From Candidatus Berkelbacteria bacterium (GTDB lineage Bacteria > Patescibacteriota > UBA1384 > CAILIB01), in NCBI GenBank assembly GCA_043751595.1, contig JAYUZR010000042.1, positions 270-64,269 of the forward strand: 64,000 bases of DNA, in the 5' to 3' direction. This document shows positions 1 to 64,000 of the stretch, piece by piece. A program made the translations under genes and the position numbers. Every line of letters begins with the position of its first letter. Positions within the stretch are counted from its first letter, which is position 1. Below the pieces are notes generated by a model that saw only the letters and a program-made list of their open reading frames with translations, had not been told where the DNA came from and did no database searches.

Positions 1-107
1 AGCCCCTGCCTCTTCAGCTAAAGACTTGGAGCGCGCCTCCCACCGCCTACATGAGGCAAGTACCACGGCCCGAGATACGGCAAAGCTAGAGCAGCTAAGA
101 CTGTTTC

Positions 108-1007
108 TTAACCCCGCTCTTCTGGCTTAGTAAGGGTAACCACCTCCAGGTAGCGAAGAGCTCGGTACTGCAGTGTCCAGTAAATAGCCGTAAAGCTAAA
201 GATAAGTGCTTCGCTAAACCAGGAAAGAATGCTACCGATCCCAGAAGCAATAAGACTAACTCCAGTAGACTGCAAGGGATCTGTAACGATGGTCGATACA
301 AGTGAAATACCCACTACGATAAGTAGCCACTGGAGCAATGCCCAGAAGATAAGTGGCGTCTGGCTACGAAGCATGGCGGTTGCGCGCCGAAGACTGACAA
401 GTACACCAGCCTTCTCGAAGCTAATTTCTCGAACCGCCAATTCTCGTTGCACCGCCAAAACTACCAACACGACTAAAGCCACAGCCGAAAGCAGTACAAA
501 GAAAGGAAATAGTACAGGATACAGGGTAAAAAGGGCTTCAAAACTTCCTGGGATAGTCGCTGTACCGGCTACAGCAAAGATTAGTAAGCCTCCCAAAAAG
601 AGCACAACCACCAGAGTAAGAAGTGAAAAAAGCCAGCTTACTAATTGAAGCTGAGTAAGCGGTAGGGCGATAGGAGCTCCAGCCAATTTAAGGGCGGCTA
701 GAGGCATTAGTCTGGCCTGCTCTTGCTCAAATACCAGGGTAGAGCGCACCAAGGCACCAAGAGCTGCGTTAGCAATGAGCAACAAGGCTAATCCAAGGCA
801 AAGCAAACCCACTAAGCCCACAGGACTAGCTGCATACTGCTTTAGTATCTCCCTGCTGCCGGATGTAGCTGTCACCAAGCCAGGTAGTGTGGCAACCAAA
901 CCAAGCCAAAGCAATTGCGGGTGCAACTGGATATACGCACCCGAGCGTTGCGCAATAGCGGCATGATTAATTCCTATCATCTTCTTAGTTAAAAAAACAG
1001 TTAACAA
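108..1007 (-). CDS. polytopic membrane protein of unknown function; last gene of a minus-strand operon
   Basis: 299-aa ORF that is hydrophobic throughout with multiple predicted TM helices. It overlaps the upstream ZIP gene by about 20 nt. I recognise no catalytic motif. Confidence 0.5.
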   Translation of the reverse strand: MLTVFLTKKMIGINHAAIAQRSGAYIQLHPQLLWLGLVATLPGLVTATSGSREILKQYAASPVGLVGLLCLGLALLLIANAALGALVRSTLVFEQEQARLMPLAALKLAGAPIALPLTQLQLVSWLFSLLTLVVVLFLGGLLIFAVAGTATIPGSFEALFTLYPVLFPFFVLLSAVALVVLVVLAVQRELAVREISFEKAGVLVSLRRATAMLRSQTPLIFWALLQWLLIVVGISLVSTIVTDPLQSTGVSLIASGIGSILSWFSEALIFSFTAIYWTLQYRALRYLEVVTLTKPEERG

Positions 1008-1761
1008 CTACAGGCCAGAAATACATAAGGAAGGCCGAAACTCCCGCGATGCTATAGGTAAGTTTGACCCCAACCTGCTCCTTAGCCTCTGGTAGTAATT
1101 CCTTTGCTACAAGCCAGAACATGGCTCCAGCTGCAAAACCGAGGCCTGCGGGCAAGAATACCACAAAGGTGCTTACAAAAAGAAAGGCTGGAACAGCCAT
1201 GATCGGCTGTGGGAGGCTACTGAAAATACTCCAACCCGCTGCCTTCCAAACAGAGGTGCCCTTTGGCACCATTACCGCACTAATTGCCAGGCCTTCTGGG
1301 ATATTATGAATAGCCAAAGCGAGGGCGATGAGAATACCAAAGGCTTGCGTCTCGCCAAAAGCAAAGCCGATACTGACTCCTTCAGCAAAGGAGTGGACCG
1401 TCATGATGGCGATGATCATGATGATCTTGCGCAGGTTTGCCCCAGCAAGCTCGGCAGGATCGGCATCGATATTTCTTTTCTCGAGAATGTAGTGAGCCGC
1501 AAAAATAAAGAGACCCCCAACTACAAGCCCTGCCACTACCCGCATCAGGCTGATCCGGGCGCCATCAACAATAAGTTGCACCGAAGCGCCAACCATAAGG
1601 CCTGAGGCCAGTGCATTGCAGACACCAACAGCTTTGGGCGTAACCTTTTTGAGAAAGAAAAAAGGCAATGCACCAAGGCCAGTTGCCACTGCCGTGAGCA
1701 GTGCGTACCAAAAAACAAGAATAACGGAGTGAGACATACTACTGAAAAGTAGCATACTCAA
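985..1761 (-). CDS. ZIP-family divalent metal (Zn/Fe) transporter
   Basis: 258 aa with 8 TM segments. His-rich ZIP signatures HSFAEGVSIG and HNIPEGLAIS are present, and size and topology fit ZupT-like proteins. Confidence 0.8.
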   Translation of the reverse strand: MSMLLFSSMSHSVILVFWYALLTAVATGLGALPFFFLKKVTPKAVGVCNALASGLMVGASVQLIVDGARISLMRVVAGLVVGGLFIFAAHYILEKRNIDADPAELAGANLRKIIMIIAIMTVHSFAEGVSIGFAFGETQAFGILIALALAIHNIPEGLAISAVMVPKGTSVWKAAGWSIFSSLPQPIMAVPAFLFVSTFVVFLPAGLGFAAGAMFWLVAKELLPEAKEQVGVKLTYSIAGVSAFLMYFWPVVVNCFFN

Positions 1762-1782
1762 CCCGAAAAAGATACGAACAAA

Positions 1783-3228
1783 CTACTGCGCAAGACCAAT
1801 CTCTCCGCCATTCTTAGCGCTAGGATTAAGTGGAATAACCACCGAGATAAGCGTACCGCTATTAATCTGGGAGCTTACCGTTACTTTACCGCCAAGCTCT
1901 TTCTCGACGATAGTATTAACAATAGTGAGCCCCAGACCCGTACCGCCGCGGTGTTTTTTGGTTGTGTAGGAGAACCTACTGACCGCGCGCAGTACTTCTG
2001 ATGTCATACCGCAGCCATAATCTTGGACGGTAAGGTAGAGCCATTTGCCGTCTCTGCGCAGCACGACATGAATGTACCGCTCGCGAATACTACGCTTGGA
2101 GCCCTGGTAGGAATCGATGGCGTTAGTGAGTAAGTTGGAAATAACCTGAGTAAAGCGCTCCTTGGGGCCAAAGAATGCGTCTGCATCTCCTTCTAGTCGT
2201 ACTTCAACCCCCATTTCGTGGCAGCGGTATTCGAGCAGCTGAATAACCCTCTCTATTTCTTCGTAGGGACTAAACTCGCTTGAGTGGTATTCGTTTTTTA
2301 CCTGGCTGCGTAGAGAGGTGACCATACCCTCGAGACTTTTGATGGCTTCCTGCGCTTTCTCGAGGCGGATAACATCCCCACCCTCGGCGAGCTGGAGGTT
2401 AAGTGAAGCGGCATTAATGGGATTAAGAATATCGTGCATTAGTGCAGAAGTTCTCCTGCCCCACTCGAGGAGTTGAGCCATTTCTAGATCGTAGGTCATT
2501 TCGATTCTACCAAGCTGAATGGTTTGCTCCCCCACCGTCTCTACCAATTGATCGCGCTCCACCCGGAGGAGCCGCTCTGATTTTTCAAGCCTTTTTAGTG
2601 CATGCTCCAGCTGCGCAGTGGTAAGCCAGGCCGAAAAAGCGATAAGAAGAAGTTGGAAGCCCATCGAGATAGCATCACCCACCATAGGCGCCTGGGTCTG
2701 CCAAGTGAGATCGGGATGTATACTGCCCGTATTGTGCAGTGCCTGGGTTATGCCGATCATTACCACCGCGATAGTGCCGACAAGCATACTCGTTTTAGCC
2801 TTAAATAAGCTACTGGCCATTAGCATTGCGTAGCAGAATAGAACTAAGGCGCTTGGCACAAAGATACCCCAGCGCAGAATAAGACAGAGACTAATAATAA
2901 AAAGGCTGGTAACCGCCACAATTGCTGGGACGATATGATTACCTCTTAGACTAGTAATGAAGAGTGCGACAATCCCTAAACAGACAAATACGCAAATAGC
3001 GAGAATGACGAGGTGCCAAGAACCGCCACGCATTGCAAACTCGTACACGGTAAAGAGAAGAGAAAAGAGGGAAATAGCTAAAAAACCAAGCAATAAGACA
3101 TGAAGCACGAACTGTTTTCTGCGTTGATCGGCAGCGGGATGATTTGGCCAAATAAGCTTTGGAAGCGGCCAGTATATGTTTTCGCTATCTCTCGTAAACA
3201 TGGGTAACTGCTCGTGGATGAGGATCAA
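1783..3228 (-). CDS. sensor histidine kinase with an N-terminal multi-TM sensor region
   Basis: The N-terminal half is hydrophobic. The H-box is MHDILNPINAASLNL, and the HATPase_c N and G boxes are LISNLLTNAIDSY and GGTGLGLTIV. It overlaps the response regulator gene upstream. Confidence 0.85.
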   Translation of the reverse strand: MILIHEQLPMFTRDSENIYWPLPKLIWPNHPAADQRRKQFVLHVLLLGFLAISLFSLLFTVYEFAMRGGSWHLVILAICVFVCLGIVALFITSLRGNHIVPAIVAVTSLFIISLCLILRWGIFVPSALVLFCYAMLMASSLFKAKTSMLVGTIAVVMIGITQALHNTGSIHPDLTWQTQAPMVGDAISMGFQLLLIAFSAWLTTAQLEHALKRLEKSERLLRVERDQLVETVGEQTIQLGRIEMTYDLEMAQLLEWGRRTSALMHDILNPINAASLNLQLAEGGDVIRLEKAQEAIKSLEGMVTSLRSQVKNEYHSSEFSPYEEIERVIQLLEYRCHEMGVEVRLEGDADAFFGPKERFTQVISNLLTNAIDSYQGSKRSIRERYIHVVLRRDGKWLYLTVQDYGCGMTSEVLRAVSRFSYTTKKHRGGTGLGLTIVNTIVEKELGGKVTVSSQINSGTLISVVIPLNPSAKNGGEIGLAQ

Positions 3229-3910
3229 AGTAGTAGCCCGCTCCTCTTGCGCTGATAACTAGAGGGCGCCCGAGCTCTTGCTGAAAGCGATCTCGGGCGC
3301 GTTTTACGTGAACCGTTACAGTTTGCGCCTGCGAACCCTGCATGGTTGGTGGAAGTTGGGAAAGAATCTCTTGCCTGGAGACAACTCGATCTACCCGGGC
3401 CAGGTACTGTACGATGGCAAACTCTCGGGGACGGAGGGATACCCATCGACCCCCTACAGAAATAGCACTGCGAAGATCATCGAAAAGGATACCTTCGTGA
3501 TGAAGAAGGGTTGATTGTACGTTTTCTTGGCTATTCTGGTTAGTCCGGCGGACTAAGGCCTGAAGTTGAGCAAGGATAACCTCTTTGCGCAGTGGCTTAG
3601 TGAGGACGGCATCCGCCCCCTGCTGTAGCGCTGTAATTGCAATCTCTTCCGAGTGCTCTGCAGTTATCACCAAAATAGGCTGAGTAACAGTTGCAGCGCG
3701 CAGCCGCTGAATAACTACCGTGCCGGGGATGTCTGGAAGACCGAGATCGAGGATGACGGCGGAAACAGTTTTTCTTTTACAAAAGAGTAGGGCGCCGTTT
3801 CCGGTACCCACATGTGCAACTTGATACAGCCCTTTTAGGAGGTGGGTAAGCGCCTCAGCCGTTGCGGGATGATCTTCTACGATAAGAATAAGCGGTTCTT
3901 GAGCCTCCAT
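3185..3910 (-). CDS. OmpR-family response regulator
   Basis: N-terminal receiver domain (LILIVEDH, ILDLGLPD) and C-terminal winged-helix Trans_reg_C (LRPREFAIVQYL). It overlaps the HK gene in the usual cognate-pair arrangement. Confidence 0.85.
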   Translation of the reverse strand: MEAQEPLILIVEDHPATAEALTHLLKGLYQVAHVGTGNGALLFCKRKTVSAVILDLGLPDIPGTVVIQRLRAATVTQPILVITAEHSEEIAITALQQGADAVLTKPLRKEVILAQLQALVRRTNQNSQENVQSTLLHHEGILFDDLRSAISVGGRWVSLRPREFAIVQYLARVDRVVSRQEILSQLPPTMQGSQAQTVTVHVKRARDRFQQELGRPLVISARGAGYYFDPHPRAVTHVYER

Positions 3911-3968
3911 GCGCTAGATACTAGCGCAAGTTTCGTGACCTCGGGGTGACATGCTCTCCAATACCCAA

Positions 3969-4421
3969 TTATACCCCTAGCTTTTGATTCATTTCTGTAA
4001 CCCCGCCCCCTACCCAAACCTGTTTTGCTGACCCATCGGGGGCGAGCTCAACAAAGGTATGCTGATAATTAATGGCAAACTTTTTGCGCAGTTCTTTGTT
4101 TGAGTCAAAATCAACCTTTACGATAACCACATCGCTCGGCAACTTGCTCAGAGCTTCAGTTTTAAACTCGGCATCAGCCGAACGACAGGTGGGACACCAA
4201 GGTGCGGCAAAAAAGTACACTATTCTCTTGTTTTCTGGATTAGATGGAGCGTAATCCCGAAAAAGCTGGTACTGAGCACCAGTAATAACAGGCTGAACCG
4301 CAGCAGCCGTAGCCTTGGTTTGGACGGGAATGTTGGAGGCATTCATCATAAAAAAACCAAGGACAATACCAGCGACTACCACCACTCCAAACCCAGTTAC
4401 TGCGCGAATATGAGAAGCCAT
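3969..4421 (-). CDS. membrane-anchored thioredoxin-like protein (TlpA/ResA-like)
   Basis: N-terminal TM anchor, then a thioredoxin fold with the CxxC motif WCPTCR. It overlaps the upstream gene. Confidence 0.6.
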   Translation of the reverse strand: MASHIRAVTGFGVVVVAGIVLGFFMMNASNIPVQTKATAAAVQPVITGAQYQLFRDYAPSNPENKRIVYFFAAPWCPTCRSADAEFKTEALSKLPSDVVIVKVDFDSNKELRKKFAINYQHTFVELAPDGSAKQVWVGGGVTEMNQKLGV

Positions 4422-4906
4422 GATCGAATATACGATACTAGACCAAGTCTAATTGAACCAGTAGGAAGCGAAATAGTAAGGATTGGGTGATCTGGTAGAA
4501 AAGTACAGGGTAACGTTATTTCAAGGCGGCGCTCGGTTAACTGACGGGTGGAGATGCGCTCTTTTCCTCCGGAGTAATCGATGGCAACCGTATTAACCAC
4601 TACTCCATTAGGCAGAGCTAGAGTAATAGGGAGAGGCTCACAAACTGCTCCTACCCCAAATGACTGAACTCTGAGCGATGCCTGTACACGCTTATTTCGG
4701 AGAAGTAATTGGCCAATTTCTTTATTGTACTGAGTTATTACTCCCACTTCTGAAATGGTGACCAGGTTACGAGTATCAAGCTCGGGTCGCTGTTGGTAGT
4801 AGTTGAGCCATACCCCCTTGGCGATGAGCGCCAGGAGACCTGCAAGTAGAGTAGCCACCAAAAGAAGCCTAACCTTCCGATTTCTCAGGAAATGAGGGAT
4901 GCGCAT
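4397..4906 (-). CDS. membrane-anchored protein of unknown function; first gene of the operon
   Basis: 169 aa with one N-terminal TM helix (LLLVATLLAGLLALIA) and an extracytoplasmic domain. No recognisable motif. Confidence 0.4.
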   Translation of the reverse strand: MRIPHFLRNRKVRLLLVATLLAGLLALIAKGVWLNYYQQRPELDTRNLVTISEVGVITQYNKEIGQLLLRNKRVQASLRVQSFGVGAVCEPLPITLALPNGVVVNTVAIDYSGGKERISTRQLTERRLEITLPCTFLPDHPILTISLPTGSIRLGLVSYIRSWLLIFAQ

Positions 4907-4959
4907 AGCTCTATGCTACCATATTGCTCATTTGATGAGCTTCTGGTTCTAGTGGGTAT

Positions 4960-5916
4960 ATGCAATCACGCAATCAAACTCGTCACACTCCCCGCCCGGC
5001 CCAGATTGAAAAAATGGTCCGAAGGACTGCTTTTCGGTTAAAGCAGGATGATGTTTCGTGGCAAGAAGCCTTTACCCAGGCGGTAATGGCCGCCAATAGC
5101 TCGAAGCCAGCAGCAATTTGGTGCAAGCCAAAAGAAGCGGCTAGCAACCTACCAGAAAACCTACCTGCCCTGGCATGGCAACCAGATTGGGTTGAAGTGT
5201 TTAAAGATACCGACACAAGTATCGGTAAGCACACGCTACATGAGTCAGGGCACCTCTATTCACTCGATTTCTCCTCAGTTGTTTCGGCCTCCTCTCTCCT
5301 CACCATCACCGAACCAATCGAGACCATTCTTGATATGTGCGCAGCACCTGGTGGCAAAGCGCTCTTTGCCTGGAGAGCTTTTAACCCCGAGCTCCTCGTC
5401 TGCAACGAGGTAATCTACAAGCGGCACGCTATGTTGCATGCCAACCTTAATCGTACAGGTGCCTCAGAAGTAGCAGAAGTAGTGCAGCGCGATCCGGATT
5501 CACTCAGCAAGCAGTACCCAAACTTCGCCGATATTGTGTTGGTCGATGCACCTTGTAGCGGACAATCTCTACTCGCCAAGGGCGATGAAGCCGAAGGTGC
5601 TTTTTTGGACCACGTAGTTGCTGCTAATATGACCCGACAGCGCCGCATCTTAGCTAACGCCGTTAAGATTGTGCGGCCCGGTGGCTATCTTTGTTACATG
5701 ACCTGCACCTATGCTCGCGAAGAAAATGAGAAAAACGTAGAATGGCTTCTACGTCGCTTCCCCGAGTTTACCGCTCAAATTGTTCCTCATCTAGAAGAAG
5801 CAGGCATTAGGAGCTGGCTTCTTGATGAACCCTGCTACCGCCACTCTCCTCAAGATGGCCTTGGTGCCGGTGGGTTTGTTGCGCTCCTCCGCCGCTCTAC
5901 AGAACCAGTAGATTAA
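4960..5916 (+). CDS. RsmB/NOP-family SAM-dependent RNA cytosine-C5 methyltransferase
   Basis: AdoMet motif CAAPGGKA, catalytic-type DAPCSG (motif IV, PC) and TC dipeptide region MTCTYAREENE (motif VI) of m5C RNA MTases. Confidence 0.75.
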   Translation: MQSRNQTRHTPRPAQIEKMVRRTAFRLKQDDVSWQEAFTQAVMAANSSKPAAIWCKPKEAASNLPENLPALAWQPDWVEVFKDTDTSIGKHTLHESGHLYSLDFSSVVSASSLLTITEPIETILDMCAAPGGKALFAWRAFNPELLVCNEVIYKRHAMLHANLNRTGASEVAEVVQRDPDSLSKQYPNFADIVLVDAPCSGQSLLAKGDEAEGAFLDHVVAANMTRQRRILANAVKIVRPGGYLCYMTCTYAREENEKNVEWLLRRFPEFTAQIVPHLEEAGIRSWLLDEPCYRHSPQDGLGAGGFVALLRRSTEPVD

Positions 5917-5992
5917 CTACCCCTTATACCTCGACCCAAGAAATAACCGGCTACCGTGGCGAGCAGGGCAAGTGCTACAAGTAGGCGTCGAC

Positions 5993-6841
5993 TTACGACC
6001 ATTCCTCAAAGATTGATTGAGCGGTATCGGTTAGGCCGTGCGCAAGTAGTCTGCGCTTGAGCGCGATCTCGGGCCTGCGCTCACCAACAAGGACAATATT
6101 CTGCCGTTCGCCTGGTCGATTAAGTCGGGTCATAAAACACGGCGTAATGGTAAGTCCAGTTTTTTTGTAACGCTGCACCAGTGAGCGAAGATCGCCCCGC
6201 AGCTCGTTCCAGGTAGCAATATAGTTTTGCAGAAGCATTCCGCGCTGAAGCATGCGGTCCATCAGTTTATGTAGGAAGCGCTGATCATGCACGCTTTCCG
6301 GAACAACTCCCCCATCATCTCCAACTAACGTAGGCTCGAAAACATCGAATAATATCAGGCCATACCTAGGTCCTTTATCTTGTTCGATAAATGCCTCGGC
6401 CGTCATTGTATGCCAAGTAACTCGCTCGGTAGGGCAAGAGAAATAGCGCTCGGCCAGTGCCTGCAGACGGCCATCGGGCTCTACCACGGTAAAGTGCGCC
6501 TTGGGGAACATCTCGTACATCGCGGTTACTGCAACACCAGCACCACCTCCTAATAGGAGTATCTTTTCGGTAGTACTAGGAACAAGGTGCGCCAAGTGCC
6601 TCCAGTGAACCAGATAGCGATAGGCCGGCTCTCCGTCATCAATATACTGAGCAGCAGCCCGCTGACGAAGTAAGCGAAGCTCGAGCACTGCTCGGTTAGT
6701 CCAGGCATCGGTGGTACGCAGAACGGTAATTCGCTCTGCACCCTCTCCTTCTTGAAAAATAATGCGATCCATGTGCAACACCTTAGCAGGTTCCTCTTGA
6801 CGAAGCATCCCCCTTCGAGTAACCCTGCTGTATGCGCACAC
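5993..6841 (-). CDS. spermidine-synthase-like or class I MTase-fold protein
   Basis: Rossmann motif LLLGGGAGVAVTAMYEMFPKAHFTVVEPD resembles the SpeE/PABS family. The start is uncertain because internal Met codons are present. Confidence 0.5.
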   Translation of the reverse strand: MCAYSRVTRRGMLRQEEPAKVLHMDRIIFQEGEGAERITVLRTTDAWTNRAVLELRLLRQRAAAQYIDDGEPAYRYLVHWRHLAHLVPSTTEKILLLGGGAGVAVTAMYEMFPKAHFTVVEPDGRLQALAERYFSCPTERVTWHTMTAEAFIEQDKGPRYGLILFDVFEPTLVGDDGGVVPESVHDQRFLHKLMDRMLQRGMLLQNYIATWNELRGDLRSLVQRYKKTGLTITPCFMTRLNRPGERQNIVLVGERRPEIALKRRLLAHGLTDTAQSIFEEWS

Positions 6842-7134
6842 GACTTACAGCCATTTTCTTAGTACTAGTAATCCTTGGCACCATTGGTGGGGCAGTCTAT
6901 TACTTTAATATAGCCAGCACGGGTGATACCAGCTGGCCAGCTGCACCTCTTTCCAGCTCCTCTCCCATTCCCTTTGATCCCGACGCTACACCTGTTGAGC
7001 CAAGCGCCCCTACTATTAACTTGGATGCCGGCGCGATAAATAGCCCAGATGCGTACATTCCTCGCGGCCGAGATGCAGTGCCCACTCAGGCAACCACCGA
7101 GACTCCGCCGCCAACCGAAGAGCCCGCCTTTTAA
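6832..7134 (+). CDS. small Pro/Thr-rich membrane-anchored protein (hypothetical)
   Basis: 100-aa ORF with an N-terminal TM helix and a low-complexity P/T/S tail. It sits directly upstream of the Kef gene. Coding status is uncertain. Confidence 0.3.
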   Translation: MRTRLTAIFLVLVILGTIGGAVYYFNIASTGDTSWPAAPLSSSSPIPFDPDATPVEPSAPTINLDAGAINSPDAYIPRGRDAVPTQATTETPPPTEEPAF

Positions 7135-7177
7135 TAGAGAATAGACTCATGCCTCTATACCGCGGTAAACTGGAGGC

Positions 7178-8848
7178 ATGAATCTTTTCGCCGAACTTAG
7201 CCTCGTTCTAATTGTTGCCACTATTGTGGCTGCCGCGATGCAGCGAATTAAGCAGCCGCTTATTATTGGCCATATTGTTACCGGTATCTTGGTTGGCCCC
7301 TACGTTTTTAATGTTATTCAATCAGCTGAGATCTTTGAACTACTCTCCAAGCTTGGCGTTACGCTCCTCCTTTTTATTATTGGTCTCAGCCTTAACCCTA
7401 AGGTTCTTAAAGAAGTAGGAACCCCGGCCCTTGTTATCGGAATTGGCCAAATTGCGGGAACTGCCCTAGTTGGTGGCACCATCGCCTTTGCCTTTGGTCT
7501 TTCACTGATGAGCTCGCTCTTTATTGGCGTCGCCCTTTCACTTAGTAGTACCATCGTTATTCTCAAGCTGTTAAGTGATATGCGCCAACTAGGAACACTA
7601 CACGGCAAAATCACCATTGGCATCTTGGTTCTTCAAGATATTGTCGCCAGTGCAGCCTTAGTAGTGGTAGGTAGTGCACACGGTGGCCACAGCCAGGCAC
7701 AACTTGGCCTTCTGGGAAGTAAAGTATTCTTATTTGTTGGTGGTATTTGGCTGCTTGTTCGTTTTATTGTCCCAAAAATTGCACCGCTTATTGCCGCTTC
7801 CCAAGAGTTTCTCTTCCTCTTTACCCTGGGCTGGGGCTTGGGCATTGCCTCCCTTGCTAGTATGGTTGGCTTTTCTCCAGAGATTGGTGCCCTGGTTGCC
7901 GGTGTTGCCTTAGCCAGCACTCCGTACGCCCACGAGATTGCTGCCAAGATGCGTCCGCTTCGCGATTTCTTTGTGGTGGTATTCTTTATCATTCTAGGAG
8001 CACAGTTTGGTATTAATGATGTCCACACAGTTATCGTACCGGCCCTCTTCCTCTCCCTCTTTGTTCTTCTTGGAAAACCCTTTATTACTACCCTCCTCGC
8101 TGCCCTTTCTCATTATCGATCAGAAACCAGTATTAAAACTGGGTTGATGCTCGGGCAGGTAAGCGAGTTCTCCTTTATCTTGGTGCTACTCGGCGCCCAG
8201 CTTGGAATGATTCCCCAACCAATTGTGAGCCTGGTTACGCTTACCGCCATTATCACCCTTACTTTCTCTAGTTACTTTATTCTCTACAGCGATAAGCTTT
8301 ACCGCTTTTTACGGCCCTACATTACCAAGGCGGAACATAACGATCACTCTCAGCCAAAGCTTAAGCACGAGTACGATATCTTTGTTTTTGGGTATAAAAA
8401 GGCAGGCAGGCATTTTGTTGATGAACTGATTCGGCTTGAGCAGCGCTTCTTGGTAATCGATTTTGATCCTCAAATGATTAAAAACCTTGAGGACCGAGGC
8501 ATTCCCTGCCTCTTTGGCGATGCCAGCAATCCCGAGCTCCTAGGCGACCTCGATCTTGCTACCGCCCAGGTAGTGGTCTGCAATATCGCCCATTATGTGA
8601 CCAGCAATCTTCTACTGAGCATCGTGCACACGGCTAACCCCAATACCGTAGTAGTCCTTACCTGTGATGATCCCCGCGAAGCGGCCGAACTCTACCACGC
8701 AGGCGCTACATACGTTGTAATGCCACATTACCTTGGTGGTACCAAGATAAGCTCAATCATTGATAGGTATGGTTTGTCCCGCGAGGTATTTGAGCGCGAG
8801 CAGCAAAAACACCTATCGTATCTGTTTAAAATTCACGGGATTTCCTAG
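7178..8848 (+). CDS. CPA2-family monovalent cation:proton antiporter (Kef-type) with C-terminal TrkA-N/RCK domain
   Basis: About 380 aa of Na_H exchanger TM region, then a Rossmann RCK motif IFVFGYKKAGRHFVDELI and a TrkA-N-like fold. Confidence 0.85.
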   Translation: MNLFAELSLVLIVATIVAAAMQRIKQPLIIGHIVTGILVGPYVFNVIQSAEIFELLSKLGVTLLLFIIGLSLNPKVLKEVGTPALVIGIGQIAGTALVGGTIAFAFGLSLMSSLFIGVALSLSSTIVILKLLSDMRQLGTLHGKITIGILVLQDIVASAALVVVGSAHGGHSQAQLGLLGSKVFLFVGGIWLLVRFIVPKIAPLIAASQEFLFLFTLGWGLGIASLASMVGFSPEIGALVAGVALASTPYAHEIAAKMRPLRDFFVVVFFIILGAQFGINDVHTVIVPALFLSLFVLLGKPFITTLLAALSHYRSETSIKTGLMLGQVSEFSFILVLLGAQLGMIPQPIVSLVTLTAIITLTFSSYFILYSDKLYRFLRPYITKAEHNDHSQPKLKHEYDIFVFGYKKAGRHFVDELIRLEQRFLVIDFDPQMIKNLEDRGIPCLFGDASNPELLGDLDLATAQVVVCNIAHYVTSNLLLSIVHTANPNTVVVLTCDDPREAAELYHAGATYVVMPHYLGGTKISSIIDRYGLSREVFEREQQKHLSYLFKIHGIS

Positions 8849-9427
8849 CTAGTCTACCGCTAGTCCAGCCAAGCGACGATCGGGAACCACCCACAAAATA
8901 GCGGTACAACCCAAGATAACAAGTGAGGAAATTGGTGAGAAAAAAGCGCAAAGAAAAGCTAGCGTATAGAGGACCTGAGAAATGAGTCCCTTTTTATCCC
9001 GCCCAATGCGCTGAGCAATCTCACTTGTTGGGTTTGCCCGGATAATACTACGACTCAAGAGGTAGTACGCATTTCCGCTCATAAAGCCAACAACCGCATA
9101 TAAGAATACGGGCCAACGCTCGGTGTAATGATGATGCTCGCCCACCCAAGCCGTAGCAATAGGAACCAAGGAAAGCCAAAACAGTACGTGCATATTTGCC
9201 CACATAATCTTGCTACTAATCTTCTTAGTCGCCCTAAGAAGGTGGTGGTGATTATTCCAGTAGATTGCGAGCACGATAAAGCTGAAAACGTAGGCGACGA
9301 GCTTAGGGACAACCTCCCGCCAATCAGCAATATCGGCACTAGCCGGAGCTTTAATCTCCAGAATCATGATCGTGATAATGATGGCGATCACGGCGTCGCT
9401 AAAAGCCTCGAGGCGGGATGTATTCAT
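8849..9427 (-). CDS. TMEM175-family (DUF1211) potassium channel
   Basis: 192 aa with 6 TM segments. The family signature RLEAFSDAVIAIIITIMILE in TM1 corresponds to the RxxxFSD(G/A)V motif of prokaryotic TMEM175 channels. Confidence 0.7.
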   Translation of the reverse strand: MNTSRLEAFSDAVIAIIITIMILEIKAPASADIADWREVVPKLVAYVFSFIVLAIYWNNHHHLLRATKKISSKIMWANMHVLFWLSLVPIATAWVGEHHHYTERWPVFLYAVVGFMSGNAYYLLSRSIIRANPTSEIAQRIGRDKKGLISQVLYTLAFLCAFFSPISSLVILGCTAILWVVPDRRLAGLAVD

Positions 9428-9469
9428 GCCCGCACTCTAGCAAAACCAACCTTAGTAGTGAATAACTGC

Positions 9470-10252
9470 CTAGGGACGCAGGGTGCCAGCAAATACCTGC
9501 CAAGCAAGTAGGCTTTTTGCAATAAGAGAAAGCCAAATATAGCTACGCTCACCAAAGACGTAATCAGCAAACTTACCCACTTTCTTATACTGAAGCACCA
9601 TCGTGATTGCGAAGCAGTTAAAGAAGAGGAAAATTGAACCGTAAATATAGTAGACAAAGGTAGGAATCTCGCCCGCACCGTACTGCGCTGATGCCCAAAA
9701 GTAGATCGCCACTACAAGCCACGGAATAATACCCAAGAAGCAGCCGATATTGTAAGCAAGCCAATTAGGCTTTTCAGTGCGATTATAGACCTCCATTACT
9801 AAGCCCATCAGATTCATTCCACTCACCAAGCTAAAGAGCATAATCAAGCTTGCAAGATCGTACAGTCCAACCAGCATGGCGATGGCAACCATCATTATGC
9901 TGGCCGAAATGGTATATTCCCACCAACGAGCCTTATTAATACCTAAGGCAAGATCTTTCTCGTAAGTTGGGCGATACCAGGTGGCAATAGAGAAGTGCGC
10001 AATGGCACTAACGAAAAGAAAGGCAACAATAATCCAGGCAAGTGGCACCTGGGCGATCTCCTTACTTGTTAAAAAGAGTTTTTGTAGGGTTGGGTTAAAA
10101 TCAAGAAAAGCAACAGTGAGTGGAAGCTTAAACCCAGTAGCGAGCGAAAGCATGATAATGCCCTGTAGGGCGTGGAGAGTACCCATTACCAGGTTAAGCT
10201 TGCGTAAACTTGCTGGCTGAATCGTCTGGTCTTTGGTGTGATTGTTTTTCAT
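9470..10252 (-). CDS. heliorhodopsin (7TM retinal protein, inverted topology)
   Basis: 260 aa from the ATG at 10252; the upstream ORF extension is out-of-context sequence. There are seven TM helices. The TM7 motif LSLIAKSLLAWQVFAGTL has a candidate Schiff-base Lys (K246). The TM3 motif WWEYTISAS has the counterion-position Glu (E112). His residues are at HeR-like positions in TM1 (GTLHALQG) and TM2 (AIAHFS). The C-terminal block FLFFNCFAITMVLQYKK..GERSYIWLSLIAKS closely resembles what I remember of heliorhodopsin 48C12. Confidence 0.6.
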   Translation of the reverse strand: MKNNHTKDQTIQPASLRKLNLVMGTLHALQGIIMLSLATGFKLPLTVAFLDFNPTLQKLFLTSKEIAQVPLAWIIVAFLFVSAIAHFSIATWYRPTYEKDLALGINKARWWEYTISASIMMVAIAMLVGLYDLASLIMLFSLVSGMNLMGLVMEVYNRTEKPNWLAYNIGCFLGIIPWLVVAIYFWASAQYGAGEIPTFVYYIYGSIFLFFNCFAITMVLQYKKVGKFADYVFGERSYIWLSLIAKSLLAWQVFAGTLRP

Positions 10253-10300
10253 CACTAGATAATACCCGATCCAGGTACATTGTGTACTTGTTAGAAATAC

Positions 10301-10328
10301 TTGACATATTGTAATAAATTGATAACAT
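10301..10328 (+). promoter_or_regulatory. sigma70-like promoter for a leaderless XRE regulator mRNA
   Basis: TTGACA (10301-10306), a 16-nt spacer, and TAACAT (10323-10328). The ATG at 10335 lies 7 nt after the -10, so the transcript would be leaderless. The same 82-bp region also holds the divergent heliorhodopsin start. Confidence 0.45.
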
Positions 10329-10334
10329 GCGGCC

Positions 10335-10559
10335 ATGTCACTCTTTACTACTAACCTAAAAGACCACCGTGTCCTGGCCGGTCTTTCGCAAGAAGAGCTC
10401 GCCAAAACGGTTGGTGTAGTACGGCAGACCATCGCCTATCTCGAGAAGGGTGATTACATGCCGTCACTAGGGCTTGCCGTAAAGCTAGCGCAACTATTCG
10501 ATGTTTCTATCGACACTTTATTCACCTTTCCGCAGCTCGTTGAGCCGCGCCGTAAATAA
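10335..10559 (+). CDS. XRE-family (Cro/C1-type) HTH transcriptional regulator
   Basis: 74 aa with an HTH (LSQEELAKTVGVVRQTIAYLEKG). It is a paralog of the 51070..51279 gene, and both are immediately followed by a small membrane protein gene. Confidence 0.8.
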   Translation: MSLFTTNLKDHRVLAGLSQEELAKTVGVVRQTIAYLEKGDYMPSLGLAVKLAQLFDVSIDTLFTFPQLVEPRRK

Positions 10560-10564
10560 CACCC

Positions 10565-11536
10565 ATGGCTTCTAACGCCTTTTCTCGGAGTTGGTCTTTG
10601 TTCAAGTCTGGCCTCTCTATTTGCCAGAGTCACCCTAAGCTTATTTGGCTTCAGGCTGCATTTGCTGGGTTTGGTATGATCTACTTTTTACTTGTACAAC
10701 TGCCAATTGCCTTCTTTGGCGGATACATCTCTAAGGTGGTATTAGCTGGAGAATCCAACCTTCCCGCATGGGTCGATCGTCCCTACAATCCTTACATTTT
10801 CTGGCCAATCTTTGCGGTCAGCCTTATTGTTTGGATTTATCTTACCGTAAGTACCGGCATTGCCAGCTACCACGGGGTAAAACAAGCGCTTAATGGCGGG
10901 CATGTTTCCATTAGAGAATGCCTTGCCTTTGCCTGGGAGCGTCGTCGTCAGGCCATGAGCTGGAGCCTTCTAAGCGCAGCCGTTACCGGCCTTCGCTATC
11001 TCTTCCAGGAGCTAATTGAGAAGTTTACCGGCGGGCTTGCCGCCCCTCTTTTTGCCAAGATCCTGGTTTGGCTTGGATTTGCTGCAGCTGATACCGCCTG
11101 GGGTTTTGCAACCGTATTCGTCATTCCCGTTATCGCTGAAGAAGGAGTATACCCTGCCGAAGCGGTAAAGCGCTCTGCCGATACCTTTGGAAAAACCTGG
11201 ATGGGTAAGATGATTACCGATGCAACCGCAGGTACCATCATTGGGCTAGTTGCCCTTCTTGGCTACGTGATTATTATGGCGGGCGGAATGGCACTCGCCC
11301 TTGAGGTATTCAGCGGATCGGCAACAATTATTACTGTCGCCATTACCGGGTTCCTAGTTCTAGGATATACCCTAGCCTGTGTTGGTGTGGCGAACGTTAT
11401 CTCAGCCACCTATAACTCAGTACTTTACCGCTACGCCACTACCGGTGATGTAGTTGGGCCGTTCATGAGTGAGTACATTGTAAACGCCTACAAGCCAGCT
11501 CCTGAAAAGAAGATGTTCGGTGTTCGGATGCCGTAA
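10565..11536 (+). CDS. polytopic membrane protein of unknown function, co-transcribed with the XRE regulator
   Basis: 323 aa with multiple TM helices and a Gly/Ala-rich C-terminal TM bundle. No motif recognised. It starts 6 nt after the XRE stop. Confidence 0.5.
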   Translation: MASNAFSRSWSLFKSGLSICQSHPKLIWLQAAFAGFGMIYFLLVQLPIAFFGGYISKVVLAGESNLPAWVDRPYNPYIFWPIFAVSLIVWIYLTVSTGIASYHGVKQALNGGHVSIRECLAFAWERRRQAMSWSLLSAAVTGLRYLFQELIEKFTGGLAAPLFAKILVWLGFAAADTAWGFATVFVIPVIAEEGVYPAEAVKRSADTFGKTWMGKMITDATAGTIIGLVALLGYVIIMAGGMALALEVFSGSATIITVAITGFLVLGYTLACVGVANVISATYNSVLYRYATTGDVVGPFMSEYIVNAYKPAPEKKMFGVRMP

Positions 11537-11555
11537 ACCAGGATTTATTGGATTT

Positions 11556-11593
11556 CAAAAGAGGACCGTCCAAAGACGGTCCTCTTTTCTTTT
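11556..11593. terminator. bidirectional rho-independent terminator
   Basis: The stem gaggaccgtc, loop caaa and stem gacggtcctc are flanked by A-run and T-run, between convergent genes. Confidence 0.7.
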
Positions 11594-11615
11594 GACTCTC
11601 CTCATTTACCTGGCC

Positions 11616-12155
11616 CTACCTTTGACAGAGCTCAAGCATCGCCTCAACGAATAGTATTGCCTCACGTAATAACTTATCTTCAACTAAACCAGAGGGATGT
11701 GCGCCAATTAACTTCATTTGCTCAAAAGTAACCGCCGTTGCCTTCAAGTTATTAAAGGGTAACGAAATTACTCCTGGACTGAGCTCATTACAGCAGAAGA
11801 CCCTTTTTCTCTGACTTGTCTCATCGGTAAACCACGCCTGCCAAACCCAGGTCAAGGGACTGGCCTTACCACTACTACCCTCAACCAACGTAGCTACAAA
11901 TACTAGATCATGATCTTCTCCGCCAATATTTTGGTGAGCCTTAACCGTGATCTGCCGATACTTACCTTCAGGAAGAAGTCTTTCAGCGGCCTGTGCCTGC
12001 GTAAAGAATCCCTCCTCAAGAGTAATCCAGGAGGATCCTACCTCAGCCTGATCATTTGGAACCCTAATCGCCAAACCTCCTACAGTCGGTGAGGCAAGCA
12101 GGCCCTTAGCACAGGCGAGTACAGCACGTAATGTGGCAGCATAATTAACATTCAT
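11616..12155 (-). CDS. hypothetical protein
   Basis: 179-aa ORF with coding-like composition. No recognisable motif. Confidence 0.4.
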   Translation of the reverse strand: MNVNYAATLRAVLACAKGLLASPTVGGLAIRVPNDQAEVGSSWITLEEGFFTQAQAAERLLPEGKYRQITVKAHQNIGGEDHDLVFVATLVEGSSGKASPLTWVWQAWFTDETSQRKRVFCCNELSPGVISLPFNNLKATAVTFEQMKLIGAHPSGLVEDKLLREAILFVEAMLELCQR

Positions 12156-12290
12156 CTTTTATTTCCTTGCCCCGCACCCGACTGTATCGGGTATTTTTGG
12201 TGACGGATGGGGTTTAGCATATTCTTCAAAAGATTTCAAGAAGCCAGACAGCCTTCCCCTCTTTCCCTAGCCTGCTACACTAATCGGGCC

Positions 12291-13817
12291 ATGAACCACC
12301 CTACCTTCAAACAAGTTGCACTTATCATTCTCGATGGCTGGGGCCACCGAGAAGATGCTAAAGATAATGCTGTTGCCGCAGCCAAAACCCCTGTATTCGA
12401 TCACATCTGGGAAACCAATCCACGCTCCCTCCTTCAGGCTAGCGGCGAAGCTGTCGGTTTACCCGAGGGCCAGATGGGCAATAGCGAAATTGGCCACACC
12501 ACCATCGGTGCCGGGCGGCCACTAGCCACCGATCTTGTCCGTATTAACAAAGCTATTTCTGATGGCACGTTCGCCGAAAACGAAACCATCAATATCCTCT
12601 TCGCTCACGTTGCCGAGCACGGCAGCACGCTGCATATTTTTGGGCAGACTAGCGATGGAGGAGTGCATTCCCATCACGGCCATCTTTTTGGCCTTCTTCG
12701 GGCTGCTAAACAAAAAGGAGTTACCCGCATCGCCATTCACGCCTTTACCGATGGCCGCGATACCGCTCCACAAAGCGGATCAGGCTACCTTAAAGAGCTT
12801 GAGGCAGTACTAGAAGAAGTAGGAATCGGACGCATTGCAAGCCTCTCTGGCCGCTATTACGCCATGGATCGCGATAACAACTGGCACCGCCTGGCCAAGG
12901 TAGAAGATGCTATTTATCACGGCACCGCCCCATCACACCGCCAAAAGCCTTCAGAAGTAGTTGCCGAGCTCTATAAGCTCGATAAAGTAGATGAACACCT
13001 CGAGCCAATCGTCTTCCTAGACGAAACAGGTAAGACCACTACCCTCGAAAAGCACGATGCCTGTTTTGTCTTTAACTTCCGCTCAGATCGCGCTCGCCTA
13101 CTTACTATTCGCTTGCAAGAAAAGGCTAAGGAGCTCGATCTACTCGTGGGTACCATGACCCAATACGATCCCACCTATAGCGTACTCGTAGCCTTTCCAC
13201 CTCAAACCATCGAGACTACTCTAGCGGCCGAAGTCTCTGCAGCTGGCCTTACGCAGGCGCACTTGGCCGAGACGGAGAAGTTTCCGCACGCCACCTACTT
13301 CTTAAACGGTGGACGAGAAAAGCCGCATGAAGGCGAGGTACATGTAATGCTTGATAGCCGCAAAGATGTTGCCACGCACGATCAAGCACCAGAGATGCGA
13401 GCTGAAGCCATCGCAGATAAAGCCATCGAGCAAATTAACGAAGGTAAGAACTTTATCTTCATTAACTTTGCCAATCCAGATATGGTCGGCCACACCGCTA
13501 ATGTGCCAGCTATCATTACTGCCCTTCAGGTAGTTGATGCGCAACTTGGCCGCGTCTTAACTGCCCTTCAAGAAAATGGTGGAGTAGCACTAGTAACTGC
13601 CGATCACGGCAACGCCGAAATAAACATTGATCAAGCCACTGGCGAGCGCCACACTGCCCATACCCTAAGCCTGGTACCCTGCATCCTTGTAGGTGCACCA
13701 GCCGGCAATCAGGTGCGCGCAGAGGGCACCTTGGCCGATCTTGCTCCCACTACTCTCTCCTTACTAGGACTTAAGACGCCTGAGAGCATGACGGGAACCA
13801 GTCTTCTAGAGAACTAG
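12291..13817 (+). CDS. gpmI: 2,3-bisphosphoglycerate-independent phosphoglycerate mutase
   Basis: The start is set at the ATG at 12291 (MNHPTFKQVALIILDGWG). iPGM Mn-binding motifs are DGWG, ADHGNAE and TDGRD, and the protein is full length. Confidence 0.9.
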   Translation: MNHPTFKQVALIILDGWGHREDAKDNAVAAAKTPVFDHIWETNPRSLLQASGEAVGLPEGQMGNSEIGHTTIGAGRPLATDLVRINKAISDGTFAENETINILFAHVAEHGSTLHIFGQTSDGGVHSHHGHLFGLLRAAKQKGVTRIAIHAFTDGRDTAPQSGSGYLKELEAVLEEVGIGRIASLSGRYYAMDRDNNWHRLAKVEDAIYHGTAPSHRQKPSEVVAELYKLDKVDEHLEPIVFLDETGKTTTLEKHDACFVFNFRSDRARLLTIRLQEKAKELDLLVGTMTQYDPTYSVLVAFPPQTIETTLAAEVSAAGLTQAHLAETEKFPHATYFLNGGREKPHEGEVHVMLDSRKDVATHDQAPEMRAEAIADKAIEQINEGKNFIFINFANPDMVGHTANVPAIITALQVVDAQLGRVLTALQENGGVALVTADHGNAEINIDQATGERHTAHTLSLVPCILVGAPAGNQVRAEGTLADLAPTTLSLLGLKTPESMTGTSLLEN

Positions 13818-13832
13818 GCTTTTAGCCATAAG

Positions 13833-13864
13833 AAAAGCCAGCCCTTTCGGACTGGCTTTTCTCT
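13833..13864. terminator. rho-independent terminator between gpmI and the helicase
   Basis: aaaagccagccctttcggactggcttttctc is a hairpin with flanking A-run and T-run. Confidence 0.6.
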
Positions 13865-13936
13865 TACTGTCAGTGATTATTTTTCCCGCGTATCTGCGGC
13901 TTTGCCGCAGGCCTAGCGGGGAAAATAGATCACGCT

Positions 13937-15421
13937 CTAGAATCCGCCTTCAACAAACTTCTTTGGACCCTTGCGGCGTGGGTTATCAAACCGAATCTTA
14001 GAAGGAGCTGCTGGCTGAGAAGGAGCCTTAGAGAAGGTAAATCCTGGACCTACTTCTGGACCATCGGTGCGGTGATCAGGGTGCTGATCTGGGCGACGAG
14101 GGGCACTACTACCGTAGCCACCACTGGAAGCGCCAAAGCGTCCGCCGCCACGACTGAATCCGCCGGAGCGAGGAGCCGCAGGAGCGTATCCGCCTCCGCC
14201 AAAACTACTACCTCCGCCACCAAAGCGACTTCGACCACCGGTGCGACCACGACCACCTCCGCCACCTGCACGAGCGTACAAAGGACGAGGAAGTGAGATG
14301 TCTAGCGTAGCTAGCTCTTTTCGGATTAGGCGCTCGATAGCTGAAAGCTCGCGAGGTTGCTGAGGAGTAACAAAGCTAATAGCACGACCTTTTTGGCCAG
14401 CACGACCAGTTCGACCAATACGGTGAACGTAATCTTCTGGAGTCTCAGGAAGATCGAAGTTAAGTACGAGGGCAATACCCTGTACATCGATTCCGCGAGA
14501 CGCTACATCGGTAGCCACCAAAATCTGGTGGATACCTTGCTTGAAGCCATCAAGGGCACGACGACGCTCCCAAAGGGTGCGGTCTCCGTGGATTTCTTCG
14601 GCTTGGTAGCCAGCATCGCGAAGCATGCGGGTAAGACGGTTTGCACCGTGCTTAGTACGAGAGAAAACAAGGGTTGAACCTTTTTCAGTACGTAGTACTT
14701 GATCGAGGCGCTCAAACTTATCATCCTGCTCAACTACACATAGCCACTGCTCGATATCTACATTGCTGGTTCCAGCAGATGCAAGGGCAATTTCTTGAGG
14801 ATTAACCAAGAACTCGTTAGCCAGCTGACGAACTTCTCCTGGCATGGTAGCCGAGAAAAGCAGGGTCTGACGGGTTTTAGGAGTCTGACTTACTACCTCA
14901 CGAATTTGAGGAGCAAATCCCATATCTAGCATGCGATCGGCTTCGTCTAGTACGAGAACAGAGACTTTATCGAGAGAAGGAATTAAACGCTGCTGAAGAA
15001 CATCTTTAAGACGACCAGGAGTAGCAACAATAATACGAGGGCGAAGACGCTCGAAATCGCGCATTTGGCGACCAATTGGCACACCACCAATAAGACAAGC
15101 GGTACGAGGAGCGTTGCGGAGATAAATAGTAATCTCGTGCAGGCTTTCTTCGATCTGAATCGCTAGCTCGCGAGTAGGAGCCAAAATAAGGGCCCATTCA
15201 TCGTTATTGAGAAGCTTCTCGAGAATTGGCAAGCCAAAAGCGAAGGTTTTACCGGTACCAGTTTGCGCAATTCCGATAAGATCGGAGCCAGCGCGGGCAA
15301 CAGGAATAGCCTCTGCCTGAATGGTAGTGGCGGTGATGAATCCAGCTTTGTTTAGAGGCTGAAGAAGTTGATCTGGCAAGCCAAGATCAGCAAAAGATAC
15401 TTTTTGGTCTGTAGTGGACAC
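13937..15421 (-). CDS. DEAD-box ATP-dependent RNA helicase with C-terminal RGG/GGR low-complexity tail
   Basis: Motifs AQTGTGKT (I), PTRELA (Ia), DEAD (VLDEADRMLDMGF), SAT and HRIGRTGRAG (VI) are present. The C-terminal roughly 120 aa is Gly/Arg-rich. Confidence 0.9.
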   Translation of the reverse strand: MSTTDQKVSFADLGLPDQLLQPLNKAGFITATTIQAEAIPVARAGSDLIGIAQTGTGKTFAFGLPILEKLLNNDEWALILAPTRELAIQIEESLHEITIYLRNAPRTACLIGGVPIGRQMRDFERLRPRIIVATPGRLKDVLQQRLIPSLDKVSVLVLDEADRMLDMGFAPQIREVVSQTPKTRQTLLFSATMPGEVRQLANEFLVNPQEIALASAGTSNVDIEQWLCVVEQDDKFERLDQVLRTEKGSTLVFSRTKHGANRLTRMLRDAGYQAEEIHGDRTLWERRRALDGFKQGIHQILVATDVASRGIDVQGIALVLNFDLPETPEDYVHRIGRTGRAGQKGRAISFVTPQQPRELSAIERLIRKELATLDISLPRPLYARAGGGGGRGRTGGRSRFGGGGSSFGGGGYAPAAPRSGGFSRGGGRFGASSGGYGSSAPRRPDQHPDHRTDGPEVGPGFTFSKAPSQPAAPSKIRFDNPRRKGPKKFVEGGF

Positions 15422-15544
15422 GAAGCAACTGCTAGGGATGTGCGCCGCCAGGAAAATCCCCCTAGAAGCGCGTAATGAACAGCAAGGTTATAACACATCT
15501 CCCCAGATCGCGCTAGGGCTTAAGTGCAGAATACCTTCTTGAAG

Positions 15545-17143
15545 CTACTTGTGGGAATTGCTCTTCACTATATGCGCCTTGGCAAAGGCTGCATCGCCCT
15601 CTACCTTCTTACCAGGATTCATAATATTGAGCGGGTCGAAAAGCTCTTTTACCTGGGCAAAGAGGGCAACCATCTCTTTTCCGTACATGCGCTCCAGGAA
15701 CATTGTGCGAATTAAGCCATCATTGTGGTCCACACTCATGCTCCCTCCAAAGGCAAAGACGAGATCATACACCCGGCGGGAAAGCTCCATAATGTGGTCA
15801 GCTGCATCGGGCGCTTCCATATTACAAAGCGGAACCAAGCGGATACTTCCGTCGCCAATATGGCCGGCATAGGTGTAGGTCATGTTGTACTCGCCAAGAA
15901 TTACCTCAAGCGCTGCCAAGAACTCGCCGTAGTGATCGATCGGCACAATCGTATCTTCTAAGAAGGCTAGTGCGCGCTCACCCGGATGAGGGTGATCCAG
16001 CAGCATCTTAAAGCTCTTGCGGCGAATAAGCAGGAAGCTCTCTACGGCCTCGGGAGTTTCAATCCAGGTAACCTCGCGACTCAGCCCTTCAAGCGCCACC
16101 TTGGCCTCGGTGGCCTTAGCATCCGCCTCGGCTTGATCCTGCCCGGCGTAAATAGCAAAGACAATCATATGCTTGCCGTCAGCCGCATTCGCGCGGGCTG
16201 CATCTTCTGGATGATAGATTTTGGCAAGATCGTAGGTGTTGCTATCGAAGGTTTCGCAGGTATCTGGCGTAAACTTGAGCATGGTCTGCACCGATTCTGC
16301 CAGCTGAGAAAGATCGGTAATGGGCACCACAATCATGCGCTGAGCAGGTGCAAAGGGGATCAGCTTAAGTACGGCCTCGGTGGTAAACCCAAGCGTACCC
16401 TGGGAACCTACGAATAGCCGAGAAAGATTAAAGATGGTTTTATCTTCGTTCCATAGCTCCCACAGAGCGTAGCCAGCGGCGTTCTTTTTTACGCGAGGAT
16501 GATTGCGGTCGATAAGATATTCATTATCCTCGAGTAGCTTGACGATTTCTCGGTAGATATTGCCCTCGTGCGAGTGCTCGGCGCACTTTGCCGCCAACTG
16601 CTCGCGGGTGAGTGGACCAAACTCGTACTCTTCGCCATCGGCCAATAACACCTTGAGCGACTCTACATTGGCGCTGGTAGGACCAAAACGGACCGACTTT
16701 TCCCCTGAAGCATTATTACCGATCATGCCGCCAATTCCGCAGATATCGCGGGAAGAAGTGTAGGGAGCAAAGAGCAGCTTGTGCGGATGCGTAGCCGCCT
16801 CAACCTGAAGGTGCATCGTGCCTCCGCCTACGCGAATGGTCATCGTCTCTTTATTGGCCTCTTCTACAGCGTTAAAATGGCGCGACATATCGACTACCCA
16901 ACTTTCGGTAAGGGGGCCGCCCGACATACAGGTGCCGCCGGTGCGCGGAGTAAGCGAAATCTTGGCACCATCGAGCGTCTTACGCGTGGCATAGCGCACC
17001 AACGTTTTAAGATCTTCCACATCGCGCGGGAAGACTACTCCTTCTGGGCGCACCTCGAAGATACTGGCATCGTGACTGTATTTTTGGAGGACCTCTTCGT
17101 TTGTCTCAATCTCTCCCCGAAGAAGCTGCTGAAGCTGATCCAT
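15545..17143 (-). CDS. FAD-linked oxidase (GlcD / D-lactate dehydrogenase family)
   Basis: FAD_binding_4 region RVGGGTMHLQ with GIGGMIGNNASGEKS, plus the C-terminal FAD-oxidase_C domain. Confidence 0.8.
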   Translation of the reverse strand: MDQLQQLLRGEIETNEEVLQKYSHDASIFEVRPEGVVFPRDVEDLKTLVRYATRKTLDGAKISLTPRTGGTCMSGGPLTESWVVDMSRHFNAVEEANKETMTIRVGGGTMHLQVEAATHPHKLLFAPYTSSRDICGIGGMIGNNASGEKSVRFGPTSANVESLKVLLADGEEYEFGPLTREQLAAKCAEHSHEGNIYREIVKLLEDNEYLIDRNHPRVKKNAAGYALWELWNEDKTIFNLSRLFVGSQGTLGFTTEAVLKLIPFAPAQRMIVVPITDLSQLAESVQTMLKFTPDTCETFDSNTYDLAKIYHPEDAARANAADGKHMIVFAIYAGQDQAEADAKATEAKVALEGLSREVTWIETPEAVESFLLIRRKSFKMLLDHPHPGERALAFLEDTIVPIDHYGEFLAALEVILGEYNMTYTYAGHIGDGSIRLVPLCNMEAPDAADHIMELSRRVYDLVFAFGGSMSVDHNDGLIRTMFLERMYGKEMVALFAQVKELFDPLNIMNPGKKVEGDAAFAKAHIVKSNSHK

Positions 17144-17349
17144 GTAAAGTGCTGTGGAATTGGTAAAATGTACAGTCGCATTGTACCGCGCCTAGGAGCA
17201 GAGTTTCCACCCTCAAAGATGAAGAAGTCCCATTCTTCCCCGCTGGAGCCGGAAACCTTGCCAGCTAACTTTGTACCCTCGAGGCGTTTCATCTGGGAGC
17301 CTACGCACCCGCCCTTGCCACTAAGAGCACCCCCTGTCAGTAATGAGGA

Positions 17350-18036
17350 GTGAAGTTTACACGCCCTAAGCTGCTCGCCAAGCGAGAAATTCCCTCCGAA
17401 GAAGAGATTGCGGCTAACCCGGCTATTCCAGATGAGCAACTCGCTCACGATAGTGTTACCCAGCCTCGCTTCTTTGGAGCGCTTATGCGCCGGTACGAGT
17501 CTCGCCTATTATCGTATATCCGAAAAATCGCTCCCGCTGCCAGCGAAGATGCCGAAGATATCCTGCAAGAATCATTTACCAAGGCCTACGAACACCTCCC
17601 CACCTTCGAGGAACGTCCCAGCAAGTTCTCGGCCTGGATCTATACCATTGTTCGCAATCAAACCATGAGTGTCCTGCGGCGTAAGAGCCACCGCCCCCAG
17701 GTGGTGCCCGAATTATTAGAAGAAGAATCACTAATTAATTCCCTGCCGAGTGAGGAAAATATCGTGGAGGCTGCCATTGTTAAAGATGAAGGAAACCGTC
17801 TACTAAACCTCCTTAATCGATTAAAGCCCGAGTACCGAAAAGTGCTCCGCATGCGCTATATCGAAGAAATGGAATATCAAGAAATTGCTGCCACCCTTAA
17901 GGTACCAAAGGCGACCGTGGCTACCAGAATTAAGCGCGGCTTAGCCCAACTAAAAGCACAGATTCAAACAAAGAAAGAAGCTCCAGAAGTTGTTAAGAAG
18001 AAGGTTAAACGCGGTGGTGTGAAACAAAAAAGGTAG
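17350..18036 (+). CDS. ECF (sigma-70 family) sigma factor
   Basis: Region 2 (MRRYESRLLSYIRKIAP..AEDILQESFTKAY) and region 4 HTH (YRKVLRMRYIEEMEYQEIAATLKVPKATVATRIKRGLAQL). The annotated start is a GTG and may lie slightly downstream. There is no anti-sigma gene downstream. Confidence 0.75.
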   Translation: MKFTRPKLLAKREIPSEEEIAANPAIPDEQLAHDSVTQPRFFGALMRRYESRLLSYIRKIAPAASEDAEDILQESFTKAYEHLPTFEERPSKFSAWIYTIVRNQTMSVLRRKSHRPQVVPELLEEESLINSLPSEENIVEAAIVKDEGNRLLNLLNRLKPEYRKVLRMRYIEEMEYQEIAATLKVPKATVATRIKRGLAQLKAQIQTKKEAPEVVKKKVKRGGVKQKR

Positions 18037-18291
18037 CCATAGCGTTTAGAGTGTGACGGTTGAGCTCCCGTCATCACCATCTCATTAGTAACGCACGGCA
18101 ATGTTCACCACCCGATACGCGTCTTCAAAACTCGCTTTCGCCCTGCGCCTTACCGCTCAAACCATTCATAGCACCTCGACGCAACTCACCAATACGCCCT
18201 CCCCTGTTGCTTCCCGGCAGCCTCTGCGGATGACGCCTCCATAGCAACCCGTCTCCGCTGATTACAATAAGAAGGGGTTCCTCCTCCTTAC

Positions 18292-18320
18292 AAAACGCCC
18301 AGAAATCTGGGCGTTTTAAA
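18292..18320. terminator. bidirectional rho-independent terminator
   Basis: aaaacgcccagaaatctgggcgtttt is a perfect hairpin with A/T runs on both sides, immediately 3' of the 1199-aa gene. Confidence 0.7.
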
Positions 18321-18339
18321 TAGGCAGAAGAGCCGAGCA

Positions 18340-27234: not shown

Positions 27235-28893
27235 ATGCTTTTACGACTTCATGTTGAAGAAAAATCGATAGGAACTACCAGTCTCCTCTCCCATTGCACG
27301 CTCGAGCTCACCGCCCGGCGCAAAGTTGGCATACTCGGAAGAAATGGTACGGGCAAAAGTACCCTGCTTCGCCTGCTTTCTGGCGATGATGACCAGTTTT
27401 ATGGTACCCGCCAAACCAAGCCCAATCTTAACTTGTTGATGACGGCCCAGGAGCACGAAGATGTAGCCGATTGGACGGTTTTTGCGTATTTACTGGCTGC
27501 CGTCCCCGAGTACACGCCACTTAAACTGCGGATGCAGCACTTTGAGGCTAACCCCTCACCCACGCTCGATGAGGCCTCCGTATATATTGCTGACGAAGAA
27601 CGCTTTCGTGACCAGGGGTTTTATCAACTAGAATCCAAGGCCGAAGAATATCTAGAAGCCTTTGGTTTACCGGCCAAAAAGTATGCTATCGCCACCATCG
27701 CCAGCCTTTCTGGTGGCCAACGGCGTTTCGTGGAACTCTGTCGCTGCATGCTGAGTGGTGCCGAAGTACTCTTGCTGGATGAACCAACTAATCACATGGA
27801 TAGCTATGCCAAGATTCGGTTTATGGATTGGTTCGCCAACACCGATGCTAGCGTTTGCATGGTTAGTCATGATCGCGATGTGCTGGAGCTAGTAGATGAG
27901 ATTTATGAACTACGCGAAAACAGGCTGGTTCGCTTTATTGGCGGCTATAGCCAGTACCTTCTGCAAAACGCTAATCGCACCCTAAGCGAAGTGCAAGAGT
28001 GGGAGCAGGGTCAGAATAAACTGGCGCGACTTAAGGGCCAGCTGCAAACGGCCCATAACCGAAAGCAAGCAGCTAAATCTGATAAAGGAAGGGATCAGGC
28101 TAAGACCAAAGAGTTGCAGATTACTCGCTCGATTAAGAGCCTGAGTCAGGGACTAGAAAAGCCGGTCTTTTGGATTGATCAAGAAACCTTGGCCGCCGTT
28201 AGCCCCACCGTGCTCGAAGGCTACGAGAAATATAAGGCCAAGAATATTCACATTGCCACGAGTAAGGAGCGCGATGAAGAAGTTACTCTCCTTATTTTGC
28301 GCAAAGTAAGCGCAGGCTGGAACGATACCCTCCTGTTTGAGCCAGTAGATCTTAAGCTCAAGTTTGGCGACCGCGTACGGTTGCTTGGGCGCAACGGTGC
28401 CGGCAAAAGCACGCTACTTAAGGCAATACGCGGTGCCTATGAAGAAGTCTGGGTGCCCAACCTGCACACCGCCGGCACCGTACAGCTGCACGACGATGTA
28501 AGAATTGGTTTTTACTCCCAAGAAACTCCGGTCAATTTGTTTGATTTGCCCCTGCGCGACGCCATCGAACAAATCTATCTAGAAGAAGAGATTCCTATCA
28601 CCACTACCCAGGTCAATTCTCTCCTCGGGAGCTACTTATTTAATCCCTTAGTTGATGGTCATGCGCTGGTGCGCAACCTCTCCGGTGGCCAGCGGGCACG
28701 GTTGCAAATTATTCGGATGCTGGCCAACGAGCCAAATCTACTTATTTTGGATGAGCCAACCAACCACCTCGATCTCCCTTCGATTGAGGAGCTGGAGAGG
28801 GCGCTCACCTCGTTTGGCGGTGCCTTAATCTACGTTTCGCATGATACCCACTTTGCCGCGCGAGTGCCGGCGTTTGAGATAGAAATCCGCTAG
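27235..28893 (+). CDS. ABC-F family ATPase (tandem ABC domains, no TM domain)
   Basis: Two Walker A motifs (GRNGTGKSTLLRL, GRNGAGKSTLLKA) and two signature motifs (LSGGQRRFV, LSGGQRARL). A linker region is typical of translation-factor-type ABC-F proteins. Confidence 0.85.
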   Translation: MLLRLHVEEKSIGTTSLLSHCTLELTARRKVGILGRNGTGKSTLLRLLSGDDDQFYGTRQTKPNLNLLMTAQEHEDVADWTVFAYLLAAVPEYTPLKLRMQHFEANPSPTLDEASVYIADEERFRDQGFYQLESKAEEYLEAFGLPAKKYAIATIASLSGGQRRFVELCRCMLSGAEVLLLDEPTNHMDSYAKIRFMDWFANTDASVCMVSHDRDVLELVDEIYELRENRLVRFIGGYSQYLLQNANRTLSEVQEWEQGQNKLARLKGQLQTAHNRKQAAKSDKGRDQAKTKELQITRSIKSLSQGLEKPVFWIDQETLAAVSPTVLEGYEKYKAKNIHIATSKERDEEVTLLILRKVSAGWNDTLLFEPVDLKLKFGDRVRLLGRNGAGKSTLLKAIRGAYEEVWVPNLHTAGTVQLHDDVRIGFYSQETPVNLFDLPLRDAIEQIYLEEEIPITTTQVNSLLGSYLFNPLVDGHALVRNLSGGQRARLQIIRMLANEPNLLILDEPTNHLDLPSIEELERALTSFGGALIYVSHDTHFAARVPAFEIEIR

Positions 28894-28931
28894 CTTCGCC
28901 TTTTTCATCTTCATGAAATAGAATAAAGGGG

Positions 28932-29969
28932 ATGAAACCCCCAAAAGCACTATGGATAGGAATTGGCCTTGGCGCCTTAGCCTATTTGGTGTGCATGGGA
29001 ATTGCCCTTGCCAGTGGCGTGCAGGTTATTACGCCGGTAGTTGCCGTGCATCCAACAAAAACCAGGCCACTATTACCGCCAAAAACAGGTCCGGTAGCAG
29101 AATCACCCACCGAGGTATTTACCCGGCAAGCACTTGAGTTGGTGGATGAGAAAGGCACGCCGGACGCCATCGCCTTTGTCCAAAAACGCCTTACCGAAGA
29201 CCCAACCCTGGCCCGCAGCTGCCACGGGGTGATGCATGAAATCGGGCACGAAACCCTTGAACACCATACCTACCAAGAGGCCCTAAGCTTTGATACCAAG
29301 GTGTGCGGCTCGGGATATCTGCACGGCATTGTCGAGCGCGCTTTTAGTAAGGAGCCCGACCCCGCTACGGCTTTAGCCAAGTTTTGCACCTCGCGAGATG
29401 GGCGTTGCGTACACGGACTGGGCCACGGCGTACTCCTGCACACTGAGGGTGATATTAGTGAGGCAATTCCTCTTTGCTCCCTACTTACCAGAGAAAGTCG
29501 CTCGTACTGTGCAGAAGGGTTATTTATGGAGCACTTTGGCAAAGATAGCACCGGTAATTTGAAGTTAACCGAAGACGATACCCACTTACTTGATGCCTGT
29601 CACGGGCTACGTAGTCCTTACGCCGATGCCTGCTATTTTTACGGACCAACCAGCTACTTGGGCCGGCATACGGATGATTTTACTGGTGCATTAACCTGGT
29701 GCCGCGCCCTGGGTGGCGGGAGTAATTGCATTCGTGGAGTAGGTAGTCGTGCGATGAAATATCATATTGATGAACCTTCCTATTCGTGGAAGTTGTGTGC
29801 AGGATTATCTAATAGCGAAAAAGGGATTTGTACTGATGGCGCTATTGGCTATCTATTGGTGCACACCGAGAGTTTTCAACCTGCCAAAGACTTTTGCGCC
29901 ACGCTTACTGGCGATGATCGGAGTCTGTGCGATGCTGCCATTTTAAAGCGAAGGCATTGGTTTGATTGA
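28932..29969 (+). CDS. membrane-anchored extracytoplasmic Cys/His-rich repeat protein (unknown function, putative metal-binding)
   Basis: N-terminal TM helix, then five degenerate repeats of about 40 aa with spacing C-x-HG-x-x-H/GH (SCHGVMHEIGHE, RCVHGLGHGVLLH, ACHGLRSPY, CIRGVGSRAMKYH, CTDGAIGYLLVH) and 19 Cys. It includes a HEIGH (HExxH-like) motif. Confidence 0.45.
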   Translation: MKPPKALWIGIGLGALAYLVCMGIALASGVQVITPVVAVHPTKTRPLLPPKTGPVAESPTEVFTRQALELVDEKGTPDAIAFVQKRLTEDPTLARSCHGVMHEIGHETLEHHTYQEALSFDTKVCGSGYLHGIVERAFSKEPDPATALAKFCTSRDGRCVHGLGHGVLLHTEGDISEAIPLCSLLTRESRSYCAEGLFMEHFGKDSTGNLKLTEDDTHLLDACHGLRSPYADACYFYGPTSYLGRHTDDFTGALTWCRALGGGSNCIRGVGSRAMKYHIDEPSYSWKLCAGLSNSEKGICTDGAIGYLLVHTESFQPAKDFCATLTGDDRSLCDAAILKRRHWFD

Positions 29970-30002
29970 TTAGTAGCTCTAGGAGGTCGACAAAAAGAGA
30001 CT

Positions 30003-30013
30003 TTTGTGGTATA
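30003..30013 (+). promoter_or_regulatory. extended -10 promoter element upstream of the GH18 gene
   Basis: tgtggtataag is a TGnTATAAt-like sequence 45 nt upstream of the GH18 ATG. Confidence 0.35.
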
Positions 30014-30057
30014 AGACAGCGTCAACCTCACATTTGAGGACCTGACAGAATTGAGTA

Positions 30058-31080
30058 TTGGACATGAACAAATTGAAGTTTATCTGGCTGGTGGCAGCCC
30101 TGACCCTTTGGGCAGGCACTGCCTTCGCCCAAGTCTTGCCGCCTTCCGGCGGCTTCGTCTCGGGTGGTCAGGGCACTCCGCCCAACCCGCCCAGTCGCCG
30201 CTTTACGCCACCACCAGCTCTCCCGCGTACGCAAGTGCGTGAAGGGTACCTGCCGGCCTACCGGTTTGACTCGGTCAACCTGGCAGAGGTTGGCCGTAAT
30301 TTTGACCGCGTCATCATCTTCTCCGTCGGCCCCACGGCCGAAGGAGAGATCGATCTGACCGGGGTCGGCAACCTCGGGATCGTCAAGCGACTCAAGGATG
30401 CCGGCGTCAAGCAGGTATTTCTGGCGGTTGGCGGGGCGAATCGCTCTTCCAACATGCTGAGCGTCTGCTCGCAGTCGCCGCTCCGCGCGGCCTTCGTCAC
30501 CAACCTTGTTGAACTCTGCAATGCTAGCAACATTGACGGGGTAGACTTGGATTGGGAAGAAGAGACTCCGCAAGCCAAGGCGGCAGCCAAGCCCTATCTG
30601 AACCAACTGATCGTCGATCTCTCCTCCGCCCTACACGGCGTGGGAAAGAAGGTTTCCGCCGCCGTCTCCGATCGGGAGCAACTTACCTCAAGCGCAGTCG
30701 TTGCCCTGGACCTTCTGCATCTGATGCTCTATGAGCAGCGGGCGCAAGAGGGACACAGCACCTTCGACTACGCCGAACGAGAGGTTACCGAGTGGTCGCT
30801 GCGGGTTAGCCCAGTCAAGATATCGTTGGGAGTTCCTTTCTTCGGAAAGAACCTCGCCACCGGTGATGCTAAGACTTACGCCGACCTGGTCGGCATGGTC
30901 AAAGCTGCCGGCAGCGACATCAACTTGGACATGGTCGCCGGGTACTCCTACAACGGACCTGCAACCATCGCGCGGAAGCTGGCATTCGCCAAGTCTCGCG
31001 GACTGGGCGCGGTCTTTGCCTGGGAGATAGGCCAGGATGCACCAGGAGCAGATTCTCTCGGAAAACTCTTCGCGAAATAG
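30058..31080 (+). CDS. secreted glycoside hydrolase family 18 (chitinase-like) protein
   Basis: Signal peptide MNKLKFIWLVAALTLWAGTAFAQ. The GH18 catalytic motif DGVDLDWEE (DxxDxDxE) is at 30535..30561. GC is markedly higher than the rest of the window. Confidence 0.75.
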   Translation: MDMNKLKFIWLVAALTLWAGTAFAQVLPPSGGFVSGGQGTPPNPPSRRFTPPPALPRTQVREGYLPAYRFDSVNLAEVGRNFDRVIIFSVGPTAEGEIDLTGVGNLGIVKRLKDAGVKQVFLAVGGANRSSNMLSVCSQSPLRAAFVTNLVELCNASNIDGVDLDWEEETPQAKAAAKPYLNQLIVDLSSALHGVGKKVSAAVSDREQLTSSAVVALDLLHLMLYEQRAQEGHSTFDYAEREVTEWSLRVSPVKISLGVPFFGKNLATGDAKTYADLVGMVKAAGSDINLDMVAGYSYNGPATIARKLAFAKSRGLGAVFAWEIGQDAPGADSLGKLFAK

Positions 31081-31166
31081 AAAGAAAGGATGGTGATACT
31101 CAAAAGGCCCTCGAGGATTCGGGGGCTTTTTGCTTTTTGTACTTTGTTGGCTATAGGAGCAGGATA

Positions 31167-32106
31167 TTCTCATTAAAAATGCGACTCGCTAAGCTGAAGG
31201 TGTAAGCCAATCAGTAACTAGGAGAGTCGCACGTGAATACTGTAGATCAAATTGAAATAGCCTGGAAGCTATACAGCCGAGGTGTTGGAGTGGGTGAAAT
31301 AGCCTTGAGTCTTTCAGTCCACCGAGCAACGGTATACCGCTGGATTGCTGGCATAAAACGAGCTGGATGCCTTCGCTCTTTCTTAAAGAGATATGCTTCA
31401 GCCAAGAAACGAGCCCGAGTAACCCGGATTCATCCTCATGCAGAGATCTTGCTTAAGGAGCAGCGCAGAAAGACCGGATACTGCGGCCAGAAGCTTGTCT
31501 TCTGGCTCAAGAAAAAGCATGGCATTTCTCTTTCGGTGGCCCATGCATATCGCTTACTTAAAAAGCACTTTGTCTTAAGCTCTAAATGGAGGAAGTGGGT
31601 GAAGAGACCAAAGCTCCCGCAAGTTACCCATCCAAACCAAGTGATTCAGATGGACGGTATCGACTTTGGAGGCATCTGGGTGCATACCTTCGTGGACTGC
31701 TATACCAGAAGAGCCCATGCGGTTGCTGTGTTAGACAAGACGGCAGCATCTGCGGCGTACGCCGCAGAACAGGCGGCTGCAGTGTTCGGGAGTATTCTGT
31801 GGCTGCAGACAGATAACGGGTCTGAGTATGGACCGAGCTTCGATATTCTAACGAAGGGCTGGTATCTAAACCGAAGAAGAATCCACCCAGGATGCTCAAA
31901 CGAGAACGGATTCGTTGAATCCTTCAACCGCACCGTTCGAAAAGAATGCTTAGGCTGGGGAAAGTACCGCCCAGAACAACAGACCAAGGTACAAGCAAGG
32001 CTAAACGCCTTCCTTCTTGAATACCACACCGAGAGACCTCATCTCTCACTTAACTTCCTTACCCCGAATGAGTTCATGCTTAAGTGAGTCGCATTTGACA
32101 TGAGAC
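31167..32106 (+). mobile_element. IS481-family insertion sequence (about 940 bp) with 21-bp imperfect terminal inverted repeats
   Basis: The left TIR ttctcattaaaaatgcgactc (31167..31187) matches the reverse complement of the right TIR gagtcgcatttgacatgagac (32086..32106) at 17 of 21 positions, and the terminal 11 bp are identical. It encloses a single DDE transposase ORF. I see no clear target-site duplication. Confidence 0.7.
31233..32087 (+). CDS. IS481-family DDE transposase (rve integrase core)
   Basis: N-terminal HTH, then an rve core with D (QMDGI), D (LQTDNGSEYG) and E (ESFNRTVRKE) residues at typical spacing. The stop codon overlaps the right TIR. Confidence 0.85.
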   Translation: MNTVDQIEIAWKLYSRGVGVGEIALSLSVHRATVYRWIAGIKRAGCLRSFLKRYASAKKRARVTRIHPHAEILLKEQRRKTGYCGQKLVFWLKKKHGISLSVAHAYRLLKKHFVLSSKWRKWVKRPKLPQVTHPNQVIQMDGIDFGGIWVHTFVDCYTRRAHAVAVLDKTAASAAYAAEQAAAVFGSILWLQTDNGSEYGPSFDILTKGWYLNRRRIHPGCSNENGFVESFNRTVRKECLGWGKYRPEQQTKVQARLNAFLLEYHTERPHLSLNFLTPNEFMLK

Positions 32107-32261
32107 AATCCGGGAGCTTGACATGTCTTAAGAATAGGCGTATAAAGCTCCCTTACGTCCTTTTGGACACGAGAGCTGACCCTCTCGTGAAGGATGGGCG
32201 TAAGGCTCATCCTCTTTGGCGTTTTTCAAAAACGTCATCGCACCTTGAAAGGTCGTATAAA

Positions 32262-32972
32262 ATGAAAACACTCGCTCTTTCCGTCGACGCCAATGGCGCG
32301 CCAGCCTTGCTTCCCACTGGCGAAATCCTGAAGGGCAGCTGGACAGCTGCTCACACCGCTTCCCAAGAGGAAGCCAAAGGCCTCCTCGGTCCCCAGCACG
32401 TTACAGTGCCCCAGACCGAGAAGAAGCTGACCACAGCAGTGAACGCTCCTACGCTTGGAAAACTCGTACCTGCAGAGGTACGGATTTCCCGGGCGGACCA
32501 GGAAAAGTTCACAGCTGCCCAGAAGAACGCCCTCGGCGACCAGAAAGCCGAGAAGTATATTCAAGAGGTTGGGCTCGATGCCCGAACTCTACGAGGGCTA
32601 GCTCTCATGAATATCCTTGGTATATGGATCGGGTACAAGATAGGGGCCTTCGGCCTCATCGTAAATCTGCTCCTTCTCTGGATCACAGCTGGAATCTGGA
32701 AGGATTACACCTTCCGAGTCCTTCGAGAGTGGTTAACACTCTCGAACCAACTCACCCGGGCACAGAGAAACTGGTTTCGAGCCAGTAATCAATGGTGGTA
32801 CTTCAAGTATCTCCTTGTATTTCTCTTCGTCACTCTGGCGGCAAACGGCTACATGCTCTACGGAGCAGGCAGCCAACTCATCAATAAGAACCTCCACCCG
32901 GAGGCTCCAAAGCTGAGCATCGCCAAAAAGTTGCCCGCCGTAAAAAGTGGGCACCACAAAAAACACCGGTAG
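32262..32972 (+). CDS. hypothetical membrane protein adjacent to the IS
   Basis: The start is set at MKTLALSVDANG, as the ORF track begins at 32100 inside the IS right end. It has two to three TM helices and a basic C-terminal tail. No motif recognised. Confidence 0.4.
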   Translation: MKTLALSVDANGAPALLPTGEILKGSWTAAHTASQEEAKGLLGPQHVTVPQTEKKLTTAVNAPTLGKLVPAEVRISRADQEKFTAAQKNALGDQKAEKYIQEVGLDARTLRGLALMNILGIWIGYKIGAFGLIVNLLLLWITAGIWKDYTFRVLREWLTLSNQLTRAQRNWFRASNQWWYFKYLLVFLFVTLAANGYMLYGAGSQLINKNLHPEAPKLSIAKKLPAVKSGHHKKHR

Positions 32973-33001
32973 CGAAAAAGCTACCACCAAAAAGAACAGC
33001 C

Positions 33002-33028
33002 GCCACCCGACCCCGGGTGGCGCTTTTC
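33002..33028 (+). terminator. rho-independent terminator
   Basis: gccaccc gacccc gggtggc followed by gcttttcg. Confidence 0.6.
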
Positions 33029-33036
33029 GTATATAA

Positions 33037-33064
33037 CAAAACAGCCCCTTGCGGGGCTGTTTTT
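33037..33064. terminator. bidirectional rho-independent terminator
   Basis: aaaacagcccc ttgc ggggctgttttt serves the minus-strand LTXXQ gene and backs up the plus-strand terminator. Confidence 0.7.
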
Positions 33065-33090
33065 CGGATTGTAACGAAAGGGCTGCGCGC

Positions 33091-33651
33091 TTACTGGGTC
33101 GTGGTGGTTGATGCCGCCGCAGGATCCCCCATCATCCCCCTGCCCATTCCGCCATGATGACCGCCGCGTCCGCCAGGACCGCCGGCTGGGCGTAGGTAGC
33201 TGATATCGATGCCATTATCGGTTGCCCACTTCTGGAGAGCAGTACGCTCGGCGTCCATAGCTGTTTTCCGTTCGGCATCAGTCTTGCCTTCCATGGCAGT
33301 ATGGTTCGCCTCACGGGAAGCTTGCATCTCGGCCTGCTTAGCAATAATCAGAGCCTTTTGGGCTTCGGTAATTTTGCCATCAGTGACGAGCCCAGAAAGC
33401 CGGGTTTCTTCGGATGCTTTCATCTCGGCAGTGCGCGTTGCTTCTTGAGCAGTGTGCGTGTCATCAACTACTTTTTGCACATCGGTCTTGTTCAGGTTGA
33501 ACTTGCTAACCAGCGCATCGATGAGAGCGCTATCCCGAGTTGTACTAGTGGAAGAAGCAGCAGCGGCAAAGGTGTGGGTAGCACCGATTCCGACCACTCC
33601 AGCCGAGGCGATTGCCAGGGCAATTGCAAGCTGTTTATTGAGCTTAGCCAT
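33091..33651 (-). CDS. secreted LTXXQ-motif protein (CpxP/Spy-like periplasmic stress or metal chaperone family)
   Basis: Signal peptide, a helical repeat body with LTEAQKALIIAKQAEMQ (LTxxQ), and a Gly/His/Met-rich C terminus (GGRGGHHGGMGRGMMG). Confidence 0.5.
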   Translation of the reverse strand: MAKLNKQLAIALAIASAGVVGIGATHTFAAAASSTSTTRDSALIDALVSKFNLNKTDVQKVVDDTHTAQEATRTAEMKASEETRLSGLVTDGKITEAQKALIIAKQAEMQASREANHTAMEGKTDAERKTAMDAERTALQKWATDNGIDISYLRPAGGPGGRGGHHGGMGRGMMGDPAAASTTTTQ

Positions 33652-33718
33652 GTAAGTGACTTACGAATAAGGTTTTGTGACAGTGATCAATTTGTCACAA
33701 AAGTAGTGTACCAACCGC

Positions 33719-34774
33719 CTAGTGAAGACTCTGTGAAGGGTTCGGAAGGATAACAACAACAGATGTACCAACCCCAACTTCGCTCTCTAACTGCACCTTT
33801 CCACCGAGCTGCTCGATGCTGGATTGGACGATGGCAAGACCCAAACCACTACCCCCTGTTTCGCGACTACGTGAAGCTTCTGGCCGATAAAAGCGAGTAA
33901 AGACTTGCCCTACTTCTTCTGGCGCAATACCCATGCCGGTATCTTTTACGGTAATAGTTCGCGCATTCTCTAGCTGAGACGAAGAGACCACTACCTTACC
34001 CTTGGCGTCGGTGTACTGAATAGCGTTTCGCAAAATATTGCTCAGGGCCAAAGCAAGTAACTTGGGTTGAGTAGTAATCTCGCCCTCAGGCTCTTCATCT
34101 AGCAATAGTTCTACTTTTCGTTCGCGGGCCAGTGGCTGAGCAAGCTCTAATTGTTCGTGTAAGAATTCGGCCAACGAAATTACCTCGGCAACGTGGCCGG
34201 ATTGTTCAGTCTTACTGAGAGTAAGTAAGTCGGTAACTAAGCTGCTCATGCGAGAAACTCCCGCCAGAATATCTTGCACTTCTTGTTTGGTGGCCTTGCT
34301 TAGCGAAGGCTCGTCGCGTAAGTTTTGTAACTGGCTGGAAAGTACCGTAAGTGGGGTGCGTAGTTCGTGCGAGGCATCACTAACGAAATTCTTTTGCTTT
34401 TCATATGCCTCGCGAATTGGCCGCAGCGTATAGCCAGCCAACAGATAGCCAGCTCCTCCACCCAACAGTACCAACATGCCATCAACCAAGACCATAGTAT
34501 TACGCAGGTCTTGCAATACTTCGTCTCGACTTGGCACTAAGGCAAACACCCCAGGTGCTACTTGCTCCATCCGGAAGCGACGAGACTCTAGCCGCTGTTG
34601 AATCTGAGTAGAGAACCGAGAGAAAATAGCTCCACTAGAAACTACTAGCGTAATCGCCAAAACCCCAGCATAGAGCAGGGTTAGGACGAGGCGAGCCTGG
34701 TGGAACTGGTCGGTAGAGGGCTTATTATTCAAGGCGATATCCCTTCCCCCAAACAGTGGCGATGCGCTCGGCAT
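33719..34774 (-). CDS. sensor histidine kinase
   Basis: Single TM helix plus a HAMP-like region, an H-box SHELRTPLTVL, and HATPase_c (NAIQYTD, GGSGLGLAIVQS). Confidence 0.85.
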   Translation of the reverse strand: MPSASPLFGGRDIALNNKPSTDQFHQARLVLTLLYAGVLAITLVVSSGAIFSRFSTQIQQRLESRRFRMEQVAPGVFALVPSRDEVLQDLRNTMVLVDGMLVLLGGGAGYLLAGYTLRPIREAYEKQKNFVSDASHELRTPLTVLSSQLQNLRDEPSLSKATKQEVQDILAGVSRMSSLVTDLLTLSKTEQSGHVAEVISLAEFLHEQLELAQPLARERKVELLLDEEPEGEITTQPKLLALALSNILRNAIQYTDAKGKVVVSSSQLENARTITVKDTGMGIAPEEVGQVFTRFYRPEASRSRETGGSGLGLAIVQSSIEQLGGKVQLESEVGVGTSVVVILPNPSQSLH

Positions 34775-35387
34775 AGGCCTTGGGAAGCTTTTTGCGGAGG
34801 TTTTTCATATGAACATCTACCACATTACTAAATGAATCAAAGAAGCGGTCCCACACATGCTCTAATAAATCGTCGCGGGAGACAACTGTGCCTTTATTGC
34901 GCAGTAAATACTCGAGTAAGCCGTATTCGCGCAGCGTAAGTGCTAACACTTCGCCATCGACCGAAACTTTTTGCGAAGCTGGATCTACCTGGAGGCCATC
35001 GAGGGAAAGGACTGACTCCATGGTAAGGGCTGGGCGCCGCATTAGACTGCGAAGCCGAGCAGCAAGTTCGTCAAAATCGAAGGGCTTAGCCAGATAGTCG
35101 TCGCCGCCGCCATCAAGGCCAGCGACTTTATCGGCCACTTCTCCCTTTGCTGTTAAGAATAATACTGGCGTAACCACCCCCGCCTCGCGCAAGTTTTTGC
35201 AGATAGTAAAGCCGTCTCGCCGGGGAAGCATCACATCGAGCACCAGCGCATCGTAGGGATTCATGCGCGCCAAGTTCTCGCCCTCAAGCCCATCGCGCGA
35301 GACATCTACGGTGTACCCGCGGCGGGTGAGGCCGGTTTTAAGCGCATCGGCCAGCGCTGGTTCGTCTTCTACTACGAGTAATCTCAT
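34725..35387 (-). CDS. OmpR-family response regulator
   Basis: Receiver domain (MRLLVVEDEPALA, DALVLDVMLP) plus Trans_reg_C (LTLREYGLLEYLLRN). It overlaps its HK gene. Confidence 0.85.
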   Translation of the reverse strand: MRLLVVEDEPALADALKTGLTRRGYTVDVSRDGLEGENLARMNPYDALVLDVMLPRRDGFTICKNLREAGVVTPVLFLTAKGEVADKVAGLDGGGDDYLAKPFDFDELAARLRSLMRRPALTMESVLSLDGLQVDPASQKVSVDGEVLALTLREYGLLEYLLRNKGTVVSRDDLLEHVWDRFFDSFSNVVDVHMKNLRKKLPKAYAERIATVWGKGYRLE

Positions 35388-35434
35388 GGGCCAATACTAG
35401 CCGAAAAGTGGTGAAGGAGCTGTGAAGATCTTTC

Positions 35435-36349
35435 ATGAACTGCTACGCTCGCTCCATGAAATCTGTTCTGCGCATTCTTAAGAAGTATTTAGGACCACTC
35501 CTCACCTTGGTGGCACTTGGCTTTTTGATTGTTACTTTGGTGCGCGACTGGCCTTTGGTGAAGGGAGCAATCCAGAACGCCGACTGGATGTGGATCGCCA
35601 TCGGTATTATTGGCTACTGGTATTACTTCTTTTTGCGCGGACTGGGCTGGCGCCACACCATCGGGCTTTTTGGCCACAAGCTCCCCACTCTTACCGCCAT
35701 CACCATTTGGAACCACAGTGAAGTGGCTCGCTTTATTCCTGGTAATGTTTGGTCCCTAGTTGGACGAGCCACCCTGGCCGAGCGCGAAGGAGTACCACCT
35801 AAACATACTGCTGCAAGCTTGGTCCTTGAGGCGCTTTTCTTGGTACTTGGCGCTGGGCTTCTTTCCGTAGTTGGCCTCTGGCAGTTTTTTGAGAATAAAG
35901 CCCTTTTTATTGGGATGATTATCCTGCTTGCTATAGGTGCTGGCGCCATCATACCGTGGGCAGCCAAAAAGATCCGTGCCAAGTTCTTTGCTGATGTCCC
36001 CGTTCCTAAGCTAAGCGAGGTAGTTATCGGGTTTTGGCACTATCCGGTTGCTTGGGCGGCCTACGCTCTAGCCTCCTACGCCGTTGCCCTGGCTTTTTAT
36101 CCGCTGGTACCGTTTTGGCTTACGTTAAGCAGCGCCATAACCGCCTGGCTACTAGGCTATCTAAGTCTCATAACCCCAATGGGCCTCGGTGTTCGCGAGG
36201 TGGTTTTTGTTGAGTTGATGAAAAACGCCGTTACGGCACCGATTGCCAATGTTTTAAGTATTACTTCTCGCCTCGTACTCACGATTAGCGAGGTGCTGTT
36301 TTTAGGGTTACTTTGGGTGGTTACTGCCGTTCATAAGAAGGCACGATAG
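35435..36349 (+). CDS. polytopic membrane protein, possibly UPF0104 / lysylphosphatidylglycerol-synthase-TM-like flippase family
   Basis: 304 aa with about 8 TM helices. The family assignment comes from overall architecture only. Confidence 0.35.
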   Translation: MNCYARSMKSVLRILKKYLGPLLTLVALGFLIVTLVRDWPLVKGAIQNADWMWIAIGIIGYWYYFFLRGLGWRHTIGLFGHKLPTLTAITIWNHSEVARFIPGNVWSLVGRATLAEREGVPPKHTAASLVLEALFLVLGAGLLSVVGLWQFFENKALFIGMIILLAIGAGAIIPWAAKKIRAKFFADVPVPKLSEVVIGFWHYPVAWAAYALASYAVALAFYPLVPFWLTLSSAITAWLLGYLSLITPMGLGVREVVFVELMKNAVTAPIANVLSITSRLVLTISEVLFLGLLWVVTAVHKKAR

Positions 36350-36384
36350 TAAAATAGCTGGTTTTTTGCTATATCTAGCCCACC

Positions 36385-36696
36385 ATGCGCTGCACCCAAC
36401 ACCTTGCCGAAGTTACCTGCCCCCTCATTAAAGGGGCCGAGCTTTTTGGTGATGTTTGGACTATTCAGATTATTGCCAAGCTCCTCGAGCGCCCGATGCG
36501 CTGGAGCGAACTTGAATTAGCCTTTAATACCGATGAAAACGTGCGCAAGTTAAGCACTCGCACTCTTTCCGATCGCCTGCACACCCTGCAGGAGCGCAAT
36601 ATCCTTAAGGTAGTTGATGAGCAGTACACCCTTATCCAGCCAGAGCTTTTGAGTCCGGTCGTTGCCAGTTTACGGCAAGCTGGTAAGGAAATGTAG
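36385..36696 (+). CDS. HxlR-family winged-helix transcriptional regulator
   Basis: The CPLIKGAELFGDVWTIQIIAKLLERPMRWSEL arrangement is typical of HxlR (DUF24). Confidence 0.65.
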   Translation: MRCTQHLAEVTCPLIKGAELFGDVWTIQIIAKLLERPMRWSELELAFNTDENVRKLSTRTLSDRLHTLQERNILKVVDEQYTLIQPELLSPVVASLRQAGKEM

Positions 36697-36808
36697 CTGA
36701 TTTTTTACTTGTACGAGCCGTTGTAGGTTGACATGTCACCTACTTTCAGGCTATTAGAGGCCAGAACGCATCACTAAATCTCGGTGCGAGAAAAGGGAAA
36801 TAAGAAAC

Positions 36809-37432
36809 TTGAGAAAGCTAAGCTTACTCTTCGCGCTCCTGCTCATGGCAAGCAGCGCCTTCGCGCAGCAGATTCGTACTGCTGCGGCGGCAACCTTCAA
36901 TGGTGCCGCTTTCGTAAACGGGATCGACGTCGCTCGCAACGACTCGACCATTATCTCCGGCCCTGGCTCAACCAACTACATCCTTCTGGATACGGTGCTT
37001 ACCAACGGGATCTCTGATCCTGGTACGCGCACCGTTCTCCTTCAGGGTTTAAAGGTTACCTGGGGCGGCGGCGACGTCTTTACTGCAACCAGCATGTTGA
37101 ATGCCGGTGGCAGTTTGTCCGCATCCGGGGTTACCGTATTTGGAGCTCCGCGAACGCTCCCGGTCTCCGGGTTTGATACCTACACGAGCCCTTCGTTTCC
37201 TGGCATGAGTGTGCTCTTCGGAGCCATCTCAGGCCAGTCGTTCGATGGCATCAGCTATGGAGCAATGCTCCAGATCAACGGACCGGCCGGTATTCCCTAC
37301 CGCGCCAACTACGGGTTGGTAGCGGATTCAGGCCAAACCTTTTCGGGCGGGGGCACTGCTCCTGAGCCTGGAACGCTCGCCCTTCTCACCATCGGCATTG
37401 TCGCCGGCATCTGCCGGAGGAACAGAAAATAA
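36809..37432 (+). CDS. PEP-CTERM sorting-domain secreted protein
   Basis: Signal peptide MRKLSLLFALLLMASSAFAQ. The C terminus APEPGTLALLTIGIVAGICRRNRK has the PEP motif, a TM helix and a basic cluster. The body is Gly/Ser/Thr-rich. Confidence 0.7.
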   Translation: MRKLSLLFALLLMASSAFAQQIRTAAAATFNGAAFVNGIDVARNDSTIISGPGSTNYILLDTVLTNGISDPGTRTVLLQGLKVTWGGGDVFTATSMLNAGGSLSASGVTVFGAPRTLPVSGFDTYTSPSFPGMSVLFGAISGQSFDGISYGAMLQINGPAGIPYRANYGLVADSGQTFSGGGTAPEPGTLALLTIGIVAGICRRNRK

Positions 37433-37579
37433 AAAGAATCGGAGTTAAAACAAAATGCGCTTTCCGCAACTGCAGGAAGCGCATTTTGCGTTCATAGTCA
37501 TTGATAAGGTACTAAATATAAGGCTACTAGAGCCTGTAGCGCCGCAGATACGTCAGGTGCCAGGTTGGGGAGCGTGTTT

Positions 37580-38191
37580 TTATTTAGCAGAAACCCCTAC
37601 CCTCGTAGCTGAACGATACAACTCTTCAATCAACCTCTCACGGTCCCAAAGCTCAACCTGATTCACCCGCGCAAGCTCGATTGCCGCAGGATAGAAGTAA
37701 TTATTAGTAATTACCATTGCCCGCACCGCACCATACTTTGCTTTAGCCGCTACCGCCTGGCGTACCGCATCCTGATCCAGCTTAGATGAATACCGCTTAA
37801 GCTGCGCAACTGTCCCAACTTCATCCTTTACCAAAACTAAATCTGCACCATAATCTTTTGTCGCTGGAGTAGTCTGCACCTTGTAGCCATTCATCTTAAA
37901 GTGCAGCGCCATTCGGCGCTCAAAATCTACCCCACTCATGAGGTCGATTTCGGTGATGCCAGCCAATAGTAGGCGCTGATCCGCCAGGTATTGGCGATAA
38001 AGAACTACCGATACATAGATTCCAACTAGAGCAAAAGAGCCCAAAATGAGGAGGAACCGATACTCCCAACCCAGTCCAAACAACACAACCATAAAAACAA
38101 CGATTCCCATAAAAAGCGGATCATCCAGCATGCTAACCTGACGGGTGCGCCGGGTTTTGCGTGGAGCATAGGTGCGCTTGCGGTACGCCAT
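37580..38191 (-). CDS. membrane-anchored Mrr-like (PD-(D/E)xK) restriction endonuclease domain protein
   Basis: The start is set at MAYRKRTYAPRK (ATG at 38191; the track ORF extends to 38326). One TM helix is followed by a Mrr_cat-like core GADLVLVKDE...VAQLKRYS. Confidence 0.5.
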   Translation of the reverse strand: MAYRKRTYAPRKTRRTRQVSMLDDPLFMGIVVFMVVLFGLGWEYRFLLILGSFALVGIYVSVVLYRQYLADQRLLLAGITEIDLMSGVDFERRMALHFKMNGYKVQTTPATKDYGADLVLVKDEVGTVAQLKRYSSKLDQDAVRQAVAAKAKYGAVRAMVITNNYFYPAAIELARVNQVELWDRERLIEELYRSATRVGVSAK

Positions 38192-38353
38192 ATATTTTCT
38201 AGCTTTCCATCCGGTACCCAATCCACATACCAAGTACCCCGCCGGCCAAGGTTCCAAAGATGGCCCACCCAGAGAATATCCCGGCCCCAAACAAGCTAGG
38301 GATATAGCCGCCAATACCCGACCCAACTACCATGCCAAGCCAGGTTACCGATT

Positions 38354-38782
38354 TCATTTGGCAGGTTTTACCTGAGCAAGTTCTTCGAGAGTCTCGCGGA
38401 TAAACGCCAAGAACGCAGCCGGCAAATAGGCACTCTTCAAAATATACTTCGTGGCCCCGGCCGCAAGCGCTACTTTTTCGTGGTCACCATCGGCAAAGTT
38501 ACTAGAAACTACCACCGGAATATCAGCAAGCTTTGGCTGAGAACGCATTTTTTTAAGGACATCGACTCCGCTCATTTCGGGCATCATCATATCGAGCACC
38601 ACAAGATCGGGGCGAAGCTTCTTTAGAGTAGCCAGCGCCGCCTTACCCGAACTTACATGCGTTACCTCAATCCCACCATTGGTAAGAATGGCCTTGTAGA
38701 GATCGGACATAAGAGGATCGTCCTCAACCAGTAAAACGTGGGACATGCGCAAAAGATTAGCCGGAAGATCGGTCTCCATCAT
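38354..38782 (-). CDS. single-domain response regulator (CheY-like receiver only)
   Basis: Receiver motifs HVLLVEDD, LVVLDMMMPEMSG and the conserved Lys region. There is no output domain. Confidence 0.8.
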   Translation of the reverse strand: MMETDLPANLLRMSHVLLVEDDPLMSDLYKAILTNGGIEVTHVSSGKAALATLKKLRPDLVVLDMMMPEMSGVDVLKKMRSQPKLADIPVVVSSNFADGDHEKVALAAGATKYILKSAYLPAAFLAFIRETLEELAQVKPAK

Positions 38783-38795
38783 AGGCTACTTCATG

Positions 38796-41168
38796 TTACC
38801 TGCCAATTGGCAGGGTAAAGACAAAGGTTGAGCCCTCGCCCTTTACTGATTCTTCAAGGTAGAGTGTACCGCCCATTCCCTCCGCCATTAGGCGCGAAAT
38901 ATAGAGCCCAAGCCCAGTTCCGTGCGAAGCATCGCGGGCGGTAATGCTACTGCCAGCCTGCTGAAACTTTCGAAACAGCAGTGACTGATTCTTAGGATCA
39001 ATCCCCTTGCCTGTATCATGCACGCTAATTTTAAGCTGTTTTTCTTCCTCTTCTACACTGACAATAATCGAGCCACCATCGGTAAACTTAATGGCATTTC
39101 CAATTAAGTTGATGAGAACCTCGCGGATTCTATCGGCATCACCCTCAACCTTAGGCAAACGGTGATGCGGCAGATGCACGATAAGCTTAAGCTTTTTCTT
39201 AGTCGCTAATACCTTAATCTCGTGGACCACATCTTTAAGTAAGGCAACCGCATCTAGTGGTTCGTGCAAAAACTCGAGACGACCCTGCTCGAGGCGAGAC
39301 ATATTAAGGAAGTCGTTTACCACTCGAAGCAGACGCGTGCCGCCCTCCACGATTCCGGCGGTAAGCTTGTTAAACCCGGGGTCTTTAATCTTGTCGCCAT
39401 ACACTGCCTGGAGGAGCGCGGCGTAGCCGTTCATGGCAGTAAGTGGTGTACGCATCTCGTGCGAAGCAATCGAGAAGAACTCTTCACGAGCCCGTTCAAG
39501 CGCCTTACTCTCGGTGGCATCTTGCACCAAAATTACTACTCCAATTACTTCATCGGCCAATACAATTGGGGTTGGATAAATCTGTAAGTAGGTAGTATCT
39601 ACCAATACCTCTTGCATCGCCTGACTCGGCCCCGGCGCCATACAGTCTTTAACCATTTGCGCCAAGTTTACCCCTCCCAGGGCATGAGAAAGGGTTGCCA
39701 GAGATTTACTTGGCCGGTGGTGCAACTTCTTTAAGAGGTGCTCCATGGCGTGGTTAAGCAGCACGATCGAGAAATTAGCATCGACCATTACAAAGCCCAT
39801 TCCCAGACCATTAATAGACGCCAAAAGTTGCGCCTGTTTTTCTTGTACTTCGCGAGTACGGTCTTCTACCTTATGCTCTACTCCCTCTTTTTCATGCTGC
39901 AGCTGATTACTAAGATCGGCCAGTAGGTGATTCTTCTCTTCAATTTGGTGCACTTTCTCGTTAAGCGAGATGAGCGAGCCTTCTAGTTTGGTAATATCGC
40001 TGGCCACCAAAATATAGCCTTCAATCTCTCCCCGCTCATCGGTTACCCGGGTAGCCGAGATGCTAACAGGAACCTCGCGCCCACCCTGTGTAAGCACCAA
40101 ACTACGCTCGATATACGCAAAGCGCTGAGAAGTAAGCGGCTTAAGCAAACCCTTTTTTAGGTGATCAAAGTCAGTGCCAAAAAAGCGCTCAAGCGACATT
40201 CCGGCAAGCTCTTCTCCGGGTAGTAATAATAGCTCGTGCGCCCGCAAATTGGCGTACTCTACCGAAAAGCTTGGATTTACCACCAATACCGCTTCTTCCA
40301 TCGTCTCCAAAATGGTGCCAGAAACCGTGGCCGGATTATAAATAAGCAAACCAAAACGGCGAATTGCGTAACTAAATACCAGCGCCATTACCGAAGTAAG
40401 GGTAACCGCCAGTGGGTAAAAGTTAATGTTAAAAATAGGAAGAATGGCATCAGTGGCGCTCCCAACAAAGAACGGAATCGAGAGAGCAATTGAGAAGTAG
40501 AGTGCCTGATATTTATCGGTTGCCCGCTTGGCGCTGCGGTAGCGCTGGACCATCAAAACAATAGAAAGCAGATAGAGCGATTCAAACCAGACAATAAAAA
40601 TAGGAAAATACTTCTCTACCCCACTATTAAATCCCCAACTCTGGATATCGAGCTGAGATTGGGTAAACGGAATAAAGGCATCGGTTGAAAGATTCAGGTA
40701 GAGGATTCCAAGCGTAGAAACTAAAAGAAAATAAAAAAGATGCGAGTTCTTAAGCCAATCATCTTTACGCAGATAGGTAAGACAAAAGATAAAGATGGAG
40801 ACTGGCAGGATTACCCACCCCACCGAGGCAAGTGTACTCCAAAAGAGGGCCCCTTCGCGGGTAAGGCTTAGGCGCTGGAGTGACTCACCGAATGACCAAA
40901 CGGTAAGAGTAAAAAGGAAAATATTAAACCAATACGAGGCTGCTGTTTTTGTTTTTAACCGGCTCATGTACACCAACAACGCACAATTGCTTACCAACGA
41001 AATAAGCGAGGCAACCGCGTACGGGTTGAACCTGAAATCGAGAATAGTAGGACGAACTCCGTAGGAAGCAAAAAGCAGCGCCCCCATAAACAGTGGCACG
41101 GCGAAGTACGGAAGTACTTTTTTAGCAAGTTTTAGAACGATGGTGCCCCTCCTGTCATACCTCTGCAT
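38796..41168 (-). CDS. multi-TM (7TMR-DISM-like) PAS-containing sensor histidine kinase
   Basis: The N-terminal roughly 300 aa contains 7 or more TM helices. It is followed by PAS-like regions with coiled coil, an H-box SHEMRTPLTAMNGYA, and HATPase_c (LINLIGNAIKFTD, GTGLGLYISR). The start probably lies at an internal Met (41168) rather than 41228, which would overlap the PIN gene. Confidence 0.8.
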   Translation of the reverse strand: MQRYDRRGTIVLKLAKKVLPYFAVPLFMGALLFASYGVRPTILDFRFNPYAVASLISLVSNCALLVYMSRLKTKTAASYWFNIFLFTLTVWSFGESLQRLSLTREGALFWSTLASVGWVILPVSIFIFCLTYLRKDDWLKNSHLFYFLLVSTLGILYLNLSTDAFIPFTQSQLDIQSWGFNSGVEKYFPIFIVWFESLYLLSIVLMVQRYRSAKRATDKYQALYFSIALSIPFFVGSATDAILPIFNINFYPLAVTLTSVMALVFSYAIRRFGLLIYNPATVSGTILETMEEAVLVVNPSFSVEYANLRAHELLLLPGEELAGMSLERFFGTDFDHLKKGLLKPLTSQRFAYIERSLVLTQGGREVPVSISATRVTDERGEIEGYILVASDITKLEGSLISLNEKVHQIEEKNHLLADLSNQLQHEKEGVEHKVEDRTREVQEKQAQLLASINGLGMGFVMVDANFSIVLLNHAMEHLLKKLHHRPSKSLATLSHALGGVNLAQMVKDCMAPGPSQAMQEVLVDTTYLQIYPTPIVLADEVIGVVILVQDATESKALERAREEFFSIASHEMRTPLTAMNGYAALLQAVYGDKIKDPGFNKLTAGIVEGGTRLLRVVNDFLNMSRLEQGRLEFLHEPLDAVALLKDVVHEIKVLATKKKLKLIVHLPHHRLPKVEGDADRIREVLINLIGNAIKFTDGGSIIVSVEEEEKQLKISVHDTGKGIDPKNQSLLFRKFQQAGSSITARDASHGTGLGLYISRLMAEGMGGTLYLEESVKGEGSTFVFTLPIGR

Positions 41169-41199
41169 GGTACCTGATTTTGAGGTAACAAGCACTTTG

Positions 41200-41604
41200 T
41201 TATTTGAGGAGAAGGGTATTTGAACCAAGGGAAGCCGCTAGCGCATCGAAGGTTACAAACGTAAGGCGATAGTACTGGGCGAGTTTAATAAGATACCAAT
41301 CAGTGAGATGCTTACTGGGGATATCAGGAATACCTGTAGTGCCGAGTGGCTCGAGATTTGATTGTAGAACAAGTTGATACTGGCTTTCTTGCAGTGTACG
41401 AATGAGCTTATATGCATCAGCCACACCACCCAAAAACTCCTTATAAGTAGGTTGCGCCATAATGCGTACTGCACCTAAAAATGTAACCGAAGTAAGTGAC
41501 CAACCAAAAGATGAATGAACTGCATACCAAGATGTAGCCGACCTATGGTGAATGTGAGTTGGTGAAAGGAGTGCCAATAAGACATTTACATCCAGAAGGT
41601 ACAT
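41200..41604 (-). CDS. PIN-domain toxin (VapC-like)
   Basis: N-terminal MYLLDVNVLLAL with the conserved Asp, at 134 aa. It is immediately preceded by a small gene 4 nt upstream, a typical TA layout. Confidence 0.65.
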   Translation of the reverse strand: MYLLDVNVLLALLSPTHIHHRSATSWYAVHSSFGWSLTSVTFLGAVRIMAQPTYKEFLGGVADAYKLIRTLQESQYQLVLQSNLEPLGTTGIPDIPSKHLTDWYLIKLAQYYRLTFVTFDALAASLGSNTLLLK

Positions 41605-41607
41605 AAC

Positions 41608-41871
41608 TTAAGCACCTAGCTGTTCTTTAAGACGTTGAATCTCTTCTGGAGTGGTTGCAACTCCAGTGTACTTCAACTCTGGTAAGCCTAGTTCGTTTAT
41701 GCGGAAGTATTCATTTATGTTGTCGTGGCGGTGCCTTCGCTCTAGAGGGGATTCACTCAAGTAAAGCGCGCACGCCTTCTCTAAAAGAACATCAAATGAA
41801 ACATTCTCCTCAAGCGCCCTAAGCTTTAGTTTGTGAGAGACCACATCGGGAATCTGAAAAGTGTGTTTCAT
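41608..41871 (-). CDS. putative antitoxin partner of the PIN toxin
   Basis: An 87-aa ORF directly upstream of the PIN gene with a 3-nt gap. The N-terminal region could form a DNA-binding fold. Confidence 0.45.
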   Translation of the reverse strand: MKHTFQIPDVVSHKLKLRALEENVSFDVLLEKACALYLSESPLERRHRHDNINEYFRINELGLPELKYTGVATTPEEIQRLKEQLGA

Positions 41872-41912
41872 GCCCGCATCGTATTGATCGCTCCATTACA
41901 TGTAAAGTCACC

Positions 41913-41942
41913 AAAAAGCCCCGGAAAAACCGGGGCTTTTTA
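41913..41942. terminator. bidirectional rho-independent terminator
   Basis: aaaaagccccgg aaaaa ccggggcttttta. Confidence 0.75.
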
Positions 41943-41959
41943 TCTGACCGAGAAGCGTG

Positions 41960-43252
41960 TTATTCGTAACGTAAAGCCTCGATAGGATCTTTCTTAGCTG
42001 CATTGATGGCCGGAATCGTCCCAGAAAGAAAGGCAATAAACATAATACCGGCCGCAATCAGAAGCTGGCTTCCATAAGGGAAAATAAGAAGAGTAAGACC
42101 TTCAATATCTTTAAGAAACGTCTGCTGGGCAACCGTATTAATTACTTGACCAGCAATACGAGCAAACCCAATACCGAGTAAGCTTCCCCAGAAACCAAGC
42201 AGAACGGCTTCAATACTGAAGAGTGAGAAAATGGTGCCGCGACCAAGTCCGAGGGCTTTCATCAACCCAATTTCTTTAGTGCGCTCCTGCACGCTCATCA
42301 GCAAGGTATTTACGATACCAAAGGCCGCAGCAAGTAAGGCAATGATTCCAAAGCCATTAAGTACCGTGGTAACAGCCGTTACTGCGCTAAAGATAATTTG
42401 AGACTGCTGCTTGATAGTCTTTGCCTCGTACCCATCGGCTAGCAGACTATCTTGCAGGGTTTTAAGCTGCGAATCCGTTAGGTCTTTATCGAACTCAGCA
42501 AAGAAAGCCGAGTATTGCTCAAGTTGAGCCTTAGGCAGCCCCTCTGTTTGGAAGGAATACATAGCATCAAACTCGGGAATACTGATAAACCCAGTAGCTG
42601 AGCCGATAAGACTTTTCTCTTGGAGCCCTACTACTTTTGCCGTGTAAGCCTTTGTCTCGCCCTTAGCATTGGTAAGTTGGAAGGTAACTTTTTTATCGAG
42701 CAAATCCTCTGGCTTATCGAAGCCAAACCCCTTGGCATATACCTTAGGTAAGGCAACTTCGGGCTCTGTAGCGTCTTGACTAACCAAGCGCCCAGCAACA
42801 AGATCGGTGGTAATGCCGCTGGCGCGACTAAGATCTACCTGGTATTTATCTGCGACTCCTTCTAGTTGGACAAAATCGAGGCTCAAATTGCGAACGGCAC
42901 GTACATTTTGCAGATCGGTTCGCTCTTTGAGCTTATCGAGGTCTTTTTGTACCAGAAGTACTGAACTACTTGGGCCTTGCCCACGAACATCGTTCTTTTT
43001 GCGGTCAGGGTTGTACTTAACAGGCAAGCTAGAATCTTGCGATGCATCGGGTTTAGGGACAATACCGAGGGTGTTTTCTGCGCCTAAATTACCAAGTTGG
43101 CTACTTAGGTAGTTTTGAATACCAAGCCCAGCTGCATTGGTAAGACTAAGCGTAAACGCACCAATAAAGATCGCGATTACGGTAAGAGAACTGCGCGATT
43201 TATTGCGCACCATATTGGCGCTGGCGGTTTGAAGAATATCAAGTAATTTCAT
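41960..43252 (-). CDS. FtsX-like ABC transporter permease (MacB-type, 4 TM plus large periplasmic domain)
   Basis: N-terminal TM helix, a periplasmic domain of about 250 aa, and a C-terminal FtsX 3-TM bundle. Confidence 0.85.
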   Translation of the reverse strand: MKLLDILQTASANMVRNKSRSSLTVIAIFIGAFTLSLTNAAGLGIQNYLSSQLGNLGAENTLGIVPKPDASQDSSLPVKYNPDRKKNDVRGQGPSSSVLLVQKDLDKLKERTDLQNVRAVRNLSLDFVQLEGVADKYQVDLSRASGITTDLVAGRLVSQDATEPEVALPKVYAKGFGFDKPEDLLDKKVTFQLTNAKGETKAYTAKVVGLQEKSLIGSATGFISIPEFDAMYSFQTEGLPKAQLEQYSAFFAEFDKDLTDSQLKTLQDSLLADGYEAKTIKQQSQIIFSAVTAVTTVLNGFGIIALLAAAFGIVNTLLMSVQERTKEIGLMKALGLGRGTIFSLFSIEAVLLGFWGSLLGIGFARIAGQVINTVAQQTFLKDIEGLTLLIFPYGSQLLIAAGIMFIAFLSGTIPAINAAKKDPIEALRYE

Positions 43253-43260
43253 AGGAGAAG

Positions 43261-43941
43261 TTAGACGAGACGTCCGTCTTTAATCTGAATCTTGCGCCCA
43301 CAACGCTTAGCAAGATCTTCGTCGTGAGTAACCACAATTAAGGTAATCCCCTGCTCTTTGTTTAGATCAAAAAGGAGTTGAACAATTTTCTCGCCGGTGG
43401 CGCTATCGAGGTTTCCGGTTGGCTCATCGGCAAAAATAATATCGGGCTTGTTTACCAAGGCACGAGCGATACAAACGCGCTGCTTTTGGCCACCACTTAA
43501 GTTATTTGCCTTTTGGTGCGCCTTATCTTCAAGCTCTACATCTTTTAGGGCCTGCATTGCTCGCTTAATGCGTTGCGCGCGCGGAACACCTGCAATTTTA
43601 AGCGGCAGCATTATGTTATTAAGCACGGTATCATCCGCATTTAAGAAAAATTGCTGGAAGACAAACCCAAAGGTTTCGCTACGTAAAGAATCGAGTGCCT
43701 TACCCTTAAAGCTACCGGCAGACTTTCCGTTAATAAGCACCTTGCCAAAGGTTGGTGTGTCGAGCAGGGCCAAGATGTGCATGAGGGTGGTTTTCCCCGA
43801 GCCACTCTTACCCACCACCGCTACGCTCTCGCCTTTTTGGATGGCGATATCAATATCTTGAAGTGCTGGAACGGCGGTTTCACCCTTTCCGTAGACCCTC
43901 CCTAAGCCTTCAGTTGCAAGTACAGGTACAGCTGGTGTCAT
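43261..43941 (-). CDS. ABC transporter ATP-binding protein (MacB/LolD-like)
   Basis: The start is set at ATG 43941 (MTPAVPVL). Walker A GKSGSGKTTL, signature LSGGQKQRV, and Walker B IIFADEPTGNLD. Confidence 0.85.
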   Translation of the reverse strand: MTPAVPVLATEGLGRVYGKGETAVPALQDIDIAIQKGESVAVVGKSGSGKTTLMHILALLDTPTFGKVLINGKSAGSFKGKALDSLRSETFGFVFQQFFLNADDTVLNNIMLPLKIAGVPRAQRIKRAMQALKDVELEDKAHQKANNLSGGQKQRVCIARALVNKPDIIFADEPTGNLDSATGEKIVQLLFDLNKEQGITLIVVTHDEDLAKRCGRKIQIKDGRLV

Positions 43942-43942
43942 A

Positions 43943-44179
43943 TTATGGTGTAGTTTGATCAAGAAATGCGAGGGCTGCGCTCTGCATTTGGCGAGCGTGC
44001 TCCTCAAAGGTATCAGGCTTAGCAACCACAAGTGCATCGCCACCCGGAGCTAAGAATACAAGAAGTTTATCACCGGCTTCAAGCTTAAGCTCGGTACGGC
44101 CATCGGTTGGAATAACTATCTGACCACGCTCACCCAAGGTGACGGTGCCCAGTAGTTTTGGTTTGGGAAAAGGGAACAT
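43943..44179 (-). CDS. AbrB/MazE/SpoVT-family small DNA-binding protein
   Basis: 78 aa with a swapped-hairpin AbrB-type core GTVTLGERGQIVIPTDGRTELKLEAGDKLLVF. Its stop (TAA) is 1 nt from the ABC ATPase ATG. Confidence 0.5.
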   Translation of the reverse strand: MFPFPKPKLLGTVTLGERGQIVIPTDGRTELKLEAGDKLLVFLAPGGDALVVAKPDTFEEHARQMQSAALAFLDQTTP

Positions 44180-44233
44180 ACAAGCACCGTATCATACTTT
44201 ACATACTTTGCATATTAATCATATTTATCCCTT

Positions 44234-44848
44234 TCAGAGCAGTAATTGGTGGATCAGCCCCCAATACGAATACACGATATAGATAAAAAGGATGGTGACT
44301 GCCGGGAAAACAATAAGATTTTCAAACCACTTTCCGGTAATAATACGCAGCCCTTGAAAAGGATGTGGCGGAATCCCAAACATGTGCTGCATTGGGAAGA
44401 AAAGTGGGACACCTTCTACCGTAACCATGTCGGCCACTAAGTGGCTCAGATAGGCCGCCATCGAAACCCTAGTAAGTAGGAAGATATCGAGCCCCCACTG
44501 AGCTGGAACTTTTGCACCTAGCCAGGTGAGCAGCCACCATACCAGGCCAGCACCCAGCAAGGAGTGGGTAAGATTGCGGTGACTTAATAACGAGCCAGAG
44601 ATTTTGCCCAAGTATTTTCCAGCTGGAATCCCTCGCCAAAAATCGCAGAGCGGTTGATCGACATCGGGTAAAAGGGCTAAAAAGTGCGAGAGCATCAGCA
44701 CCGCAAATACCATGGCCGGCTGATAGCCGACCGGATTGCTAAGCAAGTACACAGTAAAGCCAGTGGTGAGACCGATAAGTTGATGGGTGCGTCCGAGCAT
44801 TATGAAGCTAGTATACACCGAGAGATTCACCCTTCCGACTACTGACAA
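44234..44848 (-). CDS. membrane-bound metal-dependent hydrolase (DUF457 / YdjM-like)
   Basis: 204 aa and mostly TM, with conserved His/Asp residues (NLTHSLLGAG, SHLVADMVT). Confidence 0.5.
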   Translation of the reverse strand: MSVVGRVNLSVYTSFIMLGRTHQLIGLTTGFTVYLLSNPVGYQPAMVFAVLMLSHFLALLPDVDQPLCDFWRGIPAGKYLGKISGSLLSHRNLTHSLLGAGLVWWLLTWLGAKVPAQWGLDIFLLTRVSMAAYLSHLVADMVTVEGVPLFFPMQHMFGIPPHPFQGLRIITGKWFENLIVFPAVTILFIYIVYSYWGLIHQLLL

Positions 44849-44901
44849 AGAATGAAACTTGTGTTAGATTTTTGCGTGCCCATATGGGTATAGGAGAAAA
44901 T

Positions 44902-45546
44902 ATGAGTGGAAGGATAATCCTGATTCGCCACGGCGAGTCAGAGTGGAACGAAGCCGGCCTATTTGCCGGGATTACGGATATTGCCCTCACCTCCAAAGGA
45001 GAGGATGAAGCGCGACAAACCGCCGAGCTACTCTGCGAGCATGACGTAACGGTAGATACTGCTTTCTCGTCTCGATTAGTGCGCGCAGCGCGCACGCTAG
45101 AGATCATTGGTCAGAAAGTGCCAATCCAGCAAAAACATTATCACGCAGAGTTGCGCGAACGAGACTATGCCCAGTTTACCGGCATGAATAAAGCCGGAGT
45201 TAAAGCAATACATGGCGATCGCGCCTATAAGACCCTGCGGCGCGGTTGGGATACCCGGGTTGGGGACGCAGAAACAGGTAAGGAAGTGTACGACCGAACG
45301 ATGAGCTGGTTTGAGGCCCACGCACTTCCTCTCCTTCGCGAGGGTCAGACGGTGTTAGTGGTTTCGCACCACAACCCACTCCGCTCACTAACGGCTCACC
45401 TACAAGGAAATACTCCCGAGGAGCTAGCCGAGATCGAATTAGGAACCGCCGAGGCTCATGTGCATAAGATCGACTTTTCGGAGAGCAGACTCTCCAGAGA
45501 AGTCATTAAGCTTGGTGGAAACGCCAAGTACGGCAAAAGGGCGTAA
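44902..45546 (+). CDS. histidine phosphatase superfamily protein (dPGM-like phosphoglycerate mutase family)
   Basis: The start is at ATG 44902, after the SD-like aggag. Catalytic RHGESEWN motif and downstream His. Confidence 0.7.
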   Translation: MSGRIILIRHGESEWNEAGLFAGITDIALTSKGEDEARQTAELLCEHDVTVDTAFSSRLVRAARTLEIIGQKVPIQQKHYHAELRERDYAQFTGMNKAGVKAIHGDRAYKTLRRGWDTRVGDAETGKEVYDRTMSWFEAHALPLLREGQTVLVVSHHNPLRSLTAHLQGNTPEELAEIELGTAEAHVHKIDFSESRLSREVIKLGGNAKYGKRA

Positions 45547-45591
45547 AAGAAAAGCCCCGCTCACTGGTAAGTGAACGGGGCTGATCTGTAC

Positions 45592-46176
45592 CTACCAGTT
45601 ATGAATCTTCTCTTTTCGCTTTAGCTGTCCTAGTACTTTTTCCATACGCGCTTCCAGTACTTTTGTGTTGGTTGCCGTGGCAAGCCGGTGGGCAATGGCA
45701 TACCAATTGGCCCGATCGAGCGATTCAAAGTACTCCTTCTCTTCAGGGTGTTGCTCGAGCATATCCAGAAACTCGATAGGAACTTCCATGGTACTAGCGG
45801 GAGCATAGGCCCGCTCCCATCGCCCATCTTCTTTGGCTTTTTCAATATGCACTAGGCCGCTCGGCTGCATCCGCCCCTCGGCGATTAGGCGCTCTACCTT
45901 GGCCACGTTTACCTGCGACCACACCGATTTAGCCCTGCGCTGAGTAAAGCGAATCAAATACGAGACTTCATCGTAGCGATTTATCAGACCATCAATCCAG
46001 CCCCAACAGATGGCGGACTCCACTGCCTGTTCTATGAGAATTGTCTCAATGCCACTCCCCTTTTTGTAGAGACGCAGCCAGATACCGGTAGTTTGTTCGT
46101 GGCTTTGCGCCAGCCAAGCCTCAAACTCTCGAGGAGTTGTAAAGGCGAGGACGGGAAGATCTTTGTGGGTGAGCAT
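45592..46176 (-). CDS. YdeI/OmpD-associated family (DUF1801-like) protein
   Basis: 194 aa; overall resemblance to the YdeI bacteriocin-protection family. This is a weak call. Confidence 0.4.
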   Translation of the reverse strand: MLTHKDLPVLAFTTPREFEAWLAQSHEQTTGIWLRLYKKGSGIETILIEQAVESAICWGWIDGLINRYDEVSYLIRFTQRRAKSVWSQVNVAKVERLIAEGRMQPSGLVHIEKAKEDGRWERAYAPASTMEVPIEFLDMLEQHPEEKEYFESLDRANWYAIAHRLATATNTKVLEARMEKVLGQLKRKEKIHNW

Positions 46177-46182
46177 GATCGA

Positions 46183-47157
46183 CTACTTCAGCAACCCAAC
46201 CAGCGACGTCCCGTTACTCACCCTAACTCTCGGTAACTGATACTGATCACCCGTAAACTCTTGCCCAGTAGCAACCCCAGGCTGCGTAGTGGTTGCTGAG
46301 CGATACCCAAGCTCGGCGGCTAGCCCAAGCGTTACATCGTTGTATTTGCCGGATGGGTAGCAAAAATCCAGCACCGGTACGCCGCCAAGTAGGGTCTCGA
46401 GCGCCTTTTTACTATCAGCGAGCTCGGCCCGCTGGCGATCGGGTGAAAGTGTAGCCAGGCTCTGGTGATCCACTGTATGAGAAGCAATCTCCATTCCCTC
46501 TCGATGCATCGCCACCATTTGCTCGTTGGTCATATAATGGTTGTGTCCTAACTTACCTGAGACAATATAAAACACGGCCTTCATTCCCTCTTTTTGTAAG
46601 ATAGGCAGGGCCTGGGTAAAGGCGTCGTCGTAGCCATCGTCGAAGGTAATAATGACTGGCTTTTCGGGCAGAGTACCCGCGGCGACATCGTTAAAACCAA
46701 CCGAAGTATAGCCGAGGTGCTTAAGCTCGGATAACTGCCGTGCAAGATTTTCGGGGCTTACCGAAAGGCCAATGCCAATTTTATCGTTTTGGTCCTGATA
46801 ATCGCGAATGTAGTGATACATAAGGATAGGGATCTGCTTACCCGCCGCCACCGAAAAAGCACTGGAACCACTGGGCAAAACTACCGGCTTGGCCAAAACG
46901 GGTGGAGTAGGCAGCGGCTTGGGCGTAGGGGTTGGCGTGGGCATAAGCGGATGCGGCACCACTAAATGCTCTTGGCCCGGGTCTAGGATTCTATCTGAAA
47001 CCCCCATCATCTCTTGAGCCGAAGCACCGTGAGGGTGATGCGATACTACTTTTTTGGGTCGAAAAAAGACGACCGCCAAAAGACCAGCAATAACAAGCAG
47101 TGCAACACCAAGAAGCACTAAACGACGATACGGAGAGGTGCGGATTCGAGTGGTCAT
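46183..47157 (-). CDS. polysaccharide deacetylase (CE4, NodB homology domain), membrane-anchored
   Basis: N-terminal TM helix and a Pro/Thr linker. NodB motif 1 is VIITFDDGYDD, with motif 2 around GMEIASHTVDH. Confidence 0.8.
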   Translation of the reverse strand: MTTRIRTSPYRRLVLLGVALLVIAGLLAVVFFRPKKVVSHHPHGASAQEMMGVSDRILDPGQEHLVVPHPLMPTPTPTPKPLPTPPVLAKPVVLPSGSSAFSVAAGKQIPILMYHYIRDYQDQNDKIGIGLSVSPENLARQLSELKHLGYTSVGFNDVAAGTLPEKPVIITFDDGYDDAFTQALPILQKEGMKAVFYIVSGKLGHNHYMTNEQMVAMHREGMEIASHTVDHQSLATLSPDRQRAELADSKKALETLLGGVPVLDFCYPSGKYNDVTLGLAAELGYRSATTTQPGVATGQEFTGDQYQLPRVRVSNGTSLVGLLK

Positions 47158-47199
47158 CTACCGGCCAATGGTACCAAGATTTAGCGCGCAACCCCAGAG

Positions 47200-47832
47200 C
47201 TAGGCAAGAATATGAGCGATTTGACGAGCCAAGGCCGCGTGTCCAGCCTCGGTAAGATGCACGCCATCTTCACCGACTTCCATCTCATCAGTGACATCAA
47301 GATATCCACAGCCAAGCTCTTCGCTCACCGTGCGGTATACCGCCAATAGATCGACCGACTTCTTGGTAGCGCCAGTATATTTTCCACCTTGCATGCAATA
47401 CGGAGTGAGCTCGTTAACCAACGGCGGAGATACAACCAAAACGTTAGCCCCCAACCCACGACTCTGAATACGCGCAACCAGCGTGCGCAGCATCTCCCCT
47501 ACTTCTTCAACCGAGAGAACGTAATCAGCCTTGAGCTCGTTGGTACCAAGCATCAGCACCACCCAATCAAGTGGAGCATGAGAATCGAGGCAAGGCAGAA
47601 TATACTCCGCCGCACTTCGCCCTTCTTTACCTGGACGAGGGTCTTCGCTTTCCAGTGTGCGACTATTCAGCCCCTCTTCAAGAATCTCGAACCCATCTCC
47701 CAGTAACCCTTGCAGTACGCCAGTCCAGCGCAGATTGGCCGGGTAGCGCTCGTGACTAGACCCCGGGATATACCCCCAGGTATTAGAATCGCCAAAACAC
47801 AGAATGCGGCGGGCTTGTGGGTTTTGATTCAT
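47200..47832 (-). CDS. SGNH/GDSL-family hydrolase
   Basis: Block I ILCFGDSNTWGY (GDSxT) and block V DGVHLTEAGH (DxxH). Confidence 0.75.
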   Translation of the reverse strand: MNQNPQARRILCFGDSNTWGYIPGSSHERYPANLRWTGVLQGLLGDGFEILEEGLNSRTLESEDPRPGKEGRSAAEYILPCLDSHAPLDWVVLMLGTNELKADYVLSVEEVGEMLRTLVARIQSRGLGANVLVVSPPLVNELTPYCMQGGKYTGATKKSVDLLAVYRTVSEELGCGYLDVTDEMEVGEDGVHLTEAGHAALARQIAHILA

Positions 47833-48410
47833 GGCAAGTAACTCGGATTACTAGCCAAAAAATCCATAATTTCATCAAAAAGTGGGGCAAGTTCGGGAGA
47901 AATTGAGACCTTTGCCCGCTTCATTATCTCAATCTTGGGAATAGTAATATTCTGCTCCCTCCAGAGGCGACCACCATCAAGCATGATATTAAGCATCGGA
48001 ATAATCTTATCCAACACATACACAAACTGGGCCTCGGGCGTTGTATTGGCCTCATATTCGGCAATAGTCTGGCTCATCTCCGGAAAATCGGGGAATTGCT
48101 CGGCAATCTTCTCGGCTGCCTCGCGCTCGCGCGCTTCCTTGCTATCAATACGGGCCTGGTCGCCATGCGCATGGGTATCACCGGCGTAGACCTCAACCAA
48201 ATCGTGCACTAAGGCAAAGGCGAACACTTTTTCCATATCTAGCTGAAGGCCTTGTTTCTGAATGAGATACCAGGCAAGCATCGCCAACTGGTAACTATGC
48301 TCAGCATCGTTTTCTTTACGGTCTTCACCGGGAATATAAATGGCTCGCTCTACTTTCTGTAGAGCAACCATAAACTTGGTGAAGTTGAGAGAGGATTCCA
48401 GTAAGGACAT
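47829..48410 (-). CDS. HD-domain phosphohydrolase (YfbR-like 5'-deoxynucleotidase family)
   Basis: H...HD...D metal ligands (AEHSYQLAM, ALVHDLVEVYAGD). It overlaps the SGNH gene by 4 nt. Confidence 0.7.
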   Translation of the reverse strand: MSLLESSLNFTKFMVALQKVERAIYIPGEDRKENDAEHSYQLAMLAWYLIQKQGLQLDMEKVFAFALVHDLVEVYAGDTHAHGDQARIDSKEAREREAAEKIAEQFPDFPEMSQTIAEYEANTTPEAQFVYVLDKIIPMLNIMLDGGRLWREQNITIPKIEIMKRAKVSISPELAPLFDEIMDFLASNPSYLP

Positions 48411-48451
48411 AGGAAAACTATGGCCGAACTATTCGCTGAAAGCTAGGTGTT

Positions 48452-50116
48452 TCAGCCAAAGGTAAAGGCAAAAGCGCCAGTACCTGGAGTTACAAAGCGA
48501 AGCGTTATCGTGTGATCCCCACTCTTCTCAAAGGTAGCCAAGTGATAGAGGCGATCAGAATCAATGGTAAGTGCACCATTTACCACATCTCCCCCCGATA
48601 CTTTTTCGCCATCAACCAGTACTTCAACCTTCCCAGTGGCCCCTGCGGGTGGGTTTATTACAAGATACACATCTTGAGCTTGCACCCGCATTTCTAGCTC
48701 CTCGGTACCGGTGGTTGCCATAATTCTCTCATCATCCGCCTTCCAGGGACCGGCTATGCGCCACTCACCCGACTTTAGGCTAGTACTCGTTACTAGGCGC
48801 TCACGGCGGGCCAAGCCAAGATAGGTTTCGGGTGTGCGCTGGCCTTCACTTACATACTTGGTAGTAACTTTTGTGGAGCCAGGAAGTACCGCTGAAGCAC
48901 TCGCTTCCTTTAATAGGGCCCGAATATTTGCTTCAGTCTCTTCATACGCCCCTTCCCCAAAGTGGGTATCGCGAACCTTCCCATTGGCATCAATCAAATA
49001 ATGGGCTGGCCAATATTGATTACTGTATGCGCGCCAAGTGGTAAAATCGTTATCTTGGGCGACTGGGTACTTAATCTTAGCATCAGCAATAGCCCGAGCC
49101 ACATTCTTTGGTTCTTTTTCAATGCTAAACTCAGGCGAGTGCACACCAATTACCACAAAACCCTGATCCTTATAGGTGTCATACCATTTGGTGACATACG
49201 GCAAGGTTCGCTGGCAATTAATGCAGGTGTAGGTCCAGAAATCGATGAGCACTACCTTACCCTTTAGACTGGCGAGTGTGAGCGGATCGCTATTAAGCCA
49301 GTTTGTAATACCGGTAAGCTCGGGGGCAGCACCAAGCACGGGCAGGGTACTACCAGCTACGGTGGCTTTTTTATCGAGAGTAGATGAAGGCTCTGATCCG
49401 CTAAACTTCTTCAGTTGATTCTGCACTAATTCGCTCTGCTCAAGTTGCTGGGTAAGGCCGGCACTAAACTGACTTGGAACCTTAGTAAGTAGCACCGTTT
49501 GCAGGGTTCTATCGAGCCCAAATAACATTCCAACCGAGGTAAGAATCATAATAGCCCCAAATACCTGCTGAATCCGGGAAGTATACCTGGTAAGAACTTT
49601 TACTCGCTTAATAATTCCTTGGCCGCCGTAAATAAGGGCAAGTAATGGAATGCTCGTGCCAAGCGCGTACGCAGCGGTAATAAAGACGGAAGCAAATGAA
49701 ACGGTGCTGGTTGCGGCCAGGGTAATAACCGAAGCTACAATTGGTCCCACGCAAGGAGTCCAGACGAGACCTAAGCTAATACCGACCAGTATTCCTCCCC
49801 AAAAGTCGTTTCGCTCTTTTTTCATTCCATTACTGGCTCCCATAAAACGCCCACTCCAGATCTCGAACATCACCAAGAACTTGGGAACAACCAATACCAA
49901 ACCAAAAAGCATCAAGACCACAATCGCCACTATCCTGAGCGCGTCCGGACTTAAGCCAAACTGCTTAGTAAGATAACTGAGCGAAAGCGTAAAAAAGGTA
50001 AAGCTACCAACCAACCCAACCACAATTCCTAGTGGACGCTTCTTACCCCCGCTCACTCCTGCCGAAAGTACTACTGGCAATATCGGTAAAATACAGGGGG
50101 CAAAAATGGTTGCCAT
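48452..50116 (-). CDS. CcdA/DsbD-like thiol-disulfide transporter fused to a thioredoxin domain and a C-terminal beta-rich domain
   Basis: TM region with the CcdA Cys pair (FAPCILP ... WTPCVGP), then a thioredoxin fold with CINC (CxxC), then about 150 aa of beta-rich C-terminal domain. The start is either the ATG at 50116 or the in-frame GTG at 50152, which gives a more complete TM1. Confidence 0.75.
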   Translation of the reverse strand: MATIFAPCILPILPVVLSAGVSGGKKRPLGIVVGLVGSFTFFTLSLSYLTKQFGLSPDALRIVAIVVLMLFGLVLVVPKFLVMFEIWSGRFMGASNGMKKERNDFWGGILVGISLGLVWTPCVGPIVASVITLAATSTVSFASVFITAAYALGTSIPLLALIYGGQGIIKRVKVLTRYTSRIQQVFGAIMILTSVGMLFGLDRTLQTVLLTKVPSQFSAGLTQQLEQSELVQNQLKKFSGSEPSSTLDKKATVAGSTLPVLGAAPELTGITNWLNSDPLTLASLKGKVVLIDFWTYTCINCQRTLPYVTKWYDTYKDQGFVVIGVHSPEFSIEKEPKNVARAIADAKIKYPVAQDNDFTTWRAYSNQYWPAHYLIDANGKVRDTHFGEGAYEETEANIRALLKEASASAVLPGSTKVTTKYVSEGQRTPETYLGLARRERLVTSTSLKSGEWRIAGPWKADDERIMATTGTEELEMRVQAQDVYLVINPPAGATGKVEVLVDGEKVSGGDVVNGALTIDSDRLYHLATFEKSGDHTITLRFVTPGTGAFAFTFG

Positions 50117-50162
50117 CCCCGCCAGGAATGAGAAGAGGATAAGAATAATCACGGCGAAGGAA

Positions 50163-50711
50163 TTAGAAGGTAAGGACCTGATCAAAGGTAGGAAGAATTG
50201 CCTGCTTGGTAGAGGTACCGGTGGCATCGATCCGAACAAAGAAGGTCTGGTGAGTAATGCCGTACTTCTTTTTAAGATCAGTTGCAGAATCGTAATCAAC
50301 CTTAATAATAACGGTATTTTTTCCAAGCTTTGCGAGCTCCGCGGGTGTTTCAAGCTTTTTCTGAATCGCCTGACAATCTGGGCACCACGAAGCATCGAAG
50401 AAGTAGACTACGTCTTTACCGTGATCCTTAACCAGTGCCCGAGCCGCAACCTCGGTGGTGAAGGCGATAAACGAAGCGCCAGCATCTTTGGTCATCGCCA
50501 TCTTCTCTTGCTCTTCCTTGGCCATCATCATTTTATCGGAGTCTGCCTTTTCCATTGCCATTTTCTCATCCGCGGTCATCGCCGCTGTGCTGGTGCCCTC
50601 TTTTTCCATCATCATCTTATCGTCATCCTTTTTTACCTGGTTAGCGTAGATTGCTGAACCACCACCGAGAATAACTACTAATACTGCCGCAGGAATAATA
50701 AACTTATGCAT
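50163..50711 (-). CDS. membrane-anchored thioredoxin-like protein with Met-rich low-complexity linker
   Basis: TM anchor and a Met/Lys/Glu/Asp-rich repeat region (MMMEKEG..EKMAMEKADSDKMMMAKEEQEKMAMTKD), then a thioredoxin fold with WCPDCQ. Confidence 0.65.
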   Translation of the reverse strand: MHKFIIPAAVLVVILGGGSAIYANQVKKDDDKMMMEKEGTSTAAMTADEKMAMEKADSDKMMMAKEEQEKMAMTKDAGASFIAFTTEVAARALVKDHGKDVVYFFDASWCPDCQAIQKKLETPAELAKLGKNTVIIKVDYDSATDLKKKYGITHQTFFVRIDATGTSTKQAILPTFDQVLTF

Positions 50712-50719
50712 GGAATGAA

Positions 50720-51073
50720 TTACTGATAACGCTTATACATGAAAGTAATAACCCTCCCCACCGCTGCCAGCCCCAGCACCAGCCAAAACACCATGGCAAC
50801 ATCGGACTTGGGATAGAAAATGGTAGCAGCCAAAAGTCCAGCAAGTACCGTGTAGAGAGCTGCACTATCTGCCTGCAGGCGCAGGAGTTGCTCTCGCTCA
50901 TCTTGTTCTGCCCGGGCAATCATCAGGTAAGCAACCAAAAGCCCTAAGAGTAAGATGGCCGAAATAATCTGAGTAGAAAGCATACCAATAGTAGGCATCA
51001 CAAGGCGATCAAGCGCGTACACCCCCACCCCAAAAGAAAGTAATAACCCTGAGAGCTTAGTAGATGATGTCAC
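50720..51073 (-). CDS. small 3-4 TM membrane protein co-transcribed with the XRE regulator
   Basis: 117 aa, hydrophobic, overlapping the regulator stop by 4 nt. Same pairing as at 10335..11536. Confidence 0.45.
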   Translation of the reverse strand: MTSSTKLSGLLLSFGVGVYALDRLVMPTIGMLSTQIISAILLLGLLVAYLMIARAEQDEREQLLRLQADSAALYTVLAGLLAATIFYPKSDVAMVFWLVLGLAAVGRVITFMYKRYQ

Positions 51074-51279
51074 TTGGTACTTGTTAATTGAAAAATATCT
51101 TCTACCTTCACCTTAAACAGGTGGGCCAGCTTAAGTGCTAGTACCACCGAGGGCTGATACTTATTTTGCTCCATGGCGATGATGGTTTGCCGAATTACCC
51201 CAATCCCCTCAGCAAGCTCTTGCTGAGTAAGACTGTGTTCGGCCCGAAGGACTTTAATGCGGTTTTGAAGCATGCACAT
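51070..51279 (-). CDS. XRE-family HTH transcriptional regulator
   Basis: HTH LTQQELAEGIGVIRQTIIAMEQN. It is a paralog of the 10335 gene. The real start is probably the third codon (ATG at 51273), given the promoter geometry. Confidence 0.8.
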   Translation of the reverse strand: MCMLQNRIKVLRAEHSLTQQELAEGIGVIRQTIIAMEQNKYQPSVVLALKLAHLFKVKVEDIFQLTSTK

Positions 51280-51309
51280 AATGTATAGTTAGCTATACAT
51301 TATGTCAAA
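51276..51309 (-). promoter_or_regulatory. leaderless promoter plus a 13-bp perfect inverted-repeat operator overlapping the XRE start
   Basis: On the minus strand: TTGACA (plus-strand 51303..51308), a 17-nt spacer, TACATT (51280..51285), then the ATG. The palindrome ACATAATGTATAG-ttag-CTATACATTATGT (51276..51305) covers the -10 and spacer. Confidence 0.55.
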
Positions 51310-51372
51310 TGTAGGTTACTTACTTGCTGAAAAAGAATATAGTGCCGGTAATTCGCTGCGAAACCTACACTT

Positions 51373-52008
51373 ATGGAAGAAGAAATCACCAGCAACCCCG
51401 ATATCACACCGGTAACCCATCCTCACCCGCTTTCGCATCACGAAGTGGCGCACGAAAACGATTACCAGACAGAACAAATAGCACTTGCTACTCATCAGGA
51501 CACCACTCCACAGCAAGTTGCCAAAGCCACCGTTAGCTTGCCGGTGCCCTTCCCCATTATTGTCAGCCCACTCATCATCTGCCTGCAGGTGGTGGGAATT
51601 ACGATTGTCTCCAATATCATTCTCTCTGGAATGATATTCTTTCTCGGTTATTTTGTTGATCTCACCATGCTGGCCACTGGCACTTCGATTGCATTGGTTC
51701 TTAACATCGTTCGAGCAACCTTCTTCTTATATCTGATCTGCGATATCATCACCCGCAACCTTTCCGTGGTCTACTTTGTTCGCGATGGTCATTTAGTTCG
51801 CCAAAAAGGGACGATGGATATTAGCGAGACTGCCTACAGCATGAATGATCTCAAGCAGGTGCGTATCTTTCAGGATACGCTTGGGCGTTTGGGTAACTAT
51901 GGCACCGTTATTCTTACCTTCCGTGTTGCACTCGATCCTGTCGAGCTATCCCTTGTGGGAGTACAAAAACCCCAACAGGTTGCGGCAATGTTCACCCCAT
52001 ACGTCTAG
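51373..52008 (+). CDS. membrane protein with bacterial PH-like (bPH_2/DUF304, YdbT-like) domain
   Basis: Polar N terminus, two TM helices, then a PH-like beta region (YFVRDGHLVRQKGTMDISETAY...GTVILTF). Confidence 0.45.
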   Translation: MEEEITSNPDITPVTHPHPLSHHEVAHENDYQTEQIALATHQDTTPQQVAKATVSLPVPFPIIVSPLIICLQVVGITIVSNIILSGMIFFLGYFVDLTMLATGTSIALVLNIVRATFFLYLICDIITRNLSVVYFVRDGHLVRQKGTMDISETAYSMNDLKQVRIFQDTLGRLGNYGTVILTFRVALDPVELSLVGVQKPQQVAAMFTPYV

Positions 52009-52056
52009 CGCACATTTTGATTTTGTATTGTGGATGCTCGTGCTAGACTGAGGTAC

Positions 52057-53697
52057 ATGAGCAATCCAAATCCGTACACCATCATTATCACCGGCGGCAT
52101 TGTCTCCGGCATCGGAAAAGGAATTACAGCGGCCAGTATTGGCCGTCTTTTAATTAACCGCGGATTTACCGTACGGCCAGTTAAGGCTGACCCCTATTTG
52201 AATCGGGATGCTGGCACGATGAACCCGTTCCAGCATGGCGAGGTGTTCGTCACCGATGATGGGGCCGAGACCGATTTAGACCTTGGCCATTATGAGCGAT
52301 TCTTAAACCAAAACCTGACTCGCAACGCTAATTTTACTAGCGGACTGGTCTACCACTCGGTGATGGAGCTGGAACGGGAGGGAGAATATCTAGGAAAAAC
52401 CATCCAGGTAATTCCCCACGTTACCAATGAGATAAAACGCCGGGTTGCGCTAGGTGCCGAGGATGCTCCCGACTTTTTGACGGTTGAGATTGGCGGCACG
52501 GTTGGCGATATTGAGGCCCTCCCCTTCTTGGAAGCGATGCGCCAATACCGCGACGAAAACCGGACGCGCACCGCAGTGATTCAAGTAGTAAAAATTGATT
52601 ACCTCTACCCTTCGGGCGAATCAAAAACCAAGCCAATTCAACATGCGGTAACTAATTTGCGTAGCTACGGGCTGCAACCCGATTTGCTGGTAGTGCGCAG
52701 CAAACAACTACCCGAAGACGGAGAGCTAGAAAAGTTAGCCCTGTTTTGTGGTGTGCCAGTAGAGCGGATTATTCCTGCGCCAGATGTAGATTCTTTGTAC
52801 GATATTCCGGGGGCGATGGAAAAGGCCGGGATTACCGAGCAGTTACTGAAGCTGTTTGCCTTGCCTGACCCTGGCGCCAAGGGCACGGCCCATGAGGCAT
52901 GGAGCACTATTGCCACCAAAGAAGATGCGCAACAAGGCGAGATACGCGTTGGCTTGGTAGGCAAATATACCCATCATTCCGATGCATACCTATCCGTTTT
53001 GGAAGCTATTTCCCATGCCGGACTTGCCGCGGGAGTACATACCAAAGTTATTCCGATTGATTCCGAATCTCCCGATCTACTTGATCAAGTATCGACTGTC
53101 GATGCCGTGATCGTTCCTGGCGGATTTGGGAGTCGAGGTATCGAGGGAAAGCTTGCTGCTATCAAGTATGTACGCGAAAAGGGTGTCCCGTTTTTGGGGA
53201 TTTGCCTAGGACTGCAATTGGCAGTGATTGAGTATGCGCGGTCGGTGGCCGGACTCACCGAAGCCACCAGTCTGGAGTTTGATGAAACAGCAAAGCTCCC
53301 TATTATTACGTTTATACCTGGGCAAGAAGCTATTCGCCGCAAGGGCGGCACCATGCGTCTGGGCTCGTACCCAGCCCAACTTACCGCCGGAAGCCTGGCT
53401 GAAAAAATCTACGAGAAGTATCGACCCACCGAGATTTCAGATGGGCTGATCGCCGAGCGCCATCGTCATCGCTACGAACTAAACCCTGAACACGTCGAGC
53501 AACTAGAAAAAGCGGGCTTGGTTATTTCCGGGAAACTACCTGAAATTGGCCTGGTCGAGTTCATCGAACTACCGCCTGAGGTGCATCCTTACTTTATTGC
53601 CACCCAGGCGCATCCCGAGTTTAGAAGCCGGCCCGAGCTTGCTCATCCCCTTTTTGCAGGGTTGATTGAGGCGGCAAAGCATTTCATCACTAAGTAA
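52057..53697 (+). CDS. pyrG: CTP synthase
   Basis: The start is at ATG 52057, after the SD gaggt. N-terminal synthetase domain (TGGIVSGIGKGI) and C-terminal class I GATase with GICLGLQ and the His/Glu region. Confidence 0.9.
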   Translation: MSNPNPYTIIITGGIVSGIGKGITAASIGRLLINRGFTVRPVKADPYLNRDAGTMNPFQHGEVFVTDDGAETDLDLGHYERFLNQNLTRNANFTSGLVYHSVMELEREGEYLGKTIQVIPHVTNEIKRRVALGAEDAPDFLTVEIGGTVGDIEALPFLEAMRQYRDENRTRTAVIQVVKIDYLYPSGESKTKPIQHAVTNLRSYGLQPDLLVVRSKQLPEDGELEKLALFCGVPVERIIPAPDVDSLYDIPGAMEKAGITEQLLKLFALPDPGAKGTAHEAWSTIATKEDAQQGEIRVGLVGKYTHHSDAYLSVLEAISHAGLAAGVHTKVIPIDSESPDLLDQVSTVDAVIVPGGFGSRGIEGKLAAIKYVREKGVPFLGICLGLQLAVIEYARSVAGLTEATSLEFDETAKLPIITFIPGQEAIRRKGGTMRLGSYPAQLTAGSLAEKIYEKYRPTEISDGLIAERHRHRYELNPEHVEQLEKAGLVISGKLPEIGLVEFIELPPEVHPYFIATQAHPEFRSRPELAHPLFAGLIEAAKHFITK

Positions 53698-53734
53698 ATC
53701 GAGATACACTAGAATAACTACTAGCACTATCCCC

Positions 53735-55222
53735 ATGAGCCACGAAGGAGAGTTGAACCAAGAGACGCTGCAGACGGAAACTCCCTATATTTCCTCAGAG
53801 CAGATACATGCCACAGAAAAAGCACGAGAGGCTAATCGAACGATAGTCGACTTAGTAGAGGCAATGAATGGAAGCTCGGTAATGATGCTCATTGAGAGTA
53901 ACGCAGTTACGGCATCAAACTTGGCTCTAAAGTTAGCTATCAAAAAAACTCAACCAGAGCTGGCTGAAATTGTTAAGGTGTCTACCGAGCCAGGCGAGAT
54001 AGTGCGGCAGCTACGTGAGATTCCGAACAGCACAATAGGAACGAGAGTCGCGTATGGCGAGATCCACAGAGCACTGCTTCGAGAAGATGCTGCAGCCGTA
54101 GAAGATATTTCGCAGGCTCTTCTGCGCCATATCTCCTTTGGGCGTGAATCTGGTGCAGGACTTGTTGAGCTTGAAGAGATTATCTCTGTTCTAGCAAATA
54201 GCGGCCACGGCGAGATCGCGCTCTTGTTCTACCTTAAACTACGAACTCAGTATCGTGATGCCGAAAAATCAGAGCTGGGTGAATGGTCGCAAACCGTTCA
54301 CGATTTCTATAGGCTGGCAAAGATAGCCGCCTCATTATCACGACCTGCAGAAGCACAGCAGTATTTTGATACAGCTGCGGAAATGGATCGAAAGTGGCAG
54401 GGAGAGCCAGTATTTGGTGCAACCTTCAATGGTGCAACCGCCAAGAGAACCAGGATCGCAGCAAAAGCCGCACAGCTTGGCTTGAATGTATCCCTACCCA
54501 ACGCAGAGCCAGACCAAAGGAAAGAGCAGGCAATAATTGATCTTGCCTCTGAGACAGTACTATCCCCTACCAGGATCGATAAGCTAGCCACCGGCTTTAT
54601 TGAGCGCAAGGGAGTGGATGAATCAACTGTTAGCTTCATGGTAGACCGTGCCATTGTTTCGCGAGATCCGGCCATAGTCGCAAGAACCGCTGACTACTTA
54701 TGCAGACTTATCGCCGCAACCGAAAAACTCGATGCCCGATCAGAAAAGTTACCCTACCCTTATTACCTTACCCAAACCCTTATCGGCCTCGTCAACGCCT
54801 GCCCTACTATTGAACTCATTACCAAGGCCAAAAAAACGCTTGATGCAGTGAAAAGTAATGATGGACCAAGACACTTAAGCTTATCAATGCTCGCCAAGGC
54901 AGCGACAAAACTTGCAGAAAAAGAATGGCAGACGGTCGCTACTCATAAAGAGCTTGATCAAGAGCTACAGGGAACCGAATTGCCGGAAATAGGAGCAGTG
55001 GATGCAAAAACAGCAGCTCTTCAAGAAATAAGTAGTCTCGATAATGATGAGGAGCGGGAAGCGATTGAAGGTGCAAAAGCCGAACTCATTGAGCTGGAAA
55101 AGAGATTGGGACTAGCTGATAGCGTCGATGATATCGCGCTTATCCGACAGCGAATCGCCAGCTACACTAGCCAAGAGGCAGCGAGTGTCGCAGGCCAGGT
55201 GAATATTCAATCAGGCAGGTAA
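53735..55222 (+). CDS. hypothetical alpha-helical protein (about 496 aa)
   Basis: The start is set at MSHEGELNQ; the track ORF overlaps the pyrG end. It is Ala/Leu/Glu-rich and helical, with no TM helix and no recognisable motif. Confidence 0.4.
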   Translation: MSHEGELNQETLQTETPYISSEQIHATEKAREANRTIVDLVEAMNGSSVMMLIESNAVTASNLALKLAIKKTQPELAEIVKVSTEPGEIVRQLREIPNSTIGTRVAYGEIHRALLREDAAAVEDISQALLRHISFGRESGAGLVELEEIISVLANSGHGEIALLFYLKLRTQYRDAEKSELGEWSQTVHDFYRLAKIAASLSRPAEAQQYFDTAAEMDRKWQGEPVFGATFNGATAKRTRIAAKAAQLGLNVSLPNAEPDQRKEQAIIDLASETVLSPTRIDKLATGFIERKGVDESTVSFMVDRAIVSRDPAIVARTADYLCRLIAATEKLDARSEKLPYPYYLTQTLIGLVNACPTIELITKAKKTLDAVKSNDGPRHLSLSMLAKAATKLAEKEWQTVATHKELDQELQGTELPEIGAVDAKTAALQEISSLDNDEEREAIEGAKAELIELEKRLGLADSVDDIALIRQRIASYTSQEAASVAGQVNIQSGR

Positions 55223-55228
55223 AGCAAA

Positions 55229-55270
55229 AGGGCGGGTCGCCTAAACGACCCGCCCCTGCTTTATTTTCTT
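55229..55270. terminator. bidirectional rho-independent terminator
   Basis: gggcgggtcg cctaaa cgacccgccc followed by ctgctttattttctt, between convergent genes. Confidence 0.65.
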
Positions 55271-55980
55271 GACTGCCCACCTTTCTTTCGGTCAGTCAGT
55301 AGCTCGTCTTTGCCCGCCGGCCACCAACTTCCAGGGCACTCGGTTGCGCTTGCATCCTTATGTCCGATCACTTCCTTGATCTTGAATTTCTTTTGATAAC
55401 CGGCGATCAGCTTAGCTACTGCCTTCAGGGCAGCTTGCGTGGGTTTTGAGTCGGCGAAGTTTCCATCAAAGCAGATGGCAATACTCCGCATGTTCTTGCC
55501 CCAATCGCCGCAATTCCAGCCGACCTCGTCGTCCTTCAAGAGCCGTTCGGTGCTGCCGTCAGCCCGCACCATCCAGTGGTAGGCGTAGAACACTTCAATC
55601 TCTTTGCCGTCTACCTTCCGATAGTGGCCCGAGTGGGGCGTCCAACCCTTTACCAGTGGGTCAGGGTCATCGATACCATACCGACCGACGTAGAGCCGCT
55701 GATACTGAAGGTCGGACAACTCCTTCCAGGTCATTCCGCCGGTTCCGGCAGTGTGGTGGACAATGATTAGATCCGTGGGAATCTTTCTTTGTTGTTTCTC
55801 TGCCTCCCAATTCACCCAGCCTTTGGGAACGGGCTTGCCATCTTTATCAACGAACCAGTTAACCTGAGTCTGACTGATATCGCCCGTAGAAGCCGCTGCC
55901 TGACTGACCGTGTTATTGCAGCCAACAAGTGCCGATGCAACCAGCAAGATAATTCCTGCCAGTGTTAAAAACTGTCTCAT
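55261..55980 (-). CDS. N-acetylmuramoyl-L-alanine amidase (Amidase_2/PGRP fold) lipoprotein
   Basis: The start is at ATG 55980, after the SD ggagga. Lipobox LVASALVGC. Amidase_2 core DLIIVHHTAG with Zn ligands (H, H, C near GHKDASATECPG). Confidence 0.75.
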   Translation of the reverse strand: MRQFLTLAGIILLVASALVGCNNTVSQAAASTGDISQTQVNWFVDKDGKPVPKGWVNWEAEKQQRKIPTDLIIVHHTAGTGGMTWKELSDLQYQRLYVGRYGIDDPDPLVKGWTPHSGHYRKVDGKEIEVFYAYHWMVRADGSTERLLKDDEVGWNCGDWGKNMRSIAICFDGNFADSKPTQAALKAVAKLIAGYQKKFKIKEVIGHKDASATECPGSWWPAGKDELLTDRKKGGQSRK

Positions 55981-56081
55981 ACTCTTCTCCTCCCCAAGCG
56001 GGGTTGCGGGCATCAAGATAATGCCAAGGTTCGAACCGGTGTAGCTTTATCAGATTTATTGAAAAATAGCAAAGGCCAACC

Positions 56082-56429
56082 CTACTTCATCGTCCCTAGG
56101 TGGGTATGCTTAAACTTGTCATCGTACTTGAGCCCATATCCGAATAAGCGATCAAAATAGAGGTGCCCAACCAAGATGACACCTGCAGCTTGCAGCCACA
56201 CCACCCCAAGTATCGACCCGGCGATATATACCACTACCGCAACCCCCAAGTGGTGAAAAACGTTATAAGTCGCCGCACCGACTCGAGGGTTAATCAGATA
56301 CCCAATCATGCTCATATCGGGCGCCAAGAAAAACACAGCGTATATCCACCATGGAAGTGGAAGTAGTGAGAAGAGAAATAAGGAAAGCAGCAGTCCTCCG
56401 AGGTATTCAAGCCAGAGAATAGTTTTCAT
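56082..56429 (-). CDS. DUF4260-family small membrane protein
   Basis: 115 aa with 4 TM helices, and an HLYFDRLFGYGLKYDDKF C terminus typical of DUF4260. Confidence 0.5.
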   Translation of the reverse strand: MKTILWLEYLGGLLLSLFLFSLLPLPWWIYAVFFLAPDMSMIGYLINPRVGAATYNVFHHLGVAVVVYIAGSILGVVWLQAAGVILVGHLYFDRLFGYGLKYDDKFKHTHLGTMK

Positions 56430-56514
56430 AGAGTAAGCCTAGACTATTTCATGCTACATTGCAGGCACCTAAGCAACAGGATAGGATTAAGCCACTATTG
56501 GTAATATATTTCCT

Positions 56515-56930
56515 ATGCAGTCCATCTCCCTTATCGGGGTACTGCTGGCCGCGTTGATCGCCTTCCCTATTGGCTACGTCTGGTATATGCCTTCCACCTT
56601 CCTTACGCCTTGGCAGAAAATGACCGGCGTCTCCGATGCAGATATGAAAAAAGGGTTCGGAAAATCAATGGCTGTTATTGGCGTTTTCTCGCTGCTCACC
56701 GCCTACATCCTGGCCCACTTATGGTCTATAGCGCCTTCGCTACCGGCACCACTGGGGTTATGAACGGCCTTGAGACTGCCTTTTGGGCTTGGCTTGGCAT
56801 CTCACTTACTACCACTATTATTGGTGGCGCCATGGAAACCCGCGACGCCAAGGTGATGTACATTGCCGCCGGTAACCGCCTGATTACTCTTTTGGCGATG
56901 GGCGCGGTCCTTGGATTGTTTATGCGCTAA
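56515..56930 (+). pseudogene. DUF1761-family membrane protein gene interrupted by a +1/-1 frameshift near 56719..56722
   Basis: ORF 56515..56763 encodes the N-terminal two-thirds (MQSISLIGVLLAALIAFPIGYVWYMP...AYILAHL). The downstream third (VYSAFATGTTGVMNGLETAFWAWLG...LGLFMR) continues in another frame in ORF 56610..56930. A 1-nt change in ttatgg would restore one 130-aa DUF1761-like ORF. Confidence 0.55.
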
Positions 56931-56948
56931 TCAACGGCTTCGTCTCAC

Positions 56949-56985
56949 AAAAAAACCGCCACCCGTGCAGGGTGGCGGTTTTTTA
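56949..56985. terminator. bidirectional rho-independent terminator
   Basis: aaaaaaaccgccaccc gtgca gggtggcggtttttta. Confidence 0.75.
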
Positions 56986-57924
56986 TCCCATTATTCCTTC
57001 AATCTCCAGAAGGAGTCCGGGACGACAAATCTCATCCCTTAGATAAATCGGATGATCTAGCCCAACCAAGACCTGCTTAATCTCCGCCAAGTCTTCACCC
57101 TTTCGCACATACACCCGGATTGTGTGAAGGTCGGCTATCTCAAAACTGCAGGCCCCTAGGTTTTTTAGTGAGCACAAAGCCTTAAGATTACGCAGCGTCT
57201 CCTCAGCCTGCTCCTTTGCCGTCTCATGCACCGTTTCTTCACCTAGTACGCTAGCAGTACCAGAAATGATCAATTGCCCACTACATAACGATCCCCGAGC
57301 AAAAACAGGCGGAAGCTTGCCGAACTTCCCAGAGTAAGTAGCAGCCGGAACCTGACGGTAGTTTTGGACATGTCGCACCGACTGTCGTGTAAGCAACACC
57401 TGCACAACCAGCGGGCCGGCGTATGCGCCAATTCCGGTTGCTGCTGGATATACTGGCGCGCCAGCTTCATCTTTAGGGCCACGTTCCTGCCAAGCCGCAA
57501 AGCGGCCAGCGTTAAATAAGCGGTAGCGCTCCTGCTCATCCGCCCCCTCAAGAATACGAGGAACATAGTTCCAGATGCGAAGAAGTTGATAATCTGGAAG
57601 CTGCTCCATCAACCGGAATACCTTTTGGTATGCCATCTCTGCAACACTAGAAAGATCAACTACATCATCTTGGCGAACCTCGAAGTAGGCAACCTCTTCG
57701 CAAAAGCGCACGGTTACCCCGTCGATTATCTGTGAAGTTACCACTTCATCTCCCAGCAGAAGTTCGAAGCATTCATCTTGGAGGGGCTCAATCCAAACAG
57801 GATCACAACCAGACTCAACTTCATCACCCTTTTTCACAAACTGGGTAAGTCGCAGTACCTGCTCTTCATGAGACGCCAGTAGCTCTGCCAGCTTAGACTT
57901 GTCACAAAAAATACTTTTAACCAT
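56983..57924 (-). CDS. chorismatase-like (FkbO/Hyg5/XanB2-type) protein: N-terminal extension plus C-terminal RidA/YjgF fold
   Basis: The C-terminal 120 aa aligns with RidA (GSLCSGQLIISGTASV resembles the xITSGQ region; IRVYVRKGEDLAEI; LLLEIEGI at the end). The roughly 190-aa N-terminal domain makes the total length 313 aa, as in chorismatases. Confidence 0.4.
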   Translation of the reverse strand: MVKSIFCDKSKLAELLASHEEQVLRLTQFVKKGDEVESGCDPVWIEPLQDECFELLLGDEVVTSQIIDGVTVRFCEEVAYFEVRQDDVVDLSSVAEMAYQKVFRLMEQLPDYQLLRIWNYVPRILEGADEQERYRLFNAGRFAAWQERGPKDEAGAPVYPAATGIGAYAGPLVVQVLLTRQSVRHVQNYRQVPAATYSGKFGKLPPVFARGSLCSGQLIISGTASVLGEETVHETAKEQAEETLRNLKALCSLKNLGACSFEIADLHTIRVYVRKGEDLAEIKQVLVGLDHPIYLRDEICRPGLLLEIEGIMG

Positions 57925-57926
57925 TA

Positions 57927-58739
57927 TTAGCGTTCAAAATAGAGGCTGACATTATTACTCTTTCCGGCCCACACCTTCATATCTGCAAGATCCAGCTCTT
58001 TCGCAACCAACAAAGCAGACTCTTGATACTGAGCGAGGGTTGGGGCATTTAGGTGGGCTCGTATATACGCTTCTTTTAGATGCTTTTCACCGTCGCGCTG
58101 CTGAGCTGCAGCCACAAAGGCTAGCTGGCCTTCGTTACTCAAGTCATCCACCCGACGAAAGCCATCAATCCTCGTCATACCACCTCGTTGTTTAGTGGCA
58201 AGAACCATCCGCTTTAACGCATCGGCAAGCTCATCTACTCGGTGAATCATATTTCGCGAAGTGGCGAGATCAAACGCAATACCCGAATCTTTGGATACAG
58301 CGAGGGCATTATGCTCAATAATGTGCACCCTTTCGGCTACTTCAAAAAGGATCCTATTCTCCTCAGCGCATTCGATCATGTCTGGAGAAATATCAACTCC
58401 AACCATTCGCGCAGTAGGCAACTCCTTAGCAATGAGCGAAGTTAAGATGGCTGGACCACAACCAAAGTCGATTATTTGCGGGTGCTCAATATGTTTACTA
58501 CGCACAAGCTGGCCGATATCTTTAACCAAAGGCGCATACCTCTCTAGATTTCGTAGAGCTTCTTGATTAAACTCAGATGCCTCCAGGCCAAGAATCGCCT
58601 CATTATCCTGCTTATCGGCAATAGTCTCGCCTCCGGCAACTCTACCCAGCCCCGCCTGCTCCACAACCTGCTCCAGACCCTCCCTTGCGCGCGCAAAGGT
58701 GCGCATATCATCTTGGGTGTATATCTTGAGTTTGTCCAT
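57927..58739 (-). CDS. class I SAM-dependent methyltransferase
   Basis: Motif I IIDFGCGPAILT, acidic post-I residue VGVDIS, and motif II-like region. It is 2 nt downstream of the chorismatase-like gene. Confidence 0.75.
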   Translation of the reverse strand: MDKLKIYTQDDMRTFARAREGLEQVVEQAGLGRVAGGETIADKQDNEAILGLEASEFNQEALRNLERYAPLVKDIGQLVRSKHIEHPQIIDFGCGPAILTSLIAKELPTARMVGVDISPDMIECAEENRILFEVAERVHIIEHNALAVSKDSGIAFDLATSRNMIHRVDELADALKRMVLATKQRGGMTRIDGFRRVDDLSNEGQLAFVAAAQQRDGEKHLKEAYIRAHLNAPTLAQYQESALLVAKELDLADMKVWAGKSNNVSLYFER

Positions 58740-58869
58740 CCTAGTATTCGATAGTTACTGGTACACTTTTTCGACTGTGTCTAACTAATAAGACGTGTAT
58801 ACGAGAAAGTGTGTGATTGGCTGCGTTTTACCCTGATATTAATCAGATATCAATAGCTAAGGAATGCTC

Positions 58870-58919
58870 TTGAGTCTTTTATTGGTGTGATGTATACTAT
58901 GTCTACAAATACAGACATA
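58870..58919 (+). promoter_or_regulatory. promoter and palindromic operator of the first TrmB-like regulator
   Basis: TTGAGT (58870-58875), a 17-nt spacer, TATACT (58893-58898). The palindrome TATGTCT-N8-AGACATA (58898..58919) spans the -10/TSS region and ends in the first base of the start codon. Confidence 0.4.
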
Positions 58920-59689
58920 TGGATACCAGTATACTTTCTTCCCTCAGCGAAGCCGGTCTCTCCGAAAAAGAGGCTCGGGTTTACGTTGCCATGCTCGAGC
59001 TTGGCGAATCAAGCATCATCCCCATTGCACAGCGGGCCGGTATTAAACGCACCACCGTCTATAATTATCTCGATGAGTTTCACCGGCTTGGGCTAATCAG
59101 CGTTACTATTCGCAACCAACGTCAGTTTTATCGCGCCGCCTCCCCCACTCGTCTCCAAGACCTATTACGCGAACGCCTCTCTAAGGTTGAGAGTATCGTT
59201 CCCACTCTGTTCTCACTGTATCAACAAGAAGAAGGCAAGCCTTCGGTTCAGATGTTTGAGGGAGTTGAGGGAATTAAAACAGTTTTCCAACTTTCGCTCG
59301 ATTGTGCCGGTAAAAAGATTGATGCCATGCCAGTACACGCTTCTGGCCATAGCCACGTAGGTGATGCATTTATTACCTCTTACCTTGATCAAACCAAAAA
59401 GAAAAAGATTGCCTACAGAAGTCTTCGCTTAGCTGGAGATGCCGCGGCCTATACCCAGAGTGGATATGAAAAAGTCCTACCCACCCCGGACGATAACCGC
59501 GAGATTCGAGTTGCGCCTGAATGGTTTACACCCGAGAGCCATATCCATATGTACGACGATACGGTAGCAATCTTCTCCCAAACCAAGGAGAAACCGTACG
59601 CAATGCTGATTACCAGCAAGAGCTATCATCAGACGATGCAGCTATTCTTTGAAGCGATTTGGAACCAGTCTTCGGAAGTTACAGCCTAG
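58919..59689 (+). CDS. TrmB-family transcriptional regulator (N-terminal wHTH plus C-terminal ligand-binding-type domain)
   Basis: N-terminal TrmB HTH LSEKEARVYVAMLELGESSIIPIAQRAGIKRTTVYNYLDEFHRLGLISV. 256 aa. One of three paralogs. Confidence 0.7.
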   Translation: MDTSILSSLSEAGLSEKEARVYVAMLELGESSIIPIAQRAGIKRTTVYNYLDEFHRLGLISVTIRNQRQFYRAASPTRLQDLLRERLSKVESIVPTLFSLYQQEEGKPSVQMFEGVEGIKTVFQLSLDCAGKKIDAMPVHASGHSHVGDAFITSYLDQTKKKKIAYRSLRLAGDAAAYTQSGYEKVLPTPDDNREIRVAPEWFTPESHIHMYDDTVAIFSQTKEKPYAMLITSKSYHQTMQLFFEAIWNQSSEVTA

Positions 59690-59692
59690 TTT

Positions 59693-60451
59693 TTATTGCT
59701 CAGAACTTATCTTCCACAATTCCTTAAACCAACTCCTCATACTCTCAGCGTAATCGCGAGAGGTCGTTACCACGCCAAAACTCTCTTTAGCTGTAGTTAC
59801 CACCGCTACGCTATCGCCATAAATAAGAATAACCGAGGGGCTCGTAAAGCCTTCGGGGGCATAGCGAATAGTTCGAAGGAGTTCTTTCGTGCCAACATAT
59901 TCATCGGTCTCTTGCTCACCACTGCGAATCCTAATTGCCCTGGCTTTTATCTGCTTGGCAGCACGCCTACGGATCCAATCTCGCAGAAAGCGATCCCCCA
60001 CTGCGAGAGAGATATTAGTGGTGTTACCCACGTAGCACATCTCATTAATCGGCTGATCAATAATATCGTTGTAAAGATCGCGCAACTCCTCTCCTTTAAA
60101 AACCTGGACTCGTGGCTGGAAGGGACTTGAGCGAAAAAGCTGATTCAGCTCGGGTAGTACTTCTTCTAGTTGCTGAGCCTGCATCTCTAGCTGGGCCCCT
60201 TTTTTTCGGATAAGTGAGATAAGGCTCTTGGGTGAAACCGCGATATAACGCTTATGGGTGGCGTGCTGCACAATTTCAATCAATCCCTTGGTCTGCAGCT
60301 TCTCAAGTACGTATACTAAGGTAGTACGCACAATCCCCGTCTTTTTTACCAGCGGCACAATGGTGCATTCACTTAACTCGAGCGCTGCCAGATAGGTAGC
60401 AATCTCTTTGCCATCCAGACCTAGTTTCTCCAGGGTTTCTTGTAAGAGCAT
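59693..60451 (-). CDS. TrmB-family transcriptional regulator (paralog 2)
   Basis: LDGKEIATYLAALELSECTIVPLVKKTGIVRTTLVYVLEKLQTKGLIEIV, at 252 aa with the same architecture. Confidence 0.7.
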   Translation of the reverse strand: MLLQETLEKLGLDGKEIATYLAALELSECTIVPLVKKTGIVRTTLVYVLEKLQTKGLIEIVQHATHKRYIAVSPKSLISLIRKKGAQLEMQAQQLEEVLPELNQLFRSSPFQPRVQVFKGEELRDLYNDIIDQPINEMCYVGNTTNISLAVGDRFLRDWIRRRAAKQIKARAIRIRSGEQETDEYVGTKELLRTIRYAPEGFTSPSVILIYGDSVAVVTTAKESFGVVTTSRDYAESMRSWFKELWKISSEQ

Positions 60452-60586
60452 ATGACGAACTATTTCGACGTTACATTACAAATATACCAGCAAATACTTG
60501 ATGCTTAAACCTGTTAAAGCTTAAGTAAGCGTTGACGTAAATAGTCATCAAAGCTATAACACCCGCGATTTATTACAGCAACTATC

Positions 60587-61651
60587 ATGCCTCAAGAATA
60601 CCACAACTCATCCGAAGAGCCTCCTACACGTCACGTGCAGGAGCGTCACTCCGTACAACGATATGACAAAATGGGTGAAGTTAGCGAAGAAAGTACTCCA
60701 GCTAATACCTGGGGGCTGATCGAGTGGAATGGCGAAGTTCGCAGCGTCTACCAGGATACGGAGCTTATGCGCATGTTTGTTAATCCGATTCTTACAACCA
60801 AGCCTCACGGAGTAACTCGCTTTGCCGACTTTGGCGGTGCTAACGGCAAAGTGCTTCGAGAAGTATTCACCATGACTAGAGAGGCCCAGCTGCAAGAGTT
60901 GTATGAAGAACAGCTTGCCACAGGCCTGAGTGAAGAAGGGGCACGCAAAGTAGCCGATGACCGATTTTCCAGGGAAGGAATTCTCCCTATCGGTCTCACT
61001 ATCGACGCCGAACTAAAGGTGAAGGACGGCAAGACTACTAGGGCTTGGAATGAGTTCAGGGAAGCTAATCCGGACGACACAAGTCGGGTTTTTGCCAGCG
61101 CCACCGACTACATGCAAGAAGTACCCAATATTGCCCCCGACTCTCTCGACATTGCCCTTTCCCGCTACAGCCTCCAGTACGTTTCTGCAGAAAATCATAC
61201 CGTTTTCTTAAAACGACAGGCCGACCTTGTAAAGCCAGGCGGACAAGTACTCGCCCAGTGGCCAGGTGCCGCTGATGAGCGCAGTGAGGTTATGCTCAAT
61301 ACATTTTGGTCAAACTTTGCCCATATTACCCAGGGGGTAGATCCGGCAGAGTTTTTAACCAGGCAGCACTACCCAACCCTAGAGCAGGTGCAGAAAGCGG
61401 TAGAAGATGCCGGACTTACTATTACATCGCTCGAGTCAGTGCCCAACCTAAAGATCTTCATGTATGAAGAGGCGTTGAGTAATGGGACCAGATTTACTCC
61501 ACTTTCGGAGAGCCAAAAGGCAGACTTGCGAGAATTATATGTCCACCTACACAATGAGTTCCCCGACTTGGTTCACTTTGATGAAGAAACCGATAACTAC
61601 TGGACGAGTATGACGCTTGGCATGCTGGTAGCCGAGAAGCCTACTGAATGA
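60587..61651 (+). CDS. divergent SAM-dependent methyltransferase-like protein
   Basis: Motif I-like TRFADFGGANGKVL, and post-II/III LKRQADLVKPGGQVLAQW, with long insertions, at 354 aa. Confidence 0.45.
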   Translation: MPQEYHNSSEEPPTRHVQERHSVQRYDKMGEVSEESTPANTWGLIEWNGEVRSVYQDTELMRMFVNPILTTKPHGVTRFADFGGANGKVLREVFTMTREAQLQELYEEQLATGLSEEGARKVADDRFSREGILPIGLTIDAELKVKDGKTTRAWNEFREANPDDTSRVFASATDYMQEVPNIAPDSLDIALSRYSLQYVSAENHTVFLKRQADLVKPGGQVLAQWPGAADERSEVMLNTFWSNFAHITQGVDPAEFLTRQHYPTLEQVQKAVEDAGLTITSLESVPNLKIFMYEEALSNGTRFTPLSESQKADLRELYVHLHNEFPDLVHFDEETDNYWTSMTLGMLVAEKPTE

Positions 61652-61663
61652 ATAGCTTATTCG

Positions 61664-62434
61664 CTACGCCACCCAAACCACTTGCTTTACGCTAGCCCAT
61701 AGCCGGGATTGTTCTTTCTCAGGATCACCACCCTCCTTAGTTAGCGCAAGAGCGTAACTTAGCATGCGAGTAACATGCCCGTCGCTTTTCCCAATATAGG
61801 TATAAGGTGAAGCCTGAAGAGCAAGACCGTATCCCTTTTCTTGGCAGAAGGATTGCAACTCTAATACATTCCCGATTAATGCCATCCAGGTTGGCCGGTA
61901 ATCAAGATCTGGCAAAGAATCTAAAAAACTTAGTATCTCATCTGTAATTAACGAGTCCCGGATTGCATCCTCTCTAGCTTTGTAAAAAGGATAGATAAGA
62001 TCGGCCATATCCAGAGTGAGCAGTAGAGCGAAGGAATCAGTACATTGAAGGTTTGTATCAATAGTCTGAGTAATCTCTTGATACTTAGCATATCTAAACT
62101 GGCCCTCAAACCATCTTCCCCCTCCACAGTAATCAAGGTTAATCAGATTATACGGAAAAGCCTGCGTAAAGACCGCTGATTGTAGTAGCTGGTTATAGGG
62201 GCTGCGAAAGATTACTCGACATACCTGTGAAGTAGTGGTCGGATCAAGGGTTACACCATCAACAATCAGATTCACACCATGATTACTCTGTTTTACCTTG
62301 AGCCAATACTCGTCCCTATCTCCCAAGAATTCCAATACCTTCACCACACGCAAAGATGAGAGAAGCTGATTGAGCGCAGGCGCCCACAATGCTTCTCTCA
62401 CCACAGCTTTTTCTTGGGATAAAAAGCGGATCAC
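61664..62434 (-). CDS. hypothetical protein co-transcribed with a methyltransferase (possible degenerate MTase fold)
   Basis: 256 aa. NLINLDYCGGG weakly resembles a glycine-rich AdoMet loop. Its start overlaps the upstream MTase stop by 4 nt. Confidence 0.4.
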   Translation of the reverse strand: MIRFLSQEKAVVREALWAPALNQLLSSLRVVKVLEFLGDRDEYWLKVKQSNHGVNLIVDGVTLDPTTTSQVCRVIFRSPYNQLLQSAVFTQAFPYNLINLDYCGGGRWFEGQFRYAKYQEITQTIDTNLQCTDSFALLLTLDMADLIYPFYKAREDAIRDSLITDEILSFLDSLPDLDYRPTWMALIGNVLELQSFCQEKGYGLALQASPYTYIGKSDGHVTRMLSYALALTKEGGDPEKEQSRLWASVKQVVWVA

Positions 62435-63093
62435 TCTATCTTTTTTACATGGAAGAGTAGAAACGGTGCAACTCCTTTACTGGTACCCTCGTCTCCATAG
62501 AGACGACTTACTTTTTCTAGGGTAAGACCTGCCAGCGCAAAGACCTCTACAAAGTCTCCTTCTGACCAATACCAATCGTCTACTACCAAGCCTTGGCCGA
62601 GGGTAGTTTTTACGCGCGCTCCCGACTCTGGCGGATCGATAAACGAGGTGTGGAAAGAACTAAACTGAACCTCATTAATCTCCAAATAGTTTGAATGAAA
62701 AATGATCAGCGAACCCCCAGGTTGCAGTACCTTGGCAATCTCTTGTATCCAATGAGCCACTTTCCCAAGTGAGTCCATGGTACAAAAGACGTAGTTTGCC
62801 ACCACTGCGGCAAACGTAGCCTCACCCAAGTCGGCAAGAGACTCACCAATTAGGAGAGCCCCTAGGCCGGCCTTGGCAATCATATCCGGAGATTGATCCA
62901 CCCCTACCACTTCATATCCAAGCCTCTGCAAAGTTCGCATAAAATGACCTTCGCCACAGCCAAAATCGAGCACTCGAGCTGAGGGCAAAGGAAGTTCCCT
63001 TACCACCGCCGGATAGCCAATTGTATGCTCGGTAGTTGCTGCGTCACTTACAAATGCCGCAAACTCGTCCGCTACTTTCCCTCGATACTCCAT
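62431..63093 (-). CDS. class I SAM-dependent methyltransferase
   Basis: Motif I VLDFGCGEGHF, VGVDQS, and motif IV-like LQPGGSLIIF. A strong SD aggagg precedes the ATG. Confidence 0.75.
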   Translation of the reverse strand: MEYRGKVADEFAAFVSDAATTEHTIGYPAVVRELPLPSARVLDFGCGEGHFMRTLQRLGYEVVGVDQSPDMIAKAGLGALLIGESLADLGEATFAAVVANYVFCTMDSLGKVAHWIQEIAKVLQPGGSLIIFHSNYLEINEVQFSSFHTSFIDPPESGARVKTTLGQGLVVDDWYWSEGDFVEVFALAGLTLEKVSRLYGDEGTSKGVAPFLLFHVKKIE

Positions 63094-63224
63094 CGTTTTC
63101 CTCCTGTTCGTTGATTGAACGAAGTAGAGATACCGGCTTATCGTGACTTAGTCAAAGGAATGTGATGACAAAGTAGACTCACCTGTGCTATAGATGTGAC
63201 TACGTAACTTCTTACCCTTTAGCA

Positions 63225-63983
63225 ATGGCCGAATCAGATCACAAAGGCGTGATTTCTTCACTTATCTCACTTGGATTATCTCAGCATGAATCCGCTGTGT
63301 ATCTTAGTGTCCTCGCCCTTGGTGAGGTAAGTGCCGGGAAAGTAATTGAAGATGTTCGGCTCCATCGTGAACAAGTGTATCGCGCCCTCAAGCGCCTAGC
63401 AGATGATGGATTGCTAACTACGTATGAACATCAACACAAAGCTTTCTATTCGGCTGTTGAGCCAAGAATTCTGGTTGAGCGAGTACAGGCTAAAGTTGCA
63501 CTCGCGGAATCGGTCTTGCCCTACCTAGAAACACTGCACCAGCGAAAGATGCAGATTATTAAGGTGGGCGAAGGGATTGATTCTCTCGAGGCTCATCTTG
63601 AAGACATGCTCACTAACCTCCCCTGGGGCGGCGAGTACTTAGTAATTAGCGGATATGGCGATCAATTCTACGAACTTGCTAAGGACTATCTGGCAAGGTA
63701 TCACCGAAAGTTTCTTTCTAAGGGATTACGCGGCAGACTGCTACTGGCAAACCAGCCAGAGGGTGAGGGCATTTCTAGCGCTATTCCTTCCGCCTCTTTT
63801 GCTGCCACCACTATTTATGGAGATAAAATGGCAATCGAGATTCTAGATCCGGAAAATCCGGCCATTATCACTATTGAGAATAGTAAGGTTGCCTCCTCCT
63901 ATCGAGATACCTTTGAATCGCTCTGGCGCCACGAAAAAGATATGAGCCGAAAGTGGAAGATTGAAGGCCTTATTCGGGACTAA
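63225..63983 (+). CDS. TrmB-family transcriptional regulator (paralog 3)
   Basis: LSQHESAVYLSVLALGEVSAGKVIEDVRLHREQVYRALKRLADDGLLTT, at 252 aa. Confidence 0.7.
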   Translation: MAESDHKGVISSLISLGLSQHESAVYLSVLALGEVSAGKVIEDVRLHREQVYRALKRLADDGLLTTYEHQHKAFYSAVEPRILVERVQAKVALAESVLPYLETLHQRKMQIIKVGEGIDSLEAHLEDMLTNLPWGGEYLVISGYGDQFYELAKDYLARYHRKFLSKGLRGRLLLANQPEGEGISSAIPSASFAATTIYGDKMAIEILDPENPAIITIENSKVASSYRDTFESLWRHEKDMSRKWKIEGLIRD

Positions 63984-64000
63984 AAGTACTGGGAGTCGCA

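Follow-up and report, generated by a model that had tools for sequence, protein, structure and literature searches.

Light and potassium may be linked where a heliorhodopsin (HeR) gene lies beside genes for ion transport, or the neighbours may owe their position to rearrangement of the genome. The question is raised by a locus within a 64-kb stretch of DNA, referred to here as the window. An earlier note on this DNA described a HeR gene embedded in a K+ handling locus, and the four open reading frames (ORFs) of that description, encoding the HeR, a TMEM175-type protein, a Kef-like antiporter and an XRE regulator, are all present at the coordinates claimed. The reading preferred here, at a probability of about two in three, is that a canonical light-sensor HeR was recruited in a lineage-specific manner and that its K+ context results from rearrangement.

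Identity of the heliorhodopsin

The HeR gene (9470..10252, (-) strand) encodes a protein of 260 aa, which was assessed with Pfam, NCBIfam, PDB sequences, an AF2 model and Foldseek. It matches the Pfam Heliorhodopsin family (PF18761) along the whole model, positions 1-242 of 242, with E=5.8e-89 and 298 bits (cut-off 26.7), and passes the NCBIfam HeR equivalog NF038020 with 303 bits (cut-off 100). The best solved relatives in a PDB sequence search are TaHeR of a Thermoplasmatales archaeon (6is6, E=1.3e-66) and 48C12 (6su3, also solved as 6UH3; E=4.5e-49). The AF2 model has a pLDDT of 91.4, with seven TM helices and two strands (42-53 and 58-70) forming a long ß-hairpin in ECL1, as in both solved proteins. 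Foldseek superposes the model on 6is6 with TM-scores of 0.91/0.94 and an rmsd of 1.8 Å, and on 48C12 with a TM-score of 0.86, against 0.65 at most for type-1 rhodopsins. The identification made in the earlier note is thus upheld by both family thresholds and by the fold.

The residues expected of a HeR, named in the earlier note as a TM7 Lys, a TM3 Glu and His residues in TM1 and TM2, all fall in homologous columns of the alignment to TaHeR and 48C12. K246 is aligned to K238 of TaHeR and K241 of 48C12, and S242 to S237, within an SxxxK motif in TM7. E112 in TM3 occupies the counterion column (E108/E107), the exact position at which 7clj, an E108D mutant, differs. H27 is aligned to H23 (TM1) and H86 to H80 (TM2). 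E112, H86, S242 and K246 are invariant in 40 HeR homologues and H27 is conserved in at least 90%. By the helix boundaries of the model, 14 Lys/Arg residues lie on the N-terminal/ICL side and four on the ECL/C-terminal side, a positive-inside count which predicts an inverted topology with a cytoplasmic N-terminus.

The start at position 10252 is taken to be right because HeR homologues are 253-260 aa long, independent gene calls give 260 aa and a longer ORF of 320 aa, rejected on these grounds, would overlap the XRE gene. Judged by its sequence and model, the gene encodes a genuine, full-length, canonical prokaryotic HeR. It differs from the solved proteins in its patescibacterial host and in its identity in the fold alignment, 46% to TaHeR and 38-39% to 48C12, and is known here as a sequence and a model. 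It adds an ordinary member to a known family, in a gene order specific to its lineage.

Host and supply of retinal

The relatives of the PyrG protein and the homologues of the HeR are both from Patescibacteria, and the nearest sequences to the HeR are uncharacterised HeRs of the candidate phyla radiation (CPR) with at most 67% identity. These sequences point to an uncultivated, poorly sampled member of the Patescibacteria (CPR) as host. A diderm host, an idea prompted by a PEP-CTERM match, was dropped because of these same relatives. HeRs were already known in Patescibacteria (PMC9166423), and the reported restriction of HeRs to monoderms is not challenged by this host. The gene order is identical on contigs of four independent samples, so the locus is not an assembly chimera.

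Families for carotenoid or retinal synthesis are absent from the annotated genes of the window up to its last ~2 kb, and the absence claimed in the earlier note holds within that range. The dependence of CPR bacteria on external retinal and fast retinal uptake by TaHeR have been published (PMC9296517), so neither the presence of HeRs in Patescibacteria nor their lack of retinal synthesis is new. From knowledge of the family, all-trans retinal would be bound at K246, with E112 as the counterion. It would probably be taken from outside the cell, since a retinal pathway is missing from this genome region, as it is from CPR genomes in general. The HeR would then be a slow-cycling, non-pumping light sensor, expected to absorb near 550 nm, whose positively charged cytoplasmic loops transmit the signal.

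The TMEM175 and Kef-like neighbours

The gene downstream of the HeR (8849..9427, (-) strand) is predicted to encode a bacterial, single-repeat TMEM175 (DUF1211) channel of 192 aa. It matches Pfam PF06736 with E=1.9e-29 and 102 bits (cut-off 25), and carries the RxxxFSD motif of TM1 as R5-LEA-F9-S10-D11. Residues I16, I20 and L23 fall at the hydrophobic pore positions I23, L27 and L30 of CmTMEM175 (5vre; numbering from the printed alignment). The TMEM175-type assignment of the earlier note therefore stands on the Pfam match, the motif and the alignment to CmTMEM175, and K+ selectivity is a prediction. The protein resembles CmTMEM175 (5VRE) and MtTMEM175 (6HD8) in family, motif, pore positions and its single repeat of ~190 aa; it differs in that it is known from sequence and that its pairwise phmmer matches to these solved channels are modest (E=4e-10, weak, for 5vre and 0.0069 for 6hd8). 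To our knowledge, TMEM175 channels have no link to a photoreceptor.

The next gene (7178..8848, (+) strand) encodes a Kef-like CPA2 monovalent cation:proton antiporter of 556 aa with a C-terminal KTN/RCK domain. Na_H_Exchanger is matched at residues 12-362 (E=1.1e-58) and TrkA_N at 401-516 (1.6e-19), and the best solved relative is KefC (8bxg, E=9e-34, aligned over residues 14-522). The membrane domain and C-terminal domain are those of the glutathione-gated K+ efflux proteins KefC and KefB of E. coli. Unlike these, the protein falls well short of the equivalog cut-offs for KefB, KefC and YbaL (171, 158 and 152 bits vs 752, 804 and 700), and its K+ specificity is for this reason not established. 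It is also under the cut-off of the CPA2 subfamily model TIGR00932 (173 vs 238). No KefF- or KefG-type ancillary gene adjoins it: on one side lies TMEM175 and on the other a 100-aa protein that matches no family. The Kef-type K+/H+ antiporter of the earlier note thus keeps its CPA2 and KTN/RCK domains, K+ being a possible substrate, and the sequence supports a Kef-like CPA2 assignment only.

Transcription of the cluster

The HeR and TMEM175 genes are on the same strand, separated by a spacer of 42 nt (9428..9469, (-) strand) in which both a reading of the sequence and a terminator scan found no hairpin or other terminator-like site on the (-) strand. Co-transcription is therefore likely, as predicted from these patterns. 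A gap of this length is typical of the genome, as the window is 94% coding with a median co-directional gap of 27 nt. The Kef-like gene converges on TMEM175, with its stop at 8848 abutting the stop at 8849 (0-nt gap). Being convergent, it cannot share the HeR transcript or operon, and would be an independently transcribed neighbour.

Divergent from the HeR is a gene for an XRE/HTH_3 regulator of 74 aa (10335..10559, (+) strand; HTH_3 E=3.1e-15). It is followed after 5 nt by a gene for a DUF6159 membrane protein (10565..11536, (+) strand; PF19656 E=2.8e-13), and this two-gene module is closed by a strong terminator-like hairpin, found by the terminator scan, with a 14-pair stem and then a T tract (11557..11588, (+) strand). 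A predicted TG-extended promoter, TTGACA-16-TAACAT (10301..10328, (+) strand; 10 of 12 consensus positions), leaves 6 nt between its end and the XRE ATG. The same geometry is kept in the closest relative of the locus, L165, where TTGACA-17-TACATT is again followed by 6 nt and ATG. The XRE mRNA is thus probably leaderless, as the earlier note had proposed for this divergent regulator. On the other strand, TACACA-16-TATTAT (10259..10286, (-) strand) stops 6 nt short of the HeR ATG. This is a pattern match from a consensus scan (9 of 12), in a region where promoter-like sites are no more numerous than in shuffles, and the HeR mRNA is possibly leaderless as well.

The two promoters stand back to back with 14 bp between them. 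A box of 19 nt, ATGTCAAGTATTTCTAACA (10289..10307, (-) strand), shares positions with the XRE -35 and is separated from the HeR -35 by 2 nt. In L165 it is conserved except at the Y position (18 of 19 identical), and in the window it is unique (chance expectation 0 matches), which makes it a candidate XRE operator. No inverted repeats with 6-nt seeds were found in the XRE-HeR intergenic region. A 5+5 repeat seen there by eye, GTACAcaaTGTAC, was set aside as too short to have meaning.

Comparison with the closest relative

In L165, the DUF6159 and XRE genes (XRE identity 53.5%) are followed by ABC_tran, ABC2_membrane and TfoX_N genes and then by TMEM175. The frame shared with the window consists of the XRE-DUF6159 module, the divergent promoter region, one or more genes and TMEM175. 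The slot after the divergent promoter holds an ABC-2 transporter pair and TfoX in L165, and the HeR in the lineage of the window. As the same frame carries other cargo in L165, the HeR appears to have been recruited to the head of the operon specifically in this lineage. This comparison rests on one relative with ~50-70% protein identity, and the alignment of the divergent -10 is weak. The TMEM175 proteins are 73% identical, which is unusually high next to 45-67% for other shared proteins.

L165 also has a HeR (67% identity), located ~15 kb from this frame on the same 47.8-kb contig, with a Kef-like gene (49% identity) at a distance of 3 kb. As the two lie no more than 3 kb apart in both genomes, a weak link between them, restricted to the lineage, could be suspected rather than pure chance.

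Recurrence of the gene arrangement

Adjacency was sought from both sides. On the HeR side, the loci of 160 related HeRs, half from GTDB species and half from JGI metagenomes (80 each; 1.79 Mb in all), were screened by phmmer, by an HMM of TMEM175, by a relaxed search at E<=10 and for the motif RxxxF[ST]D; the HeR clades of Actinobacteria, Chloroflexi and Firmicutes were covered through published surveys. An operonic TMEM175 was found at 0 of the 160 loci, and none of them has a Kef-like gene. One TMEM175-like ORF (locus L074) was rejected as a recurrence, being distant (E=4e-6), with RIGSLAD in place of RxxxFSD and an opposite-strand gene between it and the HeR; one such ORF per 1.79 Mb is about the chance level for a single-copy gene. 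From the TMEM175 side, none of the six nearest orthologues (55-73% identity) has a HeR within 5-8 kb. A truncated ORF upstream of one of them (L177) was considered as a HeR C-terminus and ruled out by translation.

The neighbours of HeRs in this clade are very diverse. Downstream, 144 proteins (143 neighbours of related HeRs and the TMEM175 of the window) contain 184 Pfam families, the commonest present in seven; upstream, 138 proteins (137 neighbours and the XRE of the window) contain 179, the commonest present in five. As these neighbour tables give the top 25 families, the TMEM175 counts rest on the HMM searches instead. Published surveys of HeR neighbours name no K+ channel group (PMC8612252, PMC11109279). 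The adjacency noted earlier is therefore peculiar to one lineage, and the proposed link between light and potassium has no comparative support. With a convergent Kef-like gene of unestablished K+ specificity, a typical 42-nt gap and no recurrence, the idea of a HeR embedded in a K+ handling locus for light-modulated ion homeostasis is not borne out, and light-modulated K+ flux is speculation.

Possible roles of the heliorhodopsin

The canonical sensor recruited by one lineage agrees best with this evidence. The HeR would probably share an mRNA with TMEM175, and XRE may control it by way of the conserved box. The K+ context would most likely have arisen as a side effect of rearrangement, the genome being very densely packed with genes, rather than as a module dedicated to linking light and potassium.

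The strongest rival, though unlikely, is co-regulation without physical coupling. Here, XRE would act as a repressor on both divergent promoters, HeR, TMEM175 and DUF6159 would form one stress regulon (e.g. membrane, oxidative or osmotic), and the HeR would sense light independently of the channel. The back-to-back promoters, with a box so close to both -35 elements that is kept in a relative of ~50% identity, are consistent with such control, as are the same frame in L165, where TMEM175 closes the divergent operon, and the genes for thioredoxin, DsbD and a two-component system close by. Yet the box may be just the XRE promoter, XRE-DUF6159 may only autoregulate, and HTH_3 is not recurrent, among the families listed, upstream of the 137 related HeRs.

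Characterised HeRs regulate the proteins of their operon neighbours, namely glutamine synthetase (GS; AbHeR), photolyase (TfHeR/TaHeR) and the ABC transporter OmrDE (OcHeR) (PMC11109279), and for this reason a partner relation between neighbours retains some probability. The HeR could accordingly be pictured as a light-dependent regulatory subunit of TMEM175, made from one mRNA and associated with the channel, with photoactivation altering a K+ leak conductance and Kef balancing K+/H+. The same strand, short gap and missing terminator would suit this scheme, as would the unusual conservation of TMEM175, the abundance of Lys/Arg in the ICLs, which interacting HeRs share, and the precedent of a membrane ABC transporter among the neighbours bound or modulated (PMC11109279). 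It is nevertheless improbable, given the absence of recurrence from either side, the typical gap and the separation of both genes by ~15 kb in L165, which keeps them. In the characterised operons, binding has been shown and the partner families recur beside the HeR in many genomes, whereas TMEM175 is beside it only in this lineage and outside the ten published neighbour groups.

Slightly less probable still is the fuller version, in which the HeR was recruited in this CPR lineage as the light-sensing subunit of the TMEM175 K+ channel, on one, possibly leaderless, mRNA under XRE control. If true, a K+ conductance modulated by light through two proteins would exist in nature, and a HeR would for the first time have an ion channel as its partner. 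The only natural route from light to K+ conductance that we know of is the kalium channelrhodopsins (HcKCR1/2), whose function the earlier hypothesis would mimic. These are single type-1 rhodopsin polypeptides which are themselves the channel, unlike a HeR with a separate, unrelated channel protein, and the HeR model fits the fold of HcKCR1 poorly (TM-score 0.62, 14% identity).

Very improbable is a role as an H+ transporter of the kind of viral V2HeR3, in which the HeR would itself move ions and, jointly with the antiporter and the K+ channel, keep ion homeostasis driven by light. Proton transport by viral HeRs is reported (cited in PMC11109279 and PMC12873467), and the HeR adjoins ion-transport genes, but it is closest to the non-transporting prokaryotic TaHeR and 48C12, has the standard E/H/H/S/K set and shows no conserved transport context.

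Implications

The locus is mainly one more case of the published ‘promiscuity’ of heliorhodopsins. Their contexts differ greatly even between close relatives, so that adjacency in a single genome is a poor guide to HeR function. Should the pairing with TMEM175 be functional, an ion channel would join the short list of HeR partners and a new optogenetic design for K+ conductance would be suggested. The conserved, probably leaderless XRE promoter and its box form a small regulatory element that lends itself to testing, in a phylum whose promoters have hardly ever been defined by experiment.

Identity of the heliorhodopsin

The product of 9470-10252(-) is predicted, with near certainty, to be a retinal-binding heliorhodopsin (HeR). 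The Pfam Heliorhodopsin family covers its 260 aa end to end (E=5.8e-89), and it scores 303 bits against the NCBI HeR equivalog cut-off of 100. Its best solved-structure matches are the heliorhodopsins TaHeR (6is6, E=1.3e-66) and 48C12 (E=4.5e-49). Counted along the printed alignments to solved structures, K246 corresponds to K238 in TaHeR and K241 in 48C12, E112 to E108/E107, H27 to H23, H86 to H80 and S242 to S237. The TaHeR E108D entry 7clj departs from 6is6 precisely at the E112 column. Across 40 aligned homologues, E112, H86, S242 and K246 never vary, and conservation of H27 is 90% or higher. The Lys, Glu and His residues proposed in the earlier note align with their 48C12 and TaHeR counterparts, and its observation at the locus was borne out in every detail.

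A confident AlphaFold2 model built from the 40-homologue alignment (pLDDT 91.4, pTM 0.88) contains seven helices and the ECL1 beta-hairpin. Foldseek superposes it on TaHeR with a TM-score of 0.91/0.94 and an rmsd of 1.8 A, against only about 0.6 for type-1 rhodopsins. With the helix boundaries of the model, 14 Lys/Arg residues fall on the N-terminal/ICL side vs 4 on the other, a distribution consistent with the inverted heliorhodopsin topology. The ORF spans 9470-10432(-), with an internal Met at 10252 as the start of the 260-aa form. This is the correct start, because homologues span 253-260 aa, gene calls made independently on four contigs also arrive at 260 aa, and the longer ORF would cross the promoter region and overlap the adjacent XRE gene.

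Host lineage and retinal supply

The search for HeR homologues gave more than 6,000 proteins at E<=1e-10. Their identity is at most 67%; most belong to Saccharibacteria, Dojkabacteria or other Patescibacteria, and a few to Chloroflexota or archaea. None above 63% was found among GTDB species representatives. The CTP synthase of the window has its best named matches in Patescibacteria (up to 71% identity). Judged from these sequences, the host belongs to a CPR lineage that has been sampled poorly. CPR bacteria are considered monoderm, and PEP-CTERM/exosortase sorting is normally tied to diderm bacteria. A C-terminal PEP-CTERM motif in a 207-aa protein at 36809-37432(+) (25.4 bits vs a cut-off of 20.7) is therefore odd in a putative CPR genome. 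The window also contains an rve-type integrase at 31233-32087(+), marking a mobile element or IS remnant mid-window. Two large proteins of putative sensory or enzymatic role are encoded in this small-genome lineage: an 810-aa HisKA_7TM-PAS histidine kinase at 38796-41228(-) and, at 18340-21939(-), a protein of 1199 aa whose sole family hit is a short one to Metallophos.

Families for carotenoid or retinal synthesis are absent from the annotated genes of the window, as had been claimed. Earlier work has recorded HeRs in CPR, chiefly Saccharimonadia (PMC9166423). A missing pathway is the expected state for CPR rhodopsin carriers, which are thought to scavenge retinal. Uptake of retinal by TaHeR is rapid and runs through a lateral opening (PMC9296517).

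Neighbouring genes and transcription

The gene at 8849-9427(-) encodes 192 aa and matches the TMEM175/DUF1211 potassium channel family (E=1.9e-29). The RxxxFSD signature is present, and I16, I20 and L23 align with the pore-lining I23, L27 and L30 of CmTMEM175 (5vre, E=4e-10). HeR and TMEM175 are probably co-transcribed, since they share a strand, are separated by 42 nt and have no terminator-like hairpin between them by terminator scan or sequence inspection. The gap itself says little specific, as gaps are generally short: the coding fraction of the window is 94%, and co-directional gaps have a median of 27 nt, with 26 of 37 no longer than 50 nt.

In the 556-aa product of 7178-8848(+), a CPA2 Na_H_Exchanger domain is joined to a TrkA_N/KTN domain, and KefC (8bxg) aligns along the length of the protein (E=9e-34). 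It misses the equivalog cut-offs for KefB, KefC and YbaL by a wide margin, so it is classed only as a Kef-like CPA2 protein of putative, unproven K+ specificity. The gene converges on TMEM175, with stop codons abutting at 8848/8849, and is thus excluded from the HeR transcript. At this junction (TAG|CTA, 8846-8851) the gap is 0 nt, so each transcript enters the other gene antisense unless it ends within a coding region; the spacing is comparably tight at other convergent pairs in the window.

On the other side of HeR lies the XRE gene (10335-10559(+), 74 aa), an XRE/HTH_3 protein by Pfam. It is followed after 5 nt by a gene for a 323-aa DUF6159 membrane protein (10565-11536(+)) and then by a strong terminator hairpin at 11557-11588 (terminator scan).

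Recurrence of the gene order

The sample of HeR loci comprised 80 species-level GTDB and 80 JGI metagenome loci (1.79 Mb in total; 47-63% identity to the query HeR, flanks up to 10 kb). A phmmer search with the Kef-like protein, relaxed search included, found no homologue in these 160 loci. An HMM of 120 TMEM175 homologues gave a single match, at locus L074. It is a distant ORF (E=4e-6) that reads RIGSLAD where RxxxFSD would stand, and an opposite-strand gene lies between it and HeR. A gene present once per genome of roughly 1 Mb would by chance yield about one match in 1.79 Mb.

Pfam scans covered 144 downstream proteins (143 immediate HeR neighbours and the window TMEM175) and 138 upstream (137 neighbours and the window XRE), recovering 184 and 179 families, respectively. 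The commonest were ABC_tran in 7 proteins downstream and NAD-binding/epimerase in 5 upstream; neither a dominant HeR partner family nor a recurrent XRE gene was seen among these immediate neighbours. Shared XRE control, which would make the locus a small stress regulon, is a plausible reading held at rather low confidence.

For a direct, light-dependent effect of HeR on the TMEM175 channel there is a precedent: HeR partners demonstrated by experiment are its neighbours in the operon (PMC11109279). Published surveys of HeR neighbours list no K+ channel or antiporter (PMC8612252, PMC11109279), and a full-text literature search for heliorhodopsin with TMEM175 matched only a channelrhodopsin paper. 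No HeR lies within 5-8 kb of the six nearest TMEM175 orthologues (73, 65, 63, 61, 58 and 55% identity). The earlier suggestion of a K+-linked light module is without comparative support across the 160 HeR loci and six orthologues, and direct modulation of the channel appears unlikely. That HeR is itself a transporter is very unlikely, as it groups with non-transporting prokaryotic HeRs. The HeR belongs to a known family and sits in an idiosyncratic gene order.

Within 224-5799 of JACCDR011991799.1 (GCA_013565735.1), the TMEM175 orthologue of 58% identity has a carotenoid-type cluster about 1.6 kb away, comprising polyprenyl synthase, SQS_PSY and an Amino_oxidase-type desaturase, along with UbiA and VKOR. 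There is no HeR at that locus, and the proximity is a single case.

Closest relative and the XRE promoter

In the closest relative, the 47.8-kb JGI contig Ga0654462_0000195 (L165), XRE-DUF6159 lies opposite a divergent operon made up of ABC_tran, ABC2_membrane, TfoX_N and finally TMEM175 (73% identity). The L165 HeR (67%) sits some 15 kb from there, with a Kef-like gene (49%) 3 kb upstream of it. As L165 keeps XRE-DUF6159 and TMEM175 with other genes between them, the conserved frame would be XRE-DUF6159, a divergent promoter, a variable slot and TMEM175. In the window this slot holds HeR. HeR may have been recruited, lineage-specifically, into a pre-existing XRE-flanked operon, a reading drawn from one relative in which the divergent -10 elements align weakly. 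Such recruitment appears to fit the published 'promiscuity' of HeR better than an ancestral light-potassium module.

Other features of L165 can be compared with the window. Photolyase-related DPRP and FAD_binding_7 genes (L165 1139-3704) lie about 1-2 kb from XRE-DUF6159, where the window has no counterpart. Positions 48452-51280(-) of the window, a possible redox-stress module whose gene order is conserved in L165, comprise another small XRE gene (69 aa) and then genes for a 117-aa membrane protein, a thioredoxin and a DsbD-AhpC/redoxin fusion. The DEAD-box helicase at 13937-15421(-) has a long Gly/Arg-rich low-complexity C-terminal tail; its L165 orthologue, beside TMEM175, is about 100 residues shorter.

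A consensus scan of the 82-nt XRE-HeR intergenic region gave two promoter-like sites, which are pattern matches whose total is not above that of shuffles. The XRE site, TTGACA-16-TAACAT, is a good sigma-70-like match ending 6 nt ahead of the ATG; the HeR site, TACACA-16-TATTAT, is weaker and also ends 6 nt ahead of its ATG. The L165 XRE gene (53.5% identical) is preceded by TTGACA-17-TACATT, 6 nt and ATG. The common pattern is TTGACA, 16-17 nt, TAxCAT, 6 nt and ATG, with GGCC directly before the ATG. A 19-nt box, ATGTCAAGTATTT(C/T)TAACA, is kept in L165 with one difference and occurs once in the window, where zero matches are expected by chance. Both CPR genomes keep promoter and box (window 10289-10334; L165 5719-5768) at a protein identity of only about 50%. 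Such phylogenetic conservation, including that of the 6-nt geometry, supports the proposal that the divergent XRE gene is leaderless and makes the box a candidate XRE operator. Candidates of this kind for a defined leaderless promoter/operator are rare in Patescibacteria.

Follow-up and report, generated by a model that had tools for sequence, protein, structure and literature searches.

A 7-kb region near the end of the 64-kb window (the whole stretch of DNA that was analysed, probably from an ultra-small bacterium of the Patescibacteria/CPR) carries three genes for TrmB-family regulators, which raises the question of whether they and their neighbours form one triplicated system, as proposed in a preliminary description, or units of separate function. 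We consider it most likely that the region holds one small regulated pathway and two unrelated regulator/methyltransferase cassettes. All eight ORFs described earlier at 56983-63983 were present, with exactly the same strands and coordinates:

56983..57924, minus strand: FkbO/Hyg5/XanB2-family chorismatase-like enzyme of 313 aa, encoded second in the MT270 operon
57927..58739, minus strand: MT270, putative NovO/CouO-like SAM-dependent aromatic C-methyltransferase, first gene of the operon, with a 2-bp gap to the chorismatase gene
58919..59689, plus strand: TrmB_A, TrmBL2-architecture regulator with a winged HTH, a coiled coil and a PLD-like domain (PF01978, 49.5 bits)
59693..60451, minus strand: TrmB_B (PF01978, 37.2 bits), divergent from MT354
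60587..61651, plus strand: MT354, probable class I methyltransferase with an insertion (Methyltransf_23, 26.4 bits; cut-off 27)
61664..62434, minus strand: 256-aa protein, member of a very rare family; 4 bp at its start are shared with the end of MT220
62431..63093, minus strand: MT220, generic class I SAM methyltransferase (Methyltransf_11, 53.3 bits; Methyltransf_23, 52.9 bits)
63225..63983, plus strand: TrmB_C, the most divergent paralogue (PF01978, 45.8 bits)

The PF01978 TrmB HTH scored above the gathering cut-off of 25.6 bits in all three regulators, which bears out their assignment to the TrmB family, and the three divergent regulator/methyltransferase pairs are separated by 179, 135, and 131 bp. 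No further TrmB-like ORF was found across the other 57 kb of the window, indicating that such genes are not simply frequent throughout the stretch. MT270 and MT220 matched Methyltransf_11/12/23/25/31 above cut-off and are class I SAM methyltransferases, so that the earlier count of three methyltransferase-type genes holds for these two and is borderline only for MT354. The profile searches did not place the methyltransferases among the rRNA or tRNA housekeeping enzymes.

The 313-aa protein is a relative of the chorismatases and not a plain RidA protein, as anticipated. PF21168 (FkbO_Hyg5-like_N) was detected at 82.6 bits (cut-off 27, E 3e-23), and residues 68-312 aligned with Hyg5 (5AG3, E 1.8e-28) and FkbO (4BPS, E 3e-25); the TIGR04444 score of 141.9 bits was far under the cut-off of 325 bits. 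E307 matches the catalytic Glu334 of Hyg5, and G164, G222, and C300 occupy the CH-II signature positions defined previously (PMC7170507). At the last two of these positions FkbO carries Ala where the window protein has Gly and Cys, and G222, C300, and E307 are kept in CPR homologues from loci L026, L020, and L010. The protein is thus predicted to be a hydroxybenzoate synthase of the Hyg5/XanB2 type rather than the FkbO type, and the Gly/Gly/Cys signature would predict 3-hydroxybenzoate as its product. Since the Gly/Cys signature is invariant in all 24 homologues of alignment A1, however, it may fail to separate producers of 3-hydroxybenzoate from those of mixed 3-/4-hydroxybenzoate. Three proteins of this alignment (P0006, P0036, P0103) are named in their source as chorismate lyase / 3-hydroxybenzoate synthase or FkbO/Hyg5-family enzyme, and the former name is given by JGI to many homologues. 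The window protein is 53% identical to a protein from Chondromyces, whose gene adjoins two polyprenyl synthase genes, as against 34-40% for the syntenic CPR homologues.

MT270 had been expected to methylate O or N, an expectation at odds with its closest relatives, the aromatic C-methyltransferases NovO and CouO. Residues 47-259 matched NovO (5MGZ, E 1.4e-17) and CouO (5M58, E 2e-15), whereas the ubiquinone methyltransferase match reached only 1e-4, and those to UbiE and UbiG were weak. The segment S161-R-N-M-I-H166-R167 corresponds to SRNAFHR of NovO, and the stacking Phe is aligned as well. His120 and Arg121 are the key catalytic residues of CouO (PMC5289526). The motif reads SRNMLHR in the MT270 orthologue of L026 and GRNWAHR in a 395-aa protein of L020. 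With an identity to NovO/CouO of only ~25-30%, the regiochemistry and substrate of MT270 are guesses; the substrates of NovO and CouO are large aminocoumarins.

The predicted structure of TrmB_A (AF2, pLDDT 92.3) matched TrmBL2 (5BPD, E 4.9e-14) and TrmB (3QPH, E 1.8e-9) in Foldseek searches, and 19 orthologues with identities of 54-77% were found. TrmBL2, which gave the best structural match, is a chromatin protein that has no effector domain. TrmB_A likewise shows the TrmBL2 architecture without a sugar/effector subdomain, and the earlier description of a ligand-sensing regulator is therefore an assumption only. The 179-bp region between trmB_A and MT270 contains the following elements:

58901..58916: candidate operator O1, GTCTACAAATACAGAC, ending 2 bp 5' of the trmB_A ATG
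58779..58794: candidate operator O2, GTCTAACTAATAAGAC, 39 bp 5' of the MT270 start codon
58870..58898, plus strand: promoter-like site for trmB_A, TTGAGT-17-TATACT, from a consensus scan

O2 lies directly 3' of a minus-strand TATACA -10-like box. The number of promoter-like sites in the region was not above chance, so that the TTGAGT-17-TATACT site is suggestive only. The palindrome GTCTA-N6-TAGAC had two matches (<=1 mismatch) in the 64-kb window, both inside the 179-bp intergenic region; the probability of two random sites both falling there is ~(179/64000)^2, or ~8e-6. Each of the five other orthologue loci (L020, L021, L022, L025, and L026) has a perfect copy 3-11 bp 5' of the ATG, preceded every time by a -10-like box at the equivalent position, and the palindrome was essentially absent elsewhere in these loci (11-21 kb). 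Its arms are conserved in sequence with no compensatory change, and an A.C mismatch is present in the window, a pattern that fits binding by a protein better than an RNA hairpin. Known operators of the TrmB family are inverted repeats, which repress if placed 3' of the promoter (PMC4158304). TrmB_A is thus predicted to be an autoregulated repressor of the divergent MT270-chorismatase operon. The second operator-like site in the orthologue loci has N5 instead of N6 spacing. Because three of seven TrmB_A orthologue loci keep both operator-like sites and lack the operon, the second site may serve autoregulation and not control of the operon.

In the other four of these Patescibacteria loci (the window, the P0138 locus, L026, and L020), the TrmB_A orthologue is divergent from a methyltransferase and an FkbO/Hyg5-like gene, which make up the core unit with it (56983-59689 in the window). 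This synteny, together with the conserved operator, backs the proposed link between regulator, methyltransferase, and chorismatase. At the P0138 locus the core unit is followed on the same strand by a MacB/FtsX + ABC_tran exporter, and a second TrmB/methyltransferase pair directly adjoins it. The conservation does not extend to the other two units: counterparts of TrmB_B, TrmB_C, MT354, MT220, and the 256-aa protein were looked for in the related loci and none was found. TrmB genes in these loci instead neighbour a PP2C + methyltransferase, a 359-aa protein, or an N6_N4 DNA-methylase-like gene with a 195-aa protein. It is thus common in this lineage for several TrmB paralogues to lie clustered with cargo genes divergent from them, contrary to the view that a threefold regulator-methyltransferase repeat is unusual.

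Pairwise comparisons likewise spoke against tandem duplication of a regulator-methyltransferase module. TrmB_B is 30% identical to TrmB_A over its full length, and TrmB_C is 27-29% identical to both. MT220 and MT270 share 24% over 99 aa, and MT354 has no significant match, so that paralogy among the methyltransferases ends at the Rossmann SAM-binding core and the word triplicated overstates the kinship of the units. No close orthologue of TrmB_B was retrieved, and MT354 had no match in PDB, PHROG, or PADLOC. MT220, whose PDB relatives are generic only, heads a two-gene operon divergent from TrmB_C with the 256-aa protein, which matched nothing in Pfam or NCBIfam and has only 11 relatives among 1.84 billion representatives, one of them fused to a DUF4406 / nucleoside 2-deoxyribosyltransferase-like domain. 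A further repeat adjoins the start of MT220:

63107..63123: inverted repeat TTCGTT-N5-AACGAA

This repeat, which is not much above shuffle expectation, is a candidate for a TrmB_C site or a 5'-UTR hairpin. The suggestion that the three intergenic regions share a palindromic operator failed, as neither a common operator nor a common half-site was found.

The earlier remark that no transporter is visible is true inside the window; two ABC_membrane+ABC_tran exporter genes lie within 1 kb past its end on the source contig. They converge on TrmB_C, and the TrmB_A operator is absent there. Because no shikimate-pathway genes were found in the 64-kb window and, to our knowledge, CPR bacteria generally lack aromatic biosynthesis, the true substrate of the chorismatase-like enzyme could differ from chorismate.

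The reading that we favour, with moderate confidence, is that of an autoregulated repressor controlling the synthesis of a C-methylated hydroxybenzoate, with the second and third cassettes separate. Dimeric, winged-helix TrmB_A would bind GTCTA-N6-TAGAC at both sites, O1 at its own promoter and O2 at that of the divergent operon. Since each site is placed directly 3' of a -10-like box, TrmB_A most likely represses both trmB_A and the MT270-chorismatase operon. The Hyg5/XanB2-type enzyme would convert chorismate to a hydroxybenzoate (3-hydroxybenzoate is predicted), whereupon the His166/Arg167 dyad of MT270 would deprotonate the phenol and a ring carbon ortho to the hydroxyl would be methylated. 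The resulting C-methylated hydroxybenzoate may be exported via the nearby ABC system. TrmB_B/MT354 and TrmB_C/MT220 plus the 256-aa protein would be TrmB-controlled cassettes with their own operators and substrates, adjoining the core unit as a result of the clustering of TrmB paralogues and their divergent cargo within a variable region in this lineage. Their independence is suggested by the non-paralogous methyltransferases, the lack of a common half-site, and the related loci, which lack their orthologues and contain other pairs of TrmB and cargo.

A single pathway, close to the preliminary model, appears unlikely, although it is the strongest of the alternatives. In this model MT270, MT354, and MT220 would methylate the hydroxybenzoate from the chorismatase in turn (C-, O- and/or carboxyl-methylation), helped by the 256-aa protein and with a TrmB sensor for each step, and the adjacent ABC system would export the product. 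The tight 7-kb cluster in a window otherwise devoid of TrmB genes, the small-molecule-type methyltransferase in all three cargo sets, the ABC exporter genes directly after the cluster, and the second pair adjoining the P0138 core unit are consistent with it; the absence of cassettes 2 and 3 from related loci with the core unit, the differing TrmB cargo there, the operator not common to the cassettes, and the position of the ABC genes argue for separate units. The variable, accessory-like cargo, the exporters adjoining the cluster in both the window and the P0138 locus, and the lack of an evident chorismate supply would also suit inducible detoxification or resistance, in which TrmB paralogues sense foreign phenolics or antibiotics, methyltransferases inactivate and ABC pumps expel them, and the chorismatase-like enzyme, rather than working in biosynthesis, has an imported chorismate-like or enol-pyruvyl compound as its substrate. 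We regard this as somewhat less probable still: the methyltransferase-chorismatase pair is kept as a unit with intact catalytic residues and resembles a two-step pathway, and known resistance methyltransferase families gave no match.

It is improbable that cassette 3, and perhaps cassette 2, serves to modify nucleic acids or nucleotides and is governed by a controller-like TrmB, in an arrangement akin to that of a restriction-modification C-protein and without a link to aromatic metabolism. In related loci TrmB_C is matched best by the gene at L021 12370-13077 (26% identity, E 6e-27), which is divergent from the N6_N4 DNA-methylase-like gene and the 195-aa protein, and the DUF4406 fusion and the best PHROG match of MT220, annotated as a tRNA methyltransferase, point the same way. 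However, DNA-methylase profiles were not significant for MT220 (N6_N4_Mtase, E 0.024; PADLOC MTase_II, E at least 0.002), in L027 no methyltransferase adjoins a homologue of the 256-aa protein, and a PADLOC search found no defence system. We give very little weight to the idea that a quinone or an aryl-polyene-type lipid derives its ring from a precursor made by the core unit, by analogy with XanB2, which provides such precursors for ubiquinone and xanthomonadin, and that MT270 has a UbiE/Coq5-like role. The JGI naming, the polyprenyl synthase genes in Chondromyces, and the weak UbiE and UbiG matches would accord with it, whereas prenyltransferase, PKS, or other quinone genes were found neither in the window nor in the related loci, and MT270 is far better matched by NovO/CouO.

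Among known systems, Hyg5 (CH-II, 3-hydroxybenzoate synthase, EC 4.1.3.45) and XanB2 (CH-III) have in common with the 313-aa protein a two-part architecture of FkbO_Hyg5-like_N and a RidA-like C-terminal half. The putative window enzyme is ~30-35% identical to Hyg5 and, unlike these enzymes, is encoded in a probable CPR genome that has no PKS/NRPS or pigment genes, where its gene partners are a C-methyltransferase and a TrmB regulator. NovO and CouO, the aminocoumarin C8 aromatic C-methyltransferases, show near full-length homology to MT270, including the SRNxxHR motif with its His/Arg dyad, the stacking Phe, and the C-terminal lid helices. MT270 differs in ~45 additional N-terminal residues, in a likely small hydroxybenzoate substrate, and in having no surrounding antibiotic gene cluster.

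TrmBL2 and TrmB of Thermococcales share with TrmB_A the PF01978 winged HTH, the coiled-coil dimerisation helix, and the PLD-like domain, and TrmBL2 is its best full-length structural match. The inverted-repeat operator 3' of the promoter resembles repressing TrmB/TrmBL1 sites. TrmB_A is nevertheless bacterial, with ~14% sequence identity and no sugar-binding subdomain; its operator GTCTA-N6-TAGAC differs from the known TACT-N3-AGTA and TATCAC-N5-GTGATA, and it has a specific, locus-restricted palindrome, whereas TrmBL2 is a genome-wide chromatin protein. MarR-type phenolic-acid repressors such as HpaR and PcaV also control divergent operons, and the weak Foldseek matches of TrmB_A include HpaR and other ligand-bound MarR structures. 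By analogy, TrmB_A may be, like them, an autoregulated winged-helix dimer acting at two palindromic sites between divergent genes on an aromatic-acid operon, although it belongs to a different family (TrmB) and carries an extra PLD-like domain.

The eight open reading frames of the cluster named in the preliminary description had exactly the coordinates and strands given there, and its family assignments were borne out by profile searches.

56983-57924, minus strand: chorismatase-like protein of 313 aa, second gene of the MT270 operon
57927-58739, minus strand: MT270, methyltransferase-type gene
58919-59689, plus strand: TrmB_A, TrmB-family regulator
59693-60451, minus strand: TrmB_B, TrmB-family regulator
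60587-61651, plus strand: MT354, methyltransferase-type gene
61664-62434, minus strand: 256-aa protein
62431-63093, minus strand: MT220, methyltransferase-type gene
63225-63983, plus strand: TrmB_C, TrmB-family regulator

The TrmB winged HTH profile (PF01978) matched TrmB_A, TrmB_B, and TrmB_C with 49.5, 37.2, and 45.8 bits, respectively, against a gathering score of 25.6, and no further TrmB-like ORFs were detected elsewhere in the window (57 kb). The profile searches identified MT270 and MT220 as clear class I SAM methyltransferases, gave a borderline Methyltransf_23 score for MT354 (26.4 bits vs the cut-off of 27), and assigned no family to the 256-aa protein. Comparison of MT354 and MT220 with solved structures returned generic relatives or none. 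A role in anti-phage defence or restriction-modification was rejected, since the PADLOC matches were generic HTH and SAM-fold only and no known defence-system model was matched.

It had been proposed that the cluster arose by tandem duplication of a regulator-methyltransferase module. Pairwise comparison argued against this: TrmB_A and TrmB_B are 30% identical over their full length, TrmB_C shows 27-29% identity to each of them, only 24% is shared by MT220 and MT270 over a 99-residue SAM-binding core (E 1e-4), and MT354 showed no significant similarity to MT220 or MT270. As judged from these sequences, the units are three old TrmB paralogues, each beside a different methyltransferase, and not copies of one unit. 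Nor was a shared palindromic operator found: the three divergent intergenic regions had no half-site in common, in keeping with the differing recognition helices of the TrmB paralogues. The evidence is best read as a single conserved and autoregulated unit, TrmB_A divergent from MT270 and the chorismatase gene, and two independent TrmB-controlled cassettes (TrmB_B with MT354, and TrmB_C with MT220 and the 256-aa protein).

Nineteen TrmB_A orthologues were found at 54-77% identity, and seven TrmB_A loci were examined: the window and the related Patescibacteria loci P0138, L026, L020, L021, L022, and L025. The genome-collection scan with the chorismatase alignment yielded four loci, with neither the source genome nor Chondromyces among them, and the metagenome scan with the TrmB_A alignment yielded two, one of which was already known. 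At four of the seven loci (the window, P0138, L026, and L020), the TrmB_A orthologue is divergent from an operon in which an FkbO/Hyg5-like gene comes last. The operons outside the window are as follows.

P0138 locus, one strand: methyltransferase of 282 aa, chorismatase-like protein of 392 aa, 213-aa protein, then MacB/FtsX and ABC_tran exporter
L026: methyltransferase of 249 aa (MT249; 31% identical to MT270 over the full length), chorismatase-like protein of 287 aa (40% identical)
L020: 395-aa protein with GPGPG and GRNWAHR motifs, chorismatase-like protein of 410 aa

The 395-aa protein of L020 is colinear with MT249 and MT270 (pairwise E 1e-3). The methyltransferase-chorismatase operon was absent from the other three loci (L021, L022, and L025). 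Three of the closest chorismatase homologues, one from Chondromyces crocatus (P0002, 53% identical) and two metagenomic (P0008 and P0014), lie in unrelated contexts with no TrmB or methyltransferase neighbour, indicating that the synteny tracks the TrmB_A lineage and not the chorismatase lineage. No counterparts of TrmB_B, TrmB_C, MT354, MT220, or the 256-aa protein were present in the related loci examined. These loci hold other TrmB paralogues with divergent cargo (PP2C and a methyltransferase; a 359-aa unknown; an N6_N4 methylase-like protein and a 195-aa protein), so that clustering with variable cargo is a trait of the lineage. Three TrmB paralogues, each with a different divergent cargo, occur within ~8 kb at L021 (5161-13077) and at the P0138 locus. 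The L021 cluster is again near pyrG, and the two clusters suggest that a variable region with TrmB-controlled cassettes recurs in these genomes.

The 313-aa protein matched the N-terminal FkbO_Hyg5-like domain (PF21168) at residues 56-177 with 82.6 bits against a cut-off of 27 (E 3e-23), and its residues 68-312 aligned with the solved structures of Hyg5 (5AG3, 1.8e-28) and FkbO (4BPS, 3e-25). The match to RidA/YjgF (PF01042) was weak (15.4 bits vs 27.3), and the C-terminal half aligned with the solved Hyg5 and FkbO chains. Since the full-length TIGR04444 score of 141.9 bits is below the curated cut-off of 325, the protein is a divergent relative of this family and not a called member. The catalytic acid of Hyg5 is Glu334, which protonates the enolpyruvyl methylene, and the 3-hydroxybenzoate-forming CH-II subfamily is marked by Gly164, Gly231, and Cys318 in Nat-Hyg5 numbering, which is Hyg5 numbering minus 9 (PMC7170507). 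In the HMMER alignment, E307 (LLLEIEG) was aligned with the catalytic Glu of Hyg5 (LLVEIEG), and G164 (AATGIG), G222 (SGTAS), and C300 (ICR) occupied the CH-II positions; FkbO has Ala at the last two of these positions (SATAG, IAR). G222, C300, and E307 are all kept in the CPR homologues of L026, L020, and L010, and all 24 homologues in the chorismatase alignment have the signature Gly and Cys; three of these carry source names as chorismate lyase / 3-hydroxybenzoate synthase or FkbO/Hyg5-family enzyme. The Gly/Gly/Cys signature rules out the FkbO type, but the enzyme may still be a XanB2-like mixed 3-/4-HBA producer.

The chorismatase of the window, compared with L014, L026, L020, and L010, is 53% identical to the Chondromyces crocatus protein but only 34-40% identical to the chorismatase-like genes of the syntenic CPR modules, whose adjoining TrmB_A orthologues are 56-67% identical to TrmB_A. 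The closer match to Chondromyces than to the CPR copies suggests either gene replacement by transfer or very fast divergence of the enzyme. Directly 3' of the chorismatase gene, a DUF1761 gene (56515-56930, plus strand) occupies two overlapping reading frames, 56515-56763 and 56610-56930, and the latter is called as 56 aa on contig L001 vs 69 aa on L002/L004, which suggests that this gene is frameshifted or polymorphic.

The nearest solved relatives of MT270 were NovO (1.4e-17) and CouO (2e-15), with further matches at ~1e-6 or weaker. Residues 47-259 aligned with residues 4-212 of NovO/CouO, which is near full length and includes the lid region. In CouO, the key residues are His120, which takes the proton from the phenol, and Arg121, which stabilises the resulting phenolate; Phe147 is stacked on His120 (PMC5289526). 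MT270 has S161-R-N-M-I-H166-R167 where NovO has SRNAFHR, with the stacking Phe also aligned, and the motif of the L026 orthologue is SRNMLHR. The homology to NovO/CouO and the kept dyad and Phe are the basis on which MT270 is best read as a phenol-directed aromatic C-methyltransferase. Methylation would probably be on carbon, and not on oxygen or nitrogen as had been suggested. The predicted phenol-directed C-methylation fits the hydroxybenzoate that the co-transcribed chorismatase would make.

With 43 sequences as input, AlphaFold gave a confident model of TrmB_A (pLDDT 92.3), which matched the 260-aa TrmBL2 over the full length (5BPD, E 4.9e-14), followed by TrmB (3QPH). The C-terminal domain alone matched PLD/Nuc-fold proteins. 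The three TrmB proteins of the window are 252-256 aa long, whereas canonical TrmB/TrmBL1 with the sugar/effector-binding C-terminal subdomain is ~340 aa, and the NCBIfam TrmB/TrmBL1 equivalogs gave at most 36 bits for them vs cut-offs of 600-650. TrmBL2 is without the effector-binding subdomain of canonical TrmB (PMC4158304). Since TrmB_A has this same short architecture, effector sensing cannot be assumed.

Comparison of the upstream regions of six TrmB_A orthologues by a custom scan revealed the palindrome GTCTA-N6-TAGAC, whereas a standard repeat finder returned none at its seed length. At all six loci the palindrome ends 2-11 bp 5' of the ATG of the TrmB_A orthologue, straight after a -10-like hexamer. 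Five loci have a perfect copy, and the copy in the window (O1, 58901-58916) carries a single mismatch. Only two matches with at most one mismatch were found in the 64-kb window, both in the 179-bp TrmB_A/MT270 intergenic region. The second (O2, 58779-58794) mirrors O1, lying 39 bp 5' of the MT270 ATG after a TATACA box on that strand. In the related loci of 11-21 kb, the palindrome was essentially confined to the position before the ATG of the TrmB_A orthologue. Out of the five orthologue loci, L021, L022, L025, and L026 also have a second site, of the GTCAA-N5-TAGAC type, 68-80 bp 5' of the ATG, with a more degenerate counterpart at a comparable position in L020. The palindrome is thus a candidate inverted-repeat operator for TrmB_A, computationally predicted, which is conserved in six loci and locus-specific. 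An RNA element or hairpin at this position was rejected: the arms are conserved in sequence without compensatory change, which argues for a DNA site, and the Rfam search of the window gave zero matches. Repressing sites of the TrmB family lie downstream of the -10 box (PMC4158304), as does the predicted TrmB_A operator. At L020 (5559-5595) and L021 (9918-9955), the second, upstream operator-like site lies within a long perfect inverted repeat (12-bp arms, spacers of 13-14 bp) that far exceeds the core operator in length.

The 256-aa protein of the third cassette belongs to a small family with 11 detectable relatives among 1.84 billion representative proteins, and an indexed search with it found nothing. 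Conserved motifs of the family include FPYxxINLDYYGGG. Its single-sequence AlphaFold model was unusable (pLDDT 41), and the family profile had no match among PDB sequences. The VLEFxG, GVTLD, and NLDYYGGG motifs raised the idea of a divergent Rossmann methyltransferase, to which hhalign against MT220 or MT354 gave no support. No conserved methyltransferase neighbour was present at the single homologous locus seen. One relative (P0172) is fused to an N-terminal DUF4406 / nucleoside 2-deoxyribosyltransferase-like domain, and a nucleotide-related role of this cassette is a minority possibility.

The window lies in a 129-kb metagenome contig (ENA ERZ27313706 k141_1312272), and the same region is found in several other assemblies. 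The preliminary description saw no transporter, which holds within the window; directly beyond its edge (L005 10746-14524), a 51-aa ORF and two ABC exporter genes converge on TrmB_C. The exporter genes encode half-transporters of 588 and 592 aa with ABC_membrane and ABC_tran domains, no TrmB_A operator was found upstream of them, and the contig ends ~170 bp beyond.

The named TrmB_A relatives and one chorismatase relative are from Patescibacteria/CPR MAGs. The rest of the window has a lean gene content that includes heliorhodopsin, iPGM, ABC-F, and two-component systems, and contains no shikimate, prenyltransferase, or PKS/NRPS genes. The heliorhodopsin gene (9470-10432, minus strand; PF18761, E 1.4e-88) lies in an apparent CPR/Patescibacteria genome, and the window showed no genes for retinal synthesis. 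A 207-aa protein (36809-37432, plus strand) has a terminal PEP-CTERM sorting motif (E 1.4e-5), which is unexpected in Patescibacteria and a small caution on the taxonomic inference. An IS-type integrase (rve/rve_3; 31233-32087, plus strand) and an Mrr_cat restriction endonuclease-domain protein (37580-38326, minus strand) indicate some mobile or defence content mid-window, away from the cluster. A 1199-aa protein (18340-21939, minus strand) is largely unannotated, with short Metallophos and FBPase_2-like matches near residues 350-530 only.

A regulated small-molecule methylation system tied to the chorismatase, as first suggested, is backed for the TrmB_A/MT270/chorismatase unit. We infer the enzyme activities, the repressor role, and any inducer: TrmB_A would repress its own gene and the MT270-chorismatase operon, the products of which would convert chorismate to hydroxybenzoate and then to a C-methylated hydroxybenzoate. 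The main weakness of this reading is the substrate supply, since the window shows no shikimate genes, which to our knowledge are usually missing from CPR bacteria. The chorismatase may use host-derived chorismate or another substrate. If this is truly a CPR bacterium without the shikimate pathway, the operon raises the question of whether the episymbiont steals metabolites from its host or whether the two exchange signals; should the organism produce chorismate itself, the operon would be a small tailoring operon of an ordinary kind, though in an unusual lineage. A far-reaching version is unlikely as a whole, namely that a Patescibacteria lineage keeps a repressor-controlled two-enzyme path from chorismate, possibly taken from a host, to a C-methylated hydroxybenzoate exported as an episymbiotic signal or inhibitor; in this version no bacterial regulator of the TrmBL2 type would have had a defined operator before TrmB_A, whose PLD-like domain might also bind an aromatic acid as its ligand.

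As far as we know, Patescibacteria are thought to be almost devoid of biosynthetic or specialised metabolism, and bacterial TrmB-family regulators are essentially uncharacterised; TrmB_A offers a bacterial TrmB with a clean predicted operator and a defined target operon. Neither a chorismatase in CPR nor the association of a Hyg5/XanB2-type chorismatase with an aromatic C-methyltransferase of the NovO/CouO type was described in the literature searched. Such a pairing of the chorismatase with MT270 would offer a minimal pathway to methyl-hydroxybenzoates, and small biocatalysts of the Friedel-Crafts type might be drawn from it. Every part of the system comes from known families, and it is the combination and the lineage that are new.
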